Shown here: piece after piece, positions 1 through 64,000 of the stretch
How the letters are laid out: each line of letters starts with the position of its first letter
Position numbering within the stretch: the first letter of the stretch is position 1
Origin: Escherichia phage F13
DNA length: 64,000 bases
Sequence record: OP745617
Direction: 5' to 3' (one strand)
The notes under the pieces: generated by a model
The model's input: the letters and a program-made list of their open reading frames with translations, nothing else
Told to the model about the DNA's origin: nothing
Databases searched by the model: none
Position numbers and translations under genes: made by a program

Positions 1-102
1 GGACTCTCCAAAGAAGAGTTCAGCAGCATTGCCGAAGCAAAGGCATGGCTAAAGGCATTCTACAAGGCCAATCCTAAATTTTATCCAACTAAGGGTGCAT
101 AA
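1..102 (+). CDS. 3' end of upstream gene (partial, hypothetical protein)
   Basis: Open frame from window edge (…GLSKEEFSSIAEAKAWLKAFYKANPKFYPTKGA*) ending at TAA 100-102, overlapping ATG 102 of the next gene. Confidence 0.4.
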   Translation, partial: GLSKEEFSSIAEAKAWLKAFYKANPKFYPTKGA

Positions 103-320
103 TGACCGATAAACAATACGCAGTCGGGCAACGTGACATCGAGCAACTCGACGAGGGCGGTTATTATACACGCCACATCTATGCTATGACTCAAGAAGGA
201 CTTTACAGCAAGTCGGACATCGCCGCTGAACTGGCCCATCGCGACTTGCAAATTGATCTTCTCAAGATAGAAGTGCAGAACTTACGAAACACCCTGTTAA
301 ACACCTGGAGCTTAAAATGA
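102..320 (+). CDS. hypothetical protein (72 aa)
   Basis: ATG start overlapping upstream stop; stop overlaps next gene start (ATGA at 317-320), typical phage translational coupling. Confidence 0.5.
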   Translation: MTDKQYAVGQRDIEQLDEGGYYTRHIYAMTQEGLYSKSDIAAELAHRDLQIDLLKIEVQNLRNTLLNTWSLK

Positions 321-742
321 TACAGCGTTACGACCTGACATATGATGTGGCATCGGACGATTTCGCCGTCACTCCCGTTCCAGAAAGTCATGAAGGACGT
401 TTTGTTGCATATGAGGACTATGAATCACTGCTCAAGCTTAATGAGTCGCTAACAAAAGAGATTGAGCAATACCACGAGCGCATCAAAGTCGCTGAAGATG
501 TTATCAAGCTTTTTAGCGAGGCTGTTGAGAAATACAAGGAGCGCAACGTACCGATTAAGGAGGAAGCGTGGACCGTGTGGCTTGGTGGTGAGAATCCTGC
601 ACCTGGCGAGATTGTTGAATACAAGCTGCGCAATGGAGGTGATAAAGTATTGTCGAGACTTTCTGACCATCTTCACTGGGGTCATATAGGAGCACTCAAA
701 GGCAGCGACATCATTGCTTATCGGGTCGTTAAGGAGGGGTGA
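317..742 (+). CDS. hypothetical protein (141 aa)
   Basis: ORF coupled to neighbours by ATGA overlaps at both ends. Confidence 0.55.
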   Translation: MIQRYDLTYDVASDDFAVTPVPESHEGRFVAYEDYESLLKLNESLTKEIEQYHERIKVAEDVIKLFSEAVEKYKERNVPIKEEAWTVWLGGENPAPGEIVEYKLRNGGDKVLSRLSDHLHWGHIGALKGSDIIAYRVVKEG

Positions 743-1275
743 TGGGTAACGATGCAGGATGGGGCAAGCCGCGATACTCAAAACTTGCCCACTACTTTGA
801 CGACGGCGAGCAAATCAGCTTGTGCGGTAAATTCAACAAAGGCAATACAGAGTTGACCGATGCTCAAGAAATGGAATCAAGTCTGACAATTGGTGATTGC
901 TCTAAGTGCAGAAAGGCATTATATGAGTTATTGACTCTAAGGGGATTGAAAGCGGCAAAATCAAGGGATGAATGGGTCATCAACGTCTGTGAAGGGAATC
1001 CAGAATTGATGGATGAATTGCTGAAAACAGATGCCGTTAATGCCATTTTCAAAAGGCATTATAAAACTTGTATGCGTTACAAGATGAATGATGATATTAT
1101 TTTTATGGTATTATCTTATTCAAGGAGCACAATGGACGTCAAAAAGCTTCGACAATATCGCCACAAGGTCATGTGTGAATTGCGCCGTTTAGGAGTTATT
1201 GTGGATAATAATGTCATTAAAACGGAGTTAAAGAAGCGTGATAAAAGGAATGGTGACTGGAAGGTCAGCGGATAA
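739..1275 (+). CDS. hypothetical protein (178 aa), Cys pairs suggest possible zinc binding
   Basis: ORF with CGKF…CSKC spacing; last gene before the AT-rich element at 1.54-1.99 kb. Confidence 0.5.
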   Translation: MMGNDAGWGKPRYSKLAHYFDDGEQISLCGKFNKGNTELTDAQEMESSLTIGDCSKCRKALYELLTLRGLKAAKSRDEWVINVCEGNPELMDELLKTDAVNAIFKRHYKTCMRYKMNDDIIFMVLSYSRSTMDVKKLRQYRHKVMCELRRLGVIVDNNVIKTELKKRDKRNGDWKVSG

Positions 1276-1539
1276 ATAAACACTGTTTACGTGTTTTGAA
1301 GAATGGAATGTGTGCAATGGGTCGCTTTATGCGGCCTTTTGTCGTTTGGGTCATGTTTTGCTATGGAATAATTATGAGGTTGTGTTTTATTTATTAATTG
1401 TGCGGAAATATTTAGAAATATATATAAACAGGATTGTTAATATTTTAATAGTTTATGGCTATTGGTCCGTGGTGTTTGTTAGATTCTATCTATGGATTGG
1501 ATTTTCTTGGGTCGTGAAACGTGGTTTTGAACACATTTG

Positions 1540-1990
1540 ATACGCCTAAAATACGGTTAAAAATTAAGCGTATCATGGCTGCAGGCCGCGCCGTTCCTGG
1601 ATTCCTCTTTTCCAAATTGGTACACCCTTACGTCATGATACGTCATGGTTTTTTATCCGTATCAGTGTACAACCCTTGCCGCGCCTGGCTTGTACATTAA
1701 TCTTACGGATGATACGGATAAAACTGAGCATCGTTATATATAGAATTCGAAAAATTAATTAACTCCATTTTAAAAACATTTATATTAATTTTTTTCATAT
1801 CCTCATACTTATGTTAATTTATATATTTAACGTATCATCCGTAAGATATAAGTAAAAACAAAGACTTGCGGCAATACGGATGATACGTCATGATACGCTT
1901 CAACCAGCCAGCAGCGGCTAAGTCGTTGATTTGCATAACAAGCGGCAAAAGGGATGGATTTCTTTTATACGTATCAAACAGTACACCACG
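1540..1990. repeat. Composite element A: AT-rich core (about 1735-1830) flanked by inverted repeats aatcttacggatgatacgg (1699-1718) and ccgtatcatccgtaagat (1831-1847), plus extra GGATGATACG-type copies (1629-1665, 1873-1898)
   Basis: Read directly; homologous to element B at 18055-18345 (shared aatcttacggatgatacgga and tatata-gaattc-aaa-ttaatt core). Confidence 0.8.
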
Positions 1991-2062
1991 CACCACGGTC
2001 CGTTATCCATTCAGCAATATGATTTGTGTACGTTTATAGCCATAATGAACATCAATCTGCAC

Positions 2063-2091
2063 TTGAATATAATGTCCATCCATTGTATAAT
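2063..2091 (+). promoter_or_regulatory. sigma70-like promoter with extended -10 (TTGAAT-N17-TGTATAAT) upstream of the TerS-like gene
   Basis: Hexamers and spacing read from sequence; the transcribed leader would contain two AATTTGCACTATG motifs. Confidence 0.4.
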
Positions 2092-2111
2092 TCACACTAT
2101 TAATTTGCACT

Positions 2112-2600
2112 ATGGGATTTTGCACTATGAGTCAAGATTATGTAGCGATGCCTGAAGACTTTGAAGACCCGCGATTCGCAGAGCACAATCAGGCTTTATT
2201 CGATGAGTTCATTGACCTTGTTATTCAGGGTCATGACATGCGCGCAGCTTTTGCACTAGTATTTGGAATGGAAGTTGCAACGGATAACTACACTGGCCAG
2301 CGAATCCTTTGCACGCAACGCAATCCATACTACAAGATGCGCTTCAAAAAGCGTATGGAAGAGATGCCACTCAAGGATTTGTGGAGCGTAAAAGGTGCAA
2401 TTCACAATTTGGTTAAGCTTGTTCGTGATCCAGAAGTCGCGGCGTCAGCCAAGCTTAATGCTATTCGTGAACTGAATATCATCTACGGCATCACGATGAT
2501 TGATGAAAACGGCAATAGTAAAATGGGCCGTTCCATGGACGATTTCTACAAGGATTTTGGAGAGGCGGCCAAAGAAGGTGAGCAATTCTCCCGCCACTAG
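2112..2600 (+). CDS. terminase small subunit-like DNA-binding protein (possible start at 2127)
   Basis: About 160 aa; NQALFDEFIDLVIQGHDMRAAFALVFGM and C-terminal AKLNAIRELNIIYGI resemble TerS (Terminase_2-type) segments; recognised from memory only. Confidence 0.4.
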   Translation: MGFCTMSQDYVAMPEDFEDPRFAEHNQALFDEFIDLVIQGHDMRAAFALVFGMEVATDNYTGQRILCTQRNPYYKMRFKKRMEEMPLKDLWSVKGAIHNLVKLVRDPEVAASAKLNAIRELNIIYGITMIDENGNSKMGRSMDDFYKDFGEAAKEGEQFSRH

Positions 2601-2619
2601 CCAATTTGCACTATAAAAC

Positions 2620-2654
2620 GGCCCTAGAACACATTTTCTCCAATTCTAGGGCCA
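2620..2654. terminator. Hairpin between convergent genes: perfect 10-bp stem GGCCCTAGAA/TTCTAGGGCC, 15-nt loop
   Basis: Inverted repeat read from sequence; no strong T-run, so terminator function is inferred from position. Confidence 0.4.
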
Positions 2655-2714
2655 TCGGTAATACGACGGGGAAGGTTACAAACATAAACGCGTTAGAAAG
2701 TGTATTATTATAAG

Positions 2715-2978
2715 TCATCTTTTAGTCACCTTACGTAACAATTTACGACCTTCAACCGTCCAATCGAACGACTCCACCAGCAGATTCGCACTATAACCTA
2801 AGACGATGCGTCCCTTCTCGTTATCGACCCGCCAACAAGTCTCGAATAGCATTCGATTTGCACTATTAACTATTGCCGCAACTCGCGTAGGATAAGCGCA
2901 ATTTGAACTATGGTCGTAAAGGGATAAGGTGCGACCACTTCCGATGGACAACGTAGCGATGAGAATGAGCGTATTCAT
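2715..2978 (-). CDS. doubtful ORF (87 aa) overlapping three copies of the AATTTGCACTAT motif
   Basis: Has a possible GGTGG RBS, but the motif copies inside suggest the region may be regulatory rather than coding. Confidence 0.2.
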   Translation of the reverse strand: MNTLILIATLSIGSGRTLSLYDHSSNCAYPTRVAAIVNSANRMLFETCWRVDNEKGRIVLGYSANLLVESFDWTVEGRKLLRKVTKR

Positions 2979-3028
2979 AAGCCACCAATTTGCACTATGA
3001 AAAGCGACCCCGAAGGGCCGCCATTCGA

Positions 3029-3655
3029 TTAGATAATCTGGAAGGTATAGGATTTGTTGCCGAACTCAAAGTTCAAGCGCCCAGCTTCCTTAAGCTTCAT
3101 GCGGAAGCGAATGTGCTTGCTATCCGGCAAGCCCAGCACGGCGAACGCTACGCGGACCGATTTGAACTCGCCTACACCCTCGACCATAACGCCGTTACGG
3201 GTGAGACGCTTTTGCGCCACTTCCTTATTATCCCAACTTTTTGCAATACCTTCGCTATTCGAACGGCGATGGGAAGGAGTTCCATTTTGCACTACGCAAT
3301 TTGCACTATCGTTTAGACCGCTCTTAACGAAGGCTTCATACTCTTCGTCGGTCATCGCGTCGAGTTCTTCCTGGGTCGGCTCGGCCTTTTTAACGACCGC
3401 ACGCGCCTTATGCGTTTTTACATCGCTGGACACTTCCTCGCGCGACTTCGCTTCGGGGATGGGCGATTCGTTGGACGGCTCATCGAGCGCGTTTAAGGAC
3501 TCGATTAACGCGATTACGCGAGTCTCGGCGGTACGGCGGTCCGCAAATTTCTTAATCGGCTTCGAACCGGAATTTGCATTATAAAATGCAACGAGGTCGG
3601 CGGTCTTAGTTGCGATAACGTCGCCGCTAGTCGAGAAACGATTTAAGCTAACCAT
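3029..3655 (-). CDS. hypothetical protein (208 aa)
   Basis: AGGAG RBS upstream of ATG at 3655; contains two tandem motif copies on the opposite strand and the TTTGCATT-N4-AATGCAAA palindrome near its 5' end. Confidence 0.6.
   Translation of the reverse strand: MVSLNRFSTSGDVIATKTADLVAFYNANSGSKPIKKFADRRTAETRVIALIESLNALDEPSNESPIPEAKSREEVSSDVKTHKARAVVKKAEPTQEELDAMTDEEYEAFVKSGLNDSANCVVQNGTPSHRRSNSEGIAKSWDNKEVAQKRLTRNGVMVEGVGEFKSVRVAFAVLGLPDSKHIRFRMKLKEAGRLNFEFGNKSYTFQII
3573..3592. promoter_or_regulatory. Palindromic operator-like site TTTGCATT-ATAA-AATGCAAA
   Basis: Perfect 8-bp inverted arms with 4-bp spacer; a dyad version of the AATTTGCA motif. Confidence 0.35.
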
Positions 3656-3735
3656 AATGAACTCCTATTTGTTAGGGCGCTAGGCGCGAAAGAATTTTAT
3701 TAAAGCGCCGCGCACGACGCTCTAAAAATCCTCTC

Positions 3736-4020
3736 TTACGCTTCGACGAGGGAGAAGGTCTCAAATTCTTCTTCGCCCATAACGAGTAAGATGTTACCGA
3801 TTTCGACCGCTTCGAAGAAGTATCCGTTAACGTTTACTTCGAAGGCTTCGCGGTCCGATTCCGGTAACGCCGCGTAAAGTTTAAAAGCCTCGGCGACCGT
3901 TACCCCACCCGCCTCGATGGTCTGGTCTACGTTCGCGGCGTAGACTTCGGATAAAATTTGTTTTACGCCGTAGTTCTCGACGATAGCGTTACGGATGGAA
4001 GAAACGTTAAGAATAGCCAT
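3736..4020 (-). CDS. small early protein, paralog family member A (94 aa)
   Basis: AGGAG RBS; preceded on the minus strand by the conserved promoter/hairpin cassette; MAILNVSSIR…EVYAANVD…VNGYFFEAVEIG aligns with the 4958-5248 product. Confidence 0.6.
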   Translation of the reverse strand: MAILNVSSIRNAIVENYGVKQILSEVYAANVDQTIEAGGVTVAEAFKLYAALPESDREAFEVNVNGYFFEAVEIGNILLVMGEEEFETFSLVEA

Positions 4021-4088
4021 TTTAAACTCCTAGTTGGGAGAGGCGTTAACGACCTATTCGCTAACTCATCCCGTCCCGATATGAGTAC

Positions 4089-4116
4089 ATTATAATATAG
4101 TGTAGAAAAAAGTAAA
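4089..4116 (-). promoter_or_regulatory. sigma70-like promoter (TTTACT-N16-TATAAT) of the conserved early cassette, minus strand
   Basis: Reverse complement of 4021-4128 is nearly identical to the plus-strand cassettes at 4548-4655 and 4851-4957. Confidence 0.5.
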
Positions 4117-4160
4117 GCACTTTTTCGATAAAAATGCGATAAATTATTTTATCTTTTTTC

Positions 4161-4188
4161 TTTACTTCTTCGTACACTCGCGTATACT
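4161..4188 (+). promoter_or_regulatory. sigma70-like promoter (TTTACT-N16-TATACT), diverged copy of the early cassette, divergent to the minus promoter
   Basis: CTTTACTTCTTCGTACACT shared with the other cassettes; followed by a GGGC…GCCC hairpin and a GGGAG RBS. Confidence 0.45.
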
Positions 4189-4244
4189 TGTTTATATCGA
4201 GACGGGCGATGGCCCTTCCTTCTACTAGCATCGGGAGCTTTATT

Positions 4245-4547
4245 ATGACTACTTTAATCTCTTCCATCCTTACTTACGACGAAGACCGTTTAACCGTTCG
4301 CTCTCTTATCGCCGCCGTTAACGCCGAACTAGAATCTAGCGCCATTAAGGTCCGCGCGGTTGCCTTCGTCGGTCTTTCCTTCGACGATATCAAGTACGCC
4401 GAACGTAGCGCCATCCGCTTCGCGAAGACCGACGACGAAGCCGTTACCCTTATCGAGACGGTTACTCCGCGCGGCGAAACGTTAATTATCGTCGAGTATA
4501 TCGACGTAGAAGGCGATAAGGCTTATAAATATTTTATCGCAAAATAA
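4245..4547 (+). CDS. small early protein, paralog family member B (100 aa)
   Basis: ATG at 4245 with GGGAG RBS (the track's 4188 start is a TTG inside the -10 element); N-terminus MTTLISSI resembles the paralogs; 3' two-thirds lies in the tandem duplication. Confidence 0.6.
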   Translation: MTTLISSILTYDEDRLTVRSLIAAVNAELESSAIKVRAVAFVGLSFDDIKYAERSAIRFAKTDDEAVTLIETVTPRGETLIIVEYIDVEGDKAYKYFIAK

Positions 4548-4558
4548 CGAAAAAGTGC

Positions 4559-4587
4559 TTTACTTCTTAGTACACTAAGACTATAAT
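4559..4587 (+). promoter_or_regulatory. sigma70-like promoter TTTACT-N17-TATAAT (cassette copy 1)
   Basis: Near-consensus -10 and 17-bp spacer; followed by the 5' UTR hairpin at 4610-4630 and AGGAG at 4644-4648. Confidence 0.55.
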
Positions 4588-4609
4588 GTTTTATATCGAG
4601 AGGGGATGA

Positions 4610-4630
4610 GGTAGCGAATAGGTCGCTACC
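4610..4630 (+). ncRNA. Conserved 5' UTR stem-loop (GGTAGCGA-ATAGG-TCGCTACC)
   Basis: Perfect 8-bp stem; the minus-strand copy (GTTAGCGA/TCGTTAAC) keeps pairing through a compensatory U-A and a G-U wobble. Confidence 0.5.
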
Positions 4631-4655
4631 CTCCCGACTAACTAGGAGAATATTA

Positions 4656-4850
4656 CGCGCGGTTGCCTTCGTCGGTCTTTCCTTCGACGATATCAAGTAC
4701 GCCGAACGTAGCGCCATCCGCTTCGCGAAGACCGACGACGAAGCCGTTACCCTTATCGAGACGGTTACTCCGCGCGGCGAAACGTTAATTATCGTCGAGT
4801 ATATCGACGTAGAAGGCGATAAGGCTTATAAATATTTTATCGCAAAATAA
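4656..4850 (+). pseudogene. Duplicated 3' fragment of gene 4245-4547 lacking a start codon
   Basis: Second repeat unit encodes RAVAFVGLSF…KYFIAK in frame, but the position matching the ATG of gene 4958 reads ACG (4655-4657). Confidence 0.45.
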
Positions 4851-4861
4851 CGAAAAAGTGC

Positions 4862-4890
4862 TTTACTTCTTAGTACACTAAGACTATAAT
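4862..4890 (+). promoter_or_regulatory. sigma70-like promoter TTTACT-N17-TATAAT (cassette copy 2, drives gene 4958-5248)
   Basis: Identical to copy 1 (offset 303 bp); hairpin at 4913-4933, AGGAG at 4947-4951. Confidence 0.55.
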
Positions 4891-4957
4891 GTTTTATATC
4901 GAGAGGGGATGAGGTAGCGAATAGGTCGCTACCCTCCCGACTAACTAGGAGAATATT

Positions 4958-5248
4958 ATGATCACTTTATCCGCTATCCGTGCCGCTCGCGTCGAAACTT
5001 CCGAAAACTCTAACGTATTTGGCGAAACCTTAGAGAGCGTTTATCTCTCTAACGTTGACGCGATTATCGAGTCTATTTATGAGCCGATCAACTTCCTCGA
5101 CCTTTACAAGTATCGCGATGAGGACATCGTGTCCTACCGCGTAACGATTAACGGCTTCGTTTATACGATTACCGAAATCGGCGGCGAATATCTCGCTGTA
5201 CCGCAACTCGGCGGCGAAGTAACTTACTTTAAAATCGTAAGCCTTTAA
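4958..5248 (+). CDS. small early protein, paralog family member C (96 aa)
   Basis: ATG with AGGAG RBS; clear similarity to the 3736-4020 product (IR-A-VE, VY-NVD-IE, NG-xxE-EIG). Confidence 0.6.
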   Translation: MITLSAIRAARVETSENSNVFGETLESVYLSNVDAIIESIYEPINFLDLYKYRDEDIVSYRVTINGFVYTITEIGGEYLAVPQLGGEVTYFKIVSL

Positions 5249-5259
5249 GGAGAAGAAAA

Positions 5260-5469
5260 ATGATTAATATGAATAACTCTCTTAACGCGCGCGCCCATCG
5301 CACCGCCGTCATCGATATGTTCCGTGAGCTTAAGGACTTATGCGATAATATGAACGCGATGTTATCCATCGGCGGCTGGGGATACGAAGAAGAAGTTAAA
5401 TATGCGGTTATGCGTCGCCGTCGCGATAACGTCCTTGGGCAAATTAAACGCGCCGGATTATTCCTTTAA
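5260..5469 (+). CDS. hypothetical small protein (69 aa, basic)
   Basis: AAGGAG RBS 8 nt upstream of ATG; followed by an intrinsic terminator. Confidence 0.55.
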   Translation: MINMNNSLNARAHRTAVIDMFRELKDLCDNMNAMLSIGGWGYEEEVKYAVMRRRRDNVLGQIKRAGLFL

Positions 5470-5495
5470 TTATAATCAACCACCGTTACTAATAG

Positions 5496-5517
5496 GCCGC
5501 GCTTAGTCGCGGCTTTT
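5496..5517 (+). terminator. Rho-independent terminator (GCCGCG-cttagt-CGCGGC followed by TTTTCTT)
   Basis: GC stem plus T-run directly after stop of gene 5260-5469. Confidence 0.6.
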
Positions 5518-5638
5518 CTTCGTCCCTATCTCGGTGCGCTCCTACGCGAAAACTCCTTTATCCTTCCCTTCGTCGTCGCATAATCTTCGTCGATATGCGC
5601 CTTAGTTCGCATAACAGGTATTACGTTAAATGGAGAAC

Positions 5639-5715
5639 ATCGCGTAAGTCCTTGTTTTATATAGACACCTATATCGGACCGTTAGGGCGGGTCGCGTAAG
5701 TCGTTGTTTTATAAA
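5639..5715. repeat. Direct repeat pair (A/G)TCGCGTAAGTC(C/G)TTGTTTTATA (5639-5663 and 5691-5715)
   Basis: Two 25-nt near-identical copies 52 bp apart in a 700-bp ORF-free region. Confidence 0.6.
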
Positions 5716-5838
5716 GGCGCAAAACTTTCCCTTCGTTCCGAACTAAAACGAGGAATATGCCGACCCTTCGTCCGAAAATAGTACGCATGCGAAATTACAT
5801 GCATCTAGAATAATCCCCACAGATATTATCCTACACGC

Positions 5839-5903
5839 AATCATTCGCTTTCGAATCATTATGCTTCATATTATTATGCGTCGAATCATTCGCTTTCGAA
5901 TTG
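5839..5903. repeat. Direct repeat pair ATCATTCGCTTTCGAAT (5840-5856 and 5885-5901)
   Basis: Read directly; each unit contains a TTCGAA palindrome. Confidence 0.6.
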
Positions 5904-5991
5904 TAACGCTGGAAACTGTAACGGCGATTGATTATTGCGTTCGTGTGGTTTTTATGGCATGGGTCTTTTGGTGCGTTTTGCTACTTGATGG

Positions 5992-6103
5992 AATTTGCGG
6001 TACACTAATCAAAATACGACACATTTAGTCTACTAACTTTTCAAAGAAAAAGTCCTGGACAGTACCGTACTATTTTGTACCCACAGGAAATTTGCAGTAC
6101 ACT
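5992..6103 (+). repeat. Variant motif pair AATTTGC(G/A)GTACACT (5992-6006 and 6088-6103)
   Basis: Shares AATTTGC with the 2.1-3.6 kb motif family and GTACACT with the early promoter cassette. Confidence 0.5.
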
Positions 6104-6183
6104 CCTGCGCGCGGCAGGCAAAATAAAGGGCCGCACCAAGCGACCCACGATTCACGATTCACGGTTAAAGCAACATCCACCCA

Positions 6184-6564
6184 CTATTCACTCTTATGGG
6201 CATCACCAAATCCATCAGCAATCTGGCTGATCAACGACTCAATGGACACAGTTTTACCAATTGATCGAGCGGTTATGGCGAGCATATTATCAATCAAACC
6301 ATGATTGACACAATACTCTGGAGATTTAGAATCATCTTCAGAACAACCAAAAAGCTGGTCGCGCAGACTTTCAAGAGAACGCTCAATATTTTCCAACTTC
6401 TCTTCTAAATCGGATTGGCGACGTAAAACCCATGTTAAGTCTCGGTTGCCGACTTCCAACCCATCAGAATAGCAAGGTGGAGCGTCAATTTTGATGCTGG
6501 AACCAAAAGCAGTGCCGCTGCCTTTAGTATAAGTATGGCTCATAGAATCATTTTTATTTGACAT
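6184..6564 (-). CDS. hypothetical protein (126 aa from ATG 6564)
   Basis: Last gene of the minus-strand block; internal ATG with weak AAGG RBS chosen over the track start. Confidence 0.45.
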   Translation of the reverse strand: MSNKNDSMSHTYTKGSGTAFGSSIKIDAPPCYSDGLEVGNRDLTWVLRRQSDLEEKLENIERSLESLRDQLFGCSEDDSKSPEYCVNHGLIDNMLAITARSIGKTVSIESLISQIADGFGDAHKSE

Positions 6565-6661
6565 ATCATTACCTTTAATATTTGGGTGATTAACAATAAC
6601 TATAATAAAGCCGCATAGCGCGGCATTCAAATCGATTTATTAATTGTGACGATTGGATTCA

Positions 6662-6856
6662 TCAATCGATACCAACTGAGCCGATGTGCTGAAAGAACTC
6701 TGAATAAACTTCCTTCCAGTACTTACGCGCTGCTTTCTGGGCTTGTCCTTTGCGCTTGAAGCTTTTGCCTTGAAAGATGAAACGGTCGCTTGTCGCGCGA
6801 TACTCCACCACACCTTCCAGCCATTGTAAGAATGCTACTGATTCATTTTTATTCAT
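6662..6856 (-). CDS. hypothetical small basic protein (64 aa)
   Basis: GAGGT RBS 5 nt upstream of ATG. Confidence 0.5.
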   Translation of the reverse strand: MNKNESVAFLQWLEGVVEYRATSDRFIFQGKSFKRKGQAQKAARKYWKEVYSEFFQHIGSVGID

Positions 6857-6863
6857 TTCAACC

Positions 6864-7259
6864 TCAATATTTTAATAAGAAAGCACCCAACCAACTTTCC
6901 TCAACCTCGCGGCCAGTAGCCACACGGTCGGTCTTGGCTATGGGTCTGGATTCGCCGCAGGGCAACCCGTCTTGTAGTTGTGTACTATTGCCAATTCTCA
7001 CCAGAACCTTTCCATCAGGGTCGATATAAGCGCGACAACCCATGATTTCGAGTCGTTGTAGACACTGGCGAATCGTTTTCAGCTTCTCACCGGACCGGAT
7101 AGAGCGCGGTCGCGACCGCTGACCGTTCTTATTTACTGTACGCTTGAAGACCGGAATATCATTGGTGCGTTGCGGCTTGGGTCGGTAGTAGGCTTCTTCG
7201 CCAGGAGTCGCACCTGGCGTCAATTCGCGCTTGAGCGCCTTTTCAATATCAATGATCAT
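6864..7259 (-). CDS. hypothetical protein (131 aa from ATG 7259)
   Basis: Start placed at MIIDIEK, just downstream of the stop of the small upstream ORF (coupling); the track's N-terminal extension overlaps other ORFs. Confidence 0.45.
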   Translation of the reverse strand: MIIDIEKALKRELTPGATPGEEAYYRPKPQRTNDIPVFKRTVNKNGQRSRPRSIRSGEKLKTIRQCLQRLEIMGCRAYIDPDGKVLVRIGNSTQLQDGLPCGESRPIAKTDRVATGREVEESWLGAFLLKY

Positions 7260-7261
7260 AA

Positions 7262-7360
7262 TTATGCCGCAGCAGCGTGAATTATTGCGTAAACAATTCC
7301 TAACAGGGCGACAACGCAAACAGTGCCCCAAAATGCAAAGCGTCGTGCCTCTTTATCCAT
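7262..7360 (-). CDS. possible small membrane peptide (32 aa, MDKEARRFAFWGTVCVVALLGIVYAIIHAAAA)
   Basis: Single hydrophobic helix; GGTGG-like RBS; sits between two coupled genes. Confidence 0.25.
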   Translation of the reverse strand: MDKEARRFAFWGTVCVVALLGIVYAIIHAAAA

Positions 7361-7640
7361 TGTCCACCGCCCCAATATCCATGAAATTAAAAACCAATTT
7401 CGCCATTTCATCTTGTGAAATGACATTATAGTGCTTAGGCAAATCGCTTTCTGATAATACCTTCTGGGCTTCTTCTTTTGTCTCAAAGAGAGGGATGCAC
7501 CAGTTTACTGCTTCACCAGATTCATTACTGTCTACTTGCTTTAAAAAGACCAAGCGGTTATCTTCAGGATCAATGCCGCAGATGACGTATTTTGGCAATG
7601 CTTTTGCTTTTTGAGTCTTATCAATATCTTCAAATTTCAT
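7353..7640 (-). CDS. hypothetical protein (95 aa from ATG 7640)
   Basis: GAGGTG RBS upstream of ATG 7640. Confidence 0.5.
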   Translation of the reverse strand: MKFEDIDKTQKAKALPKYVICGIDPEDNRLVFLKQVDSNESGEAVNWCIPLFETKEEAQKVLSESDLPKHYNVISQDEMAKLVFNFMDIGAVDNG

Positions 7641-7721
7641 AATACACCTCACTTGTTAACGTATAATGAGTATAACTTAATAGCGCATAAAGTAAAGGCG
7701 CTTTTCAGCGCCTTGAGTGAA

Positions 7722-10031
7722 TTATTTTGCTGATTTCAGCGCGGCTATCTCTGCCTTGAGTTCACCTATCTGATCCATGAGTGCAAGAATAGCCTCGTGG
7801 TGCAATGCCGCTGCCACTCCGTAAGTGTCGACTGATTTGACATCCTTGACCACGGTCCCATCAGCCAGTTCCATATCACCTGAAACAGAAACGGCTTCTG
7901 GGAAATCAACCTCAACATCTTGAGCCACGAATCCAAAACCTACTTTCGCGCCGTCAGTTTTCAATCGCCATGACACGCCATTAATCCTTTTCATCTTGGT
8001 CAATGGGTCTTGAATCTTGACAATCTCATCCTTGATTCTGACGTCTGAAGAAGTACCCCAACCGCCAGCGCAAACAGCATTACCTGCTTGCAGGAATTGG
8101 AAATACTTGTTGGTGCCTACACCGCCAGCAGTAGTGGTCATTATGGTCACATCGCCATTACGCTCAGAATATACCCGACCATACGTTGCTGTGTTGGCAC
8201 TGTTCTTAAAATCGATGAACGATTGGTTGTTGGTGTTTCCAATGAACGTCGCTTGACCGCCGCGAGTTATCAACTGGCCTTTTGCATCAACGTTCCCAGA
8301 GCTGGTGATCAAGTTATTTGGCACAAGCAAGTTGCCGTTGTCGACAAAATCGAATGCCTGGCTGGCGGCAGTCGTCAAATTGGTAACGGTCAATCGCATG
8401 TAATAAGCGCCACCGATAACAGCGCGAATGCGCATGCGACCTTCAGCCTCAACAGCAGTCCCCACTCGATACTCCGACATGACGCTGCCGCCGTCAGCGG
8501 TCGTGCCTGGACCTGGCATTGCCGTATCGCCGTTTATAACAGACCATTGCGTATTCGCCGCTGTGAATCCACCGGATGCACGAATCACCCAAACGCCTGA
8601 AAAGTTGCGCGGCAATACTTCATCTGTTGCAAGGTTGTTACGACCGTAAGCTGGGCTTGAGTTAGAAGCTCTTAGCGCAACGCTTCCCAAAGAGTTCGCA
8701 CCAGAACTTAAAAGCGAAACACCTCTTACATATCGCGGAATGGTGAATCCTTCTCCATTGATGAATGCGCCGCCAGCACCTGCGACAACCGTTCCTGATG
8801 CTGGTTCACTTGCAGGGCCGGACCCGTGGAAGTTGATGTTGCCAGTGATGTTTGGCAGGAAGGATTCCATTATCATTCCGTCATTTGACGAGTTGCCGCC
8901 ATCGCCACGGGCAAAAAGTGCACGAACACTTCCTGTCTGAACGCCGTTACGGTCTGGAACACGGAATGTTGTTGTTCCGTTGCCTAAAGAATACTTTCCG
9001 CGCTTCAGCGGGTCAGCCAACCAATCTGCATCAGCAATAGGCGTAAGCATTTGCGCATAAGCCCAAAGCTCAGGCCAGTCTGCACGGTTAAGCAATTGTC
9101 CGTCGGCAACAACTTCATACGACTGAATATAGGCGCGACTGTCGCGCAGGTGAAAGTCACCAACGCCATAGTTCATTACGCCGTTCATGCTTGGGCCAAC
9201 GGTGCCAGTATTTACTAAGTTCTCAACCCAACGCTTCGTCGCGGCATCATAATCATTGACGGGGTCGCCAGCCAGTGGTGTTGAGCCTTGTGGACGAATA
9301 TTCAACCATGCTTGCGCATTGTCTGCTGATCCTGTGCCGCCCATGGAAGTTGGAACGATGCTCTGATCAGCAACAGGGCCAAATCCAAAGGCATCTTTCA
9401 TTCCCTGAATAGTCGTTTGACCTGTGCCGCCGTTTGCAATTGGAATTGTGCTTTGTGAACTATAAATTTGCGCCCAAGGCGACCATGAAGATGTTTCAGC
9501 ATTGTACCTTCTTTGGTACAAGTTATTTGAGTTGAATGTGGTGTATCTTTGAATGCAACTTTCCAAAGATATGGCAGTCTGCAGGACTTCCAATATCCCA
9601 GCTTCCAAGGCTACTGGATAGTTGAGGGATGTCTGCGCAGCAGCATTTGAATATTGGTAATATTGCCCAAACCAAGTTCCAGTCAAAGAGTTCAGATTTA
9701 TCCCCGACGGCAAAAGTCCAAAATTCCTGACAGTATTGGTCAAAGATGCGGCAGTTGTTCGAATGGAAAGCATGTCGCCTGCCGCCCATGCGCGCGCTGC
9801 AGTTCCTTCCTGTGCACGCTGCACAGTCAGGACGTTCCCAACCACGGCTGTTACAGTGATGATTTCAAATTGGAGGCCTGTTGCAGCGTCGACGATTGTC
9901 GCCACTACACGCTCGTTTGCACCCAAGGTCGGAAAGCCCGACCCTGAGCGGATTGTGATTGTGGTGTCTGAAGTCGTCGCTGGCTGAGCGAGCGCGACCT
10001 CAAAGTTGTTTTTGAATATTAGCCTTGGCAT
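7722..10031 (-). CDS. tail fibre/tail spike protein with C-terminal intramolecular chaperone (S74-type) domain
   Basis: 769 aa, Gly/Thr/Ser/Asn-rich; C-terminus has SDVRIKDEI…DGAKVGFGFVAQDVEVDFPEAV, typical of the auto-cleaving chaperone domain of phage fibres; GAGGA RBS. Confidence 0.7.
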   Translation of the reverse strand: MPRLIFKNNFEVALAQPATTSDTTITIRSGSGFPTLGANERVVATIVDAATGLQFEIITVTAVVGNVLTVQRAQEGTAARAWAAGDMLSIRTTAASLTNTVRNFGLLPSGINLNSLTGTWFGQYYQYSNAAAQTSLNYPVALEAGILEVLQTAISLESCIQRYTTFNSNNLYQRRYNAETSSWSPWAQIYSSQSTIPIANGGTGQTTIQGMKDAFGFGPVADQSIVPTSMGGTGSADNAQAWLNIRPQGSTPLAGDPVNDYDAATKRWVENLVNTGTVGPSMNGVMNYGVGDFHLRDSRAYIQSYEVVADGQLLNRADWPELWAYAQMLTPIADADWLADPLKRGKYSLGNGTTTFRVPDRNGVQTGSVRALFARGDGGNSSNDGMIMESFLPNITGNINFHGSGPASEPASGTVVAGAGGAFINGEGFTIPRYVRGVSLLSSGANSLGSVALRASNSSPAYGRNNLATDEVLPRNFSGVWVIRASGGFTAANTQWSVINGDTAMPGPGTTADGGSVMSEYRVGTAVEAEGRMRIRAVIGGAYYMRLTVTNLTTAASQAFDFVDNGNLLVPNNLITSSGNVDAKGQLITRGGQATFIGNTNNQSFIDFKNSANTATYGRVYSERNGDVTIMTTTAGGVGTNKYFQFLQAGNAVCAGGWGTSSDVRIKDEIVKIQDPLTKMKRINGVSWRLKTDGAKVGFGFVAQDVEVDFPEAVSVSGDMELADGTVVKDVKSVDTYGVAAALHHEAILALMDQIGELKAEIAALKSAK

Positions 10032-10069
10032 TTTACGGTCCTCGTTTTGTCGACAACCGTATTATAACC

Positions 10070-10411
10070 TTAATTTCTTTTGAGAGGAATATGACGGTGG
10101 CTGCCATTATTTGGTTTAATAATGAGCATAAAAACGATTAGAAAGATGATGGCTGATATACTTAATTCAATCAGCGCGGCTTGAGATATAGATTGATCTT
10201 CGTGATACTGCTTTTGCATTTCTGCTTTCTTCTGAGCGCAAACTTCAGGTGATATGTAATCGCCTTTTGAGTTGCCATAATAAATTTCGCCGTTTTCAGA
10301 AATCAGTCTGCCGCAAATATCCGTTTCAGCCTTTGCACTTGACATCATAATAACGGTGCCGATAATAGCGGCGATAGTCCAGATTAACAGTTGTGATAAA
10401 GTGTTGTTCAT
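10070..10411 (-). CDS. secreted/membrane-anchored protein (N-terminal signal peptide, C-terminal TM helix)
   Basis: ATG 10411 with AGAGG RBS; MNNTLSQLLIWTIAAIIGTVIMMSSAKA signal-like, C-terminal ALIELSISAIIFLIVFMLII helix. Confidence 0.5.
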   Translation of the reverse strand: MNNTLSQLLIWTIAAIIGTVIMMSSAKAETDICGRLISENGEIYYGNSKGDYISPEVCAQKKAEMQKQYHEDQSISQAALIELSISAIIFLIVFMLIIKPNNGSHRHIPLKRN

Positions 10412-10428
10412 GATAACCTCTTTAAATT

Positions 10429-10449
10429 CCCTTCCCATATCGGGAAGGG
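10429..10449 (-). other. GC-rich hairpin (CCCTTCCC-atatc-GGGAAGGG) in the 5' leader of gene 10070-10411
   Basis: Perfect 8-bp stem about 17 nt upstream of the start codon on the minus strand. Confidence 0.4.
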
Positions 10450-10607
10450 TGATAATTATTTTACGCGAAAGAATAGGCGCGTGCCACACAGCGAGTCCCA
10501 ACGGCCTTCACCATCCCATACCGACCCAACGCCAGCGGTGATGACACCAGCAGAATTGGCGGCATTGGCCCAGGCGAGTCGTTTCAGCTTCCAACTACAC
10601 CAACGAT

Positions 10608-10841
10608 TCACAGTTCATCTCCAGATTGCAGAACAAGTCCCGCATAGAGGATTGCCAAGGCCAAAGGTGCACCACCACCAGCCTCTCTATTCTCTTTGAT
10701 TTGAAGAGTATCCTTAAGGAATTGCAGCTGAACGTTGAATTCACTTTCAATTCCAAGCACTCTAGCCAATTCTTTTACAGAATCTGCATATGCCTTGTCT
10801 AGCACTTCTTTTGGTACTGTTAAGGTTAATTCATTTGCCAT
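10608..10841 (-). CDS. hypothetical protein (77 aa from ATG 10841)
   Basis: Start chosen at MANELTL…; part of the minus-strand operon. Confidence 0.45.
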   Translation of the reverse strand: MANELTLTVPKEVLDKAYADSVKELARVLGIESEFNVQLQFLKDTLQIKENREAGGGAPLALAILYAGLVLQSGDEL

Positions 10842-11052
10842 TTTCTTTCCACTCCACAAATGTGTTGCCGCTTGTTTCTCTGTTTAGCAGGTATCTGCCG
10901 CGCATCCCATGAAGGCTGAACTCAACCGTCGATGGATTAGATTTTGAAAGCCATATAGGCTGCCCGTCGAATGGACCGCCTACGCATGTATATTTCGCTT
11001 TTGGCTCACTCCTTTTGGGCCGTTTTGCCCGCTCTTTGATTGATAGTCTCAT
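10831..11052 (-). CDS. hypothetical protein (73 aa, basic N-terminus)
   Basis: AAGGTG RBS; overlaps neighbours by a few nt. Confidence 0.4.
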   Translation of the reverse strand: MRLSIKERAKRPKRSEPKAKYTCVGGPFDGQPIWLSKSNPSTVEFSLHGMRGRYLLNRETSGNTFVEWKENGK

Positions 11053-11267
11053 CAGTCTTCACCTTGAGATTCCAGACAAGTAAGGACAAGCCAAGTCATC
11101 GGAAGAATCAAAACCAGAGAAATGAGGGACCAGATAGACCAGCACAGGATGACAGACTTGAATGTGTGAACGTCGCCAAACGCAGCAGTAAAACAGAATC
11201 CCATTACAAATGCAATAGCGGTGGAATGGTTGTCTATGGCTTTGATGGCACGGTCGATGAGTTTCAT
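11052..11267 (-). CDS. small membrane protein (71 aa, two predicted TM helices)
   Basis: GGAGG RBS; hydrophobic segments AIAFVMGFCFTAAF and ILCWSIWSLISLVLILPMTWLVL; first gene of the minus operon. Confidence 0.45.
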   Translation of the reverse strand: MKLIDRAIKAIDNHSTAIAFVMGFCFTAAFGDVHTFKSVILCWSIWSLISLVLILPMTWLVLTCLESQGED

Positions 11268-11349
11268 ATTACCTCCGGTTTTGAGTTAATATGATTATAA
11301 CGCAGAGTCTCAGAAAGGCAAACTTTTTGTGAATTTTAATCAAAAAAAA

Positions 11350-11370
11350 TGGCCAGAAAAAAATCTGGCC
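11350..11370. other. Hairpin GGCCAGA-aaaaaaa-TCTGGCC in the divergent promoter region
   Basis: Perfect 7-bp stem with A-rich loop between the minus operon and terL. Confidence 0.35.
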
Positions 11371-11416
11371 GAAAGATCACCCTTTATCCACTACTAAGCT
11401 GGAATCATAATTTTAC

Positions 11417-11446
11417 TTGATATAGCTTGTACAAGCAAACTATAAT
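11417..11446 (+). promoter_or_regulatory. sigma70-like promoter TTGATA-N18-TATAAT immediately upstream of terL
   Basis: Hexamers read from sequence; the -10 abuts ATG 11447, so the real terL start may be the in-frame ATG at 11480. Confidence 0.4.
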
Positions 11447-12907
11447 ATGAATAAAATATTAACACATAATTGGAAATTCATGTACCAGTTGAATCCTGCT
11501 TTAAAAGAAGTCTGGAAGACAAAAGCGCGATACAAAGTAATATACGGCGGTCGTGCATCTTCCAAATCGCACGATGCCGCTGGTTTTGCTATTTATTTGG
11601 CGGCAAACTTCAAATTAAAATTCCTTTGCGTTCGACAATTCCAGAACAAAATTTCTGAATCTGTATATACTCTATTAAAAGACAAAATAGAGATTTCTGA
11701 TTTCAAAGATGAGTTCAATTTATTAAAGAACTCTATTGAACATAAAAGAACTAAATCTGAATTTCTATTTTACGGTATCGCACGTAACGTTGATGAAATT
11801 AAATCAACAGAAGGTGTTGACGTCCTTTGGCTGGAAGAAGCGCACGCGCTTACTGAAGAACAGTGGGACATTATTGAGCCGACAATCCGTAAAGAAGGGT
11901 CCGAAATATGGATCATCTTTAACCCCGATGAAGAGGCCGATTTTGTCTACCAAAACTTTGTTATGCGACCGCCGAAGAATGCCATTGTTAAAAAGATAAA
12001 CTGGCAAGACAATCCATTTTTGTCGCAAACGATGCTGGACGTTATTGCAGGCATGTACGAGCGCGACCCGAAAAAGGCAGAGCACGTTTATGGCGGCGTG
12101 CCGAAGACTGGCGGCGATAAATCTGTAATCAACCGCGCATTCGTTAAGGCCGCGCTTAATCTCCACAAACACCCTACGCTGGGATGGAGTTTGTCAGGGT
12201 CTAACCGTATAGGCTTTGACGTAGCGGACGATGGCGACGACCTTAACGCCACTGCATTCGTTACAGGAAACGTATTGCGCGGCATCAAGACATGGGAAGG
12301 TCTGGAAGATGAATTGTTAAAATCGGCAAGCGGAGTTTGGAAAGATGCGCTTACATTTGGCGCTTCTATAACTTATGACGCCATCGGTGTCGGCGCTTTT
12401 GCTGGTTCAAAATTTGATGAACTGAACGAGTATGCAATACATGAAAATCCATCATTTCCAAGAATCGAATTTAATGCGTTCAATGCGCAAGGGTCTGTTG
12501 ATGATCCTGATGACGTTTTTCTTGAATTACCACACGTTGAAATACTCAATAAAGACCATTTCGCAAACATAAAAGCGCAAAAGTGGACTGAAATTGCAGA
12601 GAGATTCAGAAAGACATACGAATATGCAACTGGGCAAGCCGTATATCCGACTGATGAGTTGATTTCAATCGACACCGATGGCATACCAGAACTTGGAATT
12701 CCAGCTTGGACTACTGAAGAGATTGAGACGTTTCTTTTTGAGATGTCAGCGCCGCGCAAAGATACGTCTGTTCTTGGCAAGTTCAAAGTTGAATCTAAAA
12801 AGGATATGGCAAAGCGTGGAGTCAAATCACCTAACAAAGCGGACGCGGCAATCATGGCATTAATGAAACCAATCGTTGCAGCATCCGGCTTCTTCTCTAA
12901 CCTTTAA
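11447..12907 (+). CDS. terL: terminase large subunit (alternative start 11480)
   Basis: Walker A YKVIYGGRASSKSH, Walker B-like VDVLWLEEAH, size 486 aa and position at the head of the morphogenesis module. Confidence 0.85.
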   Translation: MNKILTHNWKFMYQLNPALKEVWKTKARYKVIYGGRASSKSHDAAGFAIYLAANFKLKFLCVRQFQNKISESVYTLLKDKIEISDFKDEFNLLKNSIEHKRTKSEFLFYGIARNVDEIKSTEGVDVLWLEEAHALTEEQWDIIEPTIRKEGSEIWIIFNPDEEADFVYQNFVMRPPKNAIVKKINWQDNPFLSQTMLDVIAGMYERDPKKAEHVYGGVPKTGGDKSVINRAFVKAALNLHKHPTLGWSLSGSNRIGFDVADDGDDLNATAFVTGNVLRGIKTWEGLEDELLKSASGVWKDALTFGASITYDAIGVGAFAGSKFDELNEYAIHENPSFPRIEFNAFNAQGSVDDPDDVFLELPHVEILNKDHFANIKAQKWTEIAERFRKTYEYATGQAVYPTDELISIDTDGIPELGIPAWTTEEIETFLFEMSAPRKDTSVLGKFKVESKKDMAKRGVKSPNKADAAIMALMKPIVAASGFFSNL

Positions 12908-12910
12908 CAA

Positions 12911-13150
12911 TCAAAGCATTCCGTGCTGAAGGTCTAGTTTTCTTGCAGCAAATGACCTGGCACGGAATCGCTTACCCGCCCTTACTGCCTGCCGAATCTT
13001 CTTTTGCATACACTTACGGTCAAAATCGTTGCGGTCAACGGCTTCGAGTAAATCCCGACGCAAAGCACCTAGTGTCGCCTTTTCGGATAATTCTACGCCC
13101 AGCGCGGCTGCAACGTCTTTCAAAACATCGAGTTCGGTTAACGTTCTCAT
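12911..13150 (-). CDS. hypothetical protein (79 aa, basic C-terminus)
   Basis: Minus-strand ORF coupled (ATGA) to the 13147-13563 gene, wedged between terL and portal. Confidence 0.4.
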   Translation of the reverse strand: MRTLTELDVLKDVAAALGVELSEKATLGALRRDLLEAVDRNDFDRKCMQKKIRQAVRAGKRFRARSFAARKLDLQHGML

Positions 13151-13563
13151 TTGATAATCCCCTTGATGTCTGATTCTGCCATAAAGATTGGAGTGCCGCC
13201 GCCAGGAACAATCGAGCGCGTTACTTTGTCGAACATATCGTTTTCTTCAACTTGAATACGATAAAATTTATTCTTGGATGAAGATGGGCACAATTCCATA
13301 AATTTACCAATGCCGCGAACGCATTCATCTTCAAAGTATACTGTTTCACCTTGAATGGATTCGATGTTTTCAACCGGATACACCTTGCGACCTAAAAGCC
13401 ATTCATCCATGGTCGCCTGCAACACGCTTCTCGCATCCAAAATCCAAGGGTCAACTGTGGCACCTTCATATCGCGCAGCAGTGGCTTTTGCCAGCTCTTC
13501 ATATTCGCATACGTTTACTACTTCGCCTTGATGAAGGACGACAAATACAATTGTTGTGCTCAT
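13147..13563 (-). CDS. hypothetical protein (138 aa)
   Basis: AGGAG RBS upstream of ATG 13563; opposite strand to the flanking structural genes. Confidence 0.5.
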   Translation of the reverse strand: MSTTIVFVVLHQGEVVNVCEYEELAKATAARYEGATVDPWILDARSVLQATMDEWLLGRKVYPVENIESIQGETVYFEDECVRGIGKFMELCPSSSKNKFYRIQVEENDMFDKVTRSIVPGGGTPIFMAESDIKGIIK

Positions 13564-13658
13564 TTCAATCTCCTTTCGTTTGGTTAACTAAAATATAACT
13601 CAAAATGATACAAAAGCAAAATATTTTATGAACTATTTATGATTACTATACATATCAT

Positions 13659-13687
13659 TTGCTTACAAACACATGAATATTTATAAT
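13659..13687 (+). promoter_or_regulatory. sigma70-like promoter TTGCTT-N17-TATAAT upstream of the portal gene
   Basis: Hexamers and spacing read from sequence. Confidence 0.4.
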
Positions 13688-13725
13688 ATAGATTGATTCC
13701 CTTTCACTGTCAGGTGGCGTTAACA

Positions 13726-16101
13726 ATGAAAATTCTTGGCATAAAACTCTGGGAGAAGACGCGACCAGAAGCCGAACCAGCGGAGATGCCGCCAGGCGAC
13801 CCATTGGCACCGTTTGAACGCCTTGAAAGGCGCGGCAGCGGTCAACGCTGGGAAAAGACTGAAAGCAATCGACCGACCTTTAAAACGGTTGATGACTTCC
13901 CTTTATATGAGCCTGATATTAACGGGGACGGTGTTGCAATCATCAAAGGTCGCTCAGTAGATTCAGCAACCGTATCCAAAAAAGTTATGGATAATGCCTT
14001 AAAGAACATCAGTTCAGAAGGGCAGGTGAATCCATACACAGTGCCTATTCAGTTGCAAAACTGGTACTTATCGCAATCATTTATCGGATATCAAGCTTGC
14101 GCCATCATCGCGCAGCACTGGCTAGTGAACAAGGCTTGTTCCATGGTAGGCCGCGATGCGGTCCGTAAAGGCTGGGAAGTCAAATCCAGTTCTGAGTCGG
14201 AATTGTCAGTACAGGCCAGCGAACGCTTAAAGCAAATTGATAAAGAATTTAACATCAAAGAGCACTTAGTTGAAGCCGAACGATTCAAGAATATTTTTGG
14301 CATCCGCGTCATCATATTTGATGTGCGCAGTGATGACCCAGAATATTATAGCAAACCTTTTAACATCGATGGTGTGACAAAAGGGTCTTATAAGGGAATC
14401 ATTCAGGTTGACCCTTATTGGATGATGCCATTCTTGACGTCTGAAAACACTGCAGACCCTGCGTCACAGCATTTCTATGATCCAGAATACTGGGTGATCA
14501 GCGGACAGCGTTATCATCGCAGCCACCTAATCATCTTGCGCAACGATGAGCCAGCTGATATTCTCAAGCCGACTTATATCTACGGCGGCATTCCTCTGAC
14601 TCAGCAGATTTATGAACGTATCTATGCCGCTGAACGTACCGCTAACGAAGCGCCATTGCTGGCGATGTCTAAGCGTACAACCACGCTTCGGACCGACGTT
14701 GACAAGGCGATTGCCAATGAGCGGTCGTTTGCCGAACGTCTGATGATGTGGATTAAGTACCGCGACAACTATGCAGTCAAAGTGCTTGGTCAGAAAGAAG
14801 AGATGGACCAGTTCGACATCAACTTGTCAGACTTCGACAGCATCATCATGAACCAGTACCAGCTGGTGGCCGCAATCGCAAAAGTTCCGTCGACAAAACT
14901 GTTAGGGACGTCACCTAAAGGCTTTAACGCCACTGGTGAGTTCGAAATGGTCAGCTATCACGAAGAATTGGAGACTTGTCAACAGCACGATTTGACGAAG
15001 ATTCTTGACCGCCACTATAAAATCCTTTTGAAGTCTGAAGGCGTGGAAGTCGACGTTAAAGTGGCATGGGAGCCAGTTGGTTCACTTACTGCTACTCAGC
15101 TTGCAGAGATTAACGACAAACGAGCGAATACTGGCAAGACTCTCATTGATGCTGGCGTAATCTCCCCTGATGAAGAGCGCGACCGCATCAAGGACGACAA
15201 AAACAGCGGCTACAACCGTTTGCCGGAAGATGCAGCAGAAGAAACCCCAGGGATGTCTCCAGAGAATATGGCACTGCTTGGCAAGTCTGCTGGTGAAGTT
15301 CTGCAAGGCAAGGCCGATATTGAACAGGCCAAAGCTGATGTTGTCAAGATGGGCGGCCAGTTCTATAGCGAGACTGGTATTATGCCGGAAGGTGCCGCGC
15401 GTGGTGAGTTGGCGGAAAACCCTGACAGGGCACCAGTTGAGATTAACATGGATGATACCGATGACGAATCAAGCCATCACGTTGATGTCCTAACGCAACT
15501 GAAAGAAGGTCTGGAGGGTATTGCTGACTATTACCTTAAAGAAGGTCAGGACGTGGATTTTGACCCTCAAAAAGATGCAAGGTCGGTGCAACCGTCTACG
15601 CTTCCAAGCGTAAAAGGAAATGTCGTGAACTTGCGACACAATGTAGGGAAGATGGATGCTGCATCGCTGCCTAAGATGAAGTTGCACGGGATGATTCTTG
15701 GTATTGAGAATCCTCGCAACAGCATTCGCAGGGGTAACAGCCTTGATGGTGAATGGGCAGTTAAGATGCCGCACCATTACGGATTTATCAAAGGCACCAA
15801 GGGCGCTGATGGTGATGAAGTCGACTGCTTTGTTGGACCAAACATGAAGTCGCCTAAAGTATTCATCATTAACCAAAATGATAATTATTCTGGCGAATTT
15901 GATGAACACAAGTGTATGCTTGGATTTGATTCAGCAGAAGAAGCGAAAGAAGCTTATCAGGCGTCATTTGGTAACGGTTGGAACGGATTTGACTCAATCC
16001 ACGAATTGGATGTAAACTCATTCAAGGAGTGGTTGAAGGGTGATTGCTCTCAAGCATATGGAGCACTCAACAATCCTACTAATTCACCGAAGCAAGGTTG
16101 A
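13726..16101 (+). CDS. portal protein with C-terminal inorganic-pyrophosphatase-like domain
   Basis: Large ORF directly after terL (AGGTGG RBS, ATG 13726); C-terminal ~150 aa carry GIENP…HYGFIKGTKGADGDEVDCFVG…GFDSAEEAKEAYQASF, resembling family I PPase (IEIP…YGFIP…DGDPVDVLV…GWENAEAAKAEIVASF). The portal call is from position and size. Confidence 0.6.
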   Translation: MKILGIKLWEKTRPEAEPAEMPPGDPLAPFERLERRGSGQRWEKTESNRPTFKTVDDFPLYEPDINGDGVAIIKGRSVDSATVSKKVMDNALKNISSEGQVNPYTVPIQLQNWYLSQSFIGYQACAIIAQHWLVNKACSMVGRDAVRKGWEVKSSSESELSVQASERLKQIDKEFNIKEHLVEAERFKNIFGIRVIIFDVRSDDPEYYSKPFNIDGVTKGSYKGIIQVDPYWMMPFLTSENTADPASQHFYDPEYWVISGQRYHRSHLIILRNDEPADILKPTYIYGGIPLTQQIYERIYAAERTANEAPLLAMSKRTTTLRTDVDKAIANERSFAERLMMWIKYRDNYAVKVLGQKEEMDQFDINLSDFDSIIMNQYQLVAAIAKVPSTKLLGTSPKGFNATGEFEMVSYHEELETCQQHDLTKILDRHYKILLKSEGVEVDVKVAWEPVGSLTATQLAEINDKRANTGKTLIDAGVISPDEERDRIKDDKNSGYNRLPEDAAEETPGMSPENMALLGKSAGEVLQGKADIEQAKADVVKMGGQFYSETGIMPEGAARGELAENPDRAPVEINMDDTDDESSHHVDVLTQLKEGLEGIADYYLKEGQDVDFDPQKDARSVQPSTLPSVKGNVVNLRHNVGKMDAASLPKMKLHGMILGIENPRNSIRRGNSLDGEWAVKMPHHYGFIKGTKGADGDEVDCFVGPNMKSPKVFIINQNDNYSGEFDEHKCMLGFDSAEEAKEAYQASFGNGWNGFDSIHELDVNSFKEWLKGDCSQAYGALNNPTNSPKQG

Positions 16102-16102
16102 T

Positions 16103-16954
16103 ATGGCTTTTAAAGCTTCGAAAAAACGTGAACGCCGCTCACCCGATAGAATCGGGCGCGGCAGTCCGATAATCCCATCCAACGCAATCGCGATGGCCTA
16201 TCGTCGTGAGATGAAAGGTCTTTGCTATGCGATGATTGACGACTATCAAGAAGGAATTGCTGAGTGGCTTGAAAAGAAGCAGGTGAAAAAATTCTTTGCG
16301 CAAGACTCTGCTGATTCAACTTTTCAAACCTTGATGAAGCGACTGCAACTGAAATGGGCAAAAGCTTTCGCCCGTGTCGGGTCAAAGATTGCCGCAGATT
16401 TCATCAAGTCAGTTGAAAAGGGTGCCACTTCTGCTACATTTGCAAGTCTTAAATCTGCAGGAATAGAAGCGCCAAAAGCCACATATAATAAATTCGTTGA
16501 GAACACTCTTAAAACAAGCGAGACGTTCAACACGACTTTAGTGACTAAGGTTGGCGAGGATATTCACAACAGGGTGTACGAAGCGGTGATGCTTTCGCTG
16601 ACTTCGCCAGACCCAGCGCAACAAGGCACGTCCGGTATTCAGGCGGCATTAAGGAATGTAAAACACTTCTCTGCAAAGCGCGTAGACCTTATTGCAAAAG
16701 ACCAAACGAGCAAACTTTATTGCGTATTAAGTGATGAAAGGATGCGACAGAATGGAGTCGAGGAATTTGAGTGGGCGCATTCAGGAGCAGGCAAAGAGCC
16801 GCGAATATCGCATGAGCATGTCGATGGAATGAGATTCAAGCTTGATGACAAACGCTTATGGGAAGTAGGTGGAGAACTTAAGTTCAAAAAGGGTGACATC
16901 GGTCCTCCTGGATGGGCGATACACTGCAAGTGCAGGAAAATACCAATTATCTGA
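16103..16954 (+). CDS. head morphogenesis protein (MuF/SPP1 gp7-like)
   Basis: ATG 16103 with AAGG RBS right after the portal stop; conserved position; weak motif recognition. Confidence 0.45.
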   Translation: MAFKASKKRERRSPDRIGRGSPIIPSNAIAMAYRREMKGLCYAMIDDYQEGIAEWLEKKQVKKFFAQDSADSTFQTLMKRLQLKWAKAFARVGSKIAADFIKSVEKGATSATFASLKSAGIEAPKATYNKFVENTLKTSETFNTTLVTKVGEDIHNRVYEAVMLSLTSPDPAQQGTSGIQAALRNVKHFSAKRVDLIAKDQTSKLYCVLSDERMRQNGVEEFEWAHSGAGKEPRISHEHVDGMRFKLDDKRLWEVGGELKFKKGDIGPPGWAIHCKCRKIPII

Positions 16955-16961
16955 GGTCATT

Positions 16962-17882
16962 ATGACGATACCAATCAACACATTCCCTCTATCTGGACAA
17001 ACTCCAGTCTTGCCTGCGGTGTATGCTAATGGCTTGGCAATTGTCTCAGAATTCACTTCTGATAAAAACTTGATTGTTCCACTGAGCCCGCCGCTTTCAT
17101 CAGGGTATAACTCAGTAGGCCAGTTCTTTATGATTGGCAATGATGGCGATTCGACCAGCAAGCCTAATCTGACATTGTCTGTACCTAAGATGAACATCAC
17201 CGACGTTCAAACTGGCTTGACTGCATCAACAATCACCATTGCTTTTGGAGAAGCAGTGATTATAGGAATGGAGTCTGGAGGGTCCAAGAATGCTGTCGCC
17301 GTTAAGGTAGTCAAATCCAGCGACAACCAATACACTTTACCAGCTGCGACGGCTTCCGTTCTCGGCGGCGTCAAAATAGGAAGCGGAATAAGCGTCGCAG
17401 GTGACGGTACAATTAGCGTAACTCAATACTCATTGCCGATTGCGTCAGCATCTACTTTAGGCGGCGTAAAGGTCGGTACAACTCTATCAATTGATGGTTC
17501 CGGTGTGCTTAACGCAGCAGCAAGCACCGTCCAGAATGCCACGAACAGTGTTAGCAATCCTCCAACCACTTTGGTTAATCTGGCAACCTTAAACCTTCCT
17601 GCAGGAAAGTGGCTTGTGACGGCAAGCCAATTGACCGTTGCAACTGCAGGCATTCAAGCGAATACCGGAATCACTGTAAAATTATCAACAAGCAATTCAG
17701 ATATTACGGATGATGCATTTACCATGTCAGCGGGTATTCGGGCTTCAGGACGTTTTGGCGGTAACGTCCCAACAAAAATGATTACTCTTGCCGCGCCTGG
17801 TAATGTGTATCTAAACTATCAGTGCACCGATGCGTTAACATCTACCGTTTACGGACAGATCACCGCAATTAAGCTGAACTAA
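16962..17882 (+). CDS. structural protein with tandem repeats (fibre- or decoration-like)
   Basis: GAGGT RBS; repeated blocks LPAATASVLGGVKIGSGISVAGDGTISV / LPIASASTLGGVKVGTTLSIDGSGVL. Confidence 0.5.
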   Translation: MTIPINTFPLSGQTPVLPAVYANGLAIVSEFTSDKNLIVPLSPPLSSGYNSVGQFFMIGNDGDSTSKPNLTLSVPKMNITDVQTGLTASTITIAFGEAVIIGMESGGSKNAVAVKVVKSSDNQYTLPAATASVLGGVKIGSGISVAGDGTISVTQYSLPIASASTLGGVKVGTTLSIDGSGVLNAAASTVQNATNSVSNPPTTLVNLATLNLPAGKWLVTASQLTVATAGIQANTGITVKLSTSNSDITDDAFTMSAGIRASGRFGGNVPTKMITLAAPGNVYLNYQCTDALTSTVYGQITAIKLN

Positions 17883-17892
17883 AGAGGAAGTT

Positions 17893-18030
17893 ATGCAAAA
17901 GATTATTCAGTCACGTTATGTTAAAGTGCGAAATATTAATTGCAACTCTTTGCTTTCTTGGAAATGGGCTGTTTATGACTCGATGTTGATTGGCGTTTTA
18001 GTGGCAGGAGTGCTATTTAATATTCACTGA
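17893..18030 (+). CDS. small membrane protein (45 aa), below the ORF-track size cutoff
   Basis: Strong AGAGGAAG RBS 5 nt before ATG 17893; MQKIIQSRYVKVRNINCNSLLSWKWAVYDSMLIGVLVAGVLFNIH with one hydrophobic helix. Confidence 0.35.
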   Translation: MQKIIQSRYVKVRNINCNSLLSWKWAVYDSMLIGVLVAGVLFNIH

Positions 18031-18054
18031 ATTCATCGGCAAAGGATTGCCGCG

Positions 18055-18345
18055 AGTTTTATACGTATAATGACGTATCATCCGTATCAAGTAAGTTGTT
18101 GTTTTCAAAAGAATCTTACGGATGATACGGATGATACGCGTTGCCGCCGTACTATATAGGAATTCAAATAAATTAATTTAAAATTATATATCTAATTTAA
18201 TTTTATTTTTTTATAAACTCTTATATATATGAAAAGTATCCGTATCATCCGTATCATCCGTAGCACACCAGTGATAGCGCGGCTTATACACCGATACGGA
18301 TAAAAATACGCCTCATTTTATCCGTATCATCCGTATCACACTAAT
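18055..18345. repeat. Composite element B: AT-rich core (about 18153-18236) flanked by inverted repeats TACGGATGATACGGATGATACG (18117-18139) and CGTATCATCCGTATCATCCGTA (18241-18262), extra copies at 18072-18091 and 18316-18340
   Basis: Read directly; homologous to element A. Confidence 0.8.
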
Positions 18346-18395
18346 AAAGGCGCGGCTATATCGGTTGTTATACATATTCAAACCATAATTATTGT

Positions 18396-18424
18396 TTGCC
18401 TAAGTTTTTTTCATTAGATATAAT
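18396..18424 (+). promoter_or_regulatory. sigma70-like promoter TTGCCT-N17-TATAAT upstream of the scaffold/capsid genes
   Basis: Located between element B and ATG 18454. Confidence 0.4.
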
Positions 18425-18453
18425 ACACAATACTTATTTGAGGGTGGATGCGA

Positions 18454-19869
18454 ATGCAAACGGCACGCGAAATTGACAAAAATGGATTCTTGACGATTAT
18501 GGGTTGTCCGATTTCGTCATTTGGCATTTTTGATTATTCTGCTGGTCAAGTTGGTCTTGATGGTGATCCGAATCGCATCGTAAAAGTCTATCGCCCTGAG
18601 TCAGCGGTGAAAGACCCCGAAGCGATAGATTCATTCAAAAATATCCCTTTCATCGACAATCACGAAATGCTTTCTGGATTTGAAGGTGATGAGGATAACA
18701 CAGCACCCGAAGAGTATGGCGTTGATGGCGTTCTGACTGGCAATGTTTATTATGACAAGCCATGGATGCGCGGCGACCTTAAAGTGTTTAGCCGTCGTCT
18801 GAAGAAGGCCATTGATTCTGGAAAGGTTGACTTGTCTTTGGGCTATGACTGTGAATTCATCATACAGTCTGGAGAGTTTGACGGGCAGCCGTATGAAGTG
18901 GTGCAGACAACTCTTCGCGGCAACCACATTGCTCTCGTGGACGTTGGTCGAGTACCAGGTGCACGGGTGCTGGATGGTCGTTGCTTTGACCATCTTTGTT
19001 TGACGACTGTAACACCATCCAACGAGGATTTAGACATGCCAAAACCGTTAAAAGGTAAAGCGCGTGATAATGCTGTTGAACAGCTGAAATCACTGATCCC
19101 TGCGCTCGAACAATTTCTGAACGAAGAGAGTACTGAAGCTGCTCATCAGGACGAAGTTGAAGTGAAAGCAGAAGAGAAGGACTCAACCGAAAATCGTGAA
19201 GAAGTAATGGTTGATCCAGAAGTCAAGGCAGAAGCAGAAGAAACCCCAGAAGGTGAAGAGAAGTTTGAAGTTGAAACTGAATCTCACGCTGGCGGCGAAC
19301 TTCCGCAATTGATCAGCCAAATCGAAGCACTTATTGCAAAACTGAAAGGTGGCGCGGTAGGTGATGAAGAAGAAGTTGAAGCCGAAGTCAAAGACGAAGA
19401 AGAAGTTGAAGTCAAGGCTGAAGATGTATCACCTTGCGACAAAGCTGAAGATGTGGTTAGCGGCCTGCAAAACAGCAACGTAAAGGGGGCTTCGGTCGAA
19501 AAAGATGACAAACCGACAAAAGCGGCGAAAGCGTCGCCAGGTCCAGCAAAAGGGGAACACTCAATGGCATCTGATTCAGCAGTTGCTGCTTTCTACGCTG
19601 ATTCTGCTCGTAAGAATAGCCTCTACCAGCGCCTGTCTAAAGTTGTTGGTGCCTTTGATCATGCAACTATGGACTCCAAGTCCGTAGCGAAATATGGCGC
19701 TAAAAAGTTAGGCTTGAAGTGCGTTGATGGTGCTGAGTTTGACGTGGTGGATAATTATCTGCGCGGCGTTGAGCACGGTCAGAAACAGCGTGTAGTCGCA
19801 AAACAAAAGGCCGCTGCGGATTCTGCAGCAACTGACGAAGCATTTGAAGCTTGGTTGAAAGGGGAATAA
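18454..19869 (+). CDS. putative scaffolding/prohead-processing protein with acidic central region
   Basis: GGGTGG RBS then ATG 18454; long Glu/Val/Ala-rich acidic stretch typical of scaffolds; position before capsid genes. Confidence 0.45.
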   Translation: MQTAREIDKNGFLTIMGCPISSFGIFDYSAGQVGLDGDPNRIVKVYRPESAVKDPEAIDSFKNIPFIDNHEMLSGFEGDEDNTAPEEYGVDGVLTGNVYYDKPWMRGDLKVFSRRLKKAIDSGKVDLSLGYDCEFIIQSGEFDGQPYEVVQTTLRGNHIALVDVGRVPGARVLDGRCFDHLCLTTVTPSNEDLDMPKPLKGKARDNAVEQLKSLIPALEQFLNEESTEAAHQDEVEVKAEEKDSTENREEVMVDPEVKAEAEETPEGEEKFEVETESHAGGELPQLISQIEALIAKLKGGAVGDEEEVEAEVKDEEEVEVKAEDVSPCDKAEDVVSGLQNSNVKGASVEKDDKPTKAAKASPGPAKGEHSMASDSAVAAFYADSARKNSLYQRLSKVVGAFDHATMDSKSVAKYGAKKLGLKCVDGAEFDVVDNYLRGVEHGQKQRVVAKQKAAADSAATDEAFEAWLKGE

Positions 19870-19871
19870 AC

Positions 19872-20489
19872 ATGACTTTCCAAACTAGTGTAGGCCGTCA
19901 ATATACAACTGGCTTTCCTGGCGACATCGTTCGCGACGGCCCACAGCGTGGGAAGCCAGGCCGAATCGTTAGCGCCAACGACGGTGCAAACGTAAACGCC
20001 ATCAGCCGTGTGTTTGGTTTTAAGGCTGACGTGTCATTAATGGGTACTGGCCAGACCAAAACCTTGGGCGCGCAGGACTTTGAAGTTGAACTGGGCGGCA
20101 CCAATTACTATGGCATCCTTGGCAACAGCAAGCGTTACGCTCTGTATGGCAACTCTACTGGTCCTTTGGGTGCCAGCATGGTTCTGCCTCAATATAGCGA
20201 AGGCGAGTTCTACGATATGTGCACGGGCCTCGTAGTTGAAGTGTTCAACCCAAGCACCAGTCCGCAGACGCTGAACTACGGCGACCTGCTCGCTTATGTA
20301 CCTAAAGGCATTTCCAGCGGTAACAACCCGAACAACTTGCCTATCGGTGCAATTATCGCCTATACTGGCTCACTGCCAACTGGCATGGTTGCCATTCCAG
20401 GCGGTATCGTGATTGACCCGACTGCTATTGCCCTTTCCGGCCCAAGCGTCCAGTCTTCCACTTATACCATTGTACAATTGACTCGTTAA
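19872..20489 (+). CDS. head protein (decoration or minor capsid), hypothetical
   Basis: AAGGGG RBS, ATG 19872; lies between the scaffold-like and major capsid-like genes. Confidence 0.45.
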   Translation: MTFQTSVGRQYTTGFPGDIVRDGPQRGKPGRIVSANDGANVNAISRVFGFKADVSLMGTGQTKTLGAQDFEVELGGTNYYGILGNSKRYALYGNSTGPLGASMVLPQYSEGEFYDMCTGLVVEVFNPSTSPQTLNYGDLLAYVPKGISSGNNPNNLPIGAIIAYTGSLPTGMVAIPGGIVIDPTAIALSGPSVQSSTYTIVQLTR

Positions 20490-20503
20490 TAGGCAGGTGA
20501 ATA

Positions 20504-21643
20504 ATGACTCGCATTAGCCAAACACACTCTCGCCTCCCAGCGAGCAAGGTGCGCCCTTTTGATATGCAATCTGTTACCGACGCGGCTGTTTCCCAGCTTG
20601 CTCGTATCGGTATTGTGTTTGATTCCGCGATTGTGCGTGATCAGATTGAGCACTTAAACCGTGCAGGCGCTTTCCGCGTAGGTGACGCCGCGTTCACTGC
20701 ACCGCAGACTACTCCGTCAATCCCGACCCCGCTGCAGTTCCTGCAGCAGTGGCTGCCTGGCTTCGTCAAAATCATGACCGCTGCTCGTAAAATCGACGAG
20801 CTGGTTGGTATTGATACCGTTGGTCAGTGGGAAGATGCAGAAATCGTTCAGGGTATCGTTGAACCAGCTGGCACCGCAGTTGAATATGGTGATTTCACCT
20901 CTATTCCTCTGGCAAGCTGGAACGTAAACTTTGAACGTCGTTCTATCGTTCGTGGCGAAATGGGCATGGCAGTTGGTATGCTGGAAGAAGGCCGCGCGTC
21001 TGCTATGCGTCTGAACTCCGCAGAAACCAAGCGCCAGCAGGCTGCTGTATCTCTGGAAATCATGCGTAACGCAATCGGCTTCTATGGCTGGTACAACGGG
21101 AACAACCGCACATTCGGCTTCCTGAATGATCCAAACCTGCCAGCGGCGATGACTTCCAACACCACTTCCGGCTGGGCTACTGCGACTTTCCAACAGGTAA
21201 CTGCAGACATCCGTTTGATGGTTCGTCAAATTCGTGTGAACTCTCAGGACCAGATTGATCCAGAGAAAGTTGACATGACTCTGGCGCTGCCGACTAACTC
21301 TATCGATTGGCTGTCCAACACCACTGACTTCGGTATTTCTGTACGTGACTGGATCACCCAGACCTATCCGAAGATGAAGATCAAATCTGCACCGGAACTC
21401 AACGGCGCACTTGGCAGTGACCCGACTTTCTTGAACGTGGCATACCTGTACGCTGATCACATCGATTCCTCAATCGATGGTTCAAGCGATGATGGTTCCG
21501 TATTCAGTCAGCTGGTTCAAACCAAGTTCATGACTCTGGGCGTTGAAAAGCGTGCTAAGAGCTACGTTGAAGACTACGCAAACGCAACAGCAGGCGTTCT
21601 GCTCAAGCGTCCGTTCGCAGTCGTCCGTATGACTGGCATTTAA
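20504..21643 (+). CDS. major capsid protein (candidate)
   Basis: 379 aa, conserved position after scaffold; followed by a hairpin typical of a highly expressed capsid gene; no diagnostic motif. Confidence 0.55.
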
Positions 21644-21668
21644 TTGCTGTGATTACACAGTAAAACAC

Positions 21669-21698
21669 ATGGGGCGTGGTCGAAAGGCTTCGCCCCAT
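21669..21698 (+). terminator. Hairpin ATGGGGCG-(14 nt)-CGCCCCAT after the capsid gene (candidate attenuator)
   Basis: Perfect 8-bp GC-rich stem 26 nt downstream of the stop; no T-run. Confidence 0.4.
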
Positions 21699-21758
21699 AT
21701 CAATAGACCTCAAGGGCTGTAGGGGCTTATCTGAGGCTTATATAAATAGGACTACAAA

Positions 21759-22223
21759 ATGTCAAAATACATCGTTTCAACTATGTCTATGTCAGTTAAC
21801 TACACTTTCTATACGGAAGTGAAAGAAAACCCGAATGCAAAAGCTGGTTCAGGCGCTCTTCCAAATATTCGCAAACAGATTCTAATCAAGGGCGGCGCTG
21901 GTCTTACTTCAGCAACTTCCGGCTTTGGTGAAATGGCAAAAGGCGCTGACGGTGCACCTTTGTGGACTCCTGAAGGAATCGTCACCGTTGTAAGCGATGC
22001 AGATTTTGAGCATCTGAAAGATCATCACGTGTTTAAGCAGCATCTTGAAAAAGGTTTGGTGAAAGTCGTAAATCACGACATTGTTGGCAATCACAAAGCC
22101 GTCGCTAAAGAAGTTCGCAGCATGTCAGACGACCCGTTTGCGCCTATGACGCGCGAAACTGCTGACAAGCGCATCAAGGTAAAATTGAGCGGCGACCAAG
22201 AAGATGATTTGTTCCGCGTTTAA
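21759..22223 (+). CDS. hypothetical head protein (154 aa)
   Basis: ORF in the head-completion region. Confidence 0.45.
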   Translation: MSKYIVSTMSMSVNYTFYTEVKENPNAKAGSGALPNIRKQILIKGGAGLTSATSGFGEMAKGADGAPLWTPEGIVTVVSDADFEHLKDHHVFKQHLEKGLVKVVNHDIVGNHKAVAKEVRSMSDDPFAPMTRETADKRIKVKLSGDQEDDLFRV

Positions 22224-22237
22224 ATAAGGTGAATGCC

Positions 22238-22693
22238 ATGTCATTAGATTACGAAAAGTTCAGAATTAAATTTCCACAGTTTGCTGATCAGGTTAAATTC
22301 CCTGACACAACACTTCAAGTATTCTATGACATGGCATGTGAATTTATTGAATCACAAGACAGTCCTTGTCGTGTTTTAAATGGCAGTAAATTGGAGCTGG
22401 CATTGGAATATATGACGGCTCATCTTTTATGCATAGCCGCAGACCAACAAGTGTCTGTGTCTTCTGGTGACGGAGTTGAACAAGGCGGCTTCGTGACTGG
22501 CGCAACAATTGGTGACATCACAGTGAACAAAGTCGCGCCGCCTGCGAGTGATGGCTGGGAATACTGGCTATCAAGCACTCCATATGGCATGGCGCTGTGG
22601 GCGCTTCTTCAAGCACTGGCCGTTGGCGGCTTGTCATTCGGCGGTCTTCCAGAGCGTGAAGGATTCCGTAAAATTGGTGGGGTATTCTGGTGA
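22238..22693 (+). CDS. head-tail connector/adaptor-like protein
   Basis: AAGGTG RBS, ATG 22238; YEKFRIKFPQFADQ N-terminus resembles head-tail adaptor families (memory-based). Confidence 0.4.
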   Translation: MSLDYEKFRIKFPQFADQVKFPDTTLQVFYDMACEFIESQDSPCRVLNGSKLELALEYMTAHLLCIAADQQVSVSSGDGVEQGGFVTGATIGDITVNKVAPPASDGWEYWLSSTPYGMALWALLQALAVGGLSFGGLPEREGFRKIGGVFW

Positions 22694-23076
22694 GGATTCC
22701 TGGCGTAAACTTATATCGAGTTGCGACAAAGGTTATCGGTCGCCAACCGATTCAATATTACATGTACAAGGGGCGCACCCTTGATAAGATGCGCAACTAT
22801 GTCACTACATATGAAGAACCAATCACCTTACTTGCTTCGGTGCAGGCTGTACTTCGAAACCAATACGTTGAGCTTGGTTTAGAGCTTCAAAAGAACTATG
22901 TCAAAATCTGGGTGGACAAAGACATTGTTGACCTTGACCGCGACGCTTCCGGCGACTATTTTGTGTTTGGTGGCAAAACATACAAGATGGAAGATGAAAC
23001 GACATGGTTTGACCAAGATGGTTGGACGTCTTGCCTTGCCGTGGAAGTAAAACAAAGCTTTCCAGTGTCTACTTGA
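22690..23076 (+). CDS. hypothetical head-tail joining protein (GTG start)
   Basis: GTGA overlap with upstream stop; conserved gene order. Confidence 0.4.
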   Translation: MRIPGVNLYRVATKVIGRQPIQYYMYKGRTLDKMRNYVTTYEEPITLLASVQAVLRNQYVELGLELQKNYVKIWVDKDIVDLDRDASGDYFVFGGKTYKMEDETTWFDQDGWTSCLAVEVKQSFPVST

Positions 23077-23083
23077 GGTGTAT

Positions 23084-23659
23084 ATGACAGATGTCGACCT
23101 GATTGACATGCTGGCAACGCGAATTGAAGAAGGTCTGGCGGCGTATAGTCGTGCAGACCTTTCTGCTGTTCCGGTCCAGAAAAAATACCAACCGACTCAA
23201 CAGGGCATTCCGACTGGTGATCAGATTTGGTTTAACCTTTTATTCTCAGTCCCATTCGGTTGGTCAATGAGAAAGAATGAATTTGTCAATGATGAATCTC
23301 AATTCGTTAATGGCAAATTTAAAGATATTGAAGATCAGATATACGCAACACGTTTTCAAATTAGCGGCTTATTTCCAGAAGTTCCTGGCAATCCAGAAAA
23401 GCCTACGGCTAATGACGTTTTGACTTATTTAGCAAGATTCATAACCCACAAGGCTAATTTGAGGGATTGGTTTAAAAGGCATCAAGCTTCAGTATATAGA
23501 GTCGACATGAACAACAATGAAAAGTTCTATGACGACATGTCTCAGTTTGAATCGTTTCCTTCTTTTGATTTGGTAATCCTTCACAGAAACGCAATTTCAA
23601 TTGACACGCCTGCTGTTGCAAGAGCTGTTAATAACGATTTAGGCGATATTCCGGTGTGA
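23084..23659 (+). CDS. hypothetical tail-completion protein
   Basis: GAGG RBS, ATG 23084. Confidence 0.45.
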   Translation: MTDVDLIDMLATRIEEGLAAYSRADLSAVPVQKKYQPTQQGIPTGDQIWFNLLFSVPFGWSMRKNEFVNDESQFVNGKFKDIEDQIYATRFQISGLFPEVPGNPEKPTANDVLTYLARFITHKANLRDWFKRHQASVYRVDMNNNEKFYDDMSQFESFPSFDLVILHRNAISIDTPAVARAVNNDLGDIPV

Positions 23660-23660
23660 T

Positions 23661-24146
23661 ATGACAAAATCAAAAATGATAGAAAAACAGATAAAGGCGC
23701 TTCAATCGATGAAGGGTCTTACTGTTGAAGCAGGATGGTTTGATTCTACCAGATACCCTTCAGAAACTGGTGGGGAAGGCATGTTGGTGTCAGAAGTCGC
23801 GCGACTGAATGAATTTGGTCACATAGCCGTTTTGAACTTTGGGCAAGGGCCAGTCAGGGTAGAAGTGCCACCCAGACCATTCATGAGATATGCCTATGAA
23901 TTATTCGTTAGTGAGCGCAGTGAAATAGAGAATAAAATTGCTAAAAAGATTTTTTCCGGTAAAATAGACGCTAGACAGGCATTAGGTCAGATTGGGCTTG
24001 CGATGGAAGCAAAGATTGTCGAATCAATTAAAAACGGACCTTGGCAAAGAAACGCCAGATATACCGTGCGTGTGAAAGGATTCGACAAACCTTTAATTCA
24101 CAGCAGCCTTATGTGGCAATCTGTCAACAGCCAAGTCATTAAATAA
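23661..24146 (+). CDS. hypothetical protein (161 aa)
   Basis: Begins 2 nt after the previous stop. Confidence 0.45.
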   Translation: MTKSKMIEKQIKALQSMKGLTVEAGWFDSTRYPSETGGEGMLVSEVARLNEFGHIAVLNFGQGPVRVEVPPRPFMRYAYELFVSERSEIENKIAKKIFSGKIDARQALGQIGLAMEAKIVESIKNGPWQRNARYTVRVKGFDKPLIHSSLMWQSVNSQVIK

Positions 24147-24158
24147 GAGGACACCGAC

Positions 24159-25697
24159 GTGATCAGTCAATCTCGTTATATTAAAATTGTATCAGGGGTC
24201 GGAGCAGGCGCGGCTGTTGCAGTTCGCAAACTGTCGCTTCGCATCATGACTTCCAATACAGTTCTGCCGCCAGGCATTGTAGCAGAATTTTCAACTGCTG
24301 ATGCCGTTGGATCATATTTCGGTTTTTCTTCCGAAGAATACAAGCGTGCAGCACTGTATTTCGGATTCATCAGCAAGCAAATCAACTCGCCTGATTCAAT
24401 CAGCTTTTCTCGCGTTGTATCCACGGCGATTCCTGCAATGGTTATCGGCGACACTGAGCCTAAAACGCTTGCTACTTTCCAGGCATTCACTGGCGCTATC
24501 TTAAGCATCACTTATGACGGCACAGACTACCTGACTGACGCCATCAACCTTTCAGCGGCAACAAGTCTTGCCAACGTAGCGGAACTTTTGGAAACGGCAA
24601 TCAACACCAAGTTTGCAGCAGAAGGTGGCACGTCGGTGCCTGCACTTGCTGATGCAGAAGTGTATTGGAATGCCAACACCCAGCAGTTCACTTTGGAAGC
24701 CGCTCCGTCGACCGCTGGTGCTGGAAACCTTTCGATTAACGTCACAGGTCAACCGACAGACCCATCTCAGGCGCTTGGTTGGACGACTACTGGCACCGTT
24801 ACGGTTGCTGGACAGGGTGTAGCAAGTCCGGTAGAAGCCATCGCGGCATCTGTGGAGATTTCCAACAACTTTGGCTCATTCCTTTTCGCTGGAGCAGACC
24901 GAACGCTGGAAGAAATCACAGCCGTTGCAGCTTGGACTCACTCGCAGAACAACATGTACATGTATCTGTTCTCGACTGCATTCGCCAACATCGGCTCATA
25001 CTATACCGCGTTGAAAGGTTACTCAGGCGTTGGTATGATGATCCGTGCAACTAACCTCGCGAATGATTACATCGACCAGGCGCCTGCTGAAATTCTTGCG
25101 GCGACAAACTATAACACTGTAAATGCAACTCAAAACTACATGTATTATCAGTTTGAAACGCGAAATGTAACCGTATCGACTGATTCACGCGCAGATACTG
25201 CTGATCAAAACCGTGCAAACTATATCGGTGCGACTCAGCAAGCTGGTCAAACTCTCGCGTTCTTCCAGCGTGGTGTTCTGATGGGCGGGTCTACCGCAGC
25301 AGTTGACATGAACACTTATGCCAACGAGATGTGGCTTAAATCTGCTATCACTTCTCAGCTGTTCAGCATGTTCTTGAATCTTGGTCGCGTGCCTGCAAAC
25401 GAAGAAGGCAAAGCGACTGTCCAAGCCATGATTCAAGTTGCTGTTGACAATGCGAAGGTTAACGGCACCATCTCTGTCGGTAAGGCGCTGACGGAAATTC
25501 AGAAACAGTACATCACGCAAACCTCCGGTGACAACACTGCTTGGCGGCAGGTTGAGACTATCGGTTATTGGTTGACTGTCGATTTTGACACTGAAACCAC
25601 TTCCGATAACCGCACCGAATACTATGCAACATACACGCTAATCTACTCTAAAGATGATGCTGTGCGTCGCGTTGAAGGTCGTGACGTTCTTATTTAA
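24159..25697 (+). CDS. tail sheath-like protein (candidate)
   Basis: 512 aa, AAGAGGA RBS with GTG start; directly precedes the tube-like gene; call is from order and size. Confidence 0.5.
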   Translation: MISQSRYIKIVSGVGAGAAVAVRKLSLRIMTSNTVLPPGIVAEFSTADAVGSYFGFSSEEYKRAALYFGFISKQINSPDSISFSRVVSTAIPAMVIGDTEPKTLATFQAFTGAILSITYDGTDYLTDAINLSAATSLANVAELLETAINTKFAAEGGTSVPALADAEVYWNANTQQFTLEAAPSTAGAGNLSINVTGQPTDPSQALGWTTTGTVTVAGQGVASPVEAIAASVEISNNFGSFLFAGADRTLEEITAVAAWTHSQNNMYMYLFSTAFANIGSYYTALKGYSGVGMMIRATNLANDYIDQAPAEILAATNYNTVNATQNYMYYQFETRNVTVSTDSRADTADQNRANYIGATQQAGQTLAFFQRGVLMGGSTAAVDMNTYANEMWLKSAITSQLFSMFLNLGRVPANEEGKATVQAMIQVAVDNAKVNGTISVGKALTEIQKQYITQTSGDNTAWRQVETIGYWLTVDFDTETTSDNRTEYYATYTLIYSKDDAVRRVEGRDVLI

Positions 25698-25704
25698 ATA
25701 ATTG

Positions 25705-25721
25705 CCGCCGTAAATGGCGGC
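25705..25721 (+). other. Short hairpin GCCGCC-taaat-GGCGGC between sheath-like and tube-like genes
   Basis: 6-bp GC stem just after the sheath stop. Confidence 0.3.
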
Positions 25722-25744
25722 CATCTCTCTGAGAGGAATCTGTA

Positions 25745-26212
25745 ATGATTAACGTTTCCGGTTTTGGCGCTTCGATTCGTTTGGTAGCATCAAACACTTT
25801 TCCGAATGGTGTGACTCTTTCTGATTTTGCAGATGATGCTGATCCGATTGACGCGCCGGACCTGCAAATCTCTGAGGCTGCAATGGGCCTTAACGGTGAC
25901 TTAGTAGTATGGAACCGTGCAAACCCGCTTGAAGTAGGTGTGAACATCATCCCTACTTCTGAAAGTGATGTCAACTTGGACGTTCTTGCAGCTGCAAACC
26001 GCGTAGGCAAGCGTAAGAACTCTGCAAAAGACGTGATCACACTTGTGCTGACTTATCCTTCTGGAATGGTTATCACGCTAAACAAAGGCACCTTGACAAC
26101 TGGTTCAGTAATTCCTGGCATCCAGTCTCAAGGTCGTGTGAAAACACGTCAATATCGCTTCAAGTTTGAGAACGTAGTCAAAACTGGCGTGAGCAACCAA
26201 GAGATTTTATAA
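25745..26212 (+). CDS. tail tube-like protein, paralog 1
   Basis: GAGAGGAA RBS; MINVSGFGASIRLVASNTFPNG… paralogous to the 27163-27660 product. Confidence 0.5.
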   Translation: MINVSGFGASIRLVASNTFPNGVTLSDFADDADPIDAPDLQISEAAMGLNGDLVVWNRANPLEVGVNIIPTSESDVNLDVLAAANRVGKRKNSAKDVITLVLTYPSGMVITLNKGTLTTGSVIPGIQSQGRVKTRQYRFKFENVVKTGVSNQEIL

Positions 26213-26541
26213 TGTATCAAATACCACTTGACAGCGTACCTAACCAGAATATCAGCTTTAACGTTGACGGTGCATATTGGCAGTTGCACATTTTTGCCGC
26301 TATCGAGCACATGTGCGCCGACGTATACCGCAACGGTGAACTTTTGATTCAAGGGGTGCGCTGTTTTGGTGGTATCCCAATGGTGCCTTATAAGTATCTC
26401 ATGATTGGGTACGGTAATTTCATTTTCGACAGCGTACCTGATTATGAAAGTTTTAACTCTGGCGGCTGTAATCTATATTACATGTCAGAATCTGAGTTGG
26501 CTGAATTCCAGGCAACTGCTGAAGCGGAGTTTGCAATTTGA
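26212..26541 (+). CDS. hypothetical protein (109 aa)
   Basis: ATGA coupling with upstream gene. Confidence 0.4.
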   Translation: MYQIPLDSVPNQNISFNVDGAYWQLHIFAAIEHMCADVYRNGELLIQGVRCFGGIPMVPYKYLMIGYGNFIFDSVPDYESFNSGGCNLYYMSESELAEFQATAEAEFAI

Positions 26542-26894
26542 CAACTCTAACAATTGAAGTTAACGAAAATAATGACCTTTTTCTGCCTGATGGAAGAAAC
26601 TTAAATATTCTTTCAGGAGAAAAAGCGATGGTGCAAGTAATCAAGGCCGCGCACCAGATGCGACTTGGTGAAGACTTGTACGATATAGAAAACGGTGTCG
26701 ATTATTTGGGGACCGTTTTCAAGTCGCCCGTTGACGAAGACGGTGCGCGAAAGTCGATTGCAGATGCTATTCTGAAGAAAGCAGACGTTGCCGGAATCGA
26801 CTCGTTGACTGTCACCATCCAAAACGGTATCCTTGGATTCACTGCAGAAGTGGTGACTATTTATGGCGAACGTATAAAGGTGAGTAATCAATAA
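26538..26894 (+). CDS. hypothetical protein (118 aa, non-ATG start)
   Basis: Overlaps neighbours by 4 nt. Confidence 0.4.
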   Translation: MTTLTIEVNENNDLFLPDGRNLNILSGEKAMVQVIKAAHQMRLGEDLYDIENGVDYLGTVFKSPVDEDGARKSIADAILKKADVAGIDSLTVTIQNGILGFTAEVVTIYGERIKVSNQ

Positions 26895-27160
26895 TGGCAC
26901 AAGTAATTCATTTTGCAAATGGCGTCATGAAATTTGGCGAAAAATTTGAAGACGCATCAGAGCTGTTTAATAAGAAGGTTGATCCTGTTGCAGAAATCAA
27001 AGAGCAGGTCGAAGAAAAATCCGTTGAACAAAAACTAGATTTTGATTCCATGAGCGTTTCAGAATTGAAGTCTTATGCTAAAGAAAATGGCATTGACATC
27101 AAGGGTCTTTCTTATAAGGATGAAATTCTTGCTGCAGTTAAATCTGCATCTGCGGAGTAA
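26894..27160 (+). CDS. hypothetical acidic protein (88 aa)
   Basis: Coupled ORF. Confidence 0.4.
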   Translation: MAQVIHFANGVMKFGEKFEDASELFNKKVDPVAEIKEQVEEKSVEQKLDFDSMSVSELKSYAKENGIDIKGLSYKDEILAAVKSASAE

Positions 27161-27162
27161 AC

Positions 27163-27660
27163 ATGGTCAATATTAGTGGATTTGGCACAAGCATTAGAAT
27201 TGTCGCTCTTCAATCTTTTCCTGTTGGGCTGAATATCAGTTCTTTGTCTGATGACCAGGATTCGCTAATCATTGAGGAAGTTGAATCAGTAGGTTATCAA
27301 CTTACTTACGACGGCGGCATTTGCATATACGACAAAGCCGCCGTCGTTCGCGTATCCATTGCGGTCATTCCAAACACTGAAGACGACATAAATCTTAAGC
27401 TTTTATTATCTGCCCGTAAAGGTGGATTCAAGTGGTTGCCAATTCAGGATGTGACATCGATGCTCATTACATATCCTGACGGTGGAAGGGTGGCATTCTC
27501 TAACGGAACGATAATCAGCGGTCCGCTTGGTGACTCCATAGAGCAATCAGGCCGTCGCAAGACAAACCGATACACATTTGTGTTTGCCAGCTACGGTGGC
27601 GCACAGAGCACGTCTCAAATTGCCAAGGGCGTGGTGCAGAGCATATTGGGGTCCATTTAA
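27163..27660 (+). CDS. tail tube-like protein, paralog 2
   Basis: MVNISGFGTSIRIVALQSFPVG… aligns along its length with the 25745-26212 product. Confidence 0.5.
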   Translation: MVNISGFGTSIRIVALQSFPVGLNISSLSDDQDSLIIEEVESVGYQLTYDGGICIYDKAAVVRVSIAVIPNTEDDINLKLLLSARKGGFKWLPIQDVTSMLITYPDGGRVAFSNGTIISGPLGDSIEQSGRRKTNRYTFVFASYGGAQSTSQIAKGVVQSILGSI

Positions 27661-28193
27661 TGGCTATCGATTTACTGTCATATAGTCTATCAAACAGAAG
27701 CTTCACGATAAAGAGCTTCAACCTTGGAGAAGTATCCACGCTTGGATGGGCCATAGTCAACGTCAAAATAAGACTCCAAGCAAAGATATTCAAAAACCAA
27801 AGGGAAGACGGCAGCTATATTGTCGATGGCAGAGTAAAGATGCCGCGAATACTCACTGTCACCGTGATAGCTCAGACGAAAAGCGCATCAGATGCAATAG
27901 CTAAGATGTTGCAAAACAGGTCGACTATATACACAATTAATTCCCGTGGTCTAATATTCGAACGTATGGTGCTGCAAAATAACAACTTCAGCCAGGACGC
28001 TGACAATATAACGTCTCAGCCCATACAATTGGTCTTCCATGAGATATTAACACAGCAGGATGTGTCTATTCAAACAGCGCAGGCAGGCGACTCAACAGTA
28101 ATAGAGCGCGGCATTGCATACATAAAAGAAACTTCTGCCAGCGTCACCGGCGTCGCTACAAAGGTGATGAATGGTATCAAGGGGATGTTCTGA
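27660..28193 (+). CDS. hypothetical tail protein (177 aa)
   Basis: Coupled ORF in the tail module. Confidence 0.4.
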   Translation: MAIDLLSYSLSNRSFTIKSFNLGEVSTLGWAIVNVKIRLQAKIFKNQREDGSYIVDGRVKMPRILTVTVIAQTKSASDAIAKMLQNRSTIYTINSRGLIFERMVLQNNNFSQDADNITSQPIQLVFHEILTQQDVSIQTAQAGDSTVIERGIAYIKETSASVTGVATKVMNGIKGMF

Positions 28194-28753
28194 TGGACTT
28201 CGTTTCGATTCTGCTTTCTGGTCAATCTTTGACCATAACGAATGAGTCAACAGGTCTTCCTGTCTGGACAAGGCTTTCACCTGTTTCTGCAGAAATAACA
28301 TCCCCAGCAGAAACAACTCAATTCCCTCTTGCTGGCACAGCCATGCAGGTTGTCGAAGTATCAAGCACGTCATCAGTAAGCAATTTACAGGCAGCAAAGG
28401 TTGTAATGCCAGCCCATATGGCGTTAAACGTAATTTGCAATGACCAGTCTACAATTGAAAATATCATAAATTCATTTGATGATGACGAAGTCACATTTTC
28501 AATAACTTCTCGAAGCATCATTGCCAGTAAAATGTCGATGTCCGACGTTGAAATAACCCAGTCAGAAGAAAACTTGAATGGAGTCTCAATAGTAATAACT
28601 TTCGAGCAAACGTCATTTAGCATTCAAGGAAGCTTCGACCCTAAACAATCTGCAGACGAATCATCAAATGGTGTTGCTATTAAAGAACCAGTCAGTTTGA
28701 CTACAACTGTGAGTTCGTTATATAATAAAATAAAATCAACAGTAGGAATATAA
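28193..28753 (+). CDS. hypothetical tail protein (186 aa)
   Basis: Coupled ORF. Confidence 0.4.
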   Translation: MDFVSILLSGQSLTITNESTGLPVWTRLSPVSAEITSPAETTQFPLAGTAMQVVEVSSTSSVSNLQAAKVVMPAHMALNVICNDQSTIENIINSFDDDEVTFSITSRSIIASKMSMSDVEITQSEENLNGVSIVITFEQTSFSIQGSFDPKQSADESSNGVAIKEPVSLTTTVSSLYNKIKSTVGI

Positions 28754-28754
28754 A

Positions 28755-29171
28755 ATGAAGATCACCAACAAACAAACTGGTCGTACAGTAGAAATTAAAA
28801 TCAGCAAAATGACTGCGATGGAAGGCTGGAATATTCAGCGTCGCTTTGTCGAATTTGCAATGTCGAAAGACCCTGCGTTTCGTTCAGAGTATACGATGGA
28901 AGTGTTGAGCTTCGCAAAAGTCGAGCTTGATGTGGGTCAAGAAATCCCATTAAGCACTGGTGCACTAATTGACAACCATCTTGGTGACTGGGAAAACCTT
29001 AAAGAAGTCTTCGAAGCAGTCCTCATGGAGAACGGTATAAACCCAGATACTCACGCCGAGCGTGAAGGCTACTGGGAACAAGCTGGCGGCGAAATGGCTG
29101 CAGCATTCATCGGCGAATCGATGCGATTAATCGCGCCATTCCTCAGCGGCGAGACTCCAAACAAGGGGTAA
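28755..29171 (+). CDS. tail assembly chaperone (candidate)
   Basis: 138-aa acidic protein immediately upstream of and in the same frame as the tape measure gene. Confidence 0.4.
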   Translation: MKITNKQTGRTVEIKISKMTAMEGWNIQRRFVEFAMSKDPAFRSEYTMEVLSFAKVELDVGQEIPLSTGALIDNHLGDWENLKEVFEAVLMENGINPDTHAEREGYWEQAGGEMAAAFIGESMRLIAPFLSGETPNKG

Positions 29172-29174
29172 ACT

Positions 29175-31355
29175 GTGTCTGACTCATTAGAAAAATTTGT
29201 GCTTCAATATACGGTGGACTTGAAAGAGTCCATCAATCGTCTTGAGCAATTGCAAGATAAAGTTGATCAGACAAACAAAAAGGCGAAATCCGCTGGAAAA
29301 GATTTCTCTGGAGCATTCAAAGATGTTTTTGGCGAGCTAAAGCCGCTCACTGGTGAGCTAGGGTCAATCGACGGAATACTTGCGCGGCTGACATATCGTT
29401 TTGCCGCGCTTGTTCCTGTGGTAGCAGGATTGGCTGTCGTTGTCAAATCCATCGTTGATGTTCGAAAAGAATACGAAGCGCAAAGAAAGCTTGGTTTTGA
29501 AGCCGGACTCTCTCCAATGGGTGTCGAACAACTACAACGACAGTTGAATGAAAGTTCAGGTGGCATCCTTGGCGCACAGGGGTCGCGCGATTTAATCAGC
29601 AAAGCTTCTAATTTGGCATTCAATGCATACACCAACCCTGATGTGATGAACAAGGACAACTTGTTGCTGAACAAGATGGGGACAAGTCCTTTCAATAGTA
29701 ACGGCGGCATCAAAGACACGAATCAGCTGCTTGATGAAATTGGAACAAAGCTGAGAAGTGTTAATGAGCAAACCGCTCGTGCCATTGGTGCTCTGGCAGG
29801 ATTCACGGCTGATGAAGTCCGCGCCCTTCGTGAGCGCAACCAGTCTGTGAAAGAAAGCACGCGCATAAGTGACGAAGAAACCGCGAAGCTGCAAAGACAG
29901 CAAGCTGCTCTTGAGACTATACGAAATAGTATGGGGCAAATTCAAGAAGATTGGCGGCGTATTGAACTGGTCATCGGTGAAAACGTTATGCCTGCATTCT
30001 CGACGCTTGTCAGCAAAACCGCCGATACAGTCGAAGGATTCCAGATGATGTTCCAAAGAATGTCCGATGGGTGGTCTGAATTCGTCGACAATTTCATCGC
30101 TGACTTGAAACATCCGTTCGACAAGCAGGCCGCTGTCAACGAGCGTCACGAGCGTGCCGTTGATAGATGGATCACGCAGATGGCAGACGGCGATGTGAAA
30201 CGCCAGAGGAACCAGGAGCAAAACGCTGCTGAACAACGCTCTGCACAGGCTCTTTTTACTCGCGATATCAACCTGTTTTCAAGTGCCGTTTCAACCTTTG
30301 CTGGCGTGATTGATGAGCGTCAAGCTTGGGCGGCATGGGCAGGTGAAATCGGGCGCAGCGCAGGGCAATCCGCGATGCCTGGAACACCAGCATTGAATAC
30401 TGGCGCGACCGTAGGGAATAATCTTGGGTCAGGGAATCCGACAGCATACGACTCAATATATGAGGAAGCTTCAAAACGCTATGGTATACCTGTTGCGATG
30501 ATGAAGGCCGTAACAGAAGTCGAATCTGGATTCAACCCCAATGCCGTAAGCGGAGCAGGTGCGACCGGACTGATGCAAATCATGCCTTCCAACTTCAAGG
30601 GTCTTGGTATCACAGACGGCAACGACCCTAGACAAAACATTATGGGCGGCGCTCAACTGTTGAAAGAGTATTTAAACGCTGCCAACGGCGATTGGAATCT
30701 TGCGCTGACGATGTATCACGGTGGCTACGACCGCAGCGGCTGGGGCAAGAATACACGCGCTTATCCTGGAAAGGTCATGGCAGCTCTCGACCGACAATCC
30801 AATGGTGAGTATGCCACGGCAGCGCCGCAAGGTGCACCAGTTACTCCAGTACTTAGCGGTAGCGGAGCGGAAGCACCAAAGGGCCGTTATGCACCAGTAC
30901 AAGGTCAATCGCGCCAAACGGTGCAATACAGGCAATTGCAAGAAGCCATTGCAGGATACCTGAACGTACCAGTTGAGCAGTTGATGCAGGGACAAGTCAA
31001 CAAAGGTGATATTGACTTTGCTCAAACTTACCTTAAGCTTGGAACGCAAAGGGATTATATTAAAAACATGCAACTGGCTTCAACTCCAGGTGTAAGACCG
31101 AACATTCAAGCCGAAGCGATGAAAAACGCTCGTCTTGCTGCATTCCAACTTGAAGCATTCCAGAAATACGGCGGCGACCTTTCCGCGAATAGTCGACCTG
31201 GTGGGCGTGATATTACTATGGGTCAGAAAAACGTTGTCATCAACGTCAACGGCGCTCAAGACCCACGCAGCACGGCATTCGAAACGAAACGAGTGCTTGA
31301 ACAAGATGATATCAACGACATAAACAACCTTACTGCTACACCTTTGAAGTGGTGA
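29175..31355 (+). CDS. tail tape measure protein with lytic transglycosylase (SLT) domain
   Basis: 726 aa, helical N-terminus; VTEVESGFNPNAVSGAGATGLMQIMPSNF is the SLT signature; GTG start with AAGGGG RBS. Confidence 0.75.
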   Translation: MSDSLEKFVLQYTVDLKESINRLEQLQDKVDQTNKKAKSAGKDFSGAFKDVFGELKPLTGELGSIDGILARLTYRFAALVPVVAGLAVVVKSIVDVRKEYEAQRKLGFEAGLSPMGVEQLQRQLNESSGGILGAQGSRDLISKASNLAFNAYTNPDVMNKDNLLLNKMGTSPFNSNGGIKDTNQLLDEIGTKLRSVNEQTARAIGALAGFTADEVRALRERNQSVKESTRISDEETAKLQRQQAALETIRNSMGQIQEDWRRIELVIGENVMPAFSTLVSKTADTVEGFQMMFQRMSDGWSEFVDNFIADLKHPFDKQAAVNERHERAVDRWITQMADGDVKRQRNQEQNAAEQRSAQALFTRDINLFSSAVSTFAGVIDERQAWAAWAGEIGRSAGQSAMPGTPALNTGATVGNNLGSGNPTAYDSIYEEASKRYGIPVAMMKAVTEVESGFNPNAVSGAGATGLMQIMPSNFKGLGITDGNDPRQNIMGGAQLLKEYLNAANGDWNLALTMYHGGYDRSGWGKNTRAYPGKVMAALDRQSNGEYATAAPQGAPVTPVLSGSGAEAPKGRYAPVQGQSRQTVQYRQLQEAIAGYLNVPVEQLMQGQVNKGDIDFAQTYLKLGTQRDYIKNMQLASTPGVRPNIQAEAMKNARLAAFQLEAFQKYGGDLSANSRPGGRDITMGQKNVVINVNGAQDPRSTAFETKRVLEQDDINDINNLTATPLKW

Positions 31356-31359
31356 TAAT

Positions 31360-32232
31360 TTGAAAAAGAGAATCCTTAAAGTCACCTTATCTATGCCGGA
31401 TGGCACAAGCCAAGTGCTTGATGAAGGATTGATGCTTAGATGCCGAATCAAAAAGGCAGCACTTTCCGTGCAAAATAAGGCCACAATCGAAGTCGCAGGA
31501 TTGACAGGGTACTTGAGAGAGTACCTGCTTTCCAACTTCACCGCATTCAACAAACGTCTGCGTGATCAAGGTCAATTGGCGGCGAATTATGTCAACGTAA
31601 CAATTGAAGCTGGATATAGAGAAGGCAACGTTGTTAGTAGCAACTTAGTCTACAAGGGGCAAGTCACAACGGTCGAGATAACAGCGCCGCCGCCGAACAT
31701 CGTCATACGCATCACTTGCTACACCAACCAGATAAACAGGACTAAGTTTATCACTCAAGCTGCACCGTCAAACCCAACATTCAAAGAGTTTGTGGAGTGG
31801 TCGGCAAAGCAAATGGATATTGATACTGTTATATGCGATACTTCGATTAACAATCAGCGCCTTGTTAACCCAGGCCGCACAACATATGTTGCAGCCGCCT
31901 TGTTGCTTGAGATTCAGAACTATCAAAGGAACTCTATTGCGGCATATATCGATGATGATACGCTCATCGTCAAGGATAAAGACAAAATTCTGAATCCAGA
32001 ACAGATAACGGTGATTGAGGAATTTGTCGGAATACCGATGTGGAACGAGTGGGGCGCTGACTTCACTTGCATGTATAACGCGGATTTGAAGCTTGCCCAA
32101 GGTGTGAAATTCAAATCAGTCTTAAACCCAAGCTTGAACGACACCACATTCGTCATCATGCAACTTGAATATGATTTAGCAAGTCGTGATGACATATTTA
32201 CGGTGACGGGCGGCGTTGCACCATCGGCCTAA
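31360..32232 (+). CDS. tail/baseplate hub protein (candidate)
   Basis: Position directly after the tape measure. Confidence 0.4.
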   Translation: MKKRILKVTLSMPDGTSQVLDEGLMLRCRIKKAALSVQNKATIEVAGLTGYLREYLLSNFTAFNKRLRDQGQLAANYVNVTIEAGYREGNVVSSNLVYKGQVTTVEITAPPPNIVIRITCYTNQINRTKFITQAAPSNPTFKEFVEWSAKQMDIDTVICDTSINNQRLVNPGRTTYVAAALLLEIQNYQRNSIAAYIDDDTLIVKDKDKILNPEQITVIEEFVGIPMWNEWGADFTCMYNADLKLAQGVKFKSVLNPSLNDTTFVIMQLEYDLASRDDIFTVTGGVAPSA

Positions 32233-32234
32233 AT

Positions 32235-32756
32235 ATGAGAAAGAATAAAGTAATTGATTTGTTTGGAGTTACTTATGAAATACATCAATTCAGCGCAATA
32301 GATGCGTTTGAAATGGTTGATGCGATAAGCATATTAACTCCACTTGAATTATTAAGTGAATGTCATGTTATTAAATATGACGGAACTAAAGTCAGATTAA
32401 ATTCTGAGAAGGCCATCAGTGAAGAAGTGAAAAGTGTGCCAAATCACTTGCCGCCCAACCTTGTATTGAAAGTTCTAATGGAAGCGGTAAAGAAGCACAA
32501 TTTTGGATTCCTCAGTGATTGGAAAGGCACTAAGATTCCAAATAGATTCTTGGCTGACGTTCCGACCGTGGAGCCTAATTATCTTGAGCCGATGGTTGCA
32601 AGCCTAATAAACAATGGTCTTGCTTCGTTAAAAGAATTGGAAGAATATTATTCATTGCGTGATGCATTCGCTATGTTTGATGGACTAATAGCAAAATCAC
32701 TTAATGAAGCCTACTCAAACGAAGCTGCCATTAAAGAATCAAAGTCAAATCGCTAA
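32235..32756 (+). CDS. hypothetical tail protein (173 aa)
   Basis: ORF between the hub-like gene and an internal promoter. Confidence 0.4.
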   Translation: MRKNKVIDLFGVTYEIHQFSAIDAFEMVDAISILTPLELLSECHVIKYDGTKVRLNSEKAISEEVKSVPNHLPPNLVLKVLMEAVKKHNFGFLSDWKGTKIPNRFLADVPTVEPNYLEPMVASLINNGLASLKELEEYYSLRDAFAMFDGLIAKSLNEAYSNEAAIKESKSNR

Positions 32757-32760
32757 AATA

Positions 32761-32789
32761 TTGCTTATAGACTCCTTATAGATTATAAT
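32761..32789 (+). promoter_or_regulatory. sigma70-like promoter TTGCTT-N17-TATAAT inside the tail module
   Basis: Consensus-like hexamers with 17-bp spacer upstream of the baseplate genes. Confidence 0.45.
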
Positions 32790-32813
32790 TTGTTGATCAG
32801 ATATAAGGAGTCT

Positions 32814-33542
32814 ATGATGGCAGAAAAGTTAACCCAACTTACAAGCCCCAACCAAACTGACAAATCAAGTATGTTTGCCGCGCTGCAGGGAATGCTGGAC
32901 CGTGGCAAGTATACCACTGACGGCATGATTCCTGCACAAGTAATATCTTATGACCGCAAACAGAATTTAGCAGTCATAAAGCCTGTTATTCATTTCGTAA
33001 GTCTTGATGATAAACCAGTGGAGCGTCAACCCCTGGTGTCAATTCCTGTGTTGGCAATCGGCGGCGGCGGCTTTGTAATCAACTTTCCTCTGAAAGAGGG
33101 TGATTTGGGCTGGATATTCGCTGGCGACCGCGAGTTGTCGACATTCCTTGAAGAATTGAAGCCGACCGCGCCTACCAATGGTCGCGCGAAAACTTTCGCT
33201 GATGGACTGTTCATACCGGATGTATTTCGAAAATACACCATAAGCGGAGAGGATGCAGGCTCAATGGTAATCCAGTCACTCAGCGGCGCTGTCCGCATTG
33301 CATTAAGTGATGACTCGATAAACATAACTGCATCCGCTGGAGTAAATGTGAAAACACCAATAACCACTATCGACCAACAATTGATAGTTAATGGAAAGGC
33401 AACGTTCAATGGTGGTATAGAAGGGAAAGAAGGAACGACGGCAACGCTTCCGACTGGCACAACAATCGGCGGCATAAATGTATCCACTCACGGTCACATA
33501 GGTAACGGACCTGGAAACAGAACTGGGGATATGATAGAATGA
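32814..33542 (+). CDS. baseplate spike/gpV-like protein (candidate)
   Basis: AAGGAG RBS, ATG 32814/32817; Gly-rich C-terminus ending GGINVSTHGHIGNGPGN. Confidence 0.45.
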   Translation: MMAEKLTQLTSPNQTDKSSMFAALQGMLDRGKYTTDGMIPAQVISYDRKQNLAVIKPVIHFVSLDDKPVERQPLVSIPVLAIGGGGFVINFPLKEGDLGWIFAGDRELSTFLEELKPTAPTNGRAKTFADGLFIPDVFRKYTISGEDAGSMVIQSLSGAVRIALSDDSINITASAGVNVKTPITTIDQQLIVNGKATFNGGIEGKEGTTATLPTGTTIGGINVSTHGHIGNGPGNRTGDMIE

Positions 33543-34810
33543 GTGCACAATATTCTTACATAGTAAGCACTGGTGTAATAACCATCGACACAGCCGATTT
33601 GCTGGCTGACGTTCAAAGTGAATGGATTGAGTCATTAGGGGTCGGGCTTGACGTTGATGCATCGACACCGCAAGGCACCCTAATCGCGACAGAGACTTTG
33701 GCAAGAACTTCAGTCATGAAGAACAACGCCGAGCTGGGAAGTCTCATCAACCCTAATTATTCATATGGCGTATACCTTGATGCCATCGCGGCATTGCTTG
33801 GTATTGAGCGAACGAAAAACATCAGCACGATGTTGAAAGGAATTACCGCAGAAGGAACGCCGCTGTTGGAAATTCCTGCTGGAAGTTTGCTGACGGATTC
33901 AAACGGCACATACTGGTATGTTCTTGAAGACGTTCAAATCACTTCGACTGGCAAGACAAGCAACATGACTCTTGCATCAAAAGATTATGGCTCATTTACT
34001 GTTGCCCCTGATGAAGAGTTTACAGTGGTGCAAGGATATGACGTCATCGGATGGTCAAGAACGTATTCAACATCAGCAACGACGACCGTACCAGGTACGC
34101 AATACATGGGCGACGGAGCGTTAAAGGCCGCTCGCGTAAAGCGCCTTTACCAGCAGGGAATTGCATCGCTTGGTGCTATTCGCGCTCGCGCCATGTCGGT
34201 CGACGGCGTGGAATCGGTGATGGTCGTGGAGAACGACACGGGATTGCCTGGAACGGTGCGCGGCATCACCTTTTCAACGCCTAACGGTGTCTGGGTGTGC
34301 GCAAGCGGAACGTTCGATAAGCAAGTTTTTGCTGAGACTATTTTCAAGGCAAAGATGGGCGGCCAGCCGTGGGACTTTGGTGCTACCAACCAGGGTGATC
34401 CAGTCAACTCGCCTGATGGAATAGAAGTTGTCGACGAAGAATCGCAACTGTCTTATTTCGTAAAGTTCAACACTGCTGTCATATATGACTTGTATGTCGA
34501 TATTACTGTTGTAAGAGGCACCGCAACCGCCGATGCCGAATCTATTATTGCCGCTGTGTTGAATTACGGTAATGGAAATTTTAACGGCGAGCAAGGATAT
34601 GCAGTGGGCCAATCTCAATCTTCTTTTGAGATTGCTTCAGCAGTGTCTTGCGAGTATCCAGGTCTGTACATTAAAGATTGCAAAATTGCAGCAGTAAAAA
34701 GCGGACAGGCAGCGCCAAATTATCCATCCGATTACGGCAGCGAGTGGATTGCCAATCCTTGGGATAAGGCTAATACTATGCGCGGCTTCATCAACGTTAA
34801 ATTTGTGTGA
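33539..34810 (+). CDS. baseplate J-like protein (candidate)
   Basis: 423 aa, ATGA coupling, position after the spike-like gene. Confidence 0.45.
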   Translation: MSAQYSYIVSTGVITIDTADLLADVQSEWIESLGVGLDVDASTPQGTLIATETLARTSVMKNNAELGSLINPNYSYGVYLDAIAALLGIERTKNISTMLKGITAEGTPLLEIPAGSLLTDSNGTYWYVLEDVQITSTGKTSNMTLASKDYGSFTVAPDEEFTVVQGYDVIGWSRTYSTSATTTVPGTQYMGDGALKAARVKRLYQQGIASLGAIRARAMSVDGVESVMVVENDTGLPGTVRGITFSTPNGVWVCASGTFDKQVFAETIFKAKMGGQPWDFGATNQGDPVNSPDGIEVVDEESQLSYFVKFNTAVIYDLYVDITVVRGTATADAESIIAAVLNYGNGNFNGEQGYAVGQSQSSFEIASAVSCEYPGLYIKDCKIAAVKSGQAAPNYPSDYGSEWIANPWDKANTMRGFINVKFV

Positions 34811-34816
34811 GGAACT

Positions 34817-37555
34817 ATGCAAAAGTTTGACACAAACCTGTTGCAAAACCTTAAGTGGATGCAGAACAATGCGCCAAACATTACATCTTTGGTGCAAAAG
34901 AAAAGTGACTGGTATGAAAGATACCAAGATCAGTTTTGGACTGACTGGTACAATAACATTTTTAACATTGACACTTGTGATGCAATGGGCATTTATATTT
35001 GGTGCGACATTCTTTGCATACCAAGAGACTTTGTGGACTTAAGCAATTATGAGCACAACTGGGCGTTTGGACCGACGCGCGACAACTTTGAAGGTGCGGA
35101 CAACATCGGCGGCAACTTCTTTGGTGCTGGCGGGAAGGTTGTAAAGAATATCGAAGAAGCGCGCATACTTCTTAAGCTTCGTTATCTGACGCTTACAAGT
35201 GATGGCCGCATCGAAAGTATCAATCGCATGCTTAAGTGGATTTTCAACCGTGGAGAGGCTTGGGATTACTCTTCATCACGCTACGCATATGTGACCGACA
35301 ATACTCAAGGCGCAGTGTCTTCGTCTGAATCAACCAATGGCTCATTCCTTCTGTACGACTGGCAAGGGTCAACTGAGATTCAGCACGATTATAAGCAGAT
35401 ACTTTTAAGCCATGGCAACAACGCCGGACTGACCATCAGCGGAGTATCAGGCACCGTGTCACGGATGGCGCATCCAGATTGGTACTCATGGGGGAATGGC
35501 TCCGGCACAGGTCTTGTCGGCGGCGACACCAGACAGTATGGCGGCCCTGATTACTATGGACAGTTGTGTGGTGATTACCCAGGCGAGGCCATAGAGAATT
35601 TTGCCAACGCAGTAAGGGTAGTCAAGACTGCTTCAAGCGGTGAGCCTGTGTATTCTTTGGCAGATAATCCAAGCGCCCAATCCATTGCGCTTCCTTCGCA
35701 GGCTGGCGTTAACGTTTGTTATAGCTTCTACATAAAGGTGCTTTCTGAAAATGTCGCTTCTGTTTCGGTTACAGAGAATAGTGATGCATCTAGTAATGGA
35801 AAGTTGTTTGACCCAGTCACTGGGCAGTTCAACTTGGACCCGTATTTGAGCTATTTCATCACAGGCAAATTCGATGGAGTAAGAAGGGAATCAAGCCGTG
35901 GTGGCATCAAAGCAATCGGCGGCGATTGGTATCGAATCTGGATTGTAGAGCAGACGGCAACCGCTGCGTCTGGAGTAAGTACCAGCTTTTCAATAGAGTT
36001 GAAGGCGACTGCCGCTGGATCAACTCAAACTCGTGAATTGCCTGAAGGGTCTGATGCACTTCTTTTTGGATACTCGATTTGCGTCTGCGACCCTGTTCAG
36101 AATCCAAATGGACCTGAGCCTTATTTTTATGGAACGCAAAACCCTCCTTCTGACGGAACAGCAATACTGTCTGTAACGGCGGGAACGCTCAACAACATCT
36201 CCTGTGCAAACGGACCGCTGACGACAAGAAACGGTGTGGTTGGCGAGTCATTCATGCAACCTGGCTCATCACTTGCATACTCTGGCTCAATCGGCGGCTA
36301 CCCGTACCCAGGGAACGCCACATTGATTGCAGAGACTGACGGCATCAGACGCTCATGGAACGTTAGCAGGCTTGATGGAGTACCGCCGCCGCCGACCGCT
36401 GACTATTACATGGAATACGTCATCGGACCTTATTTCGCCAACAACCTGTCAGACAACTTTAAGACGCTAGTTGGCGACAGGGATGAAGGATTCTTGCCAG
36501 CAAATGCCGGAATACGCTGGCAGCGTTACCAAGAAGTCGCAGACTTATCTGATATTGATTTGACTGTCAGCAACATAACAGACACGCGAGTAGGATTTGA
36601 AACGGAAGGTGTTGCTTGGATTAACACTGACGGTATCATCAGAGTTGGCGGCATTAACGAGTGGCCGCTGAACAACTTCAACGGTGTGATACGCCAGCTT
36701 GAATCTTTGAAAGGTGTAAACCAGGTCATCGACGGCGCGCTTGTCAACGACTATTCAATCTCAAAAGCATCAAGAGATGACTTTGGTCGTGAAATCCCAC
36801 GTGCCGCAATCACTAACTACTGGAGATACACACAGCCCAATGACGGCACATCTTTTGGCAATATCATTGAGGATGGCGCAAACACGGTCACAGCGACGCC
36901 AATCAGCGGTGTACCCAACCAGTTCCCATCATTCAAGCTTTCCGCTACAATAGGGACTGTGCCAGCGTCCGGTTATGCACGCGCTGTACTTGCTACTAAA
37001 TACACTGGCACCCTGACTGGTCCTTTATCATTCATTGCGGTAGTCAAAAACAACACGGTTAACGGTCAAAAACTTTTTGTAACTGTACCGGATGGGATGG
37101 GTGGCTATATCCCTAAATTCTACAACATAGGCGCAGGTGATTTGCAACGTATCGAAATTGACCTTGCCGCTGAGATTGTTGAAGGCGCTACCTGGGATGG
37201 ATCAACAGGCGGCATCAGCATCGGTTTGATATCAGGGAAAGACTTGCCGACCGAAGTTGGTACGACTCTTGAACTTGATATTTTAAGCTTGATGCTTGTG
37301 TCTGGTAATACGATGAATGCGCTTGCAATTTCAACAAGCGAAGATTTCGCAAAGAAGACTGCGACTTCTATATACATCAAAAACCCAGGATCACTTGCCA
37401 CTGGAGTTCAATTGATTGCTTCTAATGGTGATGTTGTAGCAACAGTAAACTTTCCGAGAAGTGCTGCTGGTGGTTATGTTTCAAGCATGAACATAACTGA
37501 CTTAACTGGTGATTGGGCATCAACCCTTTTATCAAAAATTAAATACATCGTGTAG
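34817..37555 (+). CDS. large baseplate-associated/tail fibre protein (912 aa)
   Basis: Size, Gly/Ser/Thr-rich composition and position upstream of the distal tail fibre. Confidence 0.5.
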   Translation: MQKFDTNLLQNLKWMQNNAPNITSLVQKKSDWYERYQDQFWTDWYNNIFNIDTCDAMGIYIWCDILCIPRDFVDLSNYEHNWAFGPTRDNFEGADNIGGNFFGAGGKVVKNIEEARILLKLRYLTLTSDGRIESINRMLKWIFNRGEAWDYSSSRYAYVTDNTQGAVSSSESTNGSFLLYDWQGSTEIQHDYKQILLSHGNNAGLTISGVSGTVSRMAHPDWYSWGNGSGTGLVGGDTRQYGGPDYYGQLCGDYPGEAIENFANAVRVVKTASSGEPVYSLADNPSAQSIALPSQAGVNVCYSFYIKVLSENVASVSVTENSDASSNGKLFDPVTGQFNLDPYLSYFITGKFDGVRRESSRGGIKAIGGDWYRIWIVEQTATAASGVSTSFSIELKATAAGSTQTRELPEGSDALLFGYSICVCDPVQNPNGPEPYFYGTQNPPSDGTAILSVTAGTLNNISCANGPLTTRNGVVGESFMQPGSSLAYSGSIGGYPYPGNATLIAETDGIRRSWNVSRLDGVPPPPTADYYMEYVIGPYFANNLSDNFKTLVGDRDEGFLPANAGIRWQRYQEVADLSDIDLTVSNITDTRVGFETEGVAWINTDGIIRVGGINEWPLNNFNGVIRQLESLKGVNQVIDGALVNDYSISKASRDDFGREIPRAAITNYWRYTQPNDGTSFGNIIEDGANTVTATPISGVPNQFPSFKLSATIGTVPASGYARAVLATKYTGTLTGPLSFIAVVKNNTVNGQKLFVTVPDGMGGYIPKFYNIGAGDLQRIEIDLAAEIVEGATWDGSTGGISIGLISGKDLPTEVGTTLELDILSLMLVSGNTMNALAISTSEDFAKKTATSIYIKNPGSLATGVQLIASNGDVVATVNFPRSAAGGYVSSMNITDLTGDWASTLLSKIKYIV

Positions 37556-37565
37556 AGGAACGGCA

Positions 37566-39350
37566 ATGCCAACACTTATTAACAGACCTTTCGCGCAAAG
37601 CGGTGATGTATCCGTGGTGCCGGATGCAAGTCCAAGCGGTTATGTGAACTTCCAGCGCGGCTACACCCCTGACTATGCACTTGCGCTGGAAGCCGGAAAC
37701 GTCGCCGCGAAAGCAGTTGAACGTGAGTCGATGAACTGGTTGCTGAATCTGATCACCGACAACCTTATGTTCATCCAGGACCACGGCGCTCAACAGTATT
37801 TCTCGTCTGACTTGAAGCCAGATGGATACCCGAAAAATGCCATCGTTGTCAGCAACTCTGGCACCCCTTCAGCGCCTGAATGGCGCATTTTCCAGAGTGT
37901 GGTAGACGGCAACACCAGCGCAGTCCCAGCTAACGGCGAAACGGAATCTTGGCAGGAATTGACGCTGCCTAGCGAAGCGAGAAAATATATTCCTATGCCT
38001 GCTGGCGGCGATGCGCAAAACCCGTATTTTGTTCGCGGACTGATTTCAAACTTTGTGGACTTTGATAATATCACGACTTCCACAACTATTGTCATTCAAT
38101 CTGATGCCGTTGCCGCTCTCTGCTCTAACATCCCGAACGCGGTTGGTGCGACGAAGGTTGCAGGTCGTCTCCAGGTTTGCGCTTGGCAGGTTGATGCGCA
38201 GACTTTCGCCCTGCAACAATACACGTCAATGAACGGATATGTTTTCACCCGCTCTTATACTTCTGGTGCTTGGAGTGCTTGGATTCAAAATGCAACTGTT
38301 CAAGACGTGCAAATCGGCACGCCGAATCTTGCATCAGGTAAAGGCGCACAAGATATAATCCTTACCGTTCCGGCAGGTTATGCATGGCCGCCGTCAGCAG
38401 GTAGTCGCCTGACAATTGTCAATGATGTAACGACTACCGGACCTGTTACCGTGACCATTGGTGCAAACAAAGTTGCAGTCCTTGGATTCGACGGCGGCGA
38501 GCTGCCAGCAGGGTCCATCGTCGGTCTTCTTCCTTTTACTATTATTTATGACGGCACCGTTTGGCGTCTTCTTCAAGCATTCGGCGCGGCGCAAATCGGT
38601 GTCGATGCTAGTGAGCCGCAACAGTTTGTTACAAAGCGCCAACTCGATGCTTTGGCTGCGAAATTGATAACTATGGGTGATGTATTCGAAGTCGGTGAGA
38701 CTCGATTCTTGACTAATGGCACTAACCCAAATACTAAACTGGGCGCTTATGGACAGGTTTGGACCAGATTGCCTGACAACATGGTCATCAGGACATCTGG
38801 CACAGCAAGAAACGGCCTTGCCACTGGCGGCGCGGACTCTGTTACTCTTACCGCCGCCATGCTTCCTCTGCACAATCACAGCGTGAACATAACTACGCGA
38901 CAGAGCGGTCCATGGTCCAATACCACTGGAGGCGCAGGCAACCATAACCACACAGGCGATACCAGTCAAAACGGCGCTCACGTGCACGGAATGGATGCTG
39001 CTGGTAATCATCATCACGACAGTGGCTGGGGTGAGGCTTATGCAGACCAGGCTAGATACGGGGTGTATGATGGCACGCACAATAACCTTGGAAGTGCAAG
39101 GTCTGATTATGACAACTACAAATACAACACCTCGACTAACGGTAGCCACGTCCACAATATTCAATCTTCTGGGTCACACACCCATGGGTTGAATATAAAT
39201 TTCGCTGGCAATCACAGCCATAGCTATACCCTTCCCGCTCACACTCACGATGTGGTCGGTAACACTGGCAATGCAGGGCAGTCCGTCCCAACGGCTGTTT
39301 CAACTCTGCCGCGATATGTCGTCTTGAACGGCTGGTACAGAAGCGCATAA
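37566..39350 (+). CDS. tail fibre protein with histidine-rich HxH repeat region
   Basis: GAGGAA RBS, ATG 37566; C-terminal HNHSVN…NHNHTGD…AHVHGMDAAGNHHHD…SHVHNIQSSGSHTHGLNINFAGNHSHSYTLPAHTHDV. Confidence 0.65.
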   Translation: MPTLINRPFAQSGDVSVVPDASPSGYVNFQRGYTPDYALALEAGNVAAKAVERESMNWLLNLITDNLMFIQDHGAQQYFSSDLKPDGYPKNAIVVSNSGTPSAPEWRIFQSVVDGNTSAVPANGETESWQELTLPSEARKYIPMPAGGDAQNPYFVRGLISNFVDFDNITTSTTIVIQSDAVAALCSNIPNAVGATKVAGRLQVCAWQVDAQTFALQQYTSMNGYVFTRSYTSGAWSAWIQNATVQDVQIGTPNLASGKGAQDIILTVPAGYAWPPSAGSRLTIVNDVTTTGPVTVTIGANKVAVLGFDGGELPAGSIVGLLPFTIIYDGTVWRLLQAFGAAQIGVDASEPQQFVTKRQLDALAAKLITMGDVFEVGETRFLTNGTNPNTKLGAYGQVWTRLPDNMVIRTSGTARNGLATGGADSVTLTAAMLPLHNHSVNITTRQSGPWSNTTGGAGNHNHTGDTSQNGAHVHGMDAAGNHHHDSGWGEAYADQARYGVYDGTHNNLGSARSDYDNYKYNTSTNGSHVHNIQSSGSHTHGLNINFAGNHSHSYTLPAHTHDVVGNTGNAGQSVPTAVSTLPRYVVLNGWYRSA

Positions 39351-39358
39351 GGTGATTT

Positions 39359-40003
39359 ATGATTAATGCAAACGTAATATCTAAAGGGACCGGATGCAGC
39401 ATGGATGTTGCTGAAAAATGGGTCGACCCCTTCAAGCAGGCTTGTGAGCACTACGGAATCAAAAGCAAGAATGCCATCGCGGCGTTGCTTGCAAACGTAG
39501 GAGTAGAAACAGGCAGTATGAAGACTTTTGTGGAGAACTTGAATTACTCCGCTCAAGGTCTTGCGAATACATGGCCTAGCCGTTACAGCGCCAGCGGTCG
39601 TTTCGGTGGCGCACCAAACTCCTTGGCATTGTCTATTGCCCGTAAACCAATGGAAATCGCCAATAATACATATGCAAACCGAATGGGCAATGGTTCGGTA
39701 GCATCTGGCGACGGTTGGAAGTACCGTGGCCGTGGTGCCATTCAGCTGACTGGAAAGGCTAACTATGCAGAGTATTCAAAGCAATCAGGGTATGATGCAT
39801 TGAATAACCCTGACATTTTGACTGAGCCGAAACACATCGCTGACAGCGCGGCATGGTTCTTCAAGAACAGCGGTTGCATCCCACTTGCTGATGCTGGCGC
39901 ATTTGATTCGACTGTGAAGCGGATTAACGGGGCCGCGCCGAATACGGCTAACCATGGAGATTTGCGACGGAAGCGTTACAAGGATGCACTAGCAGTTATG
40001 TAA
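39359..40003 (+). CDS. endolysin, glycoside hydrolase family 19 (chitinase-like)
   Basis: AAGGTGA RBS; GVETGSMKTF and YRGRGAIQLTGKANYAEY match GH19 catalytic-region signatures. Confidence 0.8.
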   Translation: MINANVISKGTGCSMDVAEKWVDPFKQACEHYGIKSKNAIAALLANVGVETGSMKTFVENLNYSAQGLANTWPSRYSASGRFGGAPNSLALSIARKPMEIANNTYANRMGNGSVASGDGWKYRGRGAIQLTGKANYAEYSKQSGYDALNNPDILTEPKHIADSAAWFFKNSGCIPLADAGAFDSTVKRINGAAPNTANHGDLRRKRYKDALAVM

Positions 40004-40006
40004 GAA

Positions 40007-40026
40007 AAAGGCCCATATGGGCCTTT
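40007..40026. terminator. Bidirectional intrinsic terminator (AAAGGCCCATATGGGCCTTT followed by GTTTATTTT)
   Basis: Perfect palindromic GC stem with flanking A/T runs between convergent endolysin and minus-strand genes. Confidence 0.7.
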
Positions 40027-40028
40027 GT

Positions 40029-40259
40029 TTATTTTACGGCTTCAACCTGGACGGGCGGCGCGGAACTTGTATCAATGTCTGGCAAGTCGAAGTAATACCC
40101 CGCCATGCCAATCACGCCAACAATCGCGGCCCGTGCCACCTTGTTGCTGATTGACTCCCCAATAAGCTTTACCAACAGGGACAAGATTTGAGACGTCAAA
40201 GCCTTTTTCAGCCTTTTGTTTTCTTCCAAATCTTTCTGCATAACTACCACCCATGTCAA
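40029..40259 (-). CDS. small protein with one hydrophobic helix (76 aa)
   Basis: ATGA coupling to upstream gene; AAIVGVIGMAGYYF hydrophobic segment. Confidence 0.4.
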   Translation of the reverse strand: MTWVVVMQKDLEENKRLKKALTSQILSLLVKLIGESISNKVARAAIVGVIGMAGYYFDLPDIDTSSAPPVQVEAVK

Positions 40260-40798
40260 CGCACTTCCTGTGTCTTAACATTACCTGAAGCATCTCTTAA
40301 GGGCAGTGGATAGTAGGCCATTTGGTAGTCTGATACGCCTTCAACATGATAAAACACGATTACGTCTTTGCTGTTGATGAGCATGTTAACGACATCTGAT
40401 TTATCTTCTGGAGTGAGTATGAGTGCGCCGCCTGTCCTGCTGTCTACTGCAACAGGGTATGTCTTATCGACAAGGCCGCTGTCCAATGTATTATACCTGA
40501 CAACGATTTCAGGGGCATCAACTTTTGCAATTGACATTCCGAACACAAACGACACGACTTGGCGACCGCGATCATTCATTACGCACATCTTTTCCTTATC
40601 AAACCTTTCCTTTATCACATCATATTTGTTCCAACAAAATTCGAACGATTGGCCGTTGTTAAAATATCTCGTTAATACTTTTGCATTGCTGTTTGGCGGC
40701 GTAAACATACTTTCAGCCGCTGCACTTTTGGTGAAGAACAAAACTGTCAGCATAGCCATGATGATGATCAAAACAATCTTTAAGTTTTTCGATTTCAT
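40256..40798 (-). CDS. secreted protein of unknown function (180 aa, signal peptide)
   Basis: AAGGTG RBS; MKSKNLKIVLIIIMAMLTVLFFTKSAAAE signal-peptide-like N-terminus. Confidence 0.5.
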   Translation of the reverse strand: MKSKNLKIVLIIIMAMLTVLFFTKSAAAESMFTPPNSNAKVLTRYFNNGQSFEFCWNKYDVIKERFDKEKMCVMNDRGRQVVSFVFGMSIAKVDAPEIVVRYNTLDSGLVDKTYPVAVDSRTGGALILTPEDKSDVVNMLINSKDVIVFYHVEGVSDYQMAYYPLPLRDASGNVKTQEVR

Positions 40799-40974
40799 TA
40801 TAATTCACCTTTTGATTACGAATATTAATAGTATAGGCCGAAGGTTTTGAAAGTAAATAAGGCGAAAGGTAAATAAAAGAAAAGCCGGAGATTTCCGGCT
40901 TTATGTATACACTGTATATTAAATTCTATAAAACGACGAGATAGATTATCCGCACCAATTATTTATCTAGTGTC

Positions 40975-41952
40975 TTAGAAATACTCCATATCGGTAATAT
41001 CACGGAAGCATTTATACAAAGCAGAGCGCGGCACGTCAACGATGCCAAAGTTAAAGAATTTATACGTAAGGTATTTATCGCGATAGTTTTCGCGATTCTC
41101 CCAAAGCATTTTACGCTCTGCCATAGGCATTGAACCAGCGGAGACGCGGAAAGGAATCATTTCACCTTTCTCATCCACATATTTTGGATTGACGACTACG
41201 AATGAGCCAAGGTATCCTTTCGCAACTAAACCTTCAGCCTCTTTTGAACGCTTGGTGCGACCCAATTCGTCAATGAATGCTTCGTTGTTGTTCTCCATCA
41301 TCTCAACGAAGTCTATGATCAATCCTTCTTCATCGGTCCACGGCTTGTCCTTCCACACATCACGTGACTTCGGCGTCGCGCGGCCATGCTTGTATTTGCC
41401 CGTCCAAGACTTGCCATACAAGCCTTCATATCCAAGCTGGTCCGCTTCGATTTGCATCGCCGCGTACTGTTCCATATTTTCGATGTTTCGATATTCGAGA
41501 GCGCGAAGGAATGGGCGTCGACCATGGTTGATGAGATGTTGATTAACTTCAGCAACTCTAGCTCGATAGTTCGCATAACGCTTTTCAAAAGGCAAATCAG
41601 GGTCGCTGAAGTCATCAAACACCCACCATGTAAAGTTAGTGATTGCATCAGTATTCATGCACGCAGTATAGGCCTGTTGCATGACGTTCTTGTCATTTGG
41701 ATTGCCGTCGATTAGCTCTCCATCAAGTCCGTGAATTAGTTCACCCAAAAAGAGGAATTCTTTTTTGATTTGAACGTTTCTCAGCGCCATGCCGGACGTG
41801 CCCATTGGCAAGTTGTCATACGCCATTGCGCGTATTCCATCGACCTTGAATGACAATCCGCAAGGCAGCGGCACGTCTTCGCCGCGCTCGATTATTTGCT
41901 TACGCTGGCAACCCTTCATTGGTTTTAATGCTTTGATTTCTCCTGCCATCAC
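40975..41952 (-). CDS. ATP-dependent DNA ligase (T7-like)
   Basis: Motif I KVDGIR at the expected N-terminal position; YEGLYGKSWTGKYKHGRATPKSRDVWKDK resembles T7 ligase EGLIVKDP…YKRGKKSGWWKMK. Confidence 0.7.
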   Translation of the reverse strand: MMAGEIKALKPMKGCQRKQIIERGEDVPLPCGLSFKVDGIRAMAYDNLPMGTSGMALRNVQIKKEFLFLGELIHGLDGELIDGNPNDKNVMQQAYTACMNTDAITNFTWWVFDDFSDPDLPFEKRYANYRARVAEVNQHLINHGRRPFLRALEYRNIENMEQYAAMQIEADQLGYEGLYGKSWTGKYKHGRATPKSRDVWKDKPWTDEEGLIIDFVEMMENNNEAFIDELGRTKRSKEAEGLVAKGYLGSFVVVNPKYVDEKGEMIPFRVSAGSMPMAERKMLWENRENYRDKYLTYKFFNFGIVDVPRSALYKCFRDITDMEYF

Positions 41953-42542
41953 TCAAACTCCTTATTCATCACTTGTTCCAGCGCATAGGCGTAAGCCTGA
42001 TCAGTAGATTTGATGAACGTTCCGTTGTACATGACACCTTTGCGGTCCTTGATGTCTTCGTAGGCCGCTTGCGCACAGTCGGATAAGCGAAGGCCATAAT
42101 CATGAGCTACGCCGGAAAGGTAATCGACTGCGGCCATGATGGTGACGTCAATATCCATGGTCTGATTCTTAGCAATAGCATCACCAAGCCGTCCAAGGGT
42201 CTTTGCCAGGCGAAGGATGAATGAATGAGGGTGAGCGCCTTTATCAGCACAACCGCCGCCATTAATGTTTTCGATTTCAGTACCGTTTTGCGCCGCCAGG
42301 ATGGTCAACACAACAAGACAATCGCCAATGTCGTCCTTGATTGCAGCTTGCAAGTCACAGATGGCCTGCTCTGTATATCCAATTTCAGGGTCGAAGAACA
42401 CAAGGTCATGGAGTTGATCAACGTGGTCGGTTAACTCCCCAAACTCGCTGATAAGCTTCGGGTATTGGTCCTTAAGGTCGCAACCTTGGATGATGTTACG
42501 GTCAGAAGCCCACTGGCGAATGTTTGCATAAATCTGTTTCAT
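41949..42542 (-). CDS. all-alpha nucleotide pyrophosphohydrolase (MazG/dimeric dUTPase-like), tentative
   Basis: ISEFGELTDHVDQ and AIKDDIGDCLVVLTILA resemble MazG-type segments; weak, memory-based. Confidence 0.35.
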   Translation of the reverse strand: MKQIYANIRQWASDRNIIQGCDLKDQYPKLISEFGELTDHVDQLHDLVFFDPEIGYTEQAICDLQAAIKDDIGDCLVVLTILAAQNGTEIENINGGGCADKGAHPHSFILRLAKTLGRLGDAIAKNQTMDIDVTIMAAVDYLSGVAHDYGLRLSDCAQAAYEDIKDRKGVMYNGTFIKSTDQAYAYALEQVMNKEFE

Positions 42543-43058
42543 TTATTTTTCCTTTGATGCATTGAATTGATCGATTTTTATTTTAGCCTGATTATAAGTA
42601 TCAATCAAGCTATTAACTTTCTCTTTTAATCGATTTGTTTCTGCGGCGAACTGAACAAGAAATCTGACATCCTCTTCTGATAGTCCACAGTTTCCTTCTG
42701 GGATAGAGAGGCGTCCAGTGGTCGCAGAGTCGGGCACACTCCTGAGTAACTCACGGGAGCAGCTGAGTTGCTCGCGCAACTTGACATTCCCAGACTTGTA
42801 ACGAGCAATAGTGTCATCAGCAACCAGTTGCGCTTCCTGGCGACCCTTCTCATATGCCGATGCCGATTCAACCTGTAAAGTTGCAATTTGCTCTTCGAGT
42901 GCATTTATCTTGTCCTTACGCTCATTAAGCGATGTCAGATATTGATTATCCTTGGCCAGTGATGCGTTGGTTTGCTGCAGGTCTTCAACGTATGATCCAG
43001 CGGCAAACGCGCCAACAAGGGCCAGAATCTTCAGGAGCGGTACAATTCTTTCTATCAT
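42543..43058 (-). CDS. i-spanin (Rz-like)
   Basis: N-terminal TM helix (LLKILALVGAFAAGSYV) then coiled-coil; C-terminal half resembles lambda Rz (…GNVKLREQLSCSRELLRSV…RLSIPEGNCGLSEEDVRFL…). Confidence 0.55.
   Translation of the reverse strand: MIERIVPLLKILALVGAFAAGSYVEDLQQTNASLAKDNQYLTSLNERKDKINALEEQIATLQVESASAYEKGRQEAQLVADDTIARYKSGNVKLREQLSCSRELLRSVPDSATTGRLSIPEGNCGLSEEDVRFLVQFAAETNRLKEKVNSLIDTYNQAKIKIDQFNASKEK
42626..42853 (-). CDS. embedded o-spanin (Rz1-like lipoprotein) in alternate frame of the i-spanin gene
   Basis: Out-of-frame ORF inside the Rz-like gene: MRRVARKRNWLLMTLLLVTSLGMSSC… (signal peptide, lipobox-like Cys, Pro-rich mature part); start could also be 42817. Confidence 0.4.
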   Translation of the reverse strand: MRRVARKRNWLLMTLLLVTSLGMSSCASNSAAPVSYSGVCPTLRPLDASLSQKETVDYQKRMSDFLFSSPQKQID

Positions 43059-43115
43059 GATGCACCAGATAAATAAAAGGCCGCCAATCGGCAGCCTTGT
43101 TGATTTGATTGTCGA

Positions 43116-43976
43116 TTAAAACTCTTCTGCGTCGGTCGGAGTTTCATTGACAGGGCCAGCGGCACCGCTTGCTTCTTCCTGCTTGCTGCGGTCAATGTTA
43201 ACGTTGCCGCCAACTACGTCGTTGTGGAATGCCTTGGCGACTTCGTACAGACCTTTGTCCTGCACCAGACCTTCCAGCTCAAACTTCAGAACTGACCATG
43301 TATTGCCGTCTTTGGACTGGGATGCAGTGCCCATGCGAACGATGTTCATAAAGGTCGGCGGCGTTTTCAGACCCTGCGGAGTCTGAACTTTCTTCTGCTG
43401 CAGAGCTGTCATCAGCATGCGAGACGGCTTGATCATGGAAGAAGTCAGAGACAGCATTGCGCTACCAAATTCACCAGTTTCTTCGTTCAACAGAATTACG
43501 AAGTGGTTACGTGTATCTGCGTAGTAAGGCGATTTCTTCTCGTGCACCTTGCCGTTTTCGTCCGGCACAAACACTTTACCGTTGATCTCAACAGCGCGCC
43601 CTGCCGCGACTTCTGCATCAACGTGCTCTTTGGTGAATTCACCTTTAAAGCCTTTATCGTCGGACTCGCGACCGCCCCAAAGGATGAAGGTGCGTTTGAA
43701 TGCACAAGGGATGATCTGCACGCCTTTCTTGCCGTCATACAACTCACCAGTGACGGTGTTGTAAAGCATGCCAGCTTTTGCGCCAGGAACGTGTTTCGGA
43801 TCATCTTCGTCGACCATAGGTGACATCTTCTGCAGGACGACGATAAAAGGAATGGCATACGCATCGGCATCGGCACCTTCAAAACCAGCGCCAAAATCGG
43901 TCATGTCGACAAAATCGGCCATAGCGGACATCTGGGTGTTTTTCACTGCAACTTCGGTGGTTTCTTTCTTAGACAT
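43116..43976 (-). CDS. putative ssDNA-binding/recombination protein
   Basis: 286 aa ending in an acidic tail with terminal Phe (…NETPTDAEEF), as in T7 gp2.5 and bacterial SSB; no further motif. Confidence 0.35.
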   Translation of the reverse strand: MSKKETTEVAVKNTQMSAMADFVDMTDFGAGFEGADADAYAIPFIVVLQKMSPMVDEDDPKHVPGAKAGMLYNTVTGELYDGKKGVQIIPCAFKRTFILWGGRESDDKGFKGEFTKEHVDAEVAAGRAVEINGKVFVPDENGKVHEKKSPYYADTRNHFVILLNEETGEFGSAMLSLTSSMIKPSRMLMTALQQKKVQTPQGLKTPPTFMNIVRMGTASQSKDGNTWSVLKFELEGLVQDKGLYEVAKAFHNDVVGGNVNIDRSKQEEASGAAGPVNETPTDAEEF

Positions 43977-44035
43977 TTGATATTTTCCTATAGTATCAAG
44001 TTTCGTGGCAACCTGATTTCAAGATAAAGGTTAAA

Positions 44036-44593
44036 TTACTTTTTGCTTTTAGGCAAGGTTATTTTAGCTTCTTTGTATTCAAAAACGCTAATATCTTCAC
44101 TAACTGGATTGCCTGCTTCCAGCTGTTCTTTTACAAATGACTTCAGTGTAGCAGAATGAACGCCTTGTTTCAATGTGGCTTCAACGCCATCTTCACGCAG
44201 CGCGGCAACAATCTCTTGCGCCTGTTCGATTTCTTCGCGACCGAACTCAGCCGTGACGCTGGACTTGATCAAGCCGCCGTAACCGTTGTTGACAAGCCAA
44301 TCGAAAACTTTTAATTCGTTTTCTTTCTTGATTGAAGCATTCACCTTGGACTCGACCTTGATTTTGGTCTTGTCCTCAAGCTTGATTTCAGACACACCAA
44401 GCTCATCCATTACGCCAGGAAGCAAAACAGTTTTGATTTCACTGATGCGCTGCTTTTGCATATCAGCTTCATCTTCAAGCTCTGTCAAAGCTTCTTGACG
44501 TTCTGCAAGTTCAGATACTAAGCGCGCAAGGCGCTCTTGAATGCTCTCAGGAGCGACCTGCGGCAAATCATCTTCCCAATTAATATTGCTCAT
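44036..44593 (-). CDS. hypothetical replication/recombination-associated protein (185 aa, coiled-coil N-terminus)
   Basis: ORF in the replication module. Confidence 0.4.
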   Translation of the reverse strand: MSNINWEDDLPQVAPESIQERLARLVSELAERQEALTELEDEADMQKQRISEIKTVLLPGVMDELGVSEIKLEDKTKIKVESKVNASIKKENELKVFDWLVNNGYGGLIKSSVTAEFGREEIEQAQEIVAALREDGVEATLKQGVHSATLKSFVKEQLEAGNPVSEDISVFEYKEAKITLPKSKK

Positions 44594-53945: not shown

Positions 53946-54941
53946 TTATTTATTAGCAATATAAGCAAATTTTTGATAGTTATTTGCTTTGATGAGTTTT
54001 TCAACTTCAACAAGGTCATGAGCAACGTCATCAAGCAAAATGTTTCGCCAAGTAGCAAAGCGACCGACACTAAATACGTTCAAATCCATGGTCAGCTGTA
54101 GGAGTAGAGCGTGTCGCAAGTCTTTCGGAATGTCGACAATCTTGCCATACTTCTGGTCGACCTTTTCAACTTCTTCGAGATCGATGTCACTCCATGATAG
54201 GCCAAAGGCTGTCAATACTTCGTCAACTTCTGCACGCAACTTAATGTCACGGTAACGAGTAATGCCGCCAGCGGCTTCAACTGCGGCTTCACTTACGCTA
54301 ACCAAAGGAATTGTTTCAATGATCAGTGTGTCACCAGTGATTGATGCGCGGTAAGTTCTGACGGAGTAGTCAGGAAAGTAAATGGTTTGATACAGTGCAC
54401 ACTTGCGCTTAATCTTAAAGCGGTAAACACGAATGTTTGCCTTATCGAATGAGAAATCAATCTTTTGATCAATCCCAGCAAGCTTCATCATGACTGGCAG
54501 CGGCGACGTGTTGATGATTGGCGTCTCGCTATAGCCGCAAAGAGTATCAACAGGAGTATTAAAGAATATGCGGTCACCCAGTTTGTCGACAAGCTGATCA
54601 TAAAAGTCATCAGGCGCAATATAACGCGTTGCAGTTTTAAGCTTCATGATTGAGCGGCTACCGAATTGATTAGTGACCTTCATGGAATACATATTGGCAA
54701 GGTTGATTGGGCAATGGTCGTGGTAGTAGTTGCCGCGAAAATACACAGCCTTGTCAACTGTCACGGCCTTAAAAGGGATTCCGGTAATACGGCTTACTTC
54801 TTCGCCGCGAAATCGTAGCAAAGCCTTGTGCTGTGGCGCTCGTTCCCCTGCTTCGTACACAATGGAGTTCGGGAAGTGACACGCGGTAATAAGTCCTGCC
54901 AAACCGCCGCCGATAATCATTACAGGTTGTTTCATGTTCAT
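53946..54941 (-). CDS. FAD/NAD(P)-binding Rossmann-fold oxidoreductase
   Basis: N-terminal dinucleotide-binding motif VMIIGGGLAGLITA; 331 aa. Confidence 0.55.
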   Translation of the reverse strand: MNMKQPVMIIGGGLAGLITACHFPNSIVYEAGERAPQHKALLRFRGEEVSRITGIPFKAVTVDKAVYFRGNYYHDHCPINLANMYSMKVTNQFGSRSIMKLKTATRYIAPDDFYDQLVDKLGDRIFFNTPVDTLCGYSETPIINTSPLPVMMKLAGIDQKIDFSFDKANIRVYRFKIKRKCALYQTIYFPDYSVRTYRASITGDTLIIETIPLVSVSEAAVEAAGGITRYRDIKLRAEVDEVLTAFGLSWSDIDLEEVEKVDQKYGKIVDIPKDLRHALLLQLTMDLNVFSVGRFATWRNILLDDVAHDLVEVEKLIKANNYQKFAYIANK

Positions 54942-55074
54942 TTGTCCTTTGTGGGTGATATGAGAAGTATAATAGCTAAATTATTTTACAGCAACAAGTC
55001 ATTTCTATTTAGTACAGACGAAAAAGACCCACAACAAGTGTGGGTCAATTACCGCTATATAACCGTCCTACAGG

Positions 55075-55920
55075 TTATTCCGCTTGATCACCGTCTTCGG
55101 CATTGTCGTTGGATTCAACATCGACAAACTCGATGTGGCCCATCTCTTCCAGCTTGCTCAGGTAGGAGCGAACGGAAGCGCCAAACAGTTGATCTTTAAC
55201 TTTTTCGCCCAGCTCATCGATAGACTGCGCCACGCCAACTTCGCCTTCTTTGATCGCCGCCAGAACGCGTCCACGGGTGGAATGCTCTTGCGGCTGGCTC
55301 AGGCCATTGCCGGTGTAGATGAAGTGAGTGGCTTTTGCACGACGCTGACCGTTTGCCTTTTTAGCAGCCTTGCGCTCTGCGATGGCTTTGCGACGTTCTT
55401 CAGCTTCTTTCTTACGCTGTTCTTTCTGCTGTTCTGCAGCTTCTTTAGCCGCAATCTTAGCAGCTTCACGCTCTGCCTTGCGTTTCGCTTTAGCTTCTTC
55501 TTTGGCCTTCTCTTTTTCGGCCTTCGCTGCAGCACGGGCTTGATCACGCTCTGCTTTCTTGGCCGCAGCCTGCTCAGCTTTCAGGCGCTTGGCTTCTTCT
55601 TTAGCCTTTGCCTTTTCGATTTCTTTTGCTGCTTTAGCGGCTTCACGCTCTGCTTTCTTAGCAGCAGCCTTTTCTGCACGCTCTTTAGCTTTCTTAGCTG
55701 CTTCTTCAGCACGCTTCTGCGCCTTCTCATCAGCAGCCTGCTTGCGTTTCAGCGCAGCTTCTTCACGCTTGGCTTGTTTTTCCTGCTCACGCTTCTGGCG
55801 CTTCTCTTCGGCTTCTTTCTTTTTAGCCAGGCGTTTTTCTTCAGCCACGCGACGACGTTCTGCTGCGGCTGCTTGTTTTTCTTCTTTAGATAATACTTTG
55901 ATTGCTTCGGCCATATTCAC
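55075..55920 (-). CDS. Lys/Ala/Glu-rich low-complexity protein with globular C-terminal domain (histone H1/TolA-like)
   Basis: About 180 aa of KAE repeats (…EEKRQKREQEKQAKREEAALKRKQAADEKAQKRAEEAAKKAKERAEK…) then a ~90-aa non-repetitive domain. Confidence 0.5.
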   Translation of the reverse strand: MNMAEAIKVLSKEEKQAAAAERRRVAEEKRLAKKKEAEEKRQKREQEKQAKREEAALKRKQAADEKAQKRAEEAAKKAKERAEKAAAKKAEREAAKAAKEIEKAKAKEEAKRLKAEQAAAKKAERDQARAAAKAEKEKAKEEAKAKRKAEREAAKIAAKEAAEQQKEQRKKEAEERRKAIAERKAAKKANGQRRAKATHFIYTGNGLSQPQEHSTRGRVLAAIKEGEVGVAQSIDELGEKVKDQLFGASVRSYLSKLEEMGHIEFVDVESNDNAEDGDQAE

Positions 55921-55983
55921 AGTCCTTAAATAAATTAGTTTATTTTATATTCCCCGTTTGGGATAACTTAATTATGCCTTCAG

Positions 55984-56018
55984 TTGCCGCCAGTAGCAAC
56001 TAAAAACTATGGCGGCAA
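55984..56018 (-). other. Hairpin TTGCCGCCA-(17 nt)-TGGCGGCAA between the Dda-like and KAE-rich genes
   Basis: 9-bp GC-rich inverted repeat in the intergenic region. Confidence 0.35.
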
Positions 56019-56073
56019 TGCCACTTTAATTAAACTGATTTTCAGTTTTATTTTTCGTAAATTTACGTCAACA

Positions 56074-57258
56074 TTAACGCGCTTTCAAATCACGGTACAC
56101 GGTCAGATTCTTCTTAGCACGGGTGATAGCGGTGTACATCATCTTGGAGTACGGAACGCCGCGCAAGATTTCTTCCAGCACGCACACATTATCCCACTCG
56201 CTGCCTTGCGATTTGTGCACCGTGATGACATAGCCATAGTCCATCCCGCCAACAGCGCGTTGCGCTTCTTTGCGCACTTCCTGATCAGTAGAGAAGGAAA
56301 GAGGATTGATCTTCACCTTTATATCTTTACCATCAGTTAATGAACGCAAGTTGACATACATTATTTCATTCGACTCATCTTCATCCCTTTCAAAGTCCGG
56401 CACTGGCTCATAGCTAATAACAATCCCTTGCTCGCCATTACAGAATCCTGGACCGTGTTGGTTGAATGTGCAAATAACCTTCTCGCCGATTCCTGGCATT
56501 GGCGTTATACGTCCGCTCACTTGCCGTAATAATGAATTCCATTTATCTTTGGTGCTATTATAGGAGCAAATAATTTGATCATCTTCGCCCATGAATTTCT
56601 TCAATGCAGTAACGCGCGGCGATTCTGCCAATACTTTGACGTCATCGTATTCACGCGGGGGAAGGCGGTTGCCTTGGCGCACGAAGAAGGAGGCGCGGAT
56701 TATATTGGACTCTTTCCCTTGCCGCATGATTTCGGTTAACAGCACGTCAACGGCATCTTCAGTAAAGTAGGCGGCGGCTTTTACCGGAGGGACTTGTCCA
56801 ATGTCGCCTAATGCCAGGACAGGGATGCGGTGATCAAGAAGGCGCTCTGTGTCCCACTCGCCAACCATCGACGCTTCATCGAGTACAACAAGGTGCGGCC
56901 TTTCATCCAGCTTTGACTTTCTCGAAAAGATTGGCTCATTGTCGTCATTTACGCCGCGCACGTTATAGATGAACTGGTGAAGGGTCTTAGCGCCACGACA
57001 GCCTTTTTGCTTTAATCGGCTTGCAGCCTTTCCGGTCGGCGCAATATAGATAGCTCCATACTCACCGACACAACGGCGCACAATCTCGCGAGCAATAGAG
57101 GTTTTACCAGTCCCTGCATAGCCAGCGATGAAAAACACGCGCTTCGTCGTTTTACCGTCCTGCAATCGCTTGTACCATGCAACGGCTTTCTCGATGGCGT
57201 CGATTTGTTGCGCGTTAAACTGAATCACTGGCTCATCATTAAATTCTGGAATGTTCAT
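56074..57258 (-). CDS. Dda/RecD-like SF1 DNA helicase
   Basis: Walker A GYAGTGKTS, Walker B VVLDEASMV, C-terminal VITVHKSQGSEWDNV. Confidence 0.8.
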   Translation of the reverse strand: MNIPEFNDEPVIQFNAQQIDAIEKAVAWYKRLQDGKTTKRVFFIAGYAGTGKTSIAREIVRRCVGEYGAIYIAPTGKAASRLKQKGCRGAKTLHQFIYNVRGVNDDNEPIFSRKSKLDERPHLVVLDEASMVGEWDTERLLDHRIPVLALGDIGQVPPVKAAAYFTEDAVDVLLTEIMRQGKESNIIRASFFVRQGNRLPPREYDDVKVLAESPRVTALKKFMGEDDQIICSYNSTKDKWNSLLRQVSGRITPMPGIGEKVICTFNQHGPGFCNGEQGIVISYEPVPDFERDEDESNEIMYVNLRSLTDGKDIKVKINPLSFSTDQEVRKEAQRAVGGMDYGYVITVHKSQGSEWDNVCVLEEILRGVPYSKMMYTAITRAKKNLTVYRDLKAR

Positions 57259-57584
57259 TATAACTCCACTACGCTTTCAAGGTCCAGATATACTGGAATA
57301 AAATGGCAATCTTCTTTTCGTTCAAACATCTCACCATCAACATGGCTGAAGAAAACAGTTGTGTTTGGTATCTTCCATCCTTTCTCGTCGCGCACTAAGT
57401 ACGCCATGGATTCAACAGGGATGTACAGCGATACCGGATTTGCGGCAAAAATAAATTTGATTCTGTCTGGTTGGCCCAGAAATCGCATGATTGTTAGGCT
57501 TGAATTCAATCTTGTATTAAGGAAGGACTCAACGATTCCGACGTGTGTTGCACGTTCGCGTTGCTTCGTCTCTTTTTCGTTCAT
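57258..57584 (-). CDS. hypothetical protein (108 aa)
   Basis: First gene of the minus-strand replication operon. Confidence 0.45.
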   Translation of the reverse strand: MNEKETKQRERATHVGIVESFLNTRLNSSLTIMRFLGQPDRIKFIFAANPVSLYIPVESMAYLVRDEKGWKIPNTTVFFSHVDGEMFERKEDCHFIPVYLDLESVVEL

Positions 57585-57687
57585 TTCAGGCGACCTTTGT
57601 TAGTGCGGAAATATTTTCTGATAGTATAATTGCAGATATAGTATAAAGCAAAGTAAATCGAAATTGTGAACTAAATGGTAAATATTG

Positions 57688-57715
57688 TTGACTTTGTATC
57701 ACTCAATATTATACT
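57688..57715 (+). promoter_or_regulatory. sigma70-like promoter TTGACT-N16-TATACT for the plus-strand primase operon
   Basis: Hexamers in the 160-bp divergent intergenic region. Confidence 0.4.
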
Positions 57716-57744
57716 GCAGGTATTGATCACCAAAGGAAAGAAAG

Positions 57745-58827
57745 ATGGCTAGTTTAAGAGAAGAAGCAAAAATAATTGAAGAGTTTTTAACAGAACTCCA
57801 GAGAGGCATCCCAGAAGATGAGCGCGTCATGACGGTGTTTGCTCCTGAAGCAACGGTGCAGACTGACGAGCGCGGAAAGAAGATTAACAGCAGCTTCTGG
57901 CCTAAGCCTTGGAAGTTGGGCAAGCCGCTCATGCAGCACCAAAACGGCTATGCTTGCATCAGTTCAATGCGTAAGTCTCCCAACCCAAAGACGGGTGAGA
58001 TGCGATACTGGCGTACAGAGTCGGCCTTTGGTCACGGTATGGCGATGATGGTCGACGACATCGGTCACGGTAAAGGGTCCAAAGGCGATTTAGATTTGGA
58101 ATTCTTTTTTGAGCGACTGAAGCCGACTGTCATCGTCGAGACTTCACCGAACAACCACCAGCTTTGGTACTTCTTTAAAGAACCGATTGACCATCTTATT
58201 CAGTTCAAAGCGTTCCTTGGGTCTTTCGTTAACATGGTACTCAAGAAGGGCGGCGACAACACGATTAAAGACGTAACGCGCGTGGGCCGTGTTCCTGGGT
58301 GCATCAATAACAAGCGTGTGACTCACGACGGCCCCTATAAATATGTCGATGAGAACGGCGACCCGTTCCGCTGCCGACTTGTCCATGCAGACTACTCCTT
58401 GCGCTACACCATCGAAGACATTTGTCACGCATTTGGCTTTCACGTCGTCATGCCGCAAAAGCGTGAGATTCAAATTGACGTCGATGAATACAAGTATGAT
58501 GCCGTTTGGTATAAAATAGCCCAGCAGATTCTGGCGCGCAACAAGATGGGTGAAGGGTCTGATGGCGACGTCATCGAGAATATGTCAGGCAAGTGCCGCA
58601 TAATCTGTCCTTGGGGTGAAGAGCACACCAACGGCGACCCGTATGGCGCGTACTTTCGCGGCCCTATCCCTGGTGCAGAACATGAATTTGTGTTCGGTTG
58701 CGCCCACGACTGTCACCGGAAAGGGGAAGGCAAGAAAGGTTGGACTGCTTTTGTTGAAGCAATCGTCATGCCTTATATTGAGAATCAACTTGACATGATA
58801 AATCGTCGTGCAGGTGGCATAAAATAG
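57745..58827 (+). CDS. DNA primase, archaeo-eukaryotic primase (AEP/prim-pol) type with C-terminal zinc ribbon
   Basis: MAMMVDDIG, SPNNHQLWYFF and RVPGCIN resemble AEP motifs; C-terminal CRIICPW…CAHDCH; AAGGAAAG RBS. Confidence 0.55.
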   Translation: MASLREEAKIIEEFLTELQRGIPEDERVMTVFAPEATVQTDERGKKINSSFWPKPWKLGKPLMQHQNGYACISSMRKSPNPKTGEMRYWRTESAFGHGMAMMVDDIGHGKGSKGDLDLEFFFERLKPTVIVETSPNNHQLWYFFKEPIDHLIQFKAFLGSFVNMVLKKGGDNTIKDVTRVGRVPGCINNKRVTHDGPYKYVDENGDPFRCRLVHADYSLRYTIEDICHAFGFHVVMPQKREIQIDVDEYKYDAVWYKIAQQILARNKMGEGSDGDVIENMSGKCRIICPWGEEHTNGDPYGAYFRGPIPGAEHEFVFGCAHDCHRKGEGKKGWTAFVEAIVMPYIENQLDMINRRAGGIK

Positions 58828-58885
58828 TTTGCTTTTATTTTCATAGCAACTATAATCATTTTATGAACTGAAGCAGAGGTGATTT

Positions 58886-59032
58886 ATGCAAAGCGAAGAA
58901 TTGAACATCGAGGTTGAAGGACTGTTAAAGTCGTTAGAACCTAAACCAGTAGAGCTTCCGACCCTTCAAGGCGTCATGGCTCACCATCAATCGGCTGCGG
59001 CCCAACACTACTCTGAATTTGTTAAGGAATAA
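58886..59032 (+). CDS. small hypothetical protein (48 aa), below the ORF-track cutoff
   Basis: GAGGTG RBS 5 nt before ATG 58886; stop 3 nt before the next gene's ATG. Confidence 0.35.
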   Translation: MQSEELNIEVEGLLKSLEPKPVELPTLQGVMAHHQSAAAQHYSEFVKE

Positions 59033-59034
59033 AA

Positions 59035-59325
59035 ATGAACGAACCAAAAATGATGACCGTTGAAGAAGCACAAAAGCTTCGTGTTGAAAACGAGCTTAAG
59101 CTTGTCAACCAGATTCTTCCTTTGTTTGCAGGCTACGCAGTGGAGGAAGTTGTTGGGGCAATCCTTAACGTATCCACGCATGTCGCTATGAATCTTCAGG
59201 CCGAGCGATTCAACACACTGCTGACTATTAAAGACCTTACCGTCAGCGCAACGTTCACTGTTGAGCCAGTCAATTTTGACGAAGCTTCAGCCGCGATTCA
59301 ACAGCAAAGAGATCAAGAGGTGTAG
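59035..59325 (+). CDS. hypothetical protein (96 aa)
   Basis: ORF in the small-gene cluster. Confidence 0.45.
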   Translation: MNEPKMMTVEEAQKLRVENELKLVNQILPLFAGYAVEEVVGAILNVSTHVAMNLQAERFNTLLTIKDLTVSATFTVEPVNFDEASAAIQQQRDQEV

Positions 59326-59326
59326 C

Positions 59327-59590
59327 ATGGGCGCTTTCCGTAACGAGTTCACCTGGAACGTTACCAGCAATCTCTCGACTTGTCCTAACTGTGCAAGCGA
59401 TGTTATCAAGGTGCGGCAGCATCGCAACGCGGAGGAAGGTGCCTGGGAAGATGGCGACCTTGTAGAGTGCCAGTGCTGCTCTCATGAAGGTGTTGTTGAG
59501 CTTCAAGCTGGTGAAGGTTGCCCACCAGCAGAGCGCACAGCACGCGTTGAATGGGATGCAACAGACTCCATTGGTGATCCTCAACAGTAA
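59327..59590 (+). CDS. small zinc-ribbon-like protein (87 aa)
   Basis: AGAGGTG RBS, ATG 59327; CPNCASD…CQCCSH cysteine pairs. Confidence 0.45.
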   Translation: MGAFRNEFTWNVTSNLSTCPNCASDVIKVRQHRNAEEGAWEDGDLVECQCCSHEGVVELQAGEGCPPAERTARVEWDATDSIGDPQQ

Positions 59591-59608
59591 ATTTAGGTAT
59601 AGATACTT

Positions 59609-59713
59609 ATGAAAGCCGTAAAGAAATACACATTAATCATTTCCCTTGTCATCATCCTGGGGCTATTATATGTATTGGATATGGCATATTATTTGGCAGG
59701 GGTGAGTGGATGA
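59609..59713 (+). CDS. possible membrane peptide (34 aa)
   Basis: MKAVKKYTLIISLVIILGLLYVLDMAYYLAGVSG; weak RBS; stop overlaps next start. Confidence 0.25.
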   Translation: MKAVKKYTLIISLVIILGLLYVLDMAYYLAGVSG

Positions 59714-60000
59714 ATATTGTAATTCTTTATGGTGAAAATATCAGCGATGACGACATCGAAGTTGCCGTTGATGTTTACGGTATCGATGAGGTGAAACGTG
59801 TTGAAGAAATTAGTGGCGCAAATCTCAATGAGATTGTCAAAGAAGCTTGCTGCCCTTCGGAAGAGATTCTGGTGGTTACTAACGATGACCTGTCTTCTAT
59901 GGATCATTTGCGCCGCATCTTCACCGATTGCCAATACCTTCATGCTGTTCAATCAGTAAACAAATTGAGAAAGGCATACGCCAACCAATTTCCTTGCTGA
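59710..60000 (+). CDS. hypothetical acidic protein (96 aa)
   Basis: ORF followed by an intrinsic terminator. Confidence 0.45.
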   Translation: MNIVILYGENISDDDIEVAVDVYGIDEVKRVEEISGANLNEIVKEACCPSEEILVVTNDDLSSMDHLRRIFTDCQYLHAVQSVNKLRKAYANQFPC

Positions 60001-60050
60001 TAGTTCACCAGTTATATTGCTTTAAATTGAGTTTTACTATATTAATATAC

Positions 60051-60076
60051 AACGCCAGATTTCTGGCGTTTATTTA
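60051..60076 (+). terminator. Rho-independent terminator (AACGCCAG-attt-CTGGCGTT then TATTTA)
   Basis: 8-bp stem plus T-rich tail about 50 nt after the stop. Confidence 0.6.
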
Positions 60077-60136
60077 CCGCACCCTGAAAGGATATATCCA
60101 TGCAACAATATAACAAAGCCGTATCAGGAGGATTAA

Positions 60137-61807
60137 ATGTCAATTAATAATGACAATCTTCCAGAGGATACAGGTGATGAATTTGGTGCAATCTTTGACG
60201 AAATTCAAGATGCAGGCGTTTCGGAAGAAATGCAGGCAGCAGAGCAGCAAGGCACCAGAGCTAAAATCAGCCTTCAACATAAAGCCGTTGAAAAAGATTC
60301 AGAGCGCATGGAATGCTACGGTGAAGAAGACTTGGTTGAAAGAGCACGCTTGCTCGCCTCACTTCAGGTAATCAAGTTCCCTCACTACAAGCCGACCAAA
60401 GATGACTTCGTTCTACAGGCAGACCGGACGAGTGACATGAACCGTTATGCGGTTTTCGACGCGTTGTTTGATAAGGGAAGTGGCGTTGTTCCATTCCCTC
60501 ACAAAGATACTTTTCGTGGGCGCTTAGTCGACCATCGCGGCGAAACATTCACCGACCGTACTTTGGAAGTCACAGAGATAGTTGCCGCTGTCGACGCAGC
60601 AGGATTGTCCAACCCAAACTCACGTCAGGTCGCTCAATCCTATAAGGAATGGGCCATGCGTTATCAGCGCGACGACCTGATGGACTTCTTCTACAAGAAG
60701 CTGCCTGAATGGGACGGTACTGCGCGCATCGAGAAATACCTTATCGAGCTATTCCGACCGTTCGATACAGAGTTAAACCGACAAATCGGTGTGTATTTTT
60801 GGCTATCGCTCTACAACCGCCTGACCAACCCTGGCTGTCAAGCGCCAATTTCTATCGCGCTCATCGGCGGCCAGAACGCAGGGAAGAGTTATTTTAGCAA
60901 GCTGCTTTGCGAAGCTATTATGAACGACCGCCACGCAACACCGATTCCGTTGAACTTAGCCGCGCAAAACTTCAACCCGTTCTTGCGAGCTATTACGGGT
61001 CGCTCAATTATCGCGAACGTTGGCGAGATGACAGGCTTTAAAAAGGCCGACATCGAAAACATGAAAGCATTCCTGACTAAGACGGAAGATGACCTGGACT
61101 TCAAATTTGAAGATACGCAGGTTAAACCACGCCAGTGGATTGCGATAATGGACGGCAACGAATACGCAGGTATGCAGCGTGATGACACGGGCAACCGTCG
61201 TGTGTATCCTATCTTTGTTGGCCAACTCGCCGACAAGGACGGGCAACCGAACTGGTCGAAAGACTTCCAAGCTGACCTTTCCACTTTGAAAGAAGACGTT
61301 TGGCAATTGATGGCTGAGTGCGCTGCTTGGATGGAGAAGCACGGCGAAGCAGGTTACAACGCGTTTGTTGGTGAAACATCTCGCATGCTCACTGAGTTTA
61401 GTAAGAACGAAATGGAACGTGCACGCGGCGTTATTCGTGATGAGATGGTTGACAACGACCTTGTTGAAGTCGTCATTACCGCGCCTTATGACCGACATCA
61501 CAGCGGACGCTGGCACATAACCAGTGGTGCTATTGCTATGGGATTCAGAGCGAAGTGCGGCAAGTCGCCTTTCTCTCGTACCCTTGCGCCGCACATGTCG
61601 AAGCTTGGTTTTGAGCCTGCAACCTATCGCAACCAGCGCGGTTACTTTACGCCGCTGATTAAGAATGAAGCAGGAGAATACATTTCTGATTTGATGACCA
61701 TCTTAGCGTATCTTATCCGCGATGAGTCTGACCCTGAAGATATTGAATTCTTGAAGAAGGTTATTGAGCGTAAACGTTCTTTGGGAAGAGATAAGGATGA
61801 ATTCTGA
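60137..61807 (+). CDS. VirE/D5-like primase-associated SF3 helicase
   Basis: AGGAGG RBS; P-loop ISIALIGGQNAGKSYFSKL in the C-terminal half; 556 aa. Confidence 0.55.
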   Translation: MSINNDNLPEDTGDEFGAIFDEIQDAGVSEEMQAAEQQGTRAKISLQHKAVEKDSERMECYGEEDLVERARLLASLQVIKFPHYKPTKDDFVLQADRTSDMNRYAVFDALFDKGSGVVPFPHKDTFRGRLVDHRGETFTDRTLEVTEIVAAVDAAGLSNPNSRQVAQSYKEWAMRYQRDDLMDFFYKKLPEWDGTARIEKYLIELFRPFDTELNRQIGVYFWLSLYNRLTNPGCQAPISIALIGGQNAGKSYFSKLLCEAIMNDRHATPIPLNLAAQNFNPFLRAITGRSIIANVGEMTGFKKADIENMKAFLTKTEDDLDFKFEDTQVKPRQWIAIMDGNEYAGMQRDDTGNRRVYPIFVGQLADKDGQPNWSKDFQADLSTLKEDVWQLMAECAAWMEKHGEAGYNAFVGETSRMLTEFSKNEMERARGVIRDEMVDNDLVEVVITAPYDRHHSGRWHITSGAIAMGFRAKCGKSPFSRTLAPHMSKLGFEPATYRNQRGYFTPLIKNEAGEYISDLMTILAYLIRDESDPEDIEFLKKVIERKRSLGRDKDEF

Positions 61808-62454
61808 TGAATAAAGCAATCAACATCGCTAAATTCTTTCAACATCTTGGTGAACTGAACAAAGAAAGTGACGTTCACGGCGAAGAAATGAACCGGATGA
61901 TTTCAACCGTGTTGCGTGGCTTTGGTTATGATAAGGACTCCATCACTTGCAAGCGTACAAAACTTGTCGATGAGTCTTATCTTTACTACGTAGAGCTGCG
62001 CATTGGTAAAGATGTAATGATTATTGACCCTAAACTGGAAGGGGCGCACTGTTTTGGCGCTCATCCTCGTGCGAGTGAATTCAAGGGTCGCGGTCGCAAC
62101 CGAATCCAGAAGCTTGATGACGCAGGCGACTTGAACATTGCCATGTTCCTCAAAGAGTTCCTTGCGCTACCGAAGGTTGCATCATCCACTGGCCGTGATG
62201 ACCCTTGCAAGATTGGATTCAGAACTAAAGATTTGCGCAATGCGCTACGCAAGAAGGGATTTGTGCCTTCTTATGACAACGTCGCCGCGCTGATGGCTTC
62301 AATGGAGGAAGCTGAAGCGATGGACAAGGTGCGCGGCTATTTCCTGAATACAGGCTTCACCATGTATGAATGGCACACGAAGGGATTGACTGTCGCCGAC
62401 TTCATCTATTCATTAGAGCAGAAGTATGTACGCAATATGCAGGCCACAGGATAA
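61807..62454 (+). CDS. hypothetical protein (215 aa)
   Basis: ATGA coupling with the helicase gene. Confidence 0.5.
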   Translation: MNKAINIAKFFQHLGELNKESDVHGEEMNRMISTVLRGFGYDKDSITCKRTKLVDESYLYYVELRIGKDVMIIDPKLEGAHCFGAHPRASEFKGRGRNRIQKLDDAGDLNIAMFLKEFLALPKVASSTGRDDPCKIGFRTKDLRNALRKKGFVPSYDNVAALMASMEEAEAMDKVRGYFLNTGFTMYEWHTKGLTVADFIYSLEQKYVRNMQATG

Positions 62455-62493
62455 TTATCATCAAAATATTTGCTTTTCTGACGAGGTGATATT

Positions 62494-62718
62494 ATGATTA
62501 ATTTAGACAGGATTGAGTTAGCACTTAGTACCTTAATCAAATATTACCAGTTTGCTTTTAAGGCTAGTTTGTTTGGCTTGTTCAATCCTCATCAAGCAGC
62601 AAAGGCGAGAAGCAATGCCAACCGCCTGCGCTGCACTGGTATAGTTATCCACGACCGGATATTGACAGAGGGTAGATTCAGCCATGAATACACAGGGGAG
62701 AATAACAAATCAACGTAG
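62494..62718 (+). CDS. hypothetical protein (74 aa)
   Basis: GAGGTG RBS. Confidence 0.4.
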   Translation: MINLDRIELALSTLIKYYQFAFKASLFGLFNPHQAAKARSNANRLRCTGIVIHDRILTEGRFSHEYTGENNKST

Positions 62719-62893
62719 GGCTTTACAAGTCCTCATCCACTACCTGTCACGCCTTTATCCAACGGCGCACGAGCAGAATCCAGCGACTGGTAATCTGTTT
62801 AAGCGCCGTAACCTTTCGTTAAAAACATTCGCTTTAATCCAATATGACCGCTACCTGGACGGGCGCTACTGCGGCCCGAAGGATTCTCTATGA
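62684..62893 (+). CDS. hypothetical basic protein (69 aa)
   Basis: Overlaps the upstream ORF by 35 nt; start uncertain. Confidence 0.3.
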   Translation: MNTQGRITNQRRALQVLIHYLSRLYPTAHEQNPATGNLFKRRNLSLKTFALIQYDRYLDGRYCGPKDSL

Positions 62894-63168
62894 TTACTAC
62901 ATACAAAGTATTCTTTGTCAAGTGCACATCATCTATTGATGACCAATTTACTGCTGGCAAGAATTATCCCGTGATTTCTGAGTCAAAGCTAGATATAATC
63001 TTGAACGATCATGAAATCTATGAGCCGATGCCAGCGACTGCGTTTGATGTTATCGGTCACGTTCGGATCAAGACGAATGTTGAGACGATGCATGACCCGT
63101 TGTTCAAGAAGCAAATCAAGAATGCCATGCAAGACTTTTGCGCGGCCATGTTTAAATATTATAAGTGA
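62890..63168 (+). CDS. hypothetical protein (92 aa)
   Basis: ATGA coupling. Confidence 0.45.
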   Translation: MITTYKVFFVKCTSSIDDQFTAGKNYPVISESKLDIILNDHEIYEPMPATAFDVIGHVRIKTNVETMHDPLFKKQIKNAMQDFCAAMFKYYK

Positions 63169-63175
63169 GTTGAAG

Positions 63176-63397
63176 ATGAGCAAGAAAACCCTTAAGGCTG
63201 GCGACCGTATCCGTTGGATGTCAGGACAGAATATGCGCGCAGGCACCATCCTTGAGCTGGACCAGTACCTTACCGATTCACGCGGTCGCAATCATTACCG
63301 CGTTCGAATCGATACAGTAAAAGAAGATGACAAGTCACTGGTTGGTGAAGTCGTCATCGTAACTCCACGTCAAATCAAGGCGGCTTGTGAAGCGTGA
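63176..63397 (+). CDS. hypothetical protein (73 aa)
   Basis: Internal ATG 63176 chosen; the track's N-terminal extension overlaps the previous gene. Confidence 0.4.
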   Translation: MSKKTLKAGDRIRWMSGQNMRAGTILELDQYLTDSRGRNHYRVRIDTVKEDDKSLVGEVVIVTPRQIKAACEA

Positions 63398-63549
63398 ATA
63401 AATATCAATTTAACGATAATAAAATCAGTAAGGCAGACGCAATCAAGCAGCTTCGTCGCGTACTTGAAGCCAGCGGTCACACGAAAGAGCGTGCACGCGT
63501 CCTGGCCAAAGAGCATTATAAACGTTTTGTGTCACAAATCAGAGGTTAA
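63394..63549 (+). CDS. small hypothetical protein (51 aa, GTG start)
   Basis: GTGA overlap with previous stop. Confidence 0.3.
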   Translation: MNKYQFNDNKISKADAIKQLRRVLEASGHTKERARVLAKEHYKRFVSQIRG

Positions 63550-63551
63550 TT

Positions 63552-64000
63552 ATGATCATCCATCGCCCTTTAATGTTAAGTAAAACAGAAGCAGCAATTA
63601 TTTTAGCGGCAGCAAGTCAATGTAACGTTCCAATTCCATTAAGGATGAAAATAAATAAATTCATCGACAGCGAGTTTGCAGATGTTGAGTCATTCGATAT
63701 TTTACCGCCAACCAAAAGGCATGTTGAAAGACTTGTACATCACCAATCACGTTGCGCAAAAGTTCCTATTCAAACTTATGTTGATAAAAAGCCGCGCCTT
63801 AAACCTGTTCCGGCTGATAAGATAGAAGTTGGTGACGTTATTGTTTGCGTATATTACGGCAGTCAGATTTTCAATGCTGTTGTAGTAAGGCGATACAGCA
63901 TGAACGGTTGCCAATACATGGAAGTGACGAACGCAAAGAAAGAACCTGGCAGCTTGAACGTGGCTTACGCATTAAGGGAATTCAGCAGTCCTTCTTGCAC
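63552..64000 (+). CDS. hypothetical protein, 5' part (runs off the window end)
   Basis: AGAGG RBS 6 nt upstream of ATG 63552; open frame to the window edge. Confidence 0.4.
   Translation, partial: MIIHRPLMLSKTEAAIILAAASQCNVPIPLRMKINKFIDSEFADVESFDILPPTKRHVERLVHHQSRCAKVPIQTYVDKKPRLKPVPADKIEVGDVIVCVYYGSQIFNAVVVRRYSMNGCQYMEVTNAKKEPGSLNVAYALREFSSPSC

Follow-up and report, generated by a model that had tools for sequence, protein, structure and literature searches.

Between a block of early genes and the small terminase gene terS, the window (i.e., the entire stretch of 64,000 nucleotides analyzed here) contains a noncoding region in which short GATACG-type units are arrayed on both sides of an AT-rich core, herein designated element A; a second such element, B, precedes the gene encoding the head maturation protease (Table 1). 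No open reading frame with family support was found between positions 1275 and 2112, and no Rfam family matched anywhere in the window. Across region 1300-2300, the DNA shows 99.9% identity to Escherichia phage vB_EcoM_SP13 and 97.8% to vB_EcoM_WFC, with all 28 matching records being Wifcevirus-type E. coli/Shigella myophages of 67-72 kb. Such phages are related to Pseudomonas PB1-like phages (PMC11990801).

For comparison, closer relatives outside this set were found via their TerS homologues as three metagenome contigs (L012, L013, and L014), the TerS proteins of which are 69%, 51%, and 47% identical, respectively, to that of the window; for Serratia phage MTx (Myosmarvirus), the corresponding value is 36%. 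Genome termini were taken from GenBank records and PhageTerm annotations.

Table 1. Coordinates of features in and around elements A and B (positions in the window; a slash within sequence marks the cut)
Feature	Position	Strand	Details
Terminator-like hairpin	1319-1337	+	Ends upstream early-gene block; left limit of the noncoding region with A
A, outer left sites	1538-1577		TGATACGCC 1538-1546 (+); ATACGG 1552-1557 (+); GCGTATCAT 1568-1576 (-)
A, middle left sites	1629-1664		TACGTCATGATACGTCATG 1629-1647 (+), 10-bp tandem; TTTTATCCGTATCA 1651-1664 (-)
A, inner left arm	1700-1716	+	ATCTTACGGATGATACG; exact inverted repeat of 1831-1847; within 21-mer 1699-1719
A, AT-rich core	1717-1830		114 bp, 19% GC
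Terminase cut (very likely position)	1766/1767	+	...AATTAACTCC/ATTTTAAAAAC...; 1767 as first base of virion genome and of DTR
Direct terminal repeat (DTR)	1767-5968	+	4202 bp in the window, placed by homology
A, inner right arm	1831-1847	-	CGTATCATCCGTAAGAT
A, right sites	1875-1898	+	TACGGATGATACGTCATGATACGC; two GATACG units, 10 bp apart
A, outer right site	1963-1978	-	TTTTATACGTATCAAA
Sigma70-like promoter, terS-proximal	2063-2091	+	TTGAAT-17-TATAAT; positional counterpart of TSS P041 in phage 14-1
terS	2127-2600	+	157 aa; alternative ATG at 2112
TerL	11447-12907
B, left arrays	18062-18138		CGTATCATCCGTATCA 18074-18089 (-); TACGGATGATACGGATGATACG 18117-18138 (+), 9-bp tandem
B, AT-rich core	18139-18240		About 20% GC; without the AACTCC of A's cut site
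B, right arrays	18241-18338		GATACGGATAAAA at 18293 (+); TTTTATCCGTATCATCCGTATCA 18316-18338 (-)
Sigma70-like promoter, protease-proximal	18396-18424	+	TTGCCT-17-TATAAT; counterpart of TSS P014 in phage 14-1
Head maturation protease gene	18448-19869	+	Downstream of B
VapE/D5-like (SF3-type) helicase	60137-61807	+	Pfam PF05272, 1.6e-28; PHROG "DNA primase/helicase"

A sequence-only reading of this DNA had described exact inverted arms around an AT-rich core of ~110 bp, and both features bear scrutiny: the arms are exact inverted repeats over 17 nt, and the core measures close to the length given. Its right arm had been read as "ccgtatc..." where the sequence is "acgtatc..."; base 1830 is A, for which reason the match stops short of 18-19 nt. 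At 85% identity, the arms extend to 27 nt (1690-1716 and 1831-1857). Further sites noted at 1629-1665 and 1873-1898 are real with slightly narrower limits, and beyond these we located additional sites at both outer edges of the element. GATACG units thus stand to the left of the core at 1539+, 1569-, 1637+, 1658-, and 1711+, and to its right at 1831-, 1882+, 1892+, and 1970-, i.e., short repeated motifs flank the cleavage region (see below) on both sides. As concerns sequence architecture only, these arrays adjoin an AT-rich segment as they would in an iteron-type origin. Nowhere in the 64 kb is a 100-bp stretch richer in AT than in the two cores, where the 100-bp GC content falls to 0.14 (B) and 0.15 (A) against a window mean of 0.46 (standard deviation 0.069). 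Other short motifs also occur here. GTACAC forms two +/- pairs flanking the A core (1620/1665 and 1981/2026) and is concentrated within and close to the DTR: of 17 matches in the window, 10 fall within 1620-6980, with 5973-6009 and 6097 of particular note. GCGGCAA boxes, entertained as a conserved specific feature of the element, were set aside given 40 occurrences across the window.

The motif GATGATACG occurs 10 times in the window against 0.42 expected, a count reached in 0 of 100 shuffles, with 9 of the 10 lying within A or B; similarly, TGATACG is found nine times in A, eight times in B, and six times in the remaining 63 kb. B (18062-18338) is the only other cluster in the window, the complete genome of phage Bas98 contains these two clusters only, and the ~4.5 kb of genome absent from the window holds no such cluster. 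The motif is therefore confined to two places, as opposed to recurring at similar density genome-wide. The proposal of a homologous second copy ~16.5 kb from A is likewise borne out by whole-window searches, in which 1699-1760 aligns to 18112-18178 (79% over 67 columns, E = 1e-5) and 1831-1897 aligns to the reverse complement of 18064-18129 (E = 8e-7). An exact 21-mer, AATCTTACGGATGATACGGAT, is common to A (1699-1719) and B, and the left part of the A core (TATATAGAATTC..AAATTAATT) is homologous to that of B. Within B, the 22 nt of 18117-18138 recur exactly in inverted form at 18241-18262 (-), with GATACG-type units to the left of the core at 18074-, 18083-, 18124+, and 18133+, and to its right at 18241-, 18250-, 18293+, 18323-, and 18332-. 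All 28 Wifcevirus records carry B at an identity of at least 95%, with the arrays and core almost invariant, the latter being kept base by base. No GenBank record begins at B, nor does any record or report place a terminus there.

In WFH (L008) and Mansfield (L026), the sequence at the left arm of A and the adjoining edge of its core, GATACGGATGATACGCGTCGCCGCTATACTTTATA, is nearly that of B at 18123-18160 and unlike A of the window, which suggests that recombination or gene conversion may have occurred between the two elements. This B-like left arm is also the reason why only 12 of the 28 records match the window to the left of ~1700. Contigs L013, L014, and L015 break inside the arrays, with the 68,520-bp IMG/VR contig L015 beginning exactly at the left arm of B (1-22). 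As these ends fall in arrays, we rejected them as physical ends; they are likely assembly breaks at the 21-mer, its presence in both A and B accounting for their recurrence.

Complete E. coli genomes searched for satellites or other elements with these arrays, whose existence would have spoken for a pac function, gave no match. A 16-mer scan of GTDB, discarded as evidence for array-bearing satellites, returned scattered single matches and one likely mis-binned contig; by our own estimate, a 16-mer is expected by chance a few hundred times in a collection of that size. The contig in question, CAMVAV010000006.1 (L037, 68,084 bp), carries the array 16-mer; its assignment to an "uncultured Clostridia bacterium" MAG is probably the misplacement of a phage contig.

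The gene immediately downstream of A, previously described as "TerS-like," encodes a true small terminase. A profile of its product with six homologues (n = 7) matched the TerS of phage E217 (PDB 7UXE) with E = 1.5e-45, Foldseek returned the same structure as top match for the AlphaFold model, and the annotators of Mansfield had called its copy TerS via HHpred. No Pfam domain was detected in the protein, leaving its identification to rest on the PDB profile search. Three direct repeats (CACACTAT, TTTGCACTATG, and TTTGCACTATG), ~15 nt apart, occupy 2092-2129 between the promoter and the terS start codons, and may constitute an operator or a means of translational control for terS; CTGCACTA-type boxes recur ahead of terS in L012, L013, and L014. 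The replication genes form an unusual set for a myophage, with a RepB-type primase (57745-58827; PF16793) encoded in the window apart from the VapE/D5-like helicase (60137-61807), while related records add DnaB-like and Dda-like helicases as well as a Pol III alpha-type polymerase.

The records of WFC, WFH, SP13, Ro157lw, and Mansfield (n = 5, from at least four groups) all start at AACTCC/ATTTT, which corresponds to window position 1767. Since these deposited left ends map to this base, the left end of the virion genome lies in the A core, and we place it with high confidence at 1766/1767. The cut sits 7 bp from the center of symmetry of the A arms (1773.5) and 360 bp to the left of the terS start. 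In the Mansfield record, a "direct terminal repeat predicted by PhageTerm" is annotated at 1-3673 (PMC6753283); in WFC, position 1 equals position 68689, yielding a 3784-bp direct terminal repeat, and identical terminal copies of 3533-3899 bp are present in four records. The right end of the repeat, ...GGGTCTTT/TGGTGCG... at 5968, is common to SP13, Ro157lw, WFH, and Mansfield (the last by PhageTerm), and is found 81 bp further on in WFC, at 6049. The SP13 record has an extra A at the junction of unique region and DTR.

No GATACG array is present at the right end of the DTR. The sequence TACACTAAT occurs 32 bp outside this end, with similar motifs 36-48 bp outside the right ends of Pantoea phage Kyle and MTx; GTACAC/TACACTAAT near the right end could be either a right-end signal or the -10 element of an early promoter (TTGCTA-17-TACACT). 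Overall, the genomes of Wifcevirus, MTx, and Kyle end at fixed positions on both the left and the right as opposed to forming the permuted series of processive headful packaging, and A would therefore act in a pac-like manner but within a DTR mode of packaging. In carrying one sequence at both of their fixed termini, these genomes are as DTR phages of the T7/T5 kind; the kilobase-long direct repeats in the records do not agree with a lambda-type cos arrangement, in which staggered nicks leave cohesive single-stranded ends and terminal repeats are lacking.

The same layout recurs in other lineages. Of the metagenome contigs (in which the A-type element alone was seen), L012 carries the element upstream of terS with the motif GATACGT and retains AACTCC/ATTTT; the motif is ACGGATA in L013 and AATACGG/C in L014. 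For MTx, the DTR was assigned by PhageTerm to 1-3566 (PMC6588376). Joining the end and start of the MTx record reconstitutes an A-type element with ACTTTTCG/CGAAAAGT repeats and puts the terminus within its core, with terS following after 376 bp; these repeats recur in a homologous element of the B type, situated upstream of the head protease gene. In Kyle (Kylevirus), a 3603-bp DTR is present twice in the record, the terminus is in the core of the A-type element 356 bp upstream of terS, and the A repeats (GGTTATT and ATATCCGAA) reappear in a B element ahead of the protease gene; this B retains a cut-site-like sequence.

In PB1/JG024 (Pbunavirus), A- and B-type elements with GGTAATTTGG/GGAAATTAGG repeats occupy the same two places. 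The putative pac site that the authors of JG024 put at 59,376 (PMC10913387) falls in the core of its A-type element, and the PS44 record, which looks rearranged and was used for its start position only, starts one base after this point. In three further Pbunavirus records, terS is 616-619 bp from the record start, as in PS44; judged by terS distance as opposed to sequence, these probably start where PS44 does. A mapped terminus or putative pac site is thus located within the A core in four genera (Wifcevirus, Myosmarvirus, Kylevirus, and Pbunavirus), in each of which a B-type element lies upstream of the head protease gene. Xanthomonas phage XcP1 has one AT-rich element, flanked by GCGGC boxes (54500-54900), directly after its primase/helicase gene and 3.1 kb before terS, with no B-type element before the protease gene; XcP1 and other Carpasinavirus records all begin at terL, a convention, and hence carry no terminus information.

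Across the four genera, the repeat motif differs from one to the next yet is identical in A and B within each. This co-variation leads us to read the arrays as protein-binding sites, with one protein for both elements, and represents our strongest evidence that the arrays may be sites of a single protein. The sequence-only reading had offered a packaging site, a replication origin, and a regulated late promoter as possible roles for A. The first of these is directly supported by the left end in the A core (both as deposited and as derived by PhageTerm) and by the adjacent gene being a genuine terS; on balance, A is probably a pac-type site for packaging initiation and left-end cleavage, with its arrays as the recognition platform, and with B binding the same protein without being a terminus.

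According to this packaging model, terminase would cut concatemeric replicated DNA at 1766/1767, about midway between the inverted GATGATACG-type arrays, so as to generate a left chromosome end at the first base of the ~4.2-kb direct terminal repeat, with packaging then proceeding rightwards through terS. The arrays, in which tandem units follow each other every 9-10 bp and blocks of such units alternate in orientation to the left and right of the cut, would serve as a sequence-specific docking platform for placement of the nuclease, allowing the latter to cut the easily deformed AT-rich DNA between them at a fixed position. B would be a paralogue of A, bound by the same protein but not used as a terminus. 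We infer that the array binder is most likely the ring-shaped small terminase TerS, a candidate because its gene is adjacent, its family evolves fast, and the ring spacing fits the tandem units; the steering of the cut by this binding and the role of B are inferred too, whereas the sequence architecture, terminus position, TerS identity, and conserved A/B co-variation across genera are shown. The solved E217 TerS is a decameric ring, for which a review that, as read, does not name the DNA used reports no appreciable DNA binding in vitro (PMC9611059). By rough estimate, the subunits of such a decamer would meet wrapped DNA approximately every 10 bp, fitting the 9-10-bp tandems.

Several observations run against the packaging-site interpretation. 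B shares its arrays with A and has a nearly invariant core homologous to that of A, yet no record or report places a terminus there, and a conserved second copy is not predicted by a pure pac model. The cut-site-like sequence in the B element of Kyle also weighs against it, as does XcP1, where the helicase gene, and not terS (3.1 kb away), borders the element. Further counterpoints are the lack of appreciable DNA binding by E217 TerS in vitro and the derivation of the termini from GenBank records and PhageTerm annotations.

The main rival is replication, owing to the existence of the uncut second copy and to the helicase gene abutting the A-type element in related genera. Herein, A and B would be twin origins, with the arrays acting as iterons for the VapE/D5-like SF3 helicase, which would work together with the RepB-type primase, and the core serving as the segment to be unwound; the cut in the A core would stem either from an overlap of pac and origin or from a coupling of origin firing to DTR formation. 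The layout is typical of an origin (inverted arrays flanking a ~100-bp AT-rich core, in two copies sharing one motif), both replication proteins are encoded, and in MTx, PB1/JG024, and XcP1, the A-type element comes directly after the helicase gene. Moreover, the window, Bas98, and XcP1 contain no alternative AT-rich or iteron cluster, and precedents for such an arrangement exist in P4 (ori/crr), SPP1 (oriL/oriR), and SaPI (ori). The C-terminal ~120 residues of the helicase are its most divergent part: the protein is 78% identical overall between the window and L012 with a looser C-terminus, and its alignment with that of MTx is lost after approximately residue 506. A search with the C-terminal 147 residues returned no homologues, and the single-sequence model of this domain (pLDDT 44) was too poor for use.

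Twin origins leave as a coincidence that the mapped terminus or pac site lies within the A core in four genera. In addition, the helicase gene of the window is ~8 kb from A and that of Kyle is likewise not adjacent, the base-by-base conservation of the B core exceeds what simple meltability would need, and GC skew gives no origin signal. (GC/AT skew was discarded as an indicator, as it follows gene orientation and transcription.) Taken together, we consider twin origins possible but on the unlikely side.

A less probable scenario, to which we give only a small share of our confidence, is that A and B function as a pair, via either TerS synapsis or twin origins, linking packaging to a distant locus through one protein. 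In a first version, TerS rings bound at A and B would synapse in a readiness check akin to the T4 "twin-pac" scheme, with the cut being licensed at A only. In a second, A and B would both be origins, and firing at A would re-replicate the adjacent 4 kb to yield two copies of the DTR, with terminase cutting the left end on one copy and the right end on the other; if true, this would be a built-in answer to the old question of how phages with long DTRs duplicate their repeat. Either version, if true, would constitute a lineage-specific DNA-binding protein link maintained from Pbunavirus to Wifcevirus.

More doubtful still is a purely regulatory role, whereby a phage DNA-binding regulator on the arrays of A and B would time the expression of the head protease-scaffold-capsid operon as well as that of terS, with the terminus in A being a separate matter; we regard this as improbable. 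Each element does sit between a terminator-like hairpin and a sigma70-like promoter facing a + strand late gene, and in Pbunavirus phage 14-1, TSS P040 (59399, +) lies in the A right arm with GGTAATTTGG repeats between its -35 and -10; terS has P041 as its proximal promoter, and the protease gene has P014. However, 8-9 sites spread over 300-450 bp around a 100-bp core far exceed the needs of a promoter operator, no 14-1 TSS is mapped in either core or in the B arms, the phage-specific promoter motif of 14-1 (CTGGG) is unrelated, and the DTR genes yielded no candidate for a regulator. Sigma70-like matches in the window are solely the proximal ones, downstream of each element, and a promoter within the cores was rejected on the basis of the 14-1 TSS table. 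The late-promoter option of the sequence-only reading is thus left with weak support, from the sigma70-type starts of 14-1 at the A right arm and just downstream of each element, and without any in the cores. Finally, that the A/B resemblance survives from a past duplication or gene conversion, with B functionless, is scarcely credible: the B-like left arm of A in WFH-type phages does point to sequence exchange, but B is near invariant across the Wifcevirus records, and in each of four genera a B-type element with the motif of that lineage occupies the corresponding place.

Public sources already give the DTR coordinates and the pac position of JG024. The array-flanked architecture, the orthology of headful and DTR sites, the lineage-specific motifs, and the conserved twin were not found in the literature searched, and a search for descriptions of origins or repeats in PB1-like phages gave no result; neither the conserved twin nor the DTR context appears to have been described. 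How small terminases recognize viral DNA is an unsettled question, and the structurally solved E217 TerS family has no known DNA target (PMC9611059). This family now gains concrete candidate targets, namely the GGTAATTTGG-type arrays at the JG024 pac site, the GATGATACG arrays in Wifcevirus, and the other motifs of Myosmarvirus and Kylevirus. As the lineage motifs amount to natural specificity swaps, binding and specificity are directly testable. The conserved uncut twin B in turn points to either pac-overlapping twin origins or two-site control of packaging. On a practical level, knowledge of the exact left end matters for the rebooting and engineering of therapeutic Pbunavirus and Wifcevirus phages.

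Known packaging and replication systems each share some aspects of this arrangement. The terminal repeat of T7 is 160 bp, with pacB/pacC signals and involvement of RNA polymerase. Concatemer-junction processing in T7/T3 resembles the situation here in its fixed ends and in a direct terminal repeat that is duplicated during maturation, although to our knowledge neither an array-flanked AT-rich core nor a twin element is present in those phages. In P1, pac spans ~160 bp at the start of the gene for the small subunit, with short repeats (Dam-methylated TGATCA/G hexamers) on both sides of a central region of terminase cutting, from which headful packaging proceeds processively. A likewise has repeats flanking a central cut region beside a small terminase gene; it differs from P1 pac in its fixed ends, 3.5-4.2-kb DTR, 9-bp units in alternating blocks, and second uncut copy. 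Replication systems offer a different parallel. P4 and SPP1 have two distant origin copies bound by one initiator, which is an SF3-type helicase in P4 and SaPI, and P4 ori/crr, SPP1 oriL/oriR, and SaPI ori are like A/B in having repeated sites next to or flanking an AT-rich segment. We know of none among these paired or iteron-type origins that coincides with a packaging cut.

In SPP1, TerS contacts both sides of the cut at pac (pacL-pacC-pacR), located next to terS, as summarized in PMC9611059. The layout of flanking sites beside terS is thus shared with A, at which contact of TerS with the arrays is a candidate property; SPP1 differs in its headful packaging, its lack of any known twin element, and its unrelated motifs. 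The review cited also recounts the twin-pac synapsis model for T4, in which pac-like sites in gene 16 and gene 19 are proposed to be paired by TerS rings (PMC9611059). As in this model, A and B represent two homologous and putative terminase-recognition sequences per genome; the T4 sites, however, are short, intragenic, and ~3 kb apart, whereas A and B are intergenic, extend over 300-450 bp, and are 16.5 kb apart.

The closest counterparts are the JG024 pac site and E217 TerS (7UXE), which are orthologous to A and TerS of the window. As far as read, the papers on these two (PMC10913387 and PMC9611059) make no mention of element B or of the arrays flanking the core. JG024 is reported to package circularly permuted DNA by a headful mechanism (PMC10913387), in contrast to the DTR of Wifcevirus, Myosmarvirus, and Kylevirus. 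An orthologous site shared by a reported headful phage and three DTR genera thus provides a system in which to study how the mode of packaging changes.

Follow-up and report, generated by a model that had tools for sequence, protein, structure and literature searches.

Phages P22, SPP1, P1, lambda and HK97 carry their pac and cosB sites in or beside the small terminase (TerS) gene. Like the array described here, these sites (the lambda cosB R sites, the P22 and SPP1 pac sites, the P1 pac hexamers and the TerS site of HK97 cos) are repeated cis-acting elements in or next to TerS, near the terminase cut; their orientation sets the direction of packaging, and each genome unit of a concatemer has them once. 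Whereas the known sites comprise 1-7 elements within ~200 bp, the array has ~10 strictly one-way copies that extend over 1.2-1.5 kb and three genes, ~320-1540 bp from the cut, and TerS binding is putative here. The T7 sequence of Dunn and Studier from 1983 is said to include short repeat arrays, SRL and SRR, beside the terminal repeat. These are likewise oriented short repeats near the ends of a phage with a direct terminal repeat (DTR), and their role was never fully explained; they are, however, regular tandem heptamers in non-coding DNA outside a 160 bp repeat, whereas our copies, each 11-12 bp, are scattered within a 3.9 kb repeat. Origin iterons, such as those of plasmids and the ori/crr octamers of phage P4, whose origin has 8 bp repeats, are also multiple short asymmetric protein-binding words, but the array lacks regular spacing or phasing and an adjacent dedicated initiator gene, and its copies are embedded in coding sequence. 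In the injection-stop region of T5, eight DnaA boxes lie in the long terminal repeat (Davison, bioRxiv 10.1101/866236). These asymmetric boxes of ~9 bp, in a long DTR of a virulent coliphage, are conserved in relatives and have a proposed function; they are paired in inverted repeats in non-coding DNA, whereas the array sites are unidirectional, mostly coding and not DnaA boxes. Finally, terminal oriented Chi clusters of LLS-type lambdoids and P1 (PMC12315714) are made of a short oriented motif near one genome end that ignores gene orientation, as in our array. The array differs from them in having a sequence unrelated to GCTGGTGG and no known tracking enzyme, and in being a feature of a phage clade, not of a host.

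We analyzed a 64 kb stretch (64,000 nucleotides, the window) of Escherichia phage F13 (OP745617), a Wifcevirus that infects E. coli. Its DTR (Table 1) equals the 3899 bp DTR of phage SP13 with an extra 303 bp tandem duplication. The first 3899 bp of SP13 are identical to its last 3899 bp, with boundaries that map to window positions 1767 and 5968; the GenBank records of SP13, Mansfield and WFC all begin at position 1767, and the Mansfield DTR is a PhageTerm prediction. The inverted repeat at the left boundary is made up of GATACGGAT-type short repeats; its layout recurs, at least partly, in other lineages, with a lineage-specific repeat sequence. That the region is a direct terminal repeat was not known to the preliminary description of this DNA, and it alters the list of likely functions.

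Inside the DTR, an array of a short DNA word, ATTTGCACTAT, with the core GCACTA, starts ~320 bp from the left physical end and crosses TerS and two minus-strand genes, with ~10 copies on one strand within 1.2-1.5 kb around TerS. At ≤1 mismatch, ATTTGCACTAT had nine matches in the window, all on the plus strand and all within 2103-3582, against 1.75 expected from 100 shuffled sequences (sd 1.47, largest 7); none of the 100 shuffles reached nine. TTGCACTA occurred eight times on the plus strand and never on the minus strand of the window, always in the array, with no copy in the rest of the 64 kb or in the 4.8 kb of genome beyond it. Within 1828-4027, GCACTA was found nine times on the plus strand and not on the minus strand (expected 0.29; P = 3e-11). 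Two-mismatch matches were not in excess over the whole window (24 versus 27.3 by chance); 12 of these 24 fell in 2090-3582, all 12 on the plus strand.

Table 1. Features of the array and of the terminal repeat (window coordinates)
Feature	Position	Strand	Remarks
Left-boundary inverted repeat	1690-1857		27 nt arms 1690-1716 and 1831-1857, centred on cut site 1767
Direct terminal repeat	1767-5968		4202 bp; left physical end 1767
Sigma-70-like promoter, TTGAAT-17-TATAAT	2063-2091	+	upstream of TerS; putative, consensus match only
Core array zone	2090-3309	+	11 copies of R-A-T-Y-Y-G-C-A-C-T-A-Y, irregular spacing of 13-355 bp
Weak copy ATTCACACTAT	2090-2100	+	overlaps end of -10 hexamer and +1 region of putative TerS promoter
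Perfect copy ATTTGCACTAT	2103-2113	+	TerS leader; kept in all Wifcevirus loci
Copy TTTTGCACTAT	2118-2128	+	final AT plus G2129 form TerS start codon 2127-2129; relatives have ATTTGCACTAT
TerS gene	2127-2600	+	homology, Foldseek, Mansfield record annotation (terminase small subunit)
Copy TTTTGCACTAG	2249-2259	+	within TerS, encodes F-A-L; contig L022 has a copy at the same position
Perfect copy ATTTGCACTAT	2604-2614	+	4 bp past TerS stop codon
Small-protein gene	2715-2978	-	signal-peptide-like N-terminus, two invariant Cys
Single E. coli Chi site, GCTGGTGG	2774-2781	-	orientation active for RecBCD entering from left end
Copy ATTCGCACTAT	2784-2794	+	in gene 2715-2978(-), 2 bp past Chi reverse complement; perfect in relatives
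Perfect copy ATTTGCACTAT	2856-2866	+	in gene 2715-2978(-); gene-strand reading N-S-A-N
Copy ATTTGAACTAT	2901-2911	+	in gene 2715-2978(-)
Perfect copy ATTTGCACTAT	2988-2998	+	intergenic, between the two minus-strand genes
Conserved gene, phrog_4730	3029-3655	-	TerS neighbour in several related genera, including array-less ones
Close pair TTTTGCACTAC (3285) and ATTTGCACTAT (3299)	3285-3309	+	in gene 3029-3655(-), starts 14 bp apart
Doubtful copy ATTTGCATTAT	3572-3582	+	in gene 3029-3655(-)
AATTTGC(G/A)GTACACT element, two copies	5992-6006 and 6089-6103	+	24 and 121 bp outside right DTR boundary

The preliminary description had reported at least nine plus-strand copies around 2102-3309, and its coordinates and sequences agree with ours, as do its tandem pair in gene 3029-3655 and its two copies in the TerS leader, where the ATGs at 2112 and 2127 coincide with the 3' ends of the copies at 2103 and 2118. 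It had also placed three copies in a doubtful minus-strand ORF; the three copies are there, but the ORF, 2715-2978, is a real, conserved gene, with homologues only in array-bearing lineages among the loci compared. The strand bias it described holds for all array copies and is not genome-wide, being that of a local cluster in the terminal repeat. The AATTTGC(G/A)GTACACT sequences that it counted as variants, at 5992 and 6088, do exist (at 5992 and 6089) but have no GCACTA core; they form a separate conserved element outside the DTR and are not part of this family.

The TerS identity of 2127-2600 is secure: it matched PDB 7UXE, the small terminase of phage E217, in phmmer (E = 7e-34) and profile (E = 8e-65) searches and as the top Foldseek match. 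An array copy is present at the TerS 3' end in every array-bearing lineage. Only the copy at 2856 has a position conserved across the 2715-2978 protein family, and that at 2901 has the perfect sequence in all of the seven other Wifcevirus loci read except SP13. On the gene strand, the pair at 3285 and 3299 is read in two different frames (V-V-Q-N and D-S-A-N). The copy at 3572 may be fortuitous, since several relatives lack it and the conserved F-Y-N-A peptide of gene 3029-3655 overlaps it. Two known words were rejected as the identity of the motif. It differs from the DnaA box TTWTNCACA at positions 1 and 9, with its invariant G and TA outside that consensus, and no consensus DnaA box was found in the DTR; nor is it a Chi site, to which its sequence is unrelated.

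The core R-A-T-Y-Y-G-C-A-C-T-A-Y formed a one-orientation array of 7-14 copies at the same location in six further lineages, namely Pantoea phages Kyle and PA1 and four metagenomic contigs (TerS 41-69% identical). Measured from the TerS start, the array reaches from about -110 to +1180 in each of the seven lineages and always has TerS-sense orientation. Copy positions turn over between lineages while copy number and orientation are retained, indicating selection on the array itself. The motif was absent outside the array in two complete genomes. Its logo is a single asymmetric element of 11-12 bp, the size of one HTH or winged-helix site, with no second conserved box within 12 bp on either side of 73 sites. 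Because the same one-way array recurs in distantly related phages, it is a genuine DNA signal, apparently undescribed, that keeps one orientation, is restricted to the repeat and retains its copy number and direction in all seven lineages. A signal at the level of DNA, indifferent to the direction of transcription, had been proposed at the outset and is borne out. The copies are intergenic, in a plus-strand gene (frame GCA-CTA) and in two minus-strand genes (two frames), and the array persists despite its shifting positions; moreover, no single transcript would carry all copies, because a terminator-like hairpin lies 3' of TerS at ~2620-2655, where the WFC record annotates a terminator.

We propose, with a probability of roughly 0.3, that the copies are putative binding sites for a conserved phage protein, most likely TerS, that serve packaging or processing of the DTR together with TerS autoregulation. 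Protein binding, TerS as the reader and the packaging or DTR-processing purpose are each our best guess, held with low-to-moderate confidence. The array would be a cis-acting set of ~10 asymmetric 11-12 bp sites on double-stranded DNA, and its reader a sequence-specific protein conserved across the Wifcevirus/Kylevirus clade, for which TerS, encoded inside the array, is the likeliest candidate. TerS rings or helix-turn-helix domains would load on these like-oriented sites, within the 1.2-1.5 kb of the repeat nearest to TerS. The E217 homologue is a decamer (PMC9611059), so the number of copies approximates the number of TerS subunits. TerS residues 64-65, at the end of helix 56-65 and directly before a basic helix in an AF2 model, are (Q/K/R)-R in all eight proteins from array-bearing lineages versus E-(S/F/A) in four from array-less lineages; since all array-bearing lineages group in a single clade, phylogeny confounds this correlation. 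Several observations argue against TerS. The sites are irregular, unphased and spread over >1.2 kb, whereas those known for TerS are no more than ~200 bp from the cut. The boundary repeats change with TerS divergence while GCACTA is invariant, and these repeats rank no lower than the array as candidates for recognition by terminase. In Serratia phage MyoSmar, a DTR and a TerS homologue occur with no GCACTA array. A co-oriented Chi cluster implies RecBCD transit, which sits awkwardly with terminase-covered DNA.

A TATAAT equivalent to that of the sigma-70-like promoter is found 5' of TerS in all seven lineages. A motif copy lies 2-3 bp past this -10 hexamer in Wifcevirus, L022 and L025, while L023 has a variant there. 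Copies overlap the +1 to +35 region of the promoter in four lineages. TerS bound to the copies 2-35 bp past the -10 hexamer would silence the gene that encodes it and obstruct the converging early operon (genes 3736-4020, 3029-3655 and 2715-2978, leftward from a promoter match at 4116-4089). The same placement would suit operators for a conserved phage regulator other than TerS that silences the TerS promoter and, from the copies under the early operon, roadblocks it in the left half of the repeat; a small DTR protein (5260-5469) matches a PHROG family annotated as transcriptional regulator. We consider this somewhat unlikely: repressors do not normally need ~10 strictly one-way sites across 1.2 kb of coding DNA, a tblastn search with the phrog_10377 gene matched nothing at E ≤ 1e-3 in the Kyle and PA1 loci read, and no clade-specific protein with a recognizable DNA-binding domain was found.

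Sister lineages have 2-9 Chi sites in this zone, in the same orientation as the single site of the window. Counts in that orientation were nine in Kyle (cluster P = 9e-16), seven in PA1, six in L023, five in L025, four in MyoSmar and one in Wifcevirus, with no forward Chi in the stretches compared from these. The array is interleaved with the co-oriented Chi cluster in Kyle, PA1, L023 and L025, and the motif directly adjoins Chi at the TerS 3' end in Kyle, PA1 and L023, and also at window 2774-2794. An end-proximal, strictly co-oriented motif in this setting could be an end-processing signal for an enzyme that tracks from the DNA end, as a phage-specific Chi-like modulator or a polar helicase-nuclease barrier that, alongside host Chi, turns left-end degradation into recombination between the two terminal repeats. 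We know of no enterobacterial enzyme that reads GCACTA, a word unrelated to Chi, and with GCTGGTGG on the minus strand and the motif on the plus strand, the two would differ in strand or polarity if read as single-stranded DNA. L022, moreover, has 10 motif copies and zero Chi. Such a role is unlikely, despite the documented precedent of terminal, oriented Chi clusters that support recombination-dependent growth in other phages (PMC12315714).

It is improbable that the copies are iterons of a replication origin to which a phage initiator or primase-helicase binds. The short, repeated, asymmetric boxes do adjoin a very AT-rich stretch (1767-1830), and these phages encode primase-helicase-type proteins; however, the 11-12 bp sites are irregularly spaced, show no helical phasing over >1.2 kb and are spread through three coding genes, and candidate initiators are common to array-less relatives. 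In the related Pbunavirus, GC skew reaches its minima in the region of the replication genes, away from TerS (PMC12390725). Placement of all copies on one strand would also follow if they marked where virion DNA is nicked on one strand, as in T5-like and phiKMV-like phages, which we find quite improbable, no nickase candidate having been identified. Known nick sites are scattered along the genome, not packed ~10-fold into 1.2 kb. Site-specific single-strand interruptions are reported for long-DTR virulent coliphages, among them T5 and BF23 (PMC10644984). An alternative promoter class, as the preliminary description had suggested, or a -10-like pause element for host or phage RNA polymerase is very improbable even though CACTAT has the A and T of both key -10 positions and three copies lie downstream of the TerS promoter, because there is no partner box and no other copy in the 68 kb genome, most copies are within or antisense to ORFs, and the invariant G and ATYY flank would be left unexplained.

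If TerS is the reader, its loading would label the left portion of the repeat in concatemers and give terminase a direction, both for the cut at the left boundary nearby and for packaging. The Pbunavirus relatives, from which the array is absent, reportedly package circularly permuted DNA by a headful mechanism (PMC12390725); in vitro, no appreciable DNA binding was seen with their TerS (PMC9611059). Both features fit a sequence-specific recognition that would have been gained with fixed-end packaging.

Allowing up to one mismatch, ATTTGCACTAT had nine matches in the 64 kb window, all on the plus strand and all within 2103-3582; the chance expectation was 1.75 per 64 kb, and no shuffle reached nine. 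The 8-mer TTGCACTA was found eight times on the plus strand and never on the minus strand, with no further occurrence in the window or in the 4.8 kb of the genome outside it. At two mismatches, the window-wide number of ATTTGCACTAT matches was that expected by chance (24 versus 27 expected); 12 of these 24 lay within 2090-3582, and all 12 were on the plus strand. The core, GCACTA, was enriched in the array zone over an order-2 background (P = 3e-11). These counts bear out the one-strand motif family of the preliminary description, whose placement of copies in a gene leader, in ORFs and in a tandem pair was also correct on rereading the sequence. What holds is a local array of one orientation within the terminal repeat; a genome-wide strand bias fails, since the motif has no copies outside the repeat. 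The whole stretch holding all copies is 1.5 kb long, with none elsewhere in 68 kb. It lies about 320-1820 bp from the left physical end, and the copies share a single orientation and cluster toward the DNA end, the layout known for Chi. Of the 12 copies, six or seven lie within ORFs; relative to the host gene, five or six run antisense.

The array is situated in the left portion of a long direct terminal repeat (DTR). Over this region of the window, identity is 100% with Escherichia phage vB_EcoM_SP13 and 92-96% with about 25 further Wifcevirus myoviruses. The GenBank records of SP13, Mansfield and WFC all begin at the base corresponding to window position 1767, and for Mansfield a DTR with this start was predicted by PhageTerm. 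The first 3899 bp of SP13 are exactly its last 3899 bp and map to window 1767-5968; the repeat measures 4202 bp in the window, owing to one extra exact 303 bp tandem duplication. The duplication (4353-4652 and 4656-4955; 300 nt unit, 100% identical) doubles the 3' part of gene 4245-4547 together with the next early promoter and its leader, and is missing from the otherwise identical SP13. In many public assemblies, the region of the small terminase gene (TerS) and its phrog_4730 neighbor stands alone as a 3.4-4.4 kb contig, close to the DTR in length (e.g., L024, 3983 bp, and 0mImBSne, 3755 bp). Such contigs would fit assemblers breaking at repeat boundaries, and they are a possible source for mapping the DTRs of uncultured relatives.

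Features of the terminal repeat and of the loci compared (unprefixed positions refer to the window; L-numbers denote compared loci)
Feature	Position	Strand	Remark
Left physical end	1767		within AT-rich stretch
Sigma-70-like promoter, TTGAAT-17-TATAAT	2063-2091	+	before TerS
Motif copies	2090, 2103, 2118	+	directly downstream of TerS promoter
TerS gene	2127-2600	+	hairpin after it
Motif copy	2249	+	within TerS, frame GCA-CTA
Motif copy	2604	+	past TerS stop codon
Motif copy	2988	+	between genes
Further motif copies		+	within two minus-strand genes, two different frames
Leftward early-type operon	2715-2978, 3029-3655, 3736-4020	-	consensus promoter ~4100
Rightward early genes	as far as ~5500	+	terminator ~5500
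Non-coding repeats	~5500-5968		up to right DTR boundary
Chi cluster, Kyle	L008/L026 255-1972	-
Chi cluster, PA1	L020 5861-7433	-
Chi cluster, metagenomic contig	L023 323-1824	-
Chi cluster, metagenomic contig	L025 411-1836	-
Chi cluster, MyoSmar	L010 5653-5993	-

The AATTTGC(G/A)GTACACT sequences at 5992 and 6089, which had been read as variants of the motif, are present but lack the GCACTA core and are found beyond the right DTR boundary, at distances of 24 and 121 bp. Both are copies of another element, approximately GAAATTYRC-N1-2-GTACACT(A)A (5992-6006 and 6089-6103), which occurs twice just past the right DTR boundary in Wifcevirus and in Pantoea phage Kyle (L013 3625-3645 and 3964-3984). 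Pantoea phage PA1, whose boundary is not mapped, also has it twice at a comparable distance from TerS (L020 ~9663 and ~10124). The GTACACT core recurs in the early-promoter spacer as TTTACT-N5-GTACACT-N5-TATAAT (4160, 4558 and 4861; reverse complement at ~4098).

We compared the array across related genomes. Among Wifcevirus genomes, site positions are conserved, and the degenerate copies of the window are perfect ATTTGCACTAT in relatives, but these genomes are too similar for positional conservation to be decisive. In Kyle (Kylevirus), whose TerS is 43% identical and whose record begins at its own 3603 bp DTR, GCACTA occurs 14 times on the plus strand at 477-1478 and 0 times on the minus strand of the same zone (P = 2e-19 over an order-2 background). 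T[TC]GCACTA is present nine times per DTR copy in Kyle and nowhere else in that genome on either strand. PA1 carries 13 copies of the GCACTA motif (P = 3e-18), and four metagenomic contigs with 47-69% identical TerS carry 10, 9, 7 and 11, one of them with seven further copies of a variant, GTACTA, with the same flanks. In all seven lineages, the TerS-sense strand carries every copy and every one-off variant, and, counted from the TerS start, the array extends from roughly -110 to +1180. A logo of the 73 sites from these lineages reads R-A-T-Y-Y-G-C-A-C-T-A-Y, with information at -5 to +6 only; within 12 bp on each side, the flanks hold at most 0.22 bits per position and no second box. Neighboring sites are 10 to 390 bp apart and show no helical phase. 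Within the first 420 nt of TerS, copies are placed differently by lineage (36, 51, 66, 120, 126, 219, 225, 270 and 294). Individual positions thus vary, with copies gained and lost, while number and direction are kept, which points to selection for the array itself, at the DNA level.

By contrast, neither a GCACTA array nor a convincing substitute was found in Pbunavirus PS44, Serratia MyoSmar, Xanthomonas XcP1 or Burkholderia Maja, which have TerS homologs 28-42% identical and a phrog_4730 neighbor; a search for substitute arrays in these four gave weak or inconsistent candidates, except for Chi in MyoSmar. In the TerS zone of XcP1 (L011 4867-6065), CCGCGTGC with at most one mismatch occurs six times on the TerS-sense strand and never on the other (P about 2e-8 before multiple-testing correction), and might represent an oriented, Chi-like signal specific to the host. 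The PS44 record (NC_028939.1) contains TerS and its neighbor twice (602-1171 and 60998-61567), the second copy of TerS at ~61 kb and not at the record end. This record agrees in length with the one 68.8 kbp Pbunavirus genome that the Banzai paper left out as a duplication or misassembly. A scan of IMG/VR for two close motif copies yielded, among the matches listed, true arrays in Wifcevirus only, the rest being mostly chance matches and tandem repeats of 9, 15 or 42 bp; single-protein locus scans returned close relatives only.

The gene embedded in the array encodes the small terminase, as is secure from sequence and fold homology to the solved TerS of phage E217 (7UXE): phmmer gave E = 7e-34, the profile search E = 8e-65, and Foldseek ranked 7UXE first with a probability of 1.00. 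A consensus TATAAT lies 25-45 bp upstream of TerS in every lineage. In four lineages, a TTGnnn-17-TATAAT promoter can be read from the sequence before TerS, and in four a motif copy lies 2-3 bp past the TerS -10. The TerS alignment contains no conserved stretch of 7-10 residues. In several lineages the disordered C-terminal tail of TerS reads S/L-H-Y-P-P-A (L008 801-817, L020 6445-6461 and L023 899-915); the underlying DNA, GCACTA-y-CCACCAGC, joins a copy of the motif to a Chi site, which suggests that two DNA signals gave rise to this peptide as a by-product.

Gene 2715-2978 had been regarded as a doubtful ORF but is a real gene. The products of five lineages can be aligned and share a hydrophobic signal-peptide-like N-terminus, two invariant cysteines, and conserved CWR and FDW motifs. 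The gene directly follows TerS in the array-bearing lineages with a gene called there, no homolog was found in the array-less loci compared, and only one of the three motif copies within it keeps its position. We rejected its product as a reader of the motif, because the signal-peptide-like N-terminus and conserved cysteines indicate that it is probably exported. Gene 3029-3655 had no match in Pfam, NCBIfam or PDB; its PHROG match was the unannotated phrog_4730 only, a homolog search returned near-identical sequences only, and a single-sequence AF2 model (pLDDT 41) was of no use.

Taken together, these comparisons establish a clade-conserved, strictly oriented, DNA-level array of asymmetric 11-12 bp sites that lies only in the TerS-proximal stretch of the repeat. 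A DNA-level signal that ignores gene orientation, as first proposed, agrees with copies in different frames and strands whose positions turn over between lineages; on the same grounds, we rejected a repeat at the protein level. The size and asymmetry of the site would fit recognition of each copy by a single DNA-binding domain. We regard the observation as solid and the mechanism as inferred.

Our best guess for the reader of the array is the small terminase itself, a tentative assignment to which we give a probability of roughly 0.3. It is suggested by the TerS gene lying within the array in every lineage, by the proximity of the array to the mapped cut, by an orientation that would supply packaging direction, and by the presence of the array in fixed-end relatives and its absence from headful ones. 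Pbunaviruses are reported to be headful packagers whose genomes are circularly permuted and lack a DTR (PMC12390725), and in vitro the TerS of E217 did not bind DNA appreciably (PMC9611059). In addition, the known pac and cosB sites are located in or beside TerS genes; the array matches pac/cos sites in this location and in being near the cut, although it lies farther from the cut than they do. TerS bound at the promoter-proximal copies would autoregulate its own gene as a by-product. Residues 64-65 are (Q/K/R)R in 8/8 TerS proteins from array-bearing lineages and E(S/F/A) in 4/4 from array-less ones, a correlation confounded by phylogeny; in an AF2 model (pLDDT 74.5) they end helix 56-65, before a basic helix. 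Against TerS as the reader, the sites are spread over 1.2 kb and unphased, and MyoSmar is an exception.

The repeats at the left boundary are a rival candidate for recognition by the terminase. Around the cut at 1767 (1629-1897), a 27 nt inverted repeat is centered on the cut, with arms at 1690-1716 and 1831-1857: short direct repeats lie outside, followed by the AT-rich cut region, inverted copies 60-90 bp inside, and, further in, TTGCGGCAA and more repeat copies. This layout recurs at least partly in L014, in PA1 and in the metagenomic contigs L022, L023, L024 and L025. The repeat sequence is lineage-specific (GATACGGAT, TTACGGATA, ATACGGAAG, AAACCGTT and others) and follows TerS divergence more closely than the invariant GCACTA does. 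Six of the lineages, and PS44 as well, have an element resembling TTGCGGCA(A), with small variations, at about 100-170 bp inward of the boundary. The inverted repeat is a candidate terminase recognition site, or a candidate hairpin for repeat duplication; with its drifting sequence and kept symmetry, it could be a structural element in that duplication.

An operator array for some other phage regulator is possible, though we hold it less probable than recognition by TerS. Promoter-proximal copies would be in keeping with it; among proteins present in Kyle and absent from PS44, none had a recognizable DNA-binding domain, on a list contaminated by shadow ORFs.

It is unlikely that the array is a signal for an end-tracking enzyme acting with Chi, either as a clade-specific counterpart or partner of Chi or as a polar barrier. 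The motif is unrelated in sequence to Chi, 5'-GCTGGTGG-3', and the likeness is one of layout only. The Wifcevirus array zone contains one true Chi, at 2774-2781 on the minus strand. GCTGGTGG occurs on the minus strand of the TerS-proximal repeat nine times in Kyle, seven in PA1, six in L023, five in L025, four in MyoSmar and once in Wifcevirus, and no forward Chi was present in any of these stretches; contig L022 had no Chi. In Kyle, nine Chi sites fall in the first 2 kb and six in the other 67 kb (P = 9e-16). The Chi cluster shares its zone and direction with the array, in the orientation read by RecBCD entering at the left end, and the clustering of oriented Chi sites at genome termini has recently been documented as a strategy of phages (PMC12315714). 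Under the end-tracking reading, and with no greater likelihood, the array and host Chi would steer resection and recombination of the repeat to circularize or concatemerize the genome.

Replication-origin iterons are improbable: the array is made of repeated sites, but these lack regular spacing or phasing and an adjacent initiator gene. Strand-specific nick sites, which had been proposed for a motif kept to one strand and would be of the T5 or phiKMV type, are likewise improbable. A promoter or pause element is very improbable, and the alternative promoter class proposed earlier was abandoned: a copy does follow the TerS -10 in some lineages, but the motif has no -35/-10 partner, most copies lie within or antisense to genes, and all fall in one stretch and not upstream of many genes in gene sense. 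Sigma-54, MotA-box and extended -10 elements, judged by eye, misfit in spacing and invariant positions and also lack a partner box. The motif is no DnaA box, differing from TTWTNCACA at positions 1 and 9 and having an invariant G and TA outside that consensus; TTWTNCACA is absent from the DTR and occurs twice in the window (1200 and 51433). An RNA element was dismissed: Rfam covariance models gave no match at E <= 0.1 in window 1-8000, and no single transcript could span all copies because the zone is divided by a terminator-like hairpin and by converging transcription.

Phage termini are already known to carry short protein-binding words in arrays, as in pac/cos, the DnaA boxes of the T5 injection stop, terminal Chi clusters and the T7 end repeats. 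The present motif appears to be undescribed, as do its strict one-way layout through coding DNA and its conservation between genera; our literature search found nothing on the motif, and a full-text search for the motif string returned unrelated primer sequences only.

Little is understood of how phages with long DTRs recognize and cut their ends or how they duplicate them, and we know of no cis signals in the Wifcevirus, Kylevirus and Pbunavirus group. TerS-DNA recognition has been hard to demonstrate for most small terminases; the array, with about ten sites that share their orientation and an invariant 6 bp core, offers a precise mutable target and a handle on this recognition. The comparison set is a natural experiment, with fixed-end relatives bearing the array and headful relatives (41% identical TerS) lacking it. 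Interleaved with oriented Chi, the left part of the repeat is also a compact model for linear phage DNA facing RecBCD. Biocontrol of E. coli O157 and therapy are applications for which Wifcevirus phages are candidates, and relatives of these phages are in wide therapeutic use; knowledge of their packaging signals is relevant to transduction risk and to genome engineering.

Follow-up and report, generated by a model that had tools for sequence, protein, structure and literature searches.

Separated terminase genes and the physical genome end in the Wifcevirus phage F13

Why do the genes for the small and large terminase subunits of Escherichia phage F13 lie about 9 kb apart? An earlier note on a 64,000-nucleotide stretch of this phage's DNA (record OP745617; hereafter, the window) had placed a TerS-like gene at 2112-2600 and terL at 11447, parted by a mainly opposite-strand region, and had offered two explanations: either the small terminase gene was miscalled, or the packaging region had received an accessory island. 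Both positions were confirmed, with a gap of 8,846 nt when counted to 11447 and 8,879 nt when counted to 11480. The region was also correctly described as mainly opposite-strand, because an ORF tally gives ~5.97 kb of minus-strand coding (2715-4177 and 6184-11267) versus ~0.84 kb of plus-strand coding (4209-5469). The best explanation of the data as a whole, to which we give a probability of roughly 0.85, is that TerS is genuine and of the E217 type, that the split is ancestral, and that terS would be kept linked to the DNA site on which its product acts.

Nucleotide comparison identifies the phage as a Wifcevirus myophage. Escherichia phage vB_EcoM_SP13 (SP13) matches the window at 100% identity and itself has a terS-terL gap of 8,577 nt, and the Wifcevirus records Mansfield, WFC, WFH and ECML-117 share 91-94% nucleotide identity with gene order unchanged. 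The features discussed below are collected in Table 1.

Table 1. Features of the terminase region of phage F13, with positions in the window
Feature	Position	Strand	Basis or detail
Element A	1569..1897		Six iterons and inverted-repeat arms around a ~110-nt AT-rich centre
Direct terminal repeat (DTR), single copy within the window	1767..5968		SP13 1-3899 = 68486-72384 at 100%
Putative sigma-70-like promoter, terS	2063..2091	+	TTGAAT-17-TATAAT, 10/12 matches, consensus scan
TT(T/C)GCACTA(T) box array	2104..3582	+	Nine strict, eleven at <=1 mismatch
terS, E217-type small terminase subunit	2127..2600	+	PDB 7UXE match, E 6e-34
Small ORF, 87 aa, hydrophobic signal-like N-terminus	2715..2978	-	Hydrophobicity
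phrog_4730 protein, 208 aa, conserved convergent terS neighbour	3029..3655	-	phrog_4730, E 3.7e-88
Small DTR gene, paralogue of 4958-5248	3736..4020	-	BLASTP
Small DTR gene, 3' part in first copy of the 303-bp duplication	4209..4547	+	
Perfect tandem duplication, 2 x 303 bp	4353..4958		Tandem Repeats Finder, 100% match
Small DTR gene, paralogue of 3736-4020	4958..5248	+	BLASTP
Predicted transcriptional regulator, 69 aa, inside DTR	5260..5469	+	phrog_10377, E 2.1e-36
Right DTR boundary (5968) and preceding 15-nt tandem repeats (5839-5901)	5839..5968		GAATCATT type
Predicted minus-strand transcription block	6128..11321	-	Nine ORFs >=60 aa, including tail fibre
Tail fibre, second and variable, 769 aa	7722..10031	-	phrog_6921, E 9.5e-206
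Predicted membrane protein, two hydrophobic segments	10070..10501	-	Kyte-Doolittle scan
Predicted small membrane protein, first gene of minus-strand block	11052..11267	-	Kyte-Doolittle scan
Putative sigma-70-like promoter, terL	11417..11446	+	TTGATA-18-TATAAT, 11/12 matches, consensus scan
terL, large terminase subunit	11480..12907	+	ORF opens 11447
Element B, second copy of iteron-flanked AT-rich element	18074..18333		Upstream of head maturation protease gene

Identity of the terminase genes

The terL product matches PF04466 (E 3.2e-37) and TIGR01547 (136.9 bits; cutoff, 105) and, among PDB structures, E217 TerL (8DKR, E 5.8e-84) and Sf6 gp2 (E 7.5e-64). Its start is more likely at 11480, the annotated position, because the putative promoter stops right at 11447.

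The small subunit carries no such label. Its ORF opens at 2112 (162 aa), and the start annotated in public records is 2127 (157 aa). Searches of Pfam and NCBIfam returned no match, so no curated TerS model recognises the protein, and its PHROG family (phrog_4783, E 1.9e-75) is annotated "unknown function". A phmmer search of the PDB, however, aligned residues 7-152 of the query with residues 6-150 of the 189 in the chain of 7UXE ("Small terminase", a decamer), which a review table identifies as E217 TerS. The orthologue is annotated "terminase small subunit" (361-834) from HHpred in the Mansfield record and is labelled hypothetical in most other Wifcevirus records, SP13 included. Judged by homology, then, ORF 2127-2600 encodes a genuine small terminase of the E217 type, which refutes the suggestion that the call is wrong. 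We regard it as very unlikely that the 157-aa protein is instead some other early DNA-binding protein, with the true TerS located elsewhere or absent. The silence of the family databases could be read that way, as could the gene's setting, downstream of a strong sigma-70-like promoter and within a repeat packed with small genes that look early, and the review's statement that E217 TerS has no appreciable DNA binding in vitro, but such a reading must contend with full-core homology to a solved ring-shaped small terminase and with conservation of the protein in 358 phage records of the group. Nor is there a rival candidate beside terL, where the small flanking ORFs on the opposite strand gave no TerS-like matches. 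The assignment of E217 TerS was itself based on ring architecture and overexpression effects.

Gene order and the block between terS and terL

The order terS, convergent phrog_4730 gene, opposite-strand block and terL is found in five genera (Pbunavirus, Kylevirus, Bcepfunavirus, Myosmarvirus and Wifcevirus) and in one unclassified Salmonella phage. The gap is 7.66 kb across the record junction in E217 (terS 59299-59868, terL 1233-2615), 9.26 kb in Pantoea phage Kyle (terS 357-839, terL 10101), 7.87 kb in Salmonella phage PCSE1 (terS 831-1298, terL 9165) and ~20.2 kb in BcepF1. E217, a Pbunavirus, offers the closest structural comparison, with homologous TerS (gp78, 41% identity by tblastn) and TerL (63% identity). 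The split must be ancestral to the PB1-like group because an opposite-strand block parts the two genes in every relative examined. By this synteny, the ~9-kb separation in F13 is ancestral PB1-like gene order, neither a mis-call nor a recent insertion. Such a layout is normal for the group and has already been reported, since a review puts the distance between terS and terL on the linear E217 map at ~58 kb. More generally, the packaging genes of these phages are separate transcription units among opposite-strand blocks of small, fast-evolving genes: terS and terL each have a putative sigma-70-like promoter of their own, and terL is followed by two opposite-strand genes and then the portal gene. 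At the place equivalent to the terS promoter, Kyle and MyoSmar have TTGACG/TTGACT-17-TATAAT.

What does vary is the cargo. By tblastn, terS, phrog_4730, terL and portal are conserved across relatives and the rest of the block is not. Kyle, E217, Spe5P4 and PCSE1 all carry, in the block that follows terS, a homologue of the phrog_4730 protein, which has no match in Pfam, NCBIfam or the PDB; apart from phrog_4730 and terS, the only gap-region gene with a homologue in another genus is 2715-2978, through a weak Kyle match. A tblastn comparison with Kyle, E217, PCSE1, BcepF1 and Spe5P4 gave no homologue for any ORF of the block at 6128-11321, which is bounded by a promoter-like site (11321-11294) and a terminator-like hairpin (6146-6128). 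Within it, the second tail fibre recognised in the earlier note was confirmed: the protein ends in a C-terminal intramolecular chaperone (Peptidase_S74, PF13884, E 5e-10) and corresponds to the second, variable, T-shaped fibre described for Wifcevirus in the BASEL paper. The accompanying "several membrane or secreted proteins" found weaker backing, in two clearly hydrophobic ORFs (10070-10501, with no Pfam or PHROG match, and 11052-11267, with no PHROG match) and one signal-like ORF (2715-2978, also with no PHROG match). Kyle carries an EPS depolymerase at the place equivalent to the tail fibre, and the E217 block has no receptor-binding gene. Judged from these comparisons, the block contents, tail fibre included, are accessory, genus-specific cargo, and an exchangeable receptor-binding gene is added to the variable block in the enterobacterial lineages.

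The idea of an inserted island thus survives only in its second half: the contents are accessory and lineage-specific, and the insertion itself fails on synteny. That an early cassette and tail-fibre operon recently came between adjacent terS and terL genes in this phage or genus is, in our estimate, highly improbable. Genus-specific block genes, a horizontally mobile receptor-binding gene and patchy coverage of this region among Wifcevirus genomes (59-88%) are what such an event might leave behind, but the same separation and strand pattern occur in Pbunavirus, Kylevirus, Bcepfunavirus and PCSE1, where TerS identity to the F13 protein is 31-43%, and none of the relatives examined has terS and terL adjacent. 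Only the block cargo turns over.

The physical end and the terminal repeat

Termini of the window were taken from public records and PhageTerm predictions. The physical left terminus falls at 1766|1767, the point at which the SP13, WFC and Mansfield records begin; window positions 1-1766 are the unique right end of SP13, and the window crosses a concatemer junction. The DTR measures 4,202 bp here versus 3,899 bp in SP13 because of the extra 303-bp duplication, which is absent from SP13 by blastn mapping and from Mansfield, WFC, WFH and ECML-117, and whose junction occurs in no public phage record. PhageTerm predicts DTRs of 3,673 bp in Mansfield (annotated 1-3673) and 3,559 bp in MyoSmar; the repeat is 3,603 bp in Kyle and ~3.7 kb in WFC and WFH. 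The terS gene lies inside the DTR, 345-360 nt from its left end at 1767, and starts 361, 357 and 387 nt from the DTR boundary in Wifcevirus, Kylevirus and Myosmarvirus relatives, respectively. Virion DNA of these three genera therefore has a 3.6-3.9 kb DTR with one boundary 345-390 nt upstream of terS, so that terS comes first from the physical end and each virion DNA carries it twice. The earlier note had missed both this nearby end and the location of terS inside the repeat.

Because the window runs over a genome end, the separation might be suspected of being an artefact of linearisation or assembly, the more so given the unrecorded 303-bp junction and the apparent distance of 58 kb on the E217 map. 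We consider this hardly credible: the SP13, WFC, Mansfield and Kyle records open at the physical end and run contiguously through terS at ~0.36 kb and terL at 9.4-10.1 kb, so the end does not fall between the two genes and the 9-kb gap is real on virion DNA.

The other DTR genes are small. The paralogues at 3736-4020 and 4958-5248 share 28% identity (BLASTP, E 1e-5), and inverted repeats I1 and I2 form their upstream regions; 4209-4547 has no PHROG match, and a terminator-like hairpin (5494-5515) follows the regulator gene. In Kyle, AATCATT/AATGATT occurs four times directly before the right boundary at 3603.

Repeat arrays beside terS and a possible packaging mechanism

The arrays beside terS have been undescribed until now. 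Element A holds six iterons (ATGATACG / CGGATGATACG) in both orientations and an inverted repeat, I5 (arms 1690-1716 and 1831-1857), and its AT-rich centre contains the left terminus. The iteron motif occurs 13 times in the window versus 1.74 expected, in only two clusters, the second being element B, which precedes the head maturation protease gene (18448-19869; phrog_3778, E 1.8e-171). Such A/B pairs, with genus-specific iterons, also occur in Kyle and E217. The GCACTA boxes form a different kind of array: all lie on the plus strand, often paired 14-15 nt apart, and span terS and the minus-strand genes that follow. All 11 window matches fall inside the array and none elsewhere in the 64 kb. 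Mansfield has ten boxes, and in Kyle 14 of the 19 plus-strand GCACTA hexamers lie 477-1478 nt from the left end.

We propose that terS has stayed linked to the DNA site on which TerS acts, as in the lambda cosN-cosB-Nu1 arrangement or a pac site inside terS, whereas terL, which encodes a sequence-independent motor, could take up a place among the head genes. The one-strand GCACTA array and/or element A, beside terS itself, would be where TerS rings assemble; the rings would recruit TerL, which would cut within the AT-rich centre, at 1766|1767, and package rightward to the far DTR boundary. The lack of appreciable in vitro DNA binding by E217 TerS weakens the step in which TerS binds boxes beside its own gene.

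A competing reading, which we rate at somewhat short of an even chance, is that elements A and B and the GCACTA boxes have nothing to do with packaging and serve transcription or replication instead, and that terS is at the end only because the DTR boundary chanced to evolve within an AT-rich promoter or origin region already present there. Replication origins typically have iterons surrounding an AT-rich centre. Each element is followed, 110-170 nt downstream, by the sigma-70-like promoter of a plus-strand gene (terS for A, the head protease for B), and the authors of the JG024 study predicted a sigma-70 promoter in the centre of element B. Moreover, because A is present in E217, reportedly a phage without a defined cut, and its second copy B lies far from any terminus, A may serve as a promoter or an origin rather than as a terminase site. 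Pulling the other way, the terminus lies in the AT-rich centre of an inverted-repeat-flanked element upstream of terS in 3/3 DTR genera even though their iterons differ, and the GCACTA and CCACCAGC arrays are one-stranded whatever the direction of the genes and turned up in those three genera only.

Several known systems invite comparison. In lambda, gene A directly follows Nu1, the cohesive ends are 12 nt and gpNu1 has been proven to bind cosB. Lambda resembles F13 in having a cut site, then a short-site array, then the small-terminase gene in the first few hundred bp from the left end, but in F13 the distance to terL is 9 kb, a long direct repeat forms the ends and TerS binding is something we infer. 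T5 and SPO1 are long-DTR phages, and T7 has short repeat arrays beside its terminal repeat. We know of no case in which the repeats of these three carry a small terminase gene, and their proteins are not homologous to those of F13 as far as tested; like F13, however, they have defined ends and DTRs, repeats with small genes behind host-type promoters, and short repeated sequences adjoining the repeat boundaries. E217 differs in another way, since Pbunaviruses are reported to be headful, circularly permuted packagers, whereas F13 has a ~3.9 kb DTR containing terS; the surroundings of E217 terS yielded no GCACTA array.

Separate promoters for terS and terL could also allow TerS to be made in small amounts, and through the box pair that overlaps the terS leader and start codon, TerS might regulate its own synthesis. 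A review reports that infectivity drops when E217 TerS is overexpressed, an effect that we count in favour as a point about dosage.

Identity of the two terminase genes

An earlier note had remarked that a TerS-like gene in the window is separated from terL by a mainly minus-strand stretch, and this arrangement is confirmed: both ORFs lie where they had been placed, and the 8.85 kb between them is mostly minus-strand coding (about 6.0 kb, as against 0.84 kb on the plus strand). Of the two explanations offered there, the first, that the TerS call is wrong, is contradicted by the match of the protein's full structured core to a solved small terminase. A sequence search of the PDB returned one strong match, 7UXE ("Small terminase"; E 6e-34, 120.5 bits), in a near-gapless alignment of query residues 7-152 to chain residues 6-150 of 189, and the depositing laboratory's review describes 7UXE as the decameric cryo-EM structure of TerS from the Pseudomonas phage E217 (genus Pbunavirus). 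A caveat is that the E217 assignment is itself based on ring architecture and overexpression effects, the review reporting no DNA binding in vitro. The orthologue in the GenBank record of the Wifcevirus phage Mansfield is labelled small terminase subunit, from HHpred. The profile check that the earlier note had proposed for this product supplied no functional TerS family label, and the PDB sequence search alone resolved its identity: no curated TerS profile in Pfam or NCBIfam matched the protein, and the family to which it belongs, phrog_4783 (E 1.9e-75), is labelled as of unknown function. As 7UXE is an entry of 2022 and the label hypothetical is attached to most homologues, the missing curated match reflects a gap in the libraries. 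Homologues were found by tblastn in 358 phage records, which span Pbunavirus, Wifcevirus and phages of Serratia, Pantoea, Burkholderia, Xanthomonas, Salmonella and Aeromonas. Among the annotations seen, a single one reads other than hypothetical. The small-terminase identity therefore helps annotation, since the record of the Wifcevirus phage SP13 and most of the others use that label. A single-sequence AlphaFold2 model of TerS (157 aa) was mostly helical, had an unusable pLDDT of 42.7 and was not taken into a fold search; we infer the fold only from the near-gapless 7UXE alignment. The small ORFs flanking terL were considered as alternative TerS genes and rejected, being on the opposite strand and having no terminase-like matches.

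Judged by its sequence, the terL product is unambiguously a large terminase of the Terminase_3/PBSX family, of the Sf6 gp2 and E217 TerL type. It scores 128.5 bits with PF04466 (cutoff 23.2) and 136.9 with TIGR01547 (cutoff 105.05), and it matches the solved structures 8DKR (E217 TerL, E 5.8e-84) and 4IDH (Sf6 gp2, E 7.5e-64). A promoter-like TTGATA-18-TATAAT ends at 11446, and the first ATG of the ORF directly follows its -10 box, which makes 11480 the likelier, and probably the real, terL start.

Positions of terminase genes, repeats and predicted signals in the window and in related phages
Feature	Phage or record	Position or length	Strand	Remark
TerS-like ORF	window	2112-2600	+	public records use second ATG, 2127
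terL ORF	window	11447-12907	+	start annotated in SP13 and Mansfield corresponds to 11480
terS; terL	E217	59299-59868; 1233-2615		gap 7.66 kb across record junction; published "58 kb" is on the linear map
terS; terL	Pantoea phage Kyle	357-839; 10101-11501		gap 9.26 kb
terS; terL	Salmonella phage UALMA_PCSE1	831-1298; 9165-10727		gap 7.87 kb
terS; terL	BcepF1	20082-20486; 70935-72314	-; -	gap about 20.2 kb
Iteron cluster A	window	1569-1897		around left terminus, which lies in ~110-nt AT-rich centre between inverted arms
Iteron cluster B	window	18074-18333		same architecture as A; 21-nt identical arms shared with A; before head maturation protease gene
Paired element	Kyle, NC_048796	69440-69740 (=1-180) and 17676-17956
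Paired element	E217, MF490240	58530-58807 and 12620-13132
Terminal repeat	Mansfield	3,673 bp		PhageTerm prediction
Terminal repeat	WFC and WFH	about 3.7 kb		records
Terminal repeat	Kyle	3,603 bp
Terminal repeat	MyoSmar	3,559 bp		PhageTerm
SP13 66719-68485	window	1-1766		mapping; unique right end of SP13
SP13 1-2889	window	1767-4655		mapping
SP13 2587 onward	window	4656 onward		mapping
Predicted promoter	window	2063-2091		before terS
Predicted promoter	window	11417-11446		before terL
Predicted promoter	window	11321-11294		heads minus-strand block
Terminator-like hairpin	window	1319-1337		closes upstream plus-strand operon
Terminator-like hairpin	window	5494-5515		closes plus-strand genes of terminal repeat
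Terminator-like hairpin	window	6146-6128		closes minus-strand block

Order of the packaging genes in related phages

The second explanation, that an accessory island was inserted between terS and terL, fails on synteny, as no relative examined has the pair adjacent. In each of them (E217, Kyle, UALMA_PCSE1 (hereafter PCSE1) and BcepF1) a block on the opposite strand comes after terS and before terL; in Spe5P4, terS and the phrog_4730 gene were located and terL was not. The window fits this PB1-like layout, with terS, a convergent gene for a phrog_4730 protein (208 aa, 3029-3655, minus strand), an opposite-strand small-gene block and then terL (11480-12907), and the stretch that follows (12911-13563 on the minus strand, then portal at 13693-16101) has the same order in Kyle and E217.

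When all ORFs of the window were compared by tblastn, homologues in other genera were found for terS, the phrog_4730 protein, terL and portal, together with weak Kyle matches for three small ORFs (2715-2978, 12911-13150 and 13147-13563), and the 6184-11267 operon, tail fibre included, had no homologue in the other genera compared. This operon does encode a second tail fibre, as the earlier note had proposed: ORF 7722-10031, which includes a Peptidase_S74 chaperone, is a tail fibre and corresponds to the second, variable, T-shaped fibre of Wifcevirus described in the BASEL study. The several membrane or secreted proteins also attributed to the block come down to two ORFs with clear transmembrane-like segments. 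At the place of the Wifcevirus fibre Kyle has an EPS depolymerase, and E217 has no receptor-binding gene at the equivalent place. The presence of the split in all relatives examined, combined with varying genes in the block, indicates that the framework is ancestral and that only its cargo turns over.

The split is real; it has an ordinary explanation, which is in print for the sister genus. With E217 as its cited case, the E217 review states that terS-terL proximity "is not a universal feature", the Banzai paper treats the separation as part of the conserved Pbunavirus architecture, and the BASEL paper describes Wifcevirus as a distant relative of Pbunavirus. The split corrects a reasonable expectation of adjacent subunit genes and, as given, matters little. 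Our main reading, to which we assign a probability of about 0.85-0.9, is that the window carries a genuine E217-type terS in an ancestral split order, and that this gene lies within the terminal repeat next to the genome end.

Genome ends and candidate packaging signals

By megablast against a phage collection, window positions 1-14000 are 100% identical to Escherichia phage vB_EcoM_SP13 (OP352608, genus Wifcevirus) and 91-94% identical to about 27 further Wifcevirus genomes. The SP13 record carries the same 3,899 bp at both ends (1-3899 identical to 68486-72384), and its mapping onto the window in three segments implies that the window crosses a concatemer junction into the terminal repeat. 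The direct terminal repeat (DTR) is placed at 1767-5968 by public records, the window itself carrying a single copy, and the records of SP13, WFC and Mansfield open at one shared nucleotide, window 1767. These records point to a long DTR with sharp boundaries. Because the left boundary falls just upstream of terS, the gene is the first at the physical end, within the repeat and diploid in virion DNA. Its start lies 361 nt from the boundary in Wifcevirus, 357 nt in Kyle (Kylevirus) and 387 nt in MyoSmar (Myosmarvirus), and this location in the terminal repeat, with a distance of 345-390 nt to the physical end conserved across the three genera, is, together with the arrays beside the gene, of more value than the split. 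Pbunaviruses are headful, circularly permuted packagers according to the Banzai paper and to PMC12345254. Just inside the right boundary lie AATCATT/AATGATT-type repeats (5839-5968 in the window, and likewise before this boundary in SP13; 3460-3603 in Kyle), which in the window are arranged as 4.2 tandem copies of a 15-nt unit.

The left terminus sits in an AT-rich, iteron-flanked element (A) that has a second copy (B) in the head-gene region. The window has 13 copies of the 8-mer ATGATACG where 1.74 would be expected, a count that no shuffle reached, and all of them fall in these two clusters. Kyle has an A/B pair at the same two places with other iterons, GGTTATT and GAATATCCGAA; in E217 the iterons of the pair are GTAATTTGG, and a stretch of 79 nt is 85% identical; and the MyoSmar terminus lies in an AT-rich palindromic centre between 16-nt inverted repeats. 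In Wifcevirus and Kyle it is the copy upstream of terS that holds the left DTR terminus. The iterons thus vary by genus and are shared between A and B in the window and in Kyle, the E217 pair sharing its own short matches, a pattern that points either to concerted evolution or to a binding protein particular to each genus. The paired element may serve as an origin, as a promoter-regulatory region or as a terminase site; in the JG024 study, AT-rich boxes were remarked on without a clear function being assigned, and a promoter was predicted within the B region. GC skew, tried as an origin locator, follows transcription direction and was of no help.

A second set of repeats overlies terS. When one mismatch to TTTGCACTAT is allowed, the window has 11 matches, nine of them strict, and all fall at 2104-3582 on the plus strand, with none elsewhere in the 64 kb. 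Since these GCACTA boxes, of the form TT(T/C)GCACTA(T), cross terS and the minus-strand genes that follow, they are a DNA-level signal. Mansfield keeps ten. Kyle has 14 of its 19 plus-strand GCACTA hexamers at 477-1478, plus nine CCACCAGC boxes, in an array region of 255-1972, and MyoSmar and Spe5P4 have four CCACCAGC boxes, the MyoSmar array lying 1105-1445 nt from the DTR boundary. Neither array was found near terS of E217, BcepF1 or PCSE1, and GCACTA or CCACCAGC arrays were found only in the three DTR genera. The one-strand repetition of the boxes, conserved across two genera, makes them candidate TerS recognition sites. Avoidance of GCACTA outside the array was also considered, and no significant depletion was seen under a third-order Markov expectation. 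We found no literature description of the A/B iterons, the boxes or the boundary repeats, the motif strings matching only unrelated primer sequences; nothing else looks undescribed apart from the location of terS in the terminal repeat and the conserved arrays that adjoin it.

The mechanism that we propose as the most likely is that terS stays linked to the site on which its product acts, leaving the gene for the non-specific motor, terL, free to sit with the head genes. In phage lambda the order is cosN-cosB-Nu1, and in some pac phages the pac site lies within terS, which is the same linkage as proposed here. TerS would load on the box array, on element A or on both, TerL would cut in the AT-rich centre of A, and DNA would then be packaged rightward as far as the distant DTR boundary. 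With promoters of their own for the two genes, the TerS dose may be kept low, and terS could be autoregulated through the pair of boxes that overlies its leader and start codon. The E217 review reports that excess TerS lowers infectivity. Against such a site model stand the twin element B, which is far from any end, the presence of element A in the headful Pbunaviruses, and the failure of E217 TerS to bind DNA in vitro; we hold the model only tentatively, with the odds somewhat against it. It seems rather unlikely that A (with its twin B and its genus-specific iterons) together with the GCACTA/CCACCAGC array as TerS loading site constitutes an undescribed set of packaging and end-forming signals of long-DTR PB1-like phages.

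If this proposal is correct, the clade would show how a single terminase lineage switched between two modes, headful in Pbunavirus and with exact long-DTR ends in Wifcevirus, Kylevirus and Myosmarvirus, with the small terminase genetically tethered to its own site and terL unlinked. Outside T7 there is, to our knowledge, little understanding of the steps that cut and duplicate long exact terminal repeats. A clade that combines headful and long-DTR packagers, homologous terminases, solved TerS and TerL structures and candidate sites would be a tractable system for repeat formation, and would aid the design of rebootable or engineered Wifcevirus and Pbunavirus therapeutic phages. The terminal-repeat terS and the conserved arrays merit a small experimental follow-up.

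Small genes and transcription signals of the repeat

A consensus scan predicted sigma-70-like promoters before terS and terL, at the head of the minus-strand block and at several small DTR genes. The main text of the 14-1 transcriptome paper makes no statement on the timing of terS. Among the small genes, 5260-5469 (plus strand) specifies a predicted transcriptional regulator of 69 aa (phrog_10377, E 2e-36), which is a candidate for binding to one of the motif sets. Two divergent genes, 3736-4020 (minus strand) and 4958-5248 (plus strand), are paralogous (28% identity, E 1e-5) with near-identical inverted upstream regions (4018-4082 and 4896-4960), and look like a duplicated early cassette within the DTR. 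In five genera the block downstream of terS includes a gene for the phrog_4730 protein, which is immediately convergent with terS in E217 and has a second copy directly beside terL (8651-9058) in PCSE1. The protein has no match in Pfam, NCBIfam or the PDB, and the 120 matches listed in a homologue search are all Wifcevirus copies at least 97% identical, F13_0023 being identical. It could be a packaging accessory factor.

The repeat also contains a perfect 2 x 303-bp tandem duplication (4353-4958), which overlaps ORF 4209-4547 in its 3' part and also takes in the promoter-like region ahead of ORF 4958-5248. SP13 has one copy of the unit, and the duplication junction occurs in none of 50,697 phage records; the duplication either arose very recently or is an artefact of assembly. 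Two 1-bp indels also separate the window from the SP13 record (within 1-1766 and 5969-6184, one of them just past the right DTR boundary), which indicates that the window sequence is not literally the SP13 GenBank entry. Finally, the hairpins at 1318-1340 (plus strand) and 6125-6147 (minus strand) are inverted copies of one 23-nt sequence (87% complementary). They bracket the repeat region, the first lying about 430 nt ahead of the left boundary and the second about 160 nt beyond the right.

Follow-up and report, generated by a model that had tools for sequence, protein, structure and literature searches.

Across Wifcevirus records, the region of Escherichia phage F13 described here is shown by genome comparison to be organised as fixed sockets for expression into which different genes are plugged, the sockets being a predicted divergent promoter pair, P_A and P_B, and a third predicted promoter, P_C. 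As read from these alignments, genes are exchanged, lost or allele-replaced among ~98%-identical phages, while no such change affects the promoters or a structured 5'-UTR. The window, meaning the whole stretch of 64,000 nucleotides that was analysed (record OP745617), carries at this locus gene A (3736-4020, minus strand; 94 aa, pI 4.05), gene B (4245-4547, plus strand; 100 aa, pI 4.67) and gene C (4958-5248, plus strand; 96 aa, pI 4.23), the same open reading frames that a preliminary description had picked out. All three products are strongly acidic, neither a signal peptide nor transmembrane features were noted in them, and AGGAG ribosome-binding sites are found at the genes of the locus. 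The genes are deposited as SP13_005/007/008, 'hypothetical proteins' with identical or near-identical orthologues in other Wifcevirus GenBank records; none of these records mentions that A and C are paralogues, that a cassette and a hairpin are shared or that the slots are polymorphic.

Position within the terminal repeat

Apart from a 303-bp tandem duplication, the window matches OP352608.1 (vB_EcoM_SP13, Wifcevirus) at 100% identity. The first and the last 3899 bp of OP352608.1 are the same, which represents the direct terminal repeat (DTR); window position 1768 corresponds to positions 1/68486 of that record, and the end of the repeat falls at about 5969 of the window. The DTR thus occupies 1768-5969 of the window, as one collapsed copy of 4202 bp that includes the private duplication. 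A 3673-bp DTR, predicted by PhageTerm, is annotated in the Mansfield record (PMC6753283). Genes A, B and C and their promoters all lie within this repeat of ~4 kb and are present at both ends of the genome. The DTR also encodes a terminase-small-subunit-like (TerS-like) gene, and it holds an array of TTTGCACTAT repeats, to which all 11 matches in the 64 kb belong (2104-3582, single strand). This array is kept in relatives and comprises putative packaging or regulatory repeats. Because the TerS-like gene and the array share the DTR with A, B and C, the repeat is not purely an early region.

Two further genes flank the three. Downstream of A and on the same strand lies a gene for a 208-aa protein (3029-3655, minus strand; phrog_4730, unknown function), which is probably co-transcribed from P_A. 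Homologues are present in L007, a sister-genus contig from an uncultured relative (49% identity), and in Serratia phage WR01, and in Ro157lw, ECML-117 and RCIP0319 this gene directly follows the P_A cassette. On the other side, C is followed by a 69-aa gene (5260-5469, plus strand), found in only 8 Wifcevirus records, whose family, phrog_10377, is annotated 'transcriptional regulator'. The rightward unit is closed by a terminator-like hairpin (5494-5515, plus strand) identified in a computed scan; a terminator is annotated at the equivalent position in the WFC record.

Relationships among the three proteins

A and C align from end to end, as had been claimed for them, with 28% identity over 81 aa in BLASTP (E=1e-5). 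The match between A and the WFC allele of C is somewhat closer (33% identity over 89 aa, E=1e-6). Smith-Waterman scores for the two comparisons give z=7.7 and 10.2, values not reached by any of 2000 shuffles, and 18 columns are invariant in the multiple alignment of the family. An HMM search of the window with this family returned A and C as its sole matches. On this alignment evidence A and C are full-length paralogues, and the pair is the product of one ancient inverted duplication. The family extends to a 103-aa protein of L007 (profile search, E 1.6e-11) and to a 101-aa protein of WR01 (hhalign probability 97%, E 6.7e-11), for which no gene is annotated in the WR01 record; it is thus retained in the same context, with its UTR conserved, across three phage groups. 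A profile search of 1.84 billion cluster representatives recovered, besides the known A/C members, a single new relative, P0020, so that the families of the locus are confined, in that set, to Wifcevirus and two relatives. Three Big_13 Ig-repeat proteins were considered as A/C homologues and rejected, their scores being the sum of many weak beta-hairpin repeat matches.

The preliminary description counted B as a third paralogue, sharing its N-terminus with A and C, and proposed that the three proteins be aligned. Significant similarity was found between A and C only. BLASTP gives no match of B to either protein, the B and A/C profiles align with an hhalign probability of 0.15%, and against shuffled sequences B scores z -1.1 and -0.4 when the whole protein is compared and 1.0 and -0.9 when the comparison is limited to residues 1-30. 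We conclude from these comparisons that B is unrelated to A/C and forms its own ORFan family, and the three-member family is accordingly reduced to a pair.

A deeper relationship, in which A, B, C and the acidic protein WFC_00005 (an occupant of the A position in other Wifcevirus phages) would all belong, as very remote members, to a single fold family, with the similarity of B eroded past detection, seems to us distinctly unlikely. The proteins are alike in size (94-104 aa), acidity and position, and the gene that comes after an A/C-family gene in L007 and in WR01 is B-like or encodes another acidic protein. A matches the N-terminus of WFC_00005 significantly (z=6.5 over 30 residues), and the structural elements come in one order in the AlphaFold models of B and C: a helix near the N-terminus (~4-13), a second helix (~46-52) and a C-terminal four-strand meander. 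This order is, however, generic for small alpha/beta proteins, and the confidence of the models is too low for fold comparison (AlphaFold2 pLDDT 48 for C and 57 for B). The hhalign and shuffle values given above, with z at most 1.1, also speak against it. Profile-profile comparisons of WFC_00005, and likewise of the 114-aa protein of WR01, with A/C and with B were non-significant.

That no known family is recognisable was borne out throughout. When A, B, C and four neighbours were scanned against Pfam and PHROGs, none of the three was assigned to a family and no DNA-binding or enzymatic domain was detected in them, and sequence and profile searches of the PDB gave only noise (E>=0.067). Structure prediction followed by Foldseek, also put forward in the preliminary description, led to no assignable fold; against BFVD and PDB the search returned the WFH orthologue of C alone, with the rest at E>0.01, and models of such low confidence make it uninformative. 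No paper characterising A, B or C was found in the literature.

Promoters, leader hairpin and gene turnover

A block of 19 nt, CTTTACTTCTTNGTACACT, has four matches in the 64 kb, all at this locus, where 0.06 would be expected. Each copy belongs to a cassette of the form TTTACT-16/17-TATAAT/TATACT, the -35 and -10 hexamers of which have 9-10 of 12 matches in a promoter scan, and we regard the cassettes as predicted near-consensus promoters of sigma-70 type. P_A (TTTACT-16-TATAAT; 4089-4116, minus strand) scores 10/12 and is divergent from P_B (TTTACT-16-TATACT; 4161-4188, plus strand); P_C (TTTACT-17-TATAAT) is at 4862-4890 on the plus strand. An additional copy of P_C (4559-4587, plus strand), with its own hairpin at 4610-4630, is a product of the 303-bp duplication, which raises the normal complement of three cassettes to four in the window. 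The same cassette occurs in L007 and in WR01, despite a protein identity of just 30-50%.

The leader regions of A and C have in common an 8-bp hairpin, recognised by folding, motif search and pair counts. It lies at 4045-4065 on the minus strand in the leftward transcript (GUUAGCGAAUAGGUCGUUAAC) and at 4913-4933 on the plus strand before C (GGUAGCGAAUAGGUCGCUACC). In the pair counts 100% of cells are paired, with compensatory change at three pairs, and the apex, GCGAAUAGGUCGC, is found in identical form 5' of the family member in WR01. No Rfam covariance model matched at E<=1 within window positions 1500-6500, hairpins included. B is preceded by the core promoter alone; the promoter cassette reported as common to the three genes is therefore shared as far as the CTTTACTTCTTNGTACACT block, present at all of them, and not in its hairpin, which is confined to A and C.

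The P_A cassette is kept in relatives whatever gene comes next. Among 28 Wifcevirus records the slot after P_A is filled by A in 11 and by the unrelated WFC_00005 in another 11, and in the other six the 208-aa gene follows directly; RCIP0363 has an additional 50-aa gene between B and C. B is present in 28/28 records, and so is C, the latter as two deeply divergent allele types. Between SP13 and WFC the nucleotide identity of C is 69.8% (dS 0.64), compared with 96-99% (dS 0.07-0.11) for the adjoining genes, and overall the C alleles are ~37% divergent within flanks that are ~98% identical. dN/dS is 0.25 in B and 0.52 in C, which, together with the AGGAG sites and the conservation across three phage groups, supports the reading of these as real genes.

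The 303-bp duplication consists of 2.0 tandem copies with 100% identity. Unit 1 (4353-4655, plus strand) comprises codons 37-100 of B, the stop codon and the P_C promoter/UTR cassette, and unit 2 (4656-4958, plus strand) ends on the A of the gene C ATG; the reading frames of A, B and C are unaffected. The second copy of the B segment, B' (4656-4850, plus strand), thus holds codons 37-100 and the stop, with no in-frame ATG, GTG or TTG. It was matched by HMM on a stop-to-stop ORF (4587-4847) that corresponds to no listed ORF, and its frame was also read directly; B' is a non-coding remnant. The duplication is private to the window sequence: no relative has it, nor does the GenBank record that is identical in every other respect, and its 30-nt junction has no match in IMG/VR, JGI metagenomes or GTDB genomes. 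It is very recent, and copies a promoter and an untranslatable piece of a gene; it could also be an assembly artefact. The idea of locally amplified genes is thus overstated: the amplification comes down to the ancient A/C duplication and the recent 303-bp repeat, and the latter copies no whole gene.

Possible roles of the locus

From its position, promoters, acidic products and gene turnover, together with published restriction resistance, we infer that the locus may be an early accessory-gene module of the Wifcevirus DTR with host-takeover or anti-defence products, a proposal that in our judgement has an even chance of being correct. Host RNA polymerase would transcribe A, B and C as the end of the phage DNA enters the cell, and the acidic products would act stoichiometrically, neutralising host proteins by binding to them. 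As targets one would expect above all restriction systems and similar defence enzymes directed at DNA, or else other host proteins that handle DNA or RNA, and nucleic-acid mimicry is a possible mode of action. Turnover of A and C would then reflect an arms race with variable host targets. Should the proteins have no host target, the locus would be an ordinary phage ORFan cluster.

Small, strongly acidic DNA-mimic anti-restriction proteins, made by host RNA polymerase from the first-entering DNA, are exemplified by T7 Ocr, ArdA and T4 Arn. A, B and C are likewise small and acidic (pI 4.0-4.7), which is weak evidence for mimicry, and they gave no Pfam match above noise and no PDB sequence match that would place them with Ocr, ArdA or Arn. 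The fold of Ocr is all-helical, in contrast to the mixed alpha/beta structure with a beta-meander that the low-confidence models of B and C predict.

Two other phage systems offer closer parallels in layout. The host-takeover module of SPO1, 24 small genes in a 13-kb terminal redundancy, resembles the present locus in having small, homologue-less genes in the terminal repeat; the strong promoters for host RNA polymerase of that module have predicted counterparts here. Its products include acidic inhibitors and DNA mimics, such as Gp44, directed against RNA polymerase, and Gp46, directed against HU (PMC10531801, PMC8208478, PMC8892312). The Wifcevirus module differs in its smaller size (3-5 genes in ~4 kb), its Gram-negative host and the presence of a TerS-like gene in the repeat, and no sequence or detectable fold relationship connects the two. 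The pre-early (first-step-transfer) region of T5 and BF23 similarly comprises genes in a long DTR, presumably the first to be expressed by host sigma-70 RNA polymerase. These phages resist type I, II and III restriction (RM) systems, through a function that is unidentified, as long as no recognition site falls within the terminal repeats (PMC10644984). Here too there are differences: the T5 repeat is ~10 kb rather than ~4 kb, and nothing points to two-step DNA transfer or an injection stop signal in Wifcevirus. Pfam and PHROGs scans of seven DTR proteins revealed no homologues of T5 A1, A2 or dmp, or of SPO1 gp37-60.

The resistance of T5 parallels that of Wifcevirus phages, which reportedly replicate very fast and withstand nearly all restriction systems tried, by a protection mechanism that is unexplained (PMC11990801). 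The resistant phages carry 36-38 EcoRI sites. As a test of a T5-like model, restriction sites in the DTR were compared. EcoRI sites are missing from it, but with ~1.2 expected this lacks significance, and EcoRV and EcoKI each have one site there. The density of EcoP1I sites is twice the genome average, which is suggestive, though not conclusive, with regard to the EcoP1_I sensitivity. All four BASEL Wifcevirus isolates are RM-resistant, yet slot A and the C allele are not the same in all of them, so variants of A and C alone cannot explain the resistance. Of A, B and C, only B and C occur in all 28 records and C varies by allele, which leaves B as the universal one. At least one early protein of the DTR could be the missing genome-protection factor of Wifcevirus, with B the best candidate, possibly together with the A/C family; we put this forward tentatively, as an unlikely though not negligible outcome, and resistance could equally come from undetected DNA modification. 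If correct, the proteins would be broad inhibitors of restriction or defence and would form a family that is new and has no recognised fold, the resistance to RM systems of types I, II and III in the face of dozens of EcoRI sites would be accounted for, and the occupants of slot A and the alleles of C would be specificity variants for different host defences.

Among alternatives to a host-directed role, A, B and C may instead serve the phage's own programme, as regulators of the early-to-middle switch, as genome-end factors (protection, concatemer formation or resolution) or as accessories to packaging or replication. We consider this unlikely, if still deserving of weight. In its favour, the locus adjoins the TerS-like gene and the TTTGCACTAT array, B and the 208-aa protein are conserved throughout Wifcevirus and also in L007, a gene of a 'transcriptional regulator' family follows C, and the unvarying hairpin of the UTR hints at coordinated control at the post-transcriptional level. 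Core functions, however, are seldom present, absent or swapped among 98%-identical genomes in the manner of slot A, or found as 37%-divergent alleles like those of C, and the scans that found no DNA-binding or enzymatic domain also count against such functions.

Variable slot occupancy, the private 303-bp duplication, which marks a structurally plastic locus, and the narrow distribution of the families would also suit a view of the genes as ORFan passengers that the phage can do without, a moron-like cargo lacking any consistent function, whose insertion is tolerated by strong promoters and recombination-prone repeats. The occurrence of B and C in every one of the 28 records with dN/dS below 1, and the persistence of the A/C family in three phage groups with its context and UTR, make this improbable. 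That the similarity and the ORFs are due to chance or sequence artefact is extremely improbable and, for the genes, already refuted: the duplication is indeed unique to the window sequence, but it spares the reading frames, the A-C alignment scores are far above those of shuffled sequences, and the genes are conserved across 28 independent records.

For the proposed early accessory-gene module, the three or four small genes make a short list of candidates for Wifcevirus restriction resistance, accessible in the BASEL phages Bas98-101. The arrangement of fixed sockets and swappable genes, with its conserved UTR hairpin, also constitutes a natural insertion site that could serve phage engineering. 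Bas98-101 now grow on E. coli K-12 derivatives.

Two paralogues and an unrelated neighbour

The open reading frames A (3736-4020, minus strand, 94 aa), B (4245-4547, plus strand, 100 aa) and C (4958-5248, plus strand, 96 aa) had been taken in the preliminary description as one family of small early proteins. A matches C with 28% identity over 81 aa (BLASTP, E=1e-5) and the other allele of C, found in the relative WFC, with 33% identity over 89 aa (E=1e-6); Smith-Waterman z values are 7.7 and 10.2 respectively, with 0/2000 shuffles reaching the score. As had been proposed for this pair, the alignment runs end to end, and 18 of its columns are invariant in both subfamilies. We conclude from these comparisons that A and C are paralogues.

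B appears to be related to neither. BLASTP gives no match of B to A or C, a profile-profile comparison of A/C with B gives a probability of 0.15%, and the shuffle z values are -1.1 and -0.4 at full length and 1.0 and -0.9 for the first 30 residues, so that the N-terminus said to be common to all three proteins is no more similar than chance. Pairwise and profile alignments therefore uphold the A-C similarity and not that of B. In six-frame HMM scans of the 64-kb window the A/C profile finds A and C as its sole matches, and the B profile detects nothing beyond B and one truncated copy.

To survey the range of the families, 5.8 billion proteins were searched through a word index and 1.84 billion cluster representatives exhaustively by profile. 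Together these searches place the A/C family only in Wifcevirus and a single 103-aa protein, P0020 (E=1.6e-11); three Big_13 repeat proteins in the profile list were rejected as repeat-summed artefacts. The contig that encodes P0020, L007 (metagenomic, 23 kb), is syntenic with the A/B/C locus: it has homologues of the TerS-like, 87-aa and 208-aa proteins (52%, 42% and 49% identity), the same promoter cassette, and a C-like gene. After the latter comes a B-like gene of 125 aa, 29% identical by tblastn and 36% identical in the alignment. B is found only in Wifcevirus and this contig. A tblastn search with P0020 leads to Serratia phage WR01 (Myosmarvirus), in which a 101-aa ORF, unannotated in the GenBank record (PP537919.1 1294-1599; 4495-4800 in the locus L015), is a clear A/C-family member (hhalign probability 97%, E=6.7e-11). 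Upstream of this ORF stand a homologue of the 208-aa gene, a promoter of the same type, and a hairpin whose apex, GCGAATAGGTCGC, is identical.

The 208-aa gene itself (3029-3655, minus strand; phrog_4730, function unknown) has a conserved counterpart in L007; of the conserved genes behind the leftward cassette, it always comes first. WR01 carries two homologues (L015 241-834 and 3898-4404), labelled 'Gam-like' and 'replication protein' by its annotators without evidence.

Promoter cassette, hairpin and tandem duplication

The promoter cassette described as common to A, B and C does exist: the window has four copies of CTTTACTTCTTNGTACACT against an expected 0.06, all of them in this locus. Every copy has the form TTTACT-16/17-TATAAT or TATACT, followed on its 3' side by the conserved stretch TTATATCGAGA(C/G)GGG, and the copies are predicted near-consensus sigma-70 promoters unique to the locus. 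There is more to the cassette than a promoter. The ~110 nt upstream of A and of C are 77-88% identical, including a stable hairpin, and B shares less. 5'-UTR hairpins with the conserved apex GCGAAUAGGUCGC precede the A/C-family genes at 4045-4065 (minus strand), 4610-4630 and 4913-4933 (both plus strand) and at L015 4450-4470. For A, C and the WR01 family member the stem has 8 bp; 100% of 69 stem cells are paired, the apex is invariant, and three pairs are altered on both sides (G-C/U-A, A-U/G-C and G-C/A-U/G-U). These compensatory changes favour a conserved structure, in a supportive rather than conclusive way because independent lineages are few. The hairpin, which has no Rfam match, could stabilise the mRNA or serve as a candidate operator for a regulator.

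What had been overlooked is a tandem duplication of 303 bp, perfect over its 2.0 copies (4353-4655 and 4656-4958). Its unit runs from codon 37 of B through the B stop codon and the whole promoter/UTR cassette of C to the A of the C start codon, thus covering the 3' two-thirds of B. Its products are a fourth promoter copy (4559-4587, plus strand) and a fragment, B' (4656-4850, plus strand), which is probably untranslated since its frame holds no ATG, GTG or TTG. The otherwise identical OP352608.1 (Escherichia phage vB_EcoM_SP13, genus Wifcevirus) has a single unit in both copies of its direct terminal repeat (DTR), none of the relatives fetched has the duplication, and its 30-nt junction was not found in IMG/VR, JGI metagenomes or GTDB genomes. 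Either the duplication arose very recently and is private to this sequence, or assembly created it; should it be real, C and the 69-aa gene that follows would predictably gain an additional promoter.

That gene (5260-5469) encodes a phrog_10377 protein annotated 'transcriptional regulator', with homologues of 40-46% identity in ~315 other phage records, nearly all from Klebsiella phages (one labelled Webervirus). It looks like a small regulator shared horizontally.

Terminal repeat and gene turnover

Positions 3000-6500 are 100% identical to OP352608.1 and 91-96% identical to 27 further Wifcevirus records. Window positions 1-3000 correspond to 66719-69719 of OP352608.1 and 61000-64000 to 58932-61932; the two ends of that record are identical across 3899 bp. 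The window is therefore a form of the genome with the DTR collapsed to a single copy, 1768 to ~5969. Given this extent, and the 3673-bp DTR covering the same genes that PhageTerm predicts in the related phage Mansfield (PMC6753283), the A/B/C locus lies entirely inside the terminal repeat. At boundaries 1767/1768 and 5969/5970, OP352608.1 has one base more than the window (CCA|ATTTT against CCATTTT; CTTT|TTGG against CTTTTGG), which suggests that its repeat ends were placed manually or come from another assembly.

Among 28 Wifcevirus records, some of them GenBank/RefSeq duplicates, B is present in 28/28 (86-100% identity). C is present in 28/28 as two allele types (~90-100% and 62.5% identity). 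The slot after P_A, the promoter copy of A, holds A in 11/28, an unrelated acidic 104-aa protein, WFC_00005, in 11/28 and nothing in 6/28, where the 208-aa gene therefore follows the cassette directly. Slot state and C allele assort independently; Bas101 and FEC19, for instance, combine WFC_00005 with the SP13-type C. The 69-aa gene follows C in 8/28. An extra 50-aa ORF in RCIP0363 (L009 2071-2223; PV464739.1 61070-61222), between B and the cassette of C, would mark another variable slot; in AV128 and ECO71P1 the B-C gap is similarly widened, in length alone, to ~290 nt from 108.

Between SP13 and WFC, the TerS-like, 87-aa and 208-aa genes have 97.6-98.7% nucleotide identity (dS 0.07-0.10, dN/dS 0-0.07) and B has 95.7% (dS 0.11, dN/dS 0.25), whereas C has 69.8% (dS 0.64, dN/dS 0.52), with codons 1-16 still 94% identical. 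This is the pattern of an old divergent allele swapped in by recombination anchored in the conserved cassette, not of simple fast evolution of C.

The DTR contains, besides A, B and C, the TerS-like gene together with a repeat array. The repeat TTTGCACTAT has 11 matches in 64 kb (at most one mismatch; 6 exact), all at 2104-3582 on the plus strand, in and around the TerS-like gene and in antisense orientation to the genes of 87 and 208 aa; kept in L007 and in all Wifcevirus loci fetched, the array may be of packaging (pac-type) or regulator-binding character. Near the right end lie direct repeats (5640-5716 and 5823-5910), one a 25-nt pair, TCGCGTAAGTC(C/G)TTGTTTTATA(T/A)AG, the other ~4 copies of the 15-nt unit AATCATT(A/C)GCTTTCG, that may be end-recognition elements.

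Functional interpretation

Searches of Pfam, PHROG and PDB give no relative of A, B or C, bearing out the statement that no known family is represented. AlphaFold2 models are of low confidence (pLDDT 48 for C, 57 for B), both with N-terminal helices and a C-terminal four-strand meander, and Foldseek gave no useful match with them. The functional reading draws on context: the promoters, the DTR position, small size and acidity (pI 4.05 for A, 4.67 for B, 4.23 for C and 4.07 for WFC_00005), gene turnover and precedents. A locus in the terminal repeat is present at whichever genome end enters first; in SPO1 the host-takeover module, acidic mimics included, sits in the terminal redundancy (PMC10531801, PMC8208478, PMC8892312), and the turnover seen here resembles that of arms-race loci. 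Against a host-takeover or anti-defence reading, the DTR also carries the TerS-like gene and repeat array. The locus is best described as a terminal-repeat module of accessory, presumably early genes, which belongs to a known general kind and is built from new ORFan families; the preliminary description holds for the A-C paralogy and the cassette, fails for the membership of B, and is partly supported in its interpretation.

In practical terms, the locus supplies a short list of candidates for the still unexplained resistance of Wifcevirus to defences. An anti-restriction role has against it that the restriction-modification (RM) resistance published for Wifcevirus isolates (PMC11990801) is common to isolates differing in slot A and C allele, which leaves B as the sole possible universal factor; DNA modification could be an alternative basis. 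As a precedent, T5 and BF23 are resistant to RM systems as long as the recognition sites are located outside their terminal repeats (PMC10644984). The DTR (1768-5969) has 12 EcoP1I sites (AGACC; 10 if the duplication is left out), which occur in both orientations and at twice the genome-wide density, together with 0 EcoRI sites against 19 in the window, one EcoRV site and one EcoKI site. Such a distribution would fit, without establishing, a T5-like 'unprotected first segment' model of EcoP1_I sensitivity, and the EcoP1I density may be linked to the selective sensitivity of Wifcevirus to EcoP1_I that has been reported.
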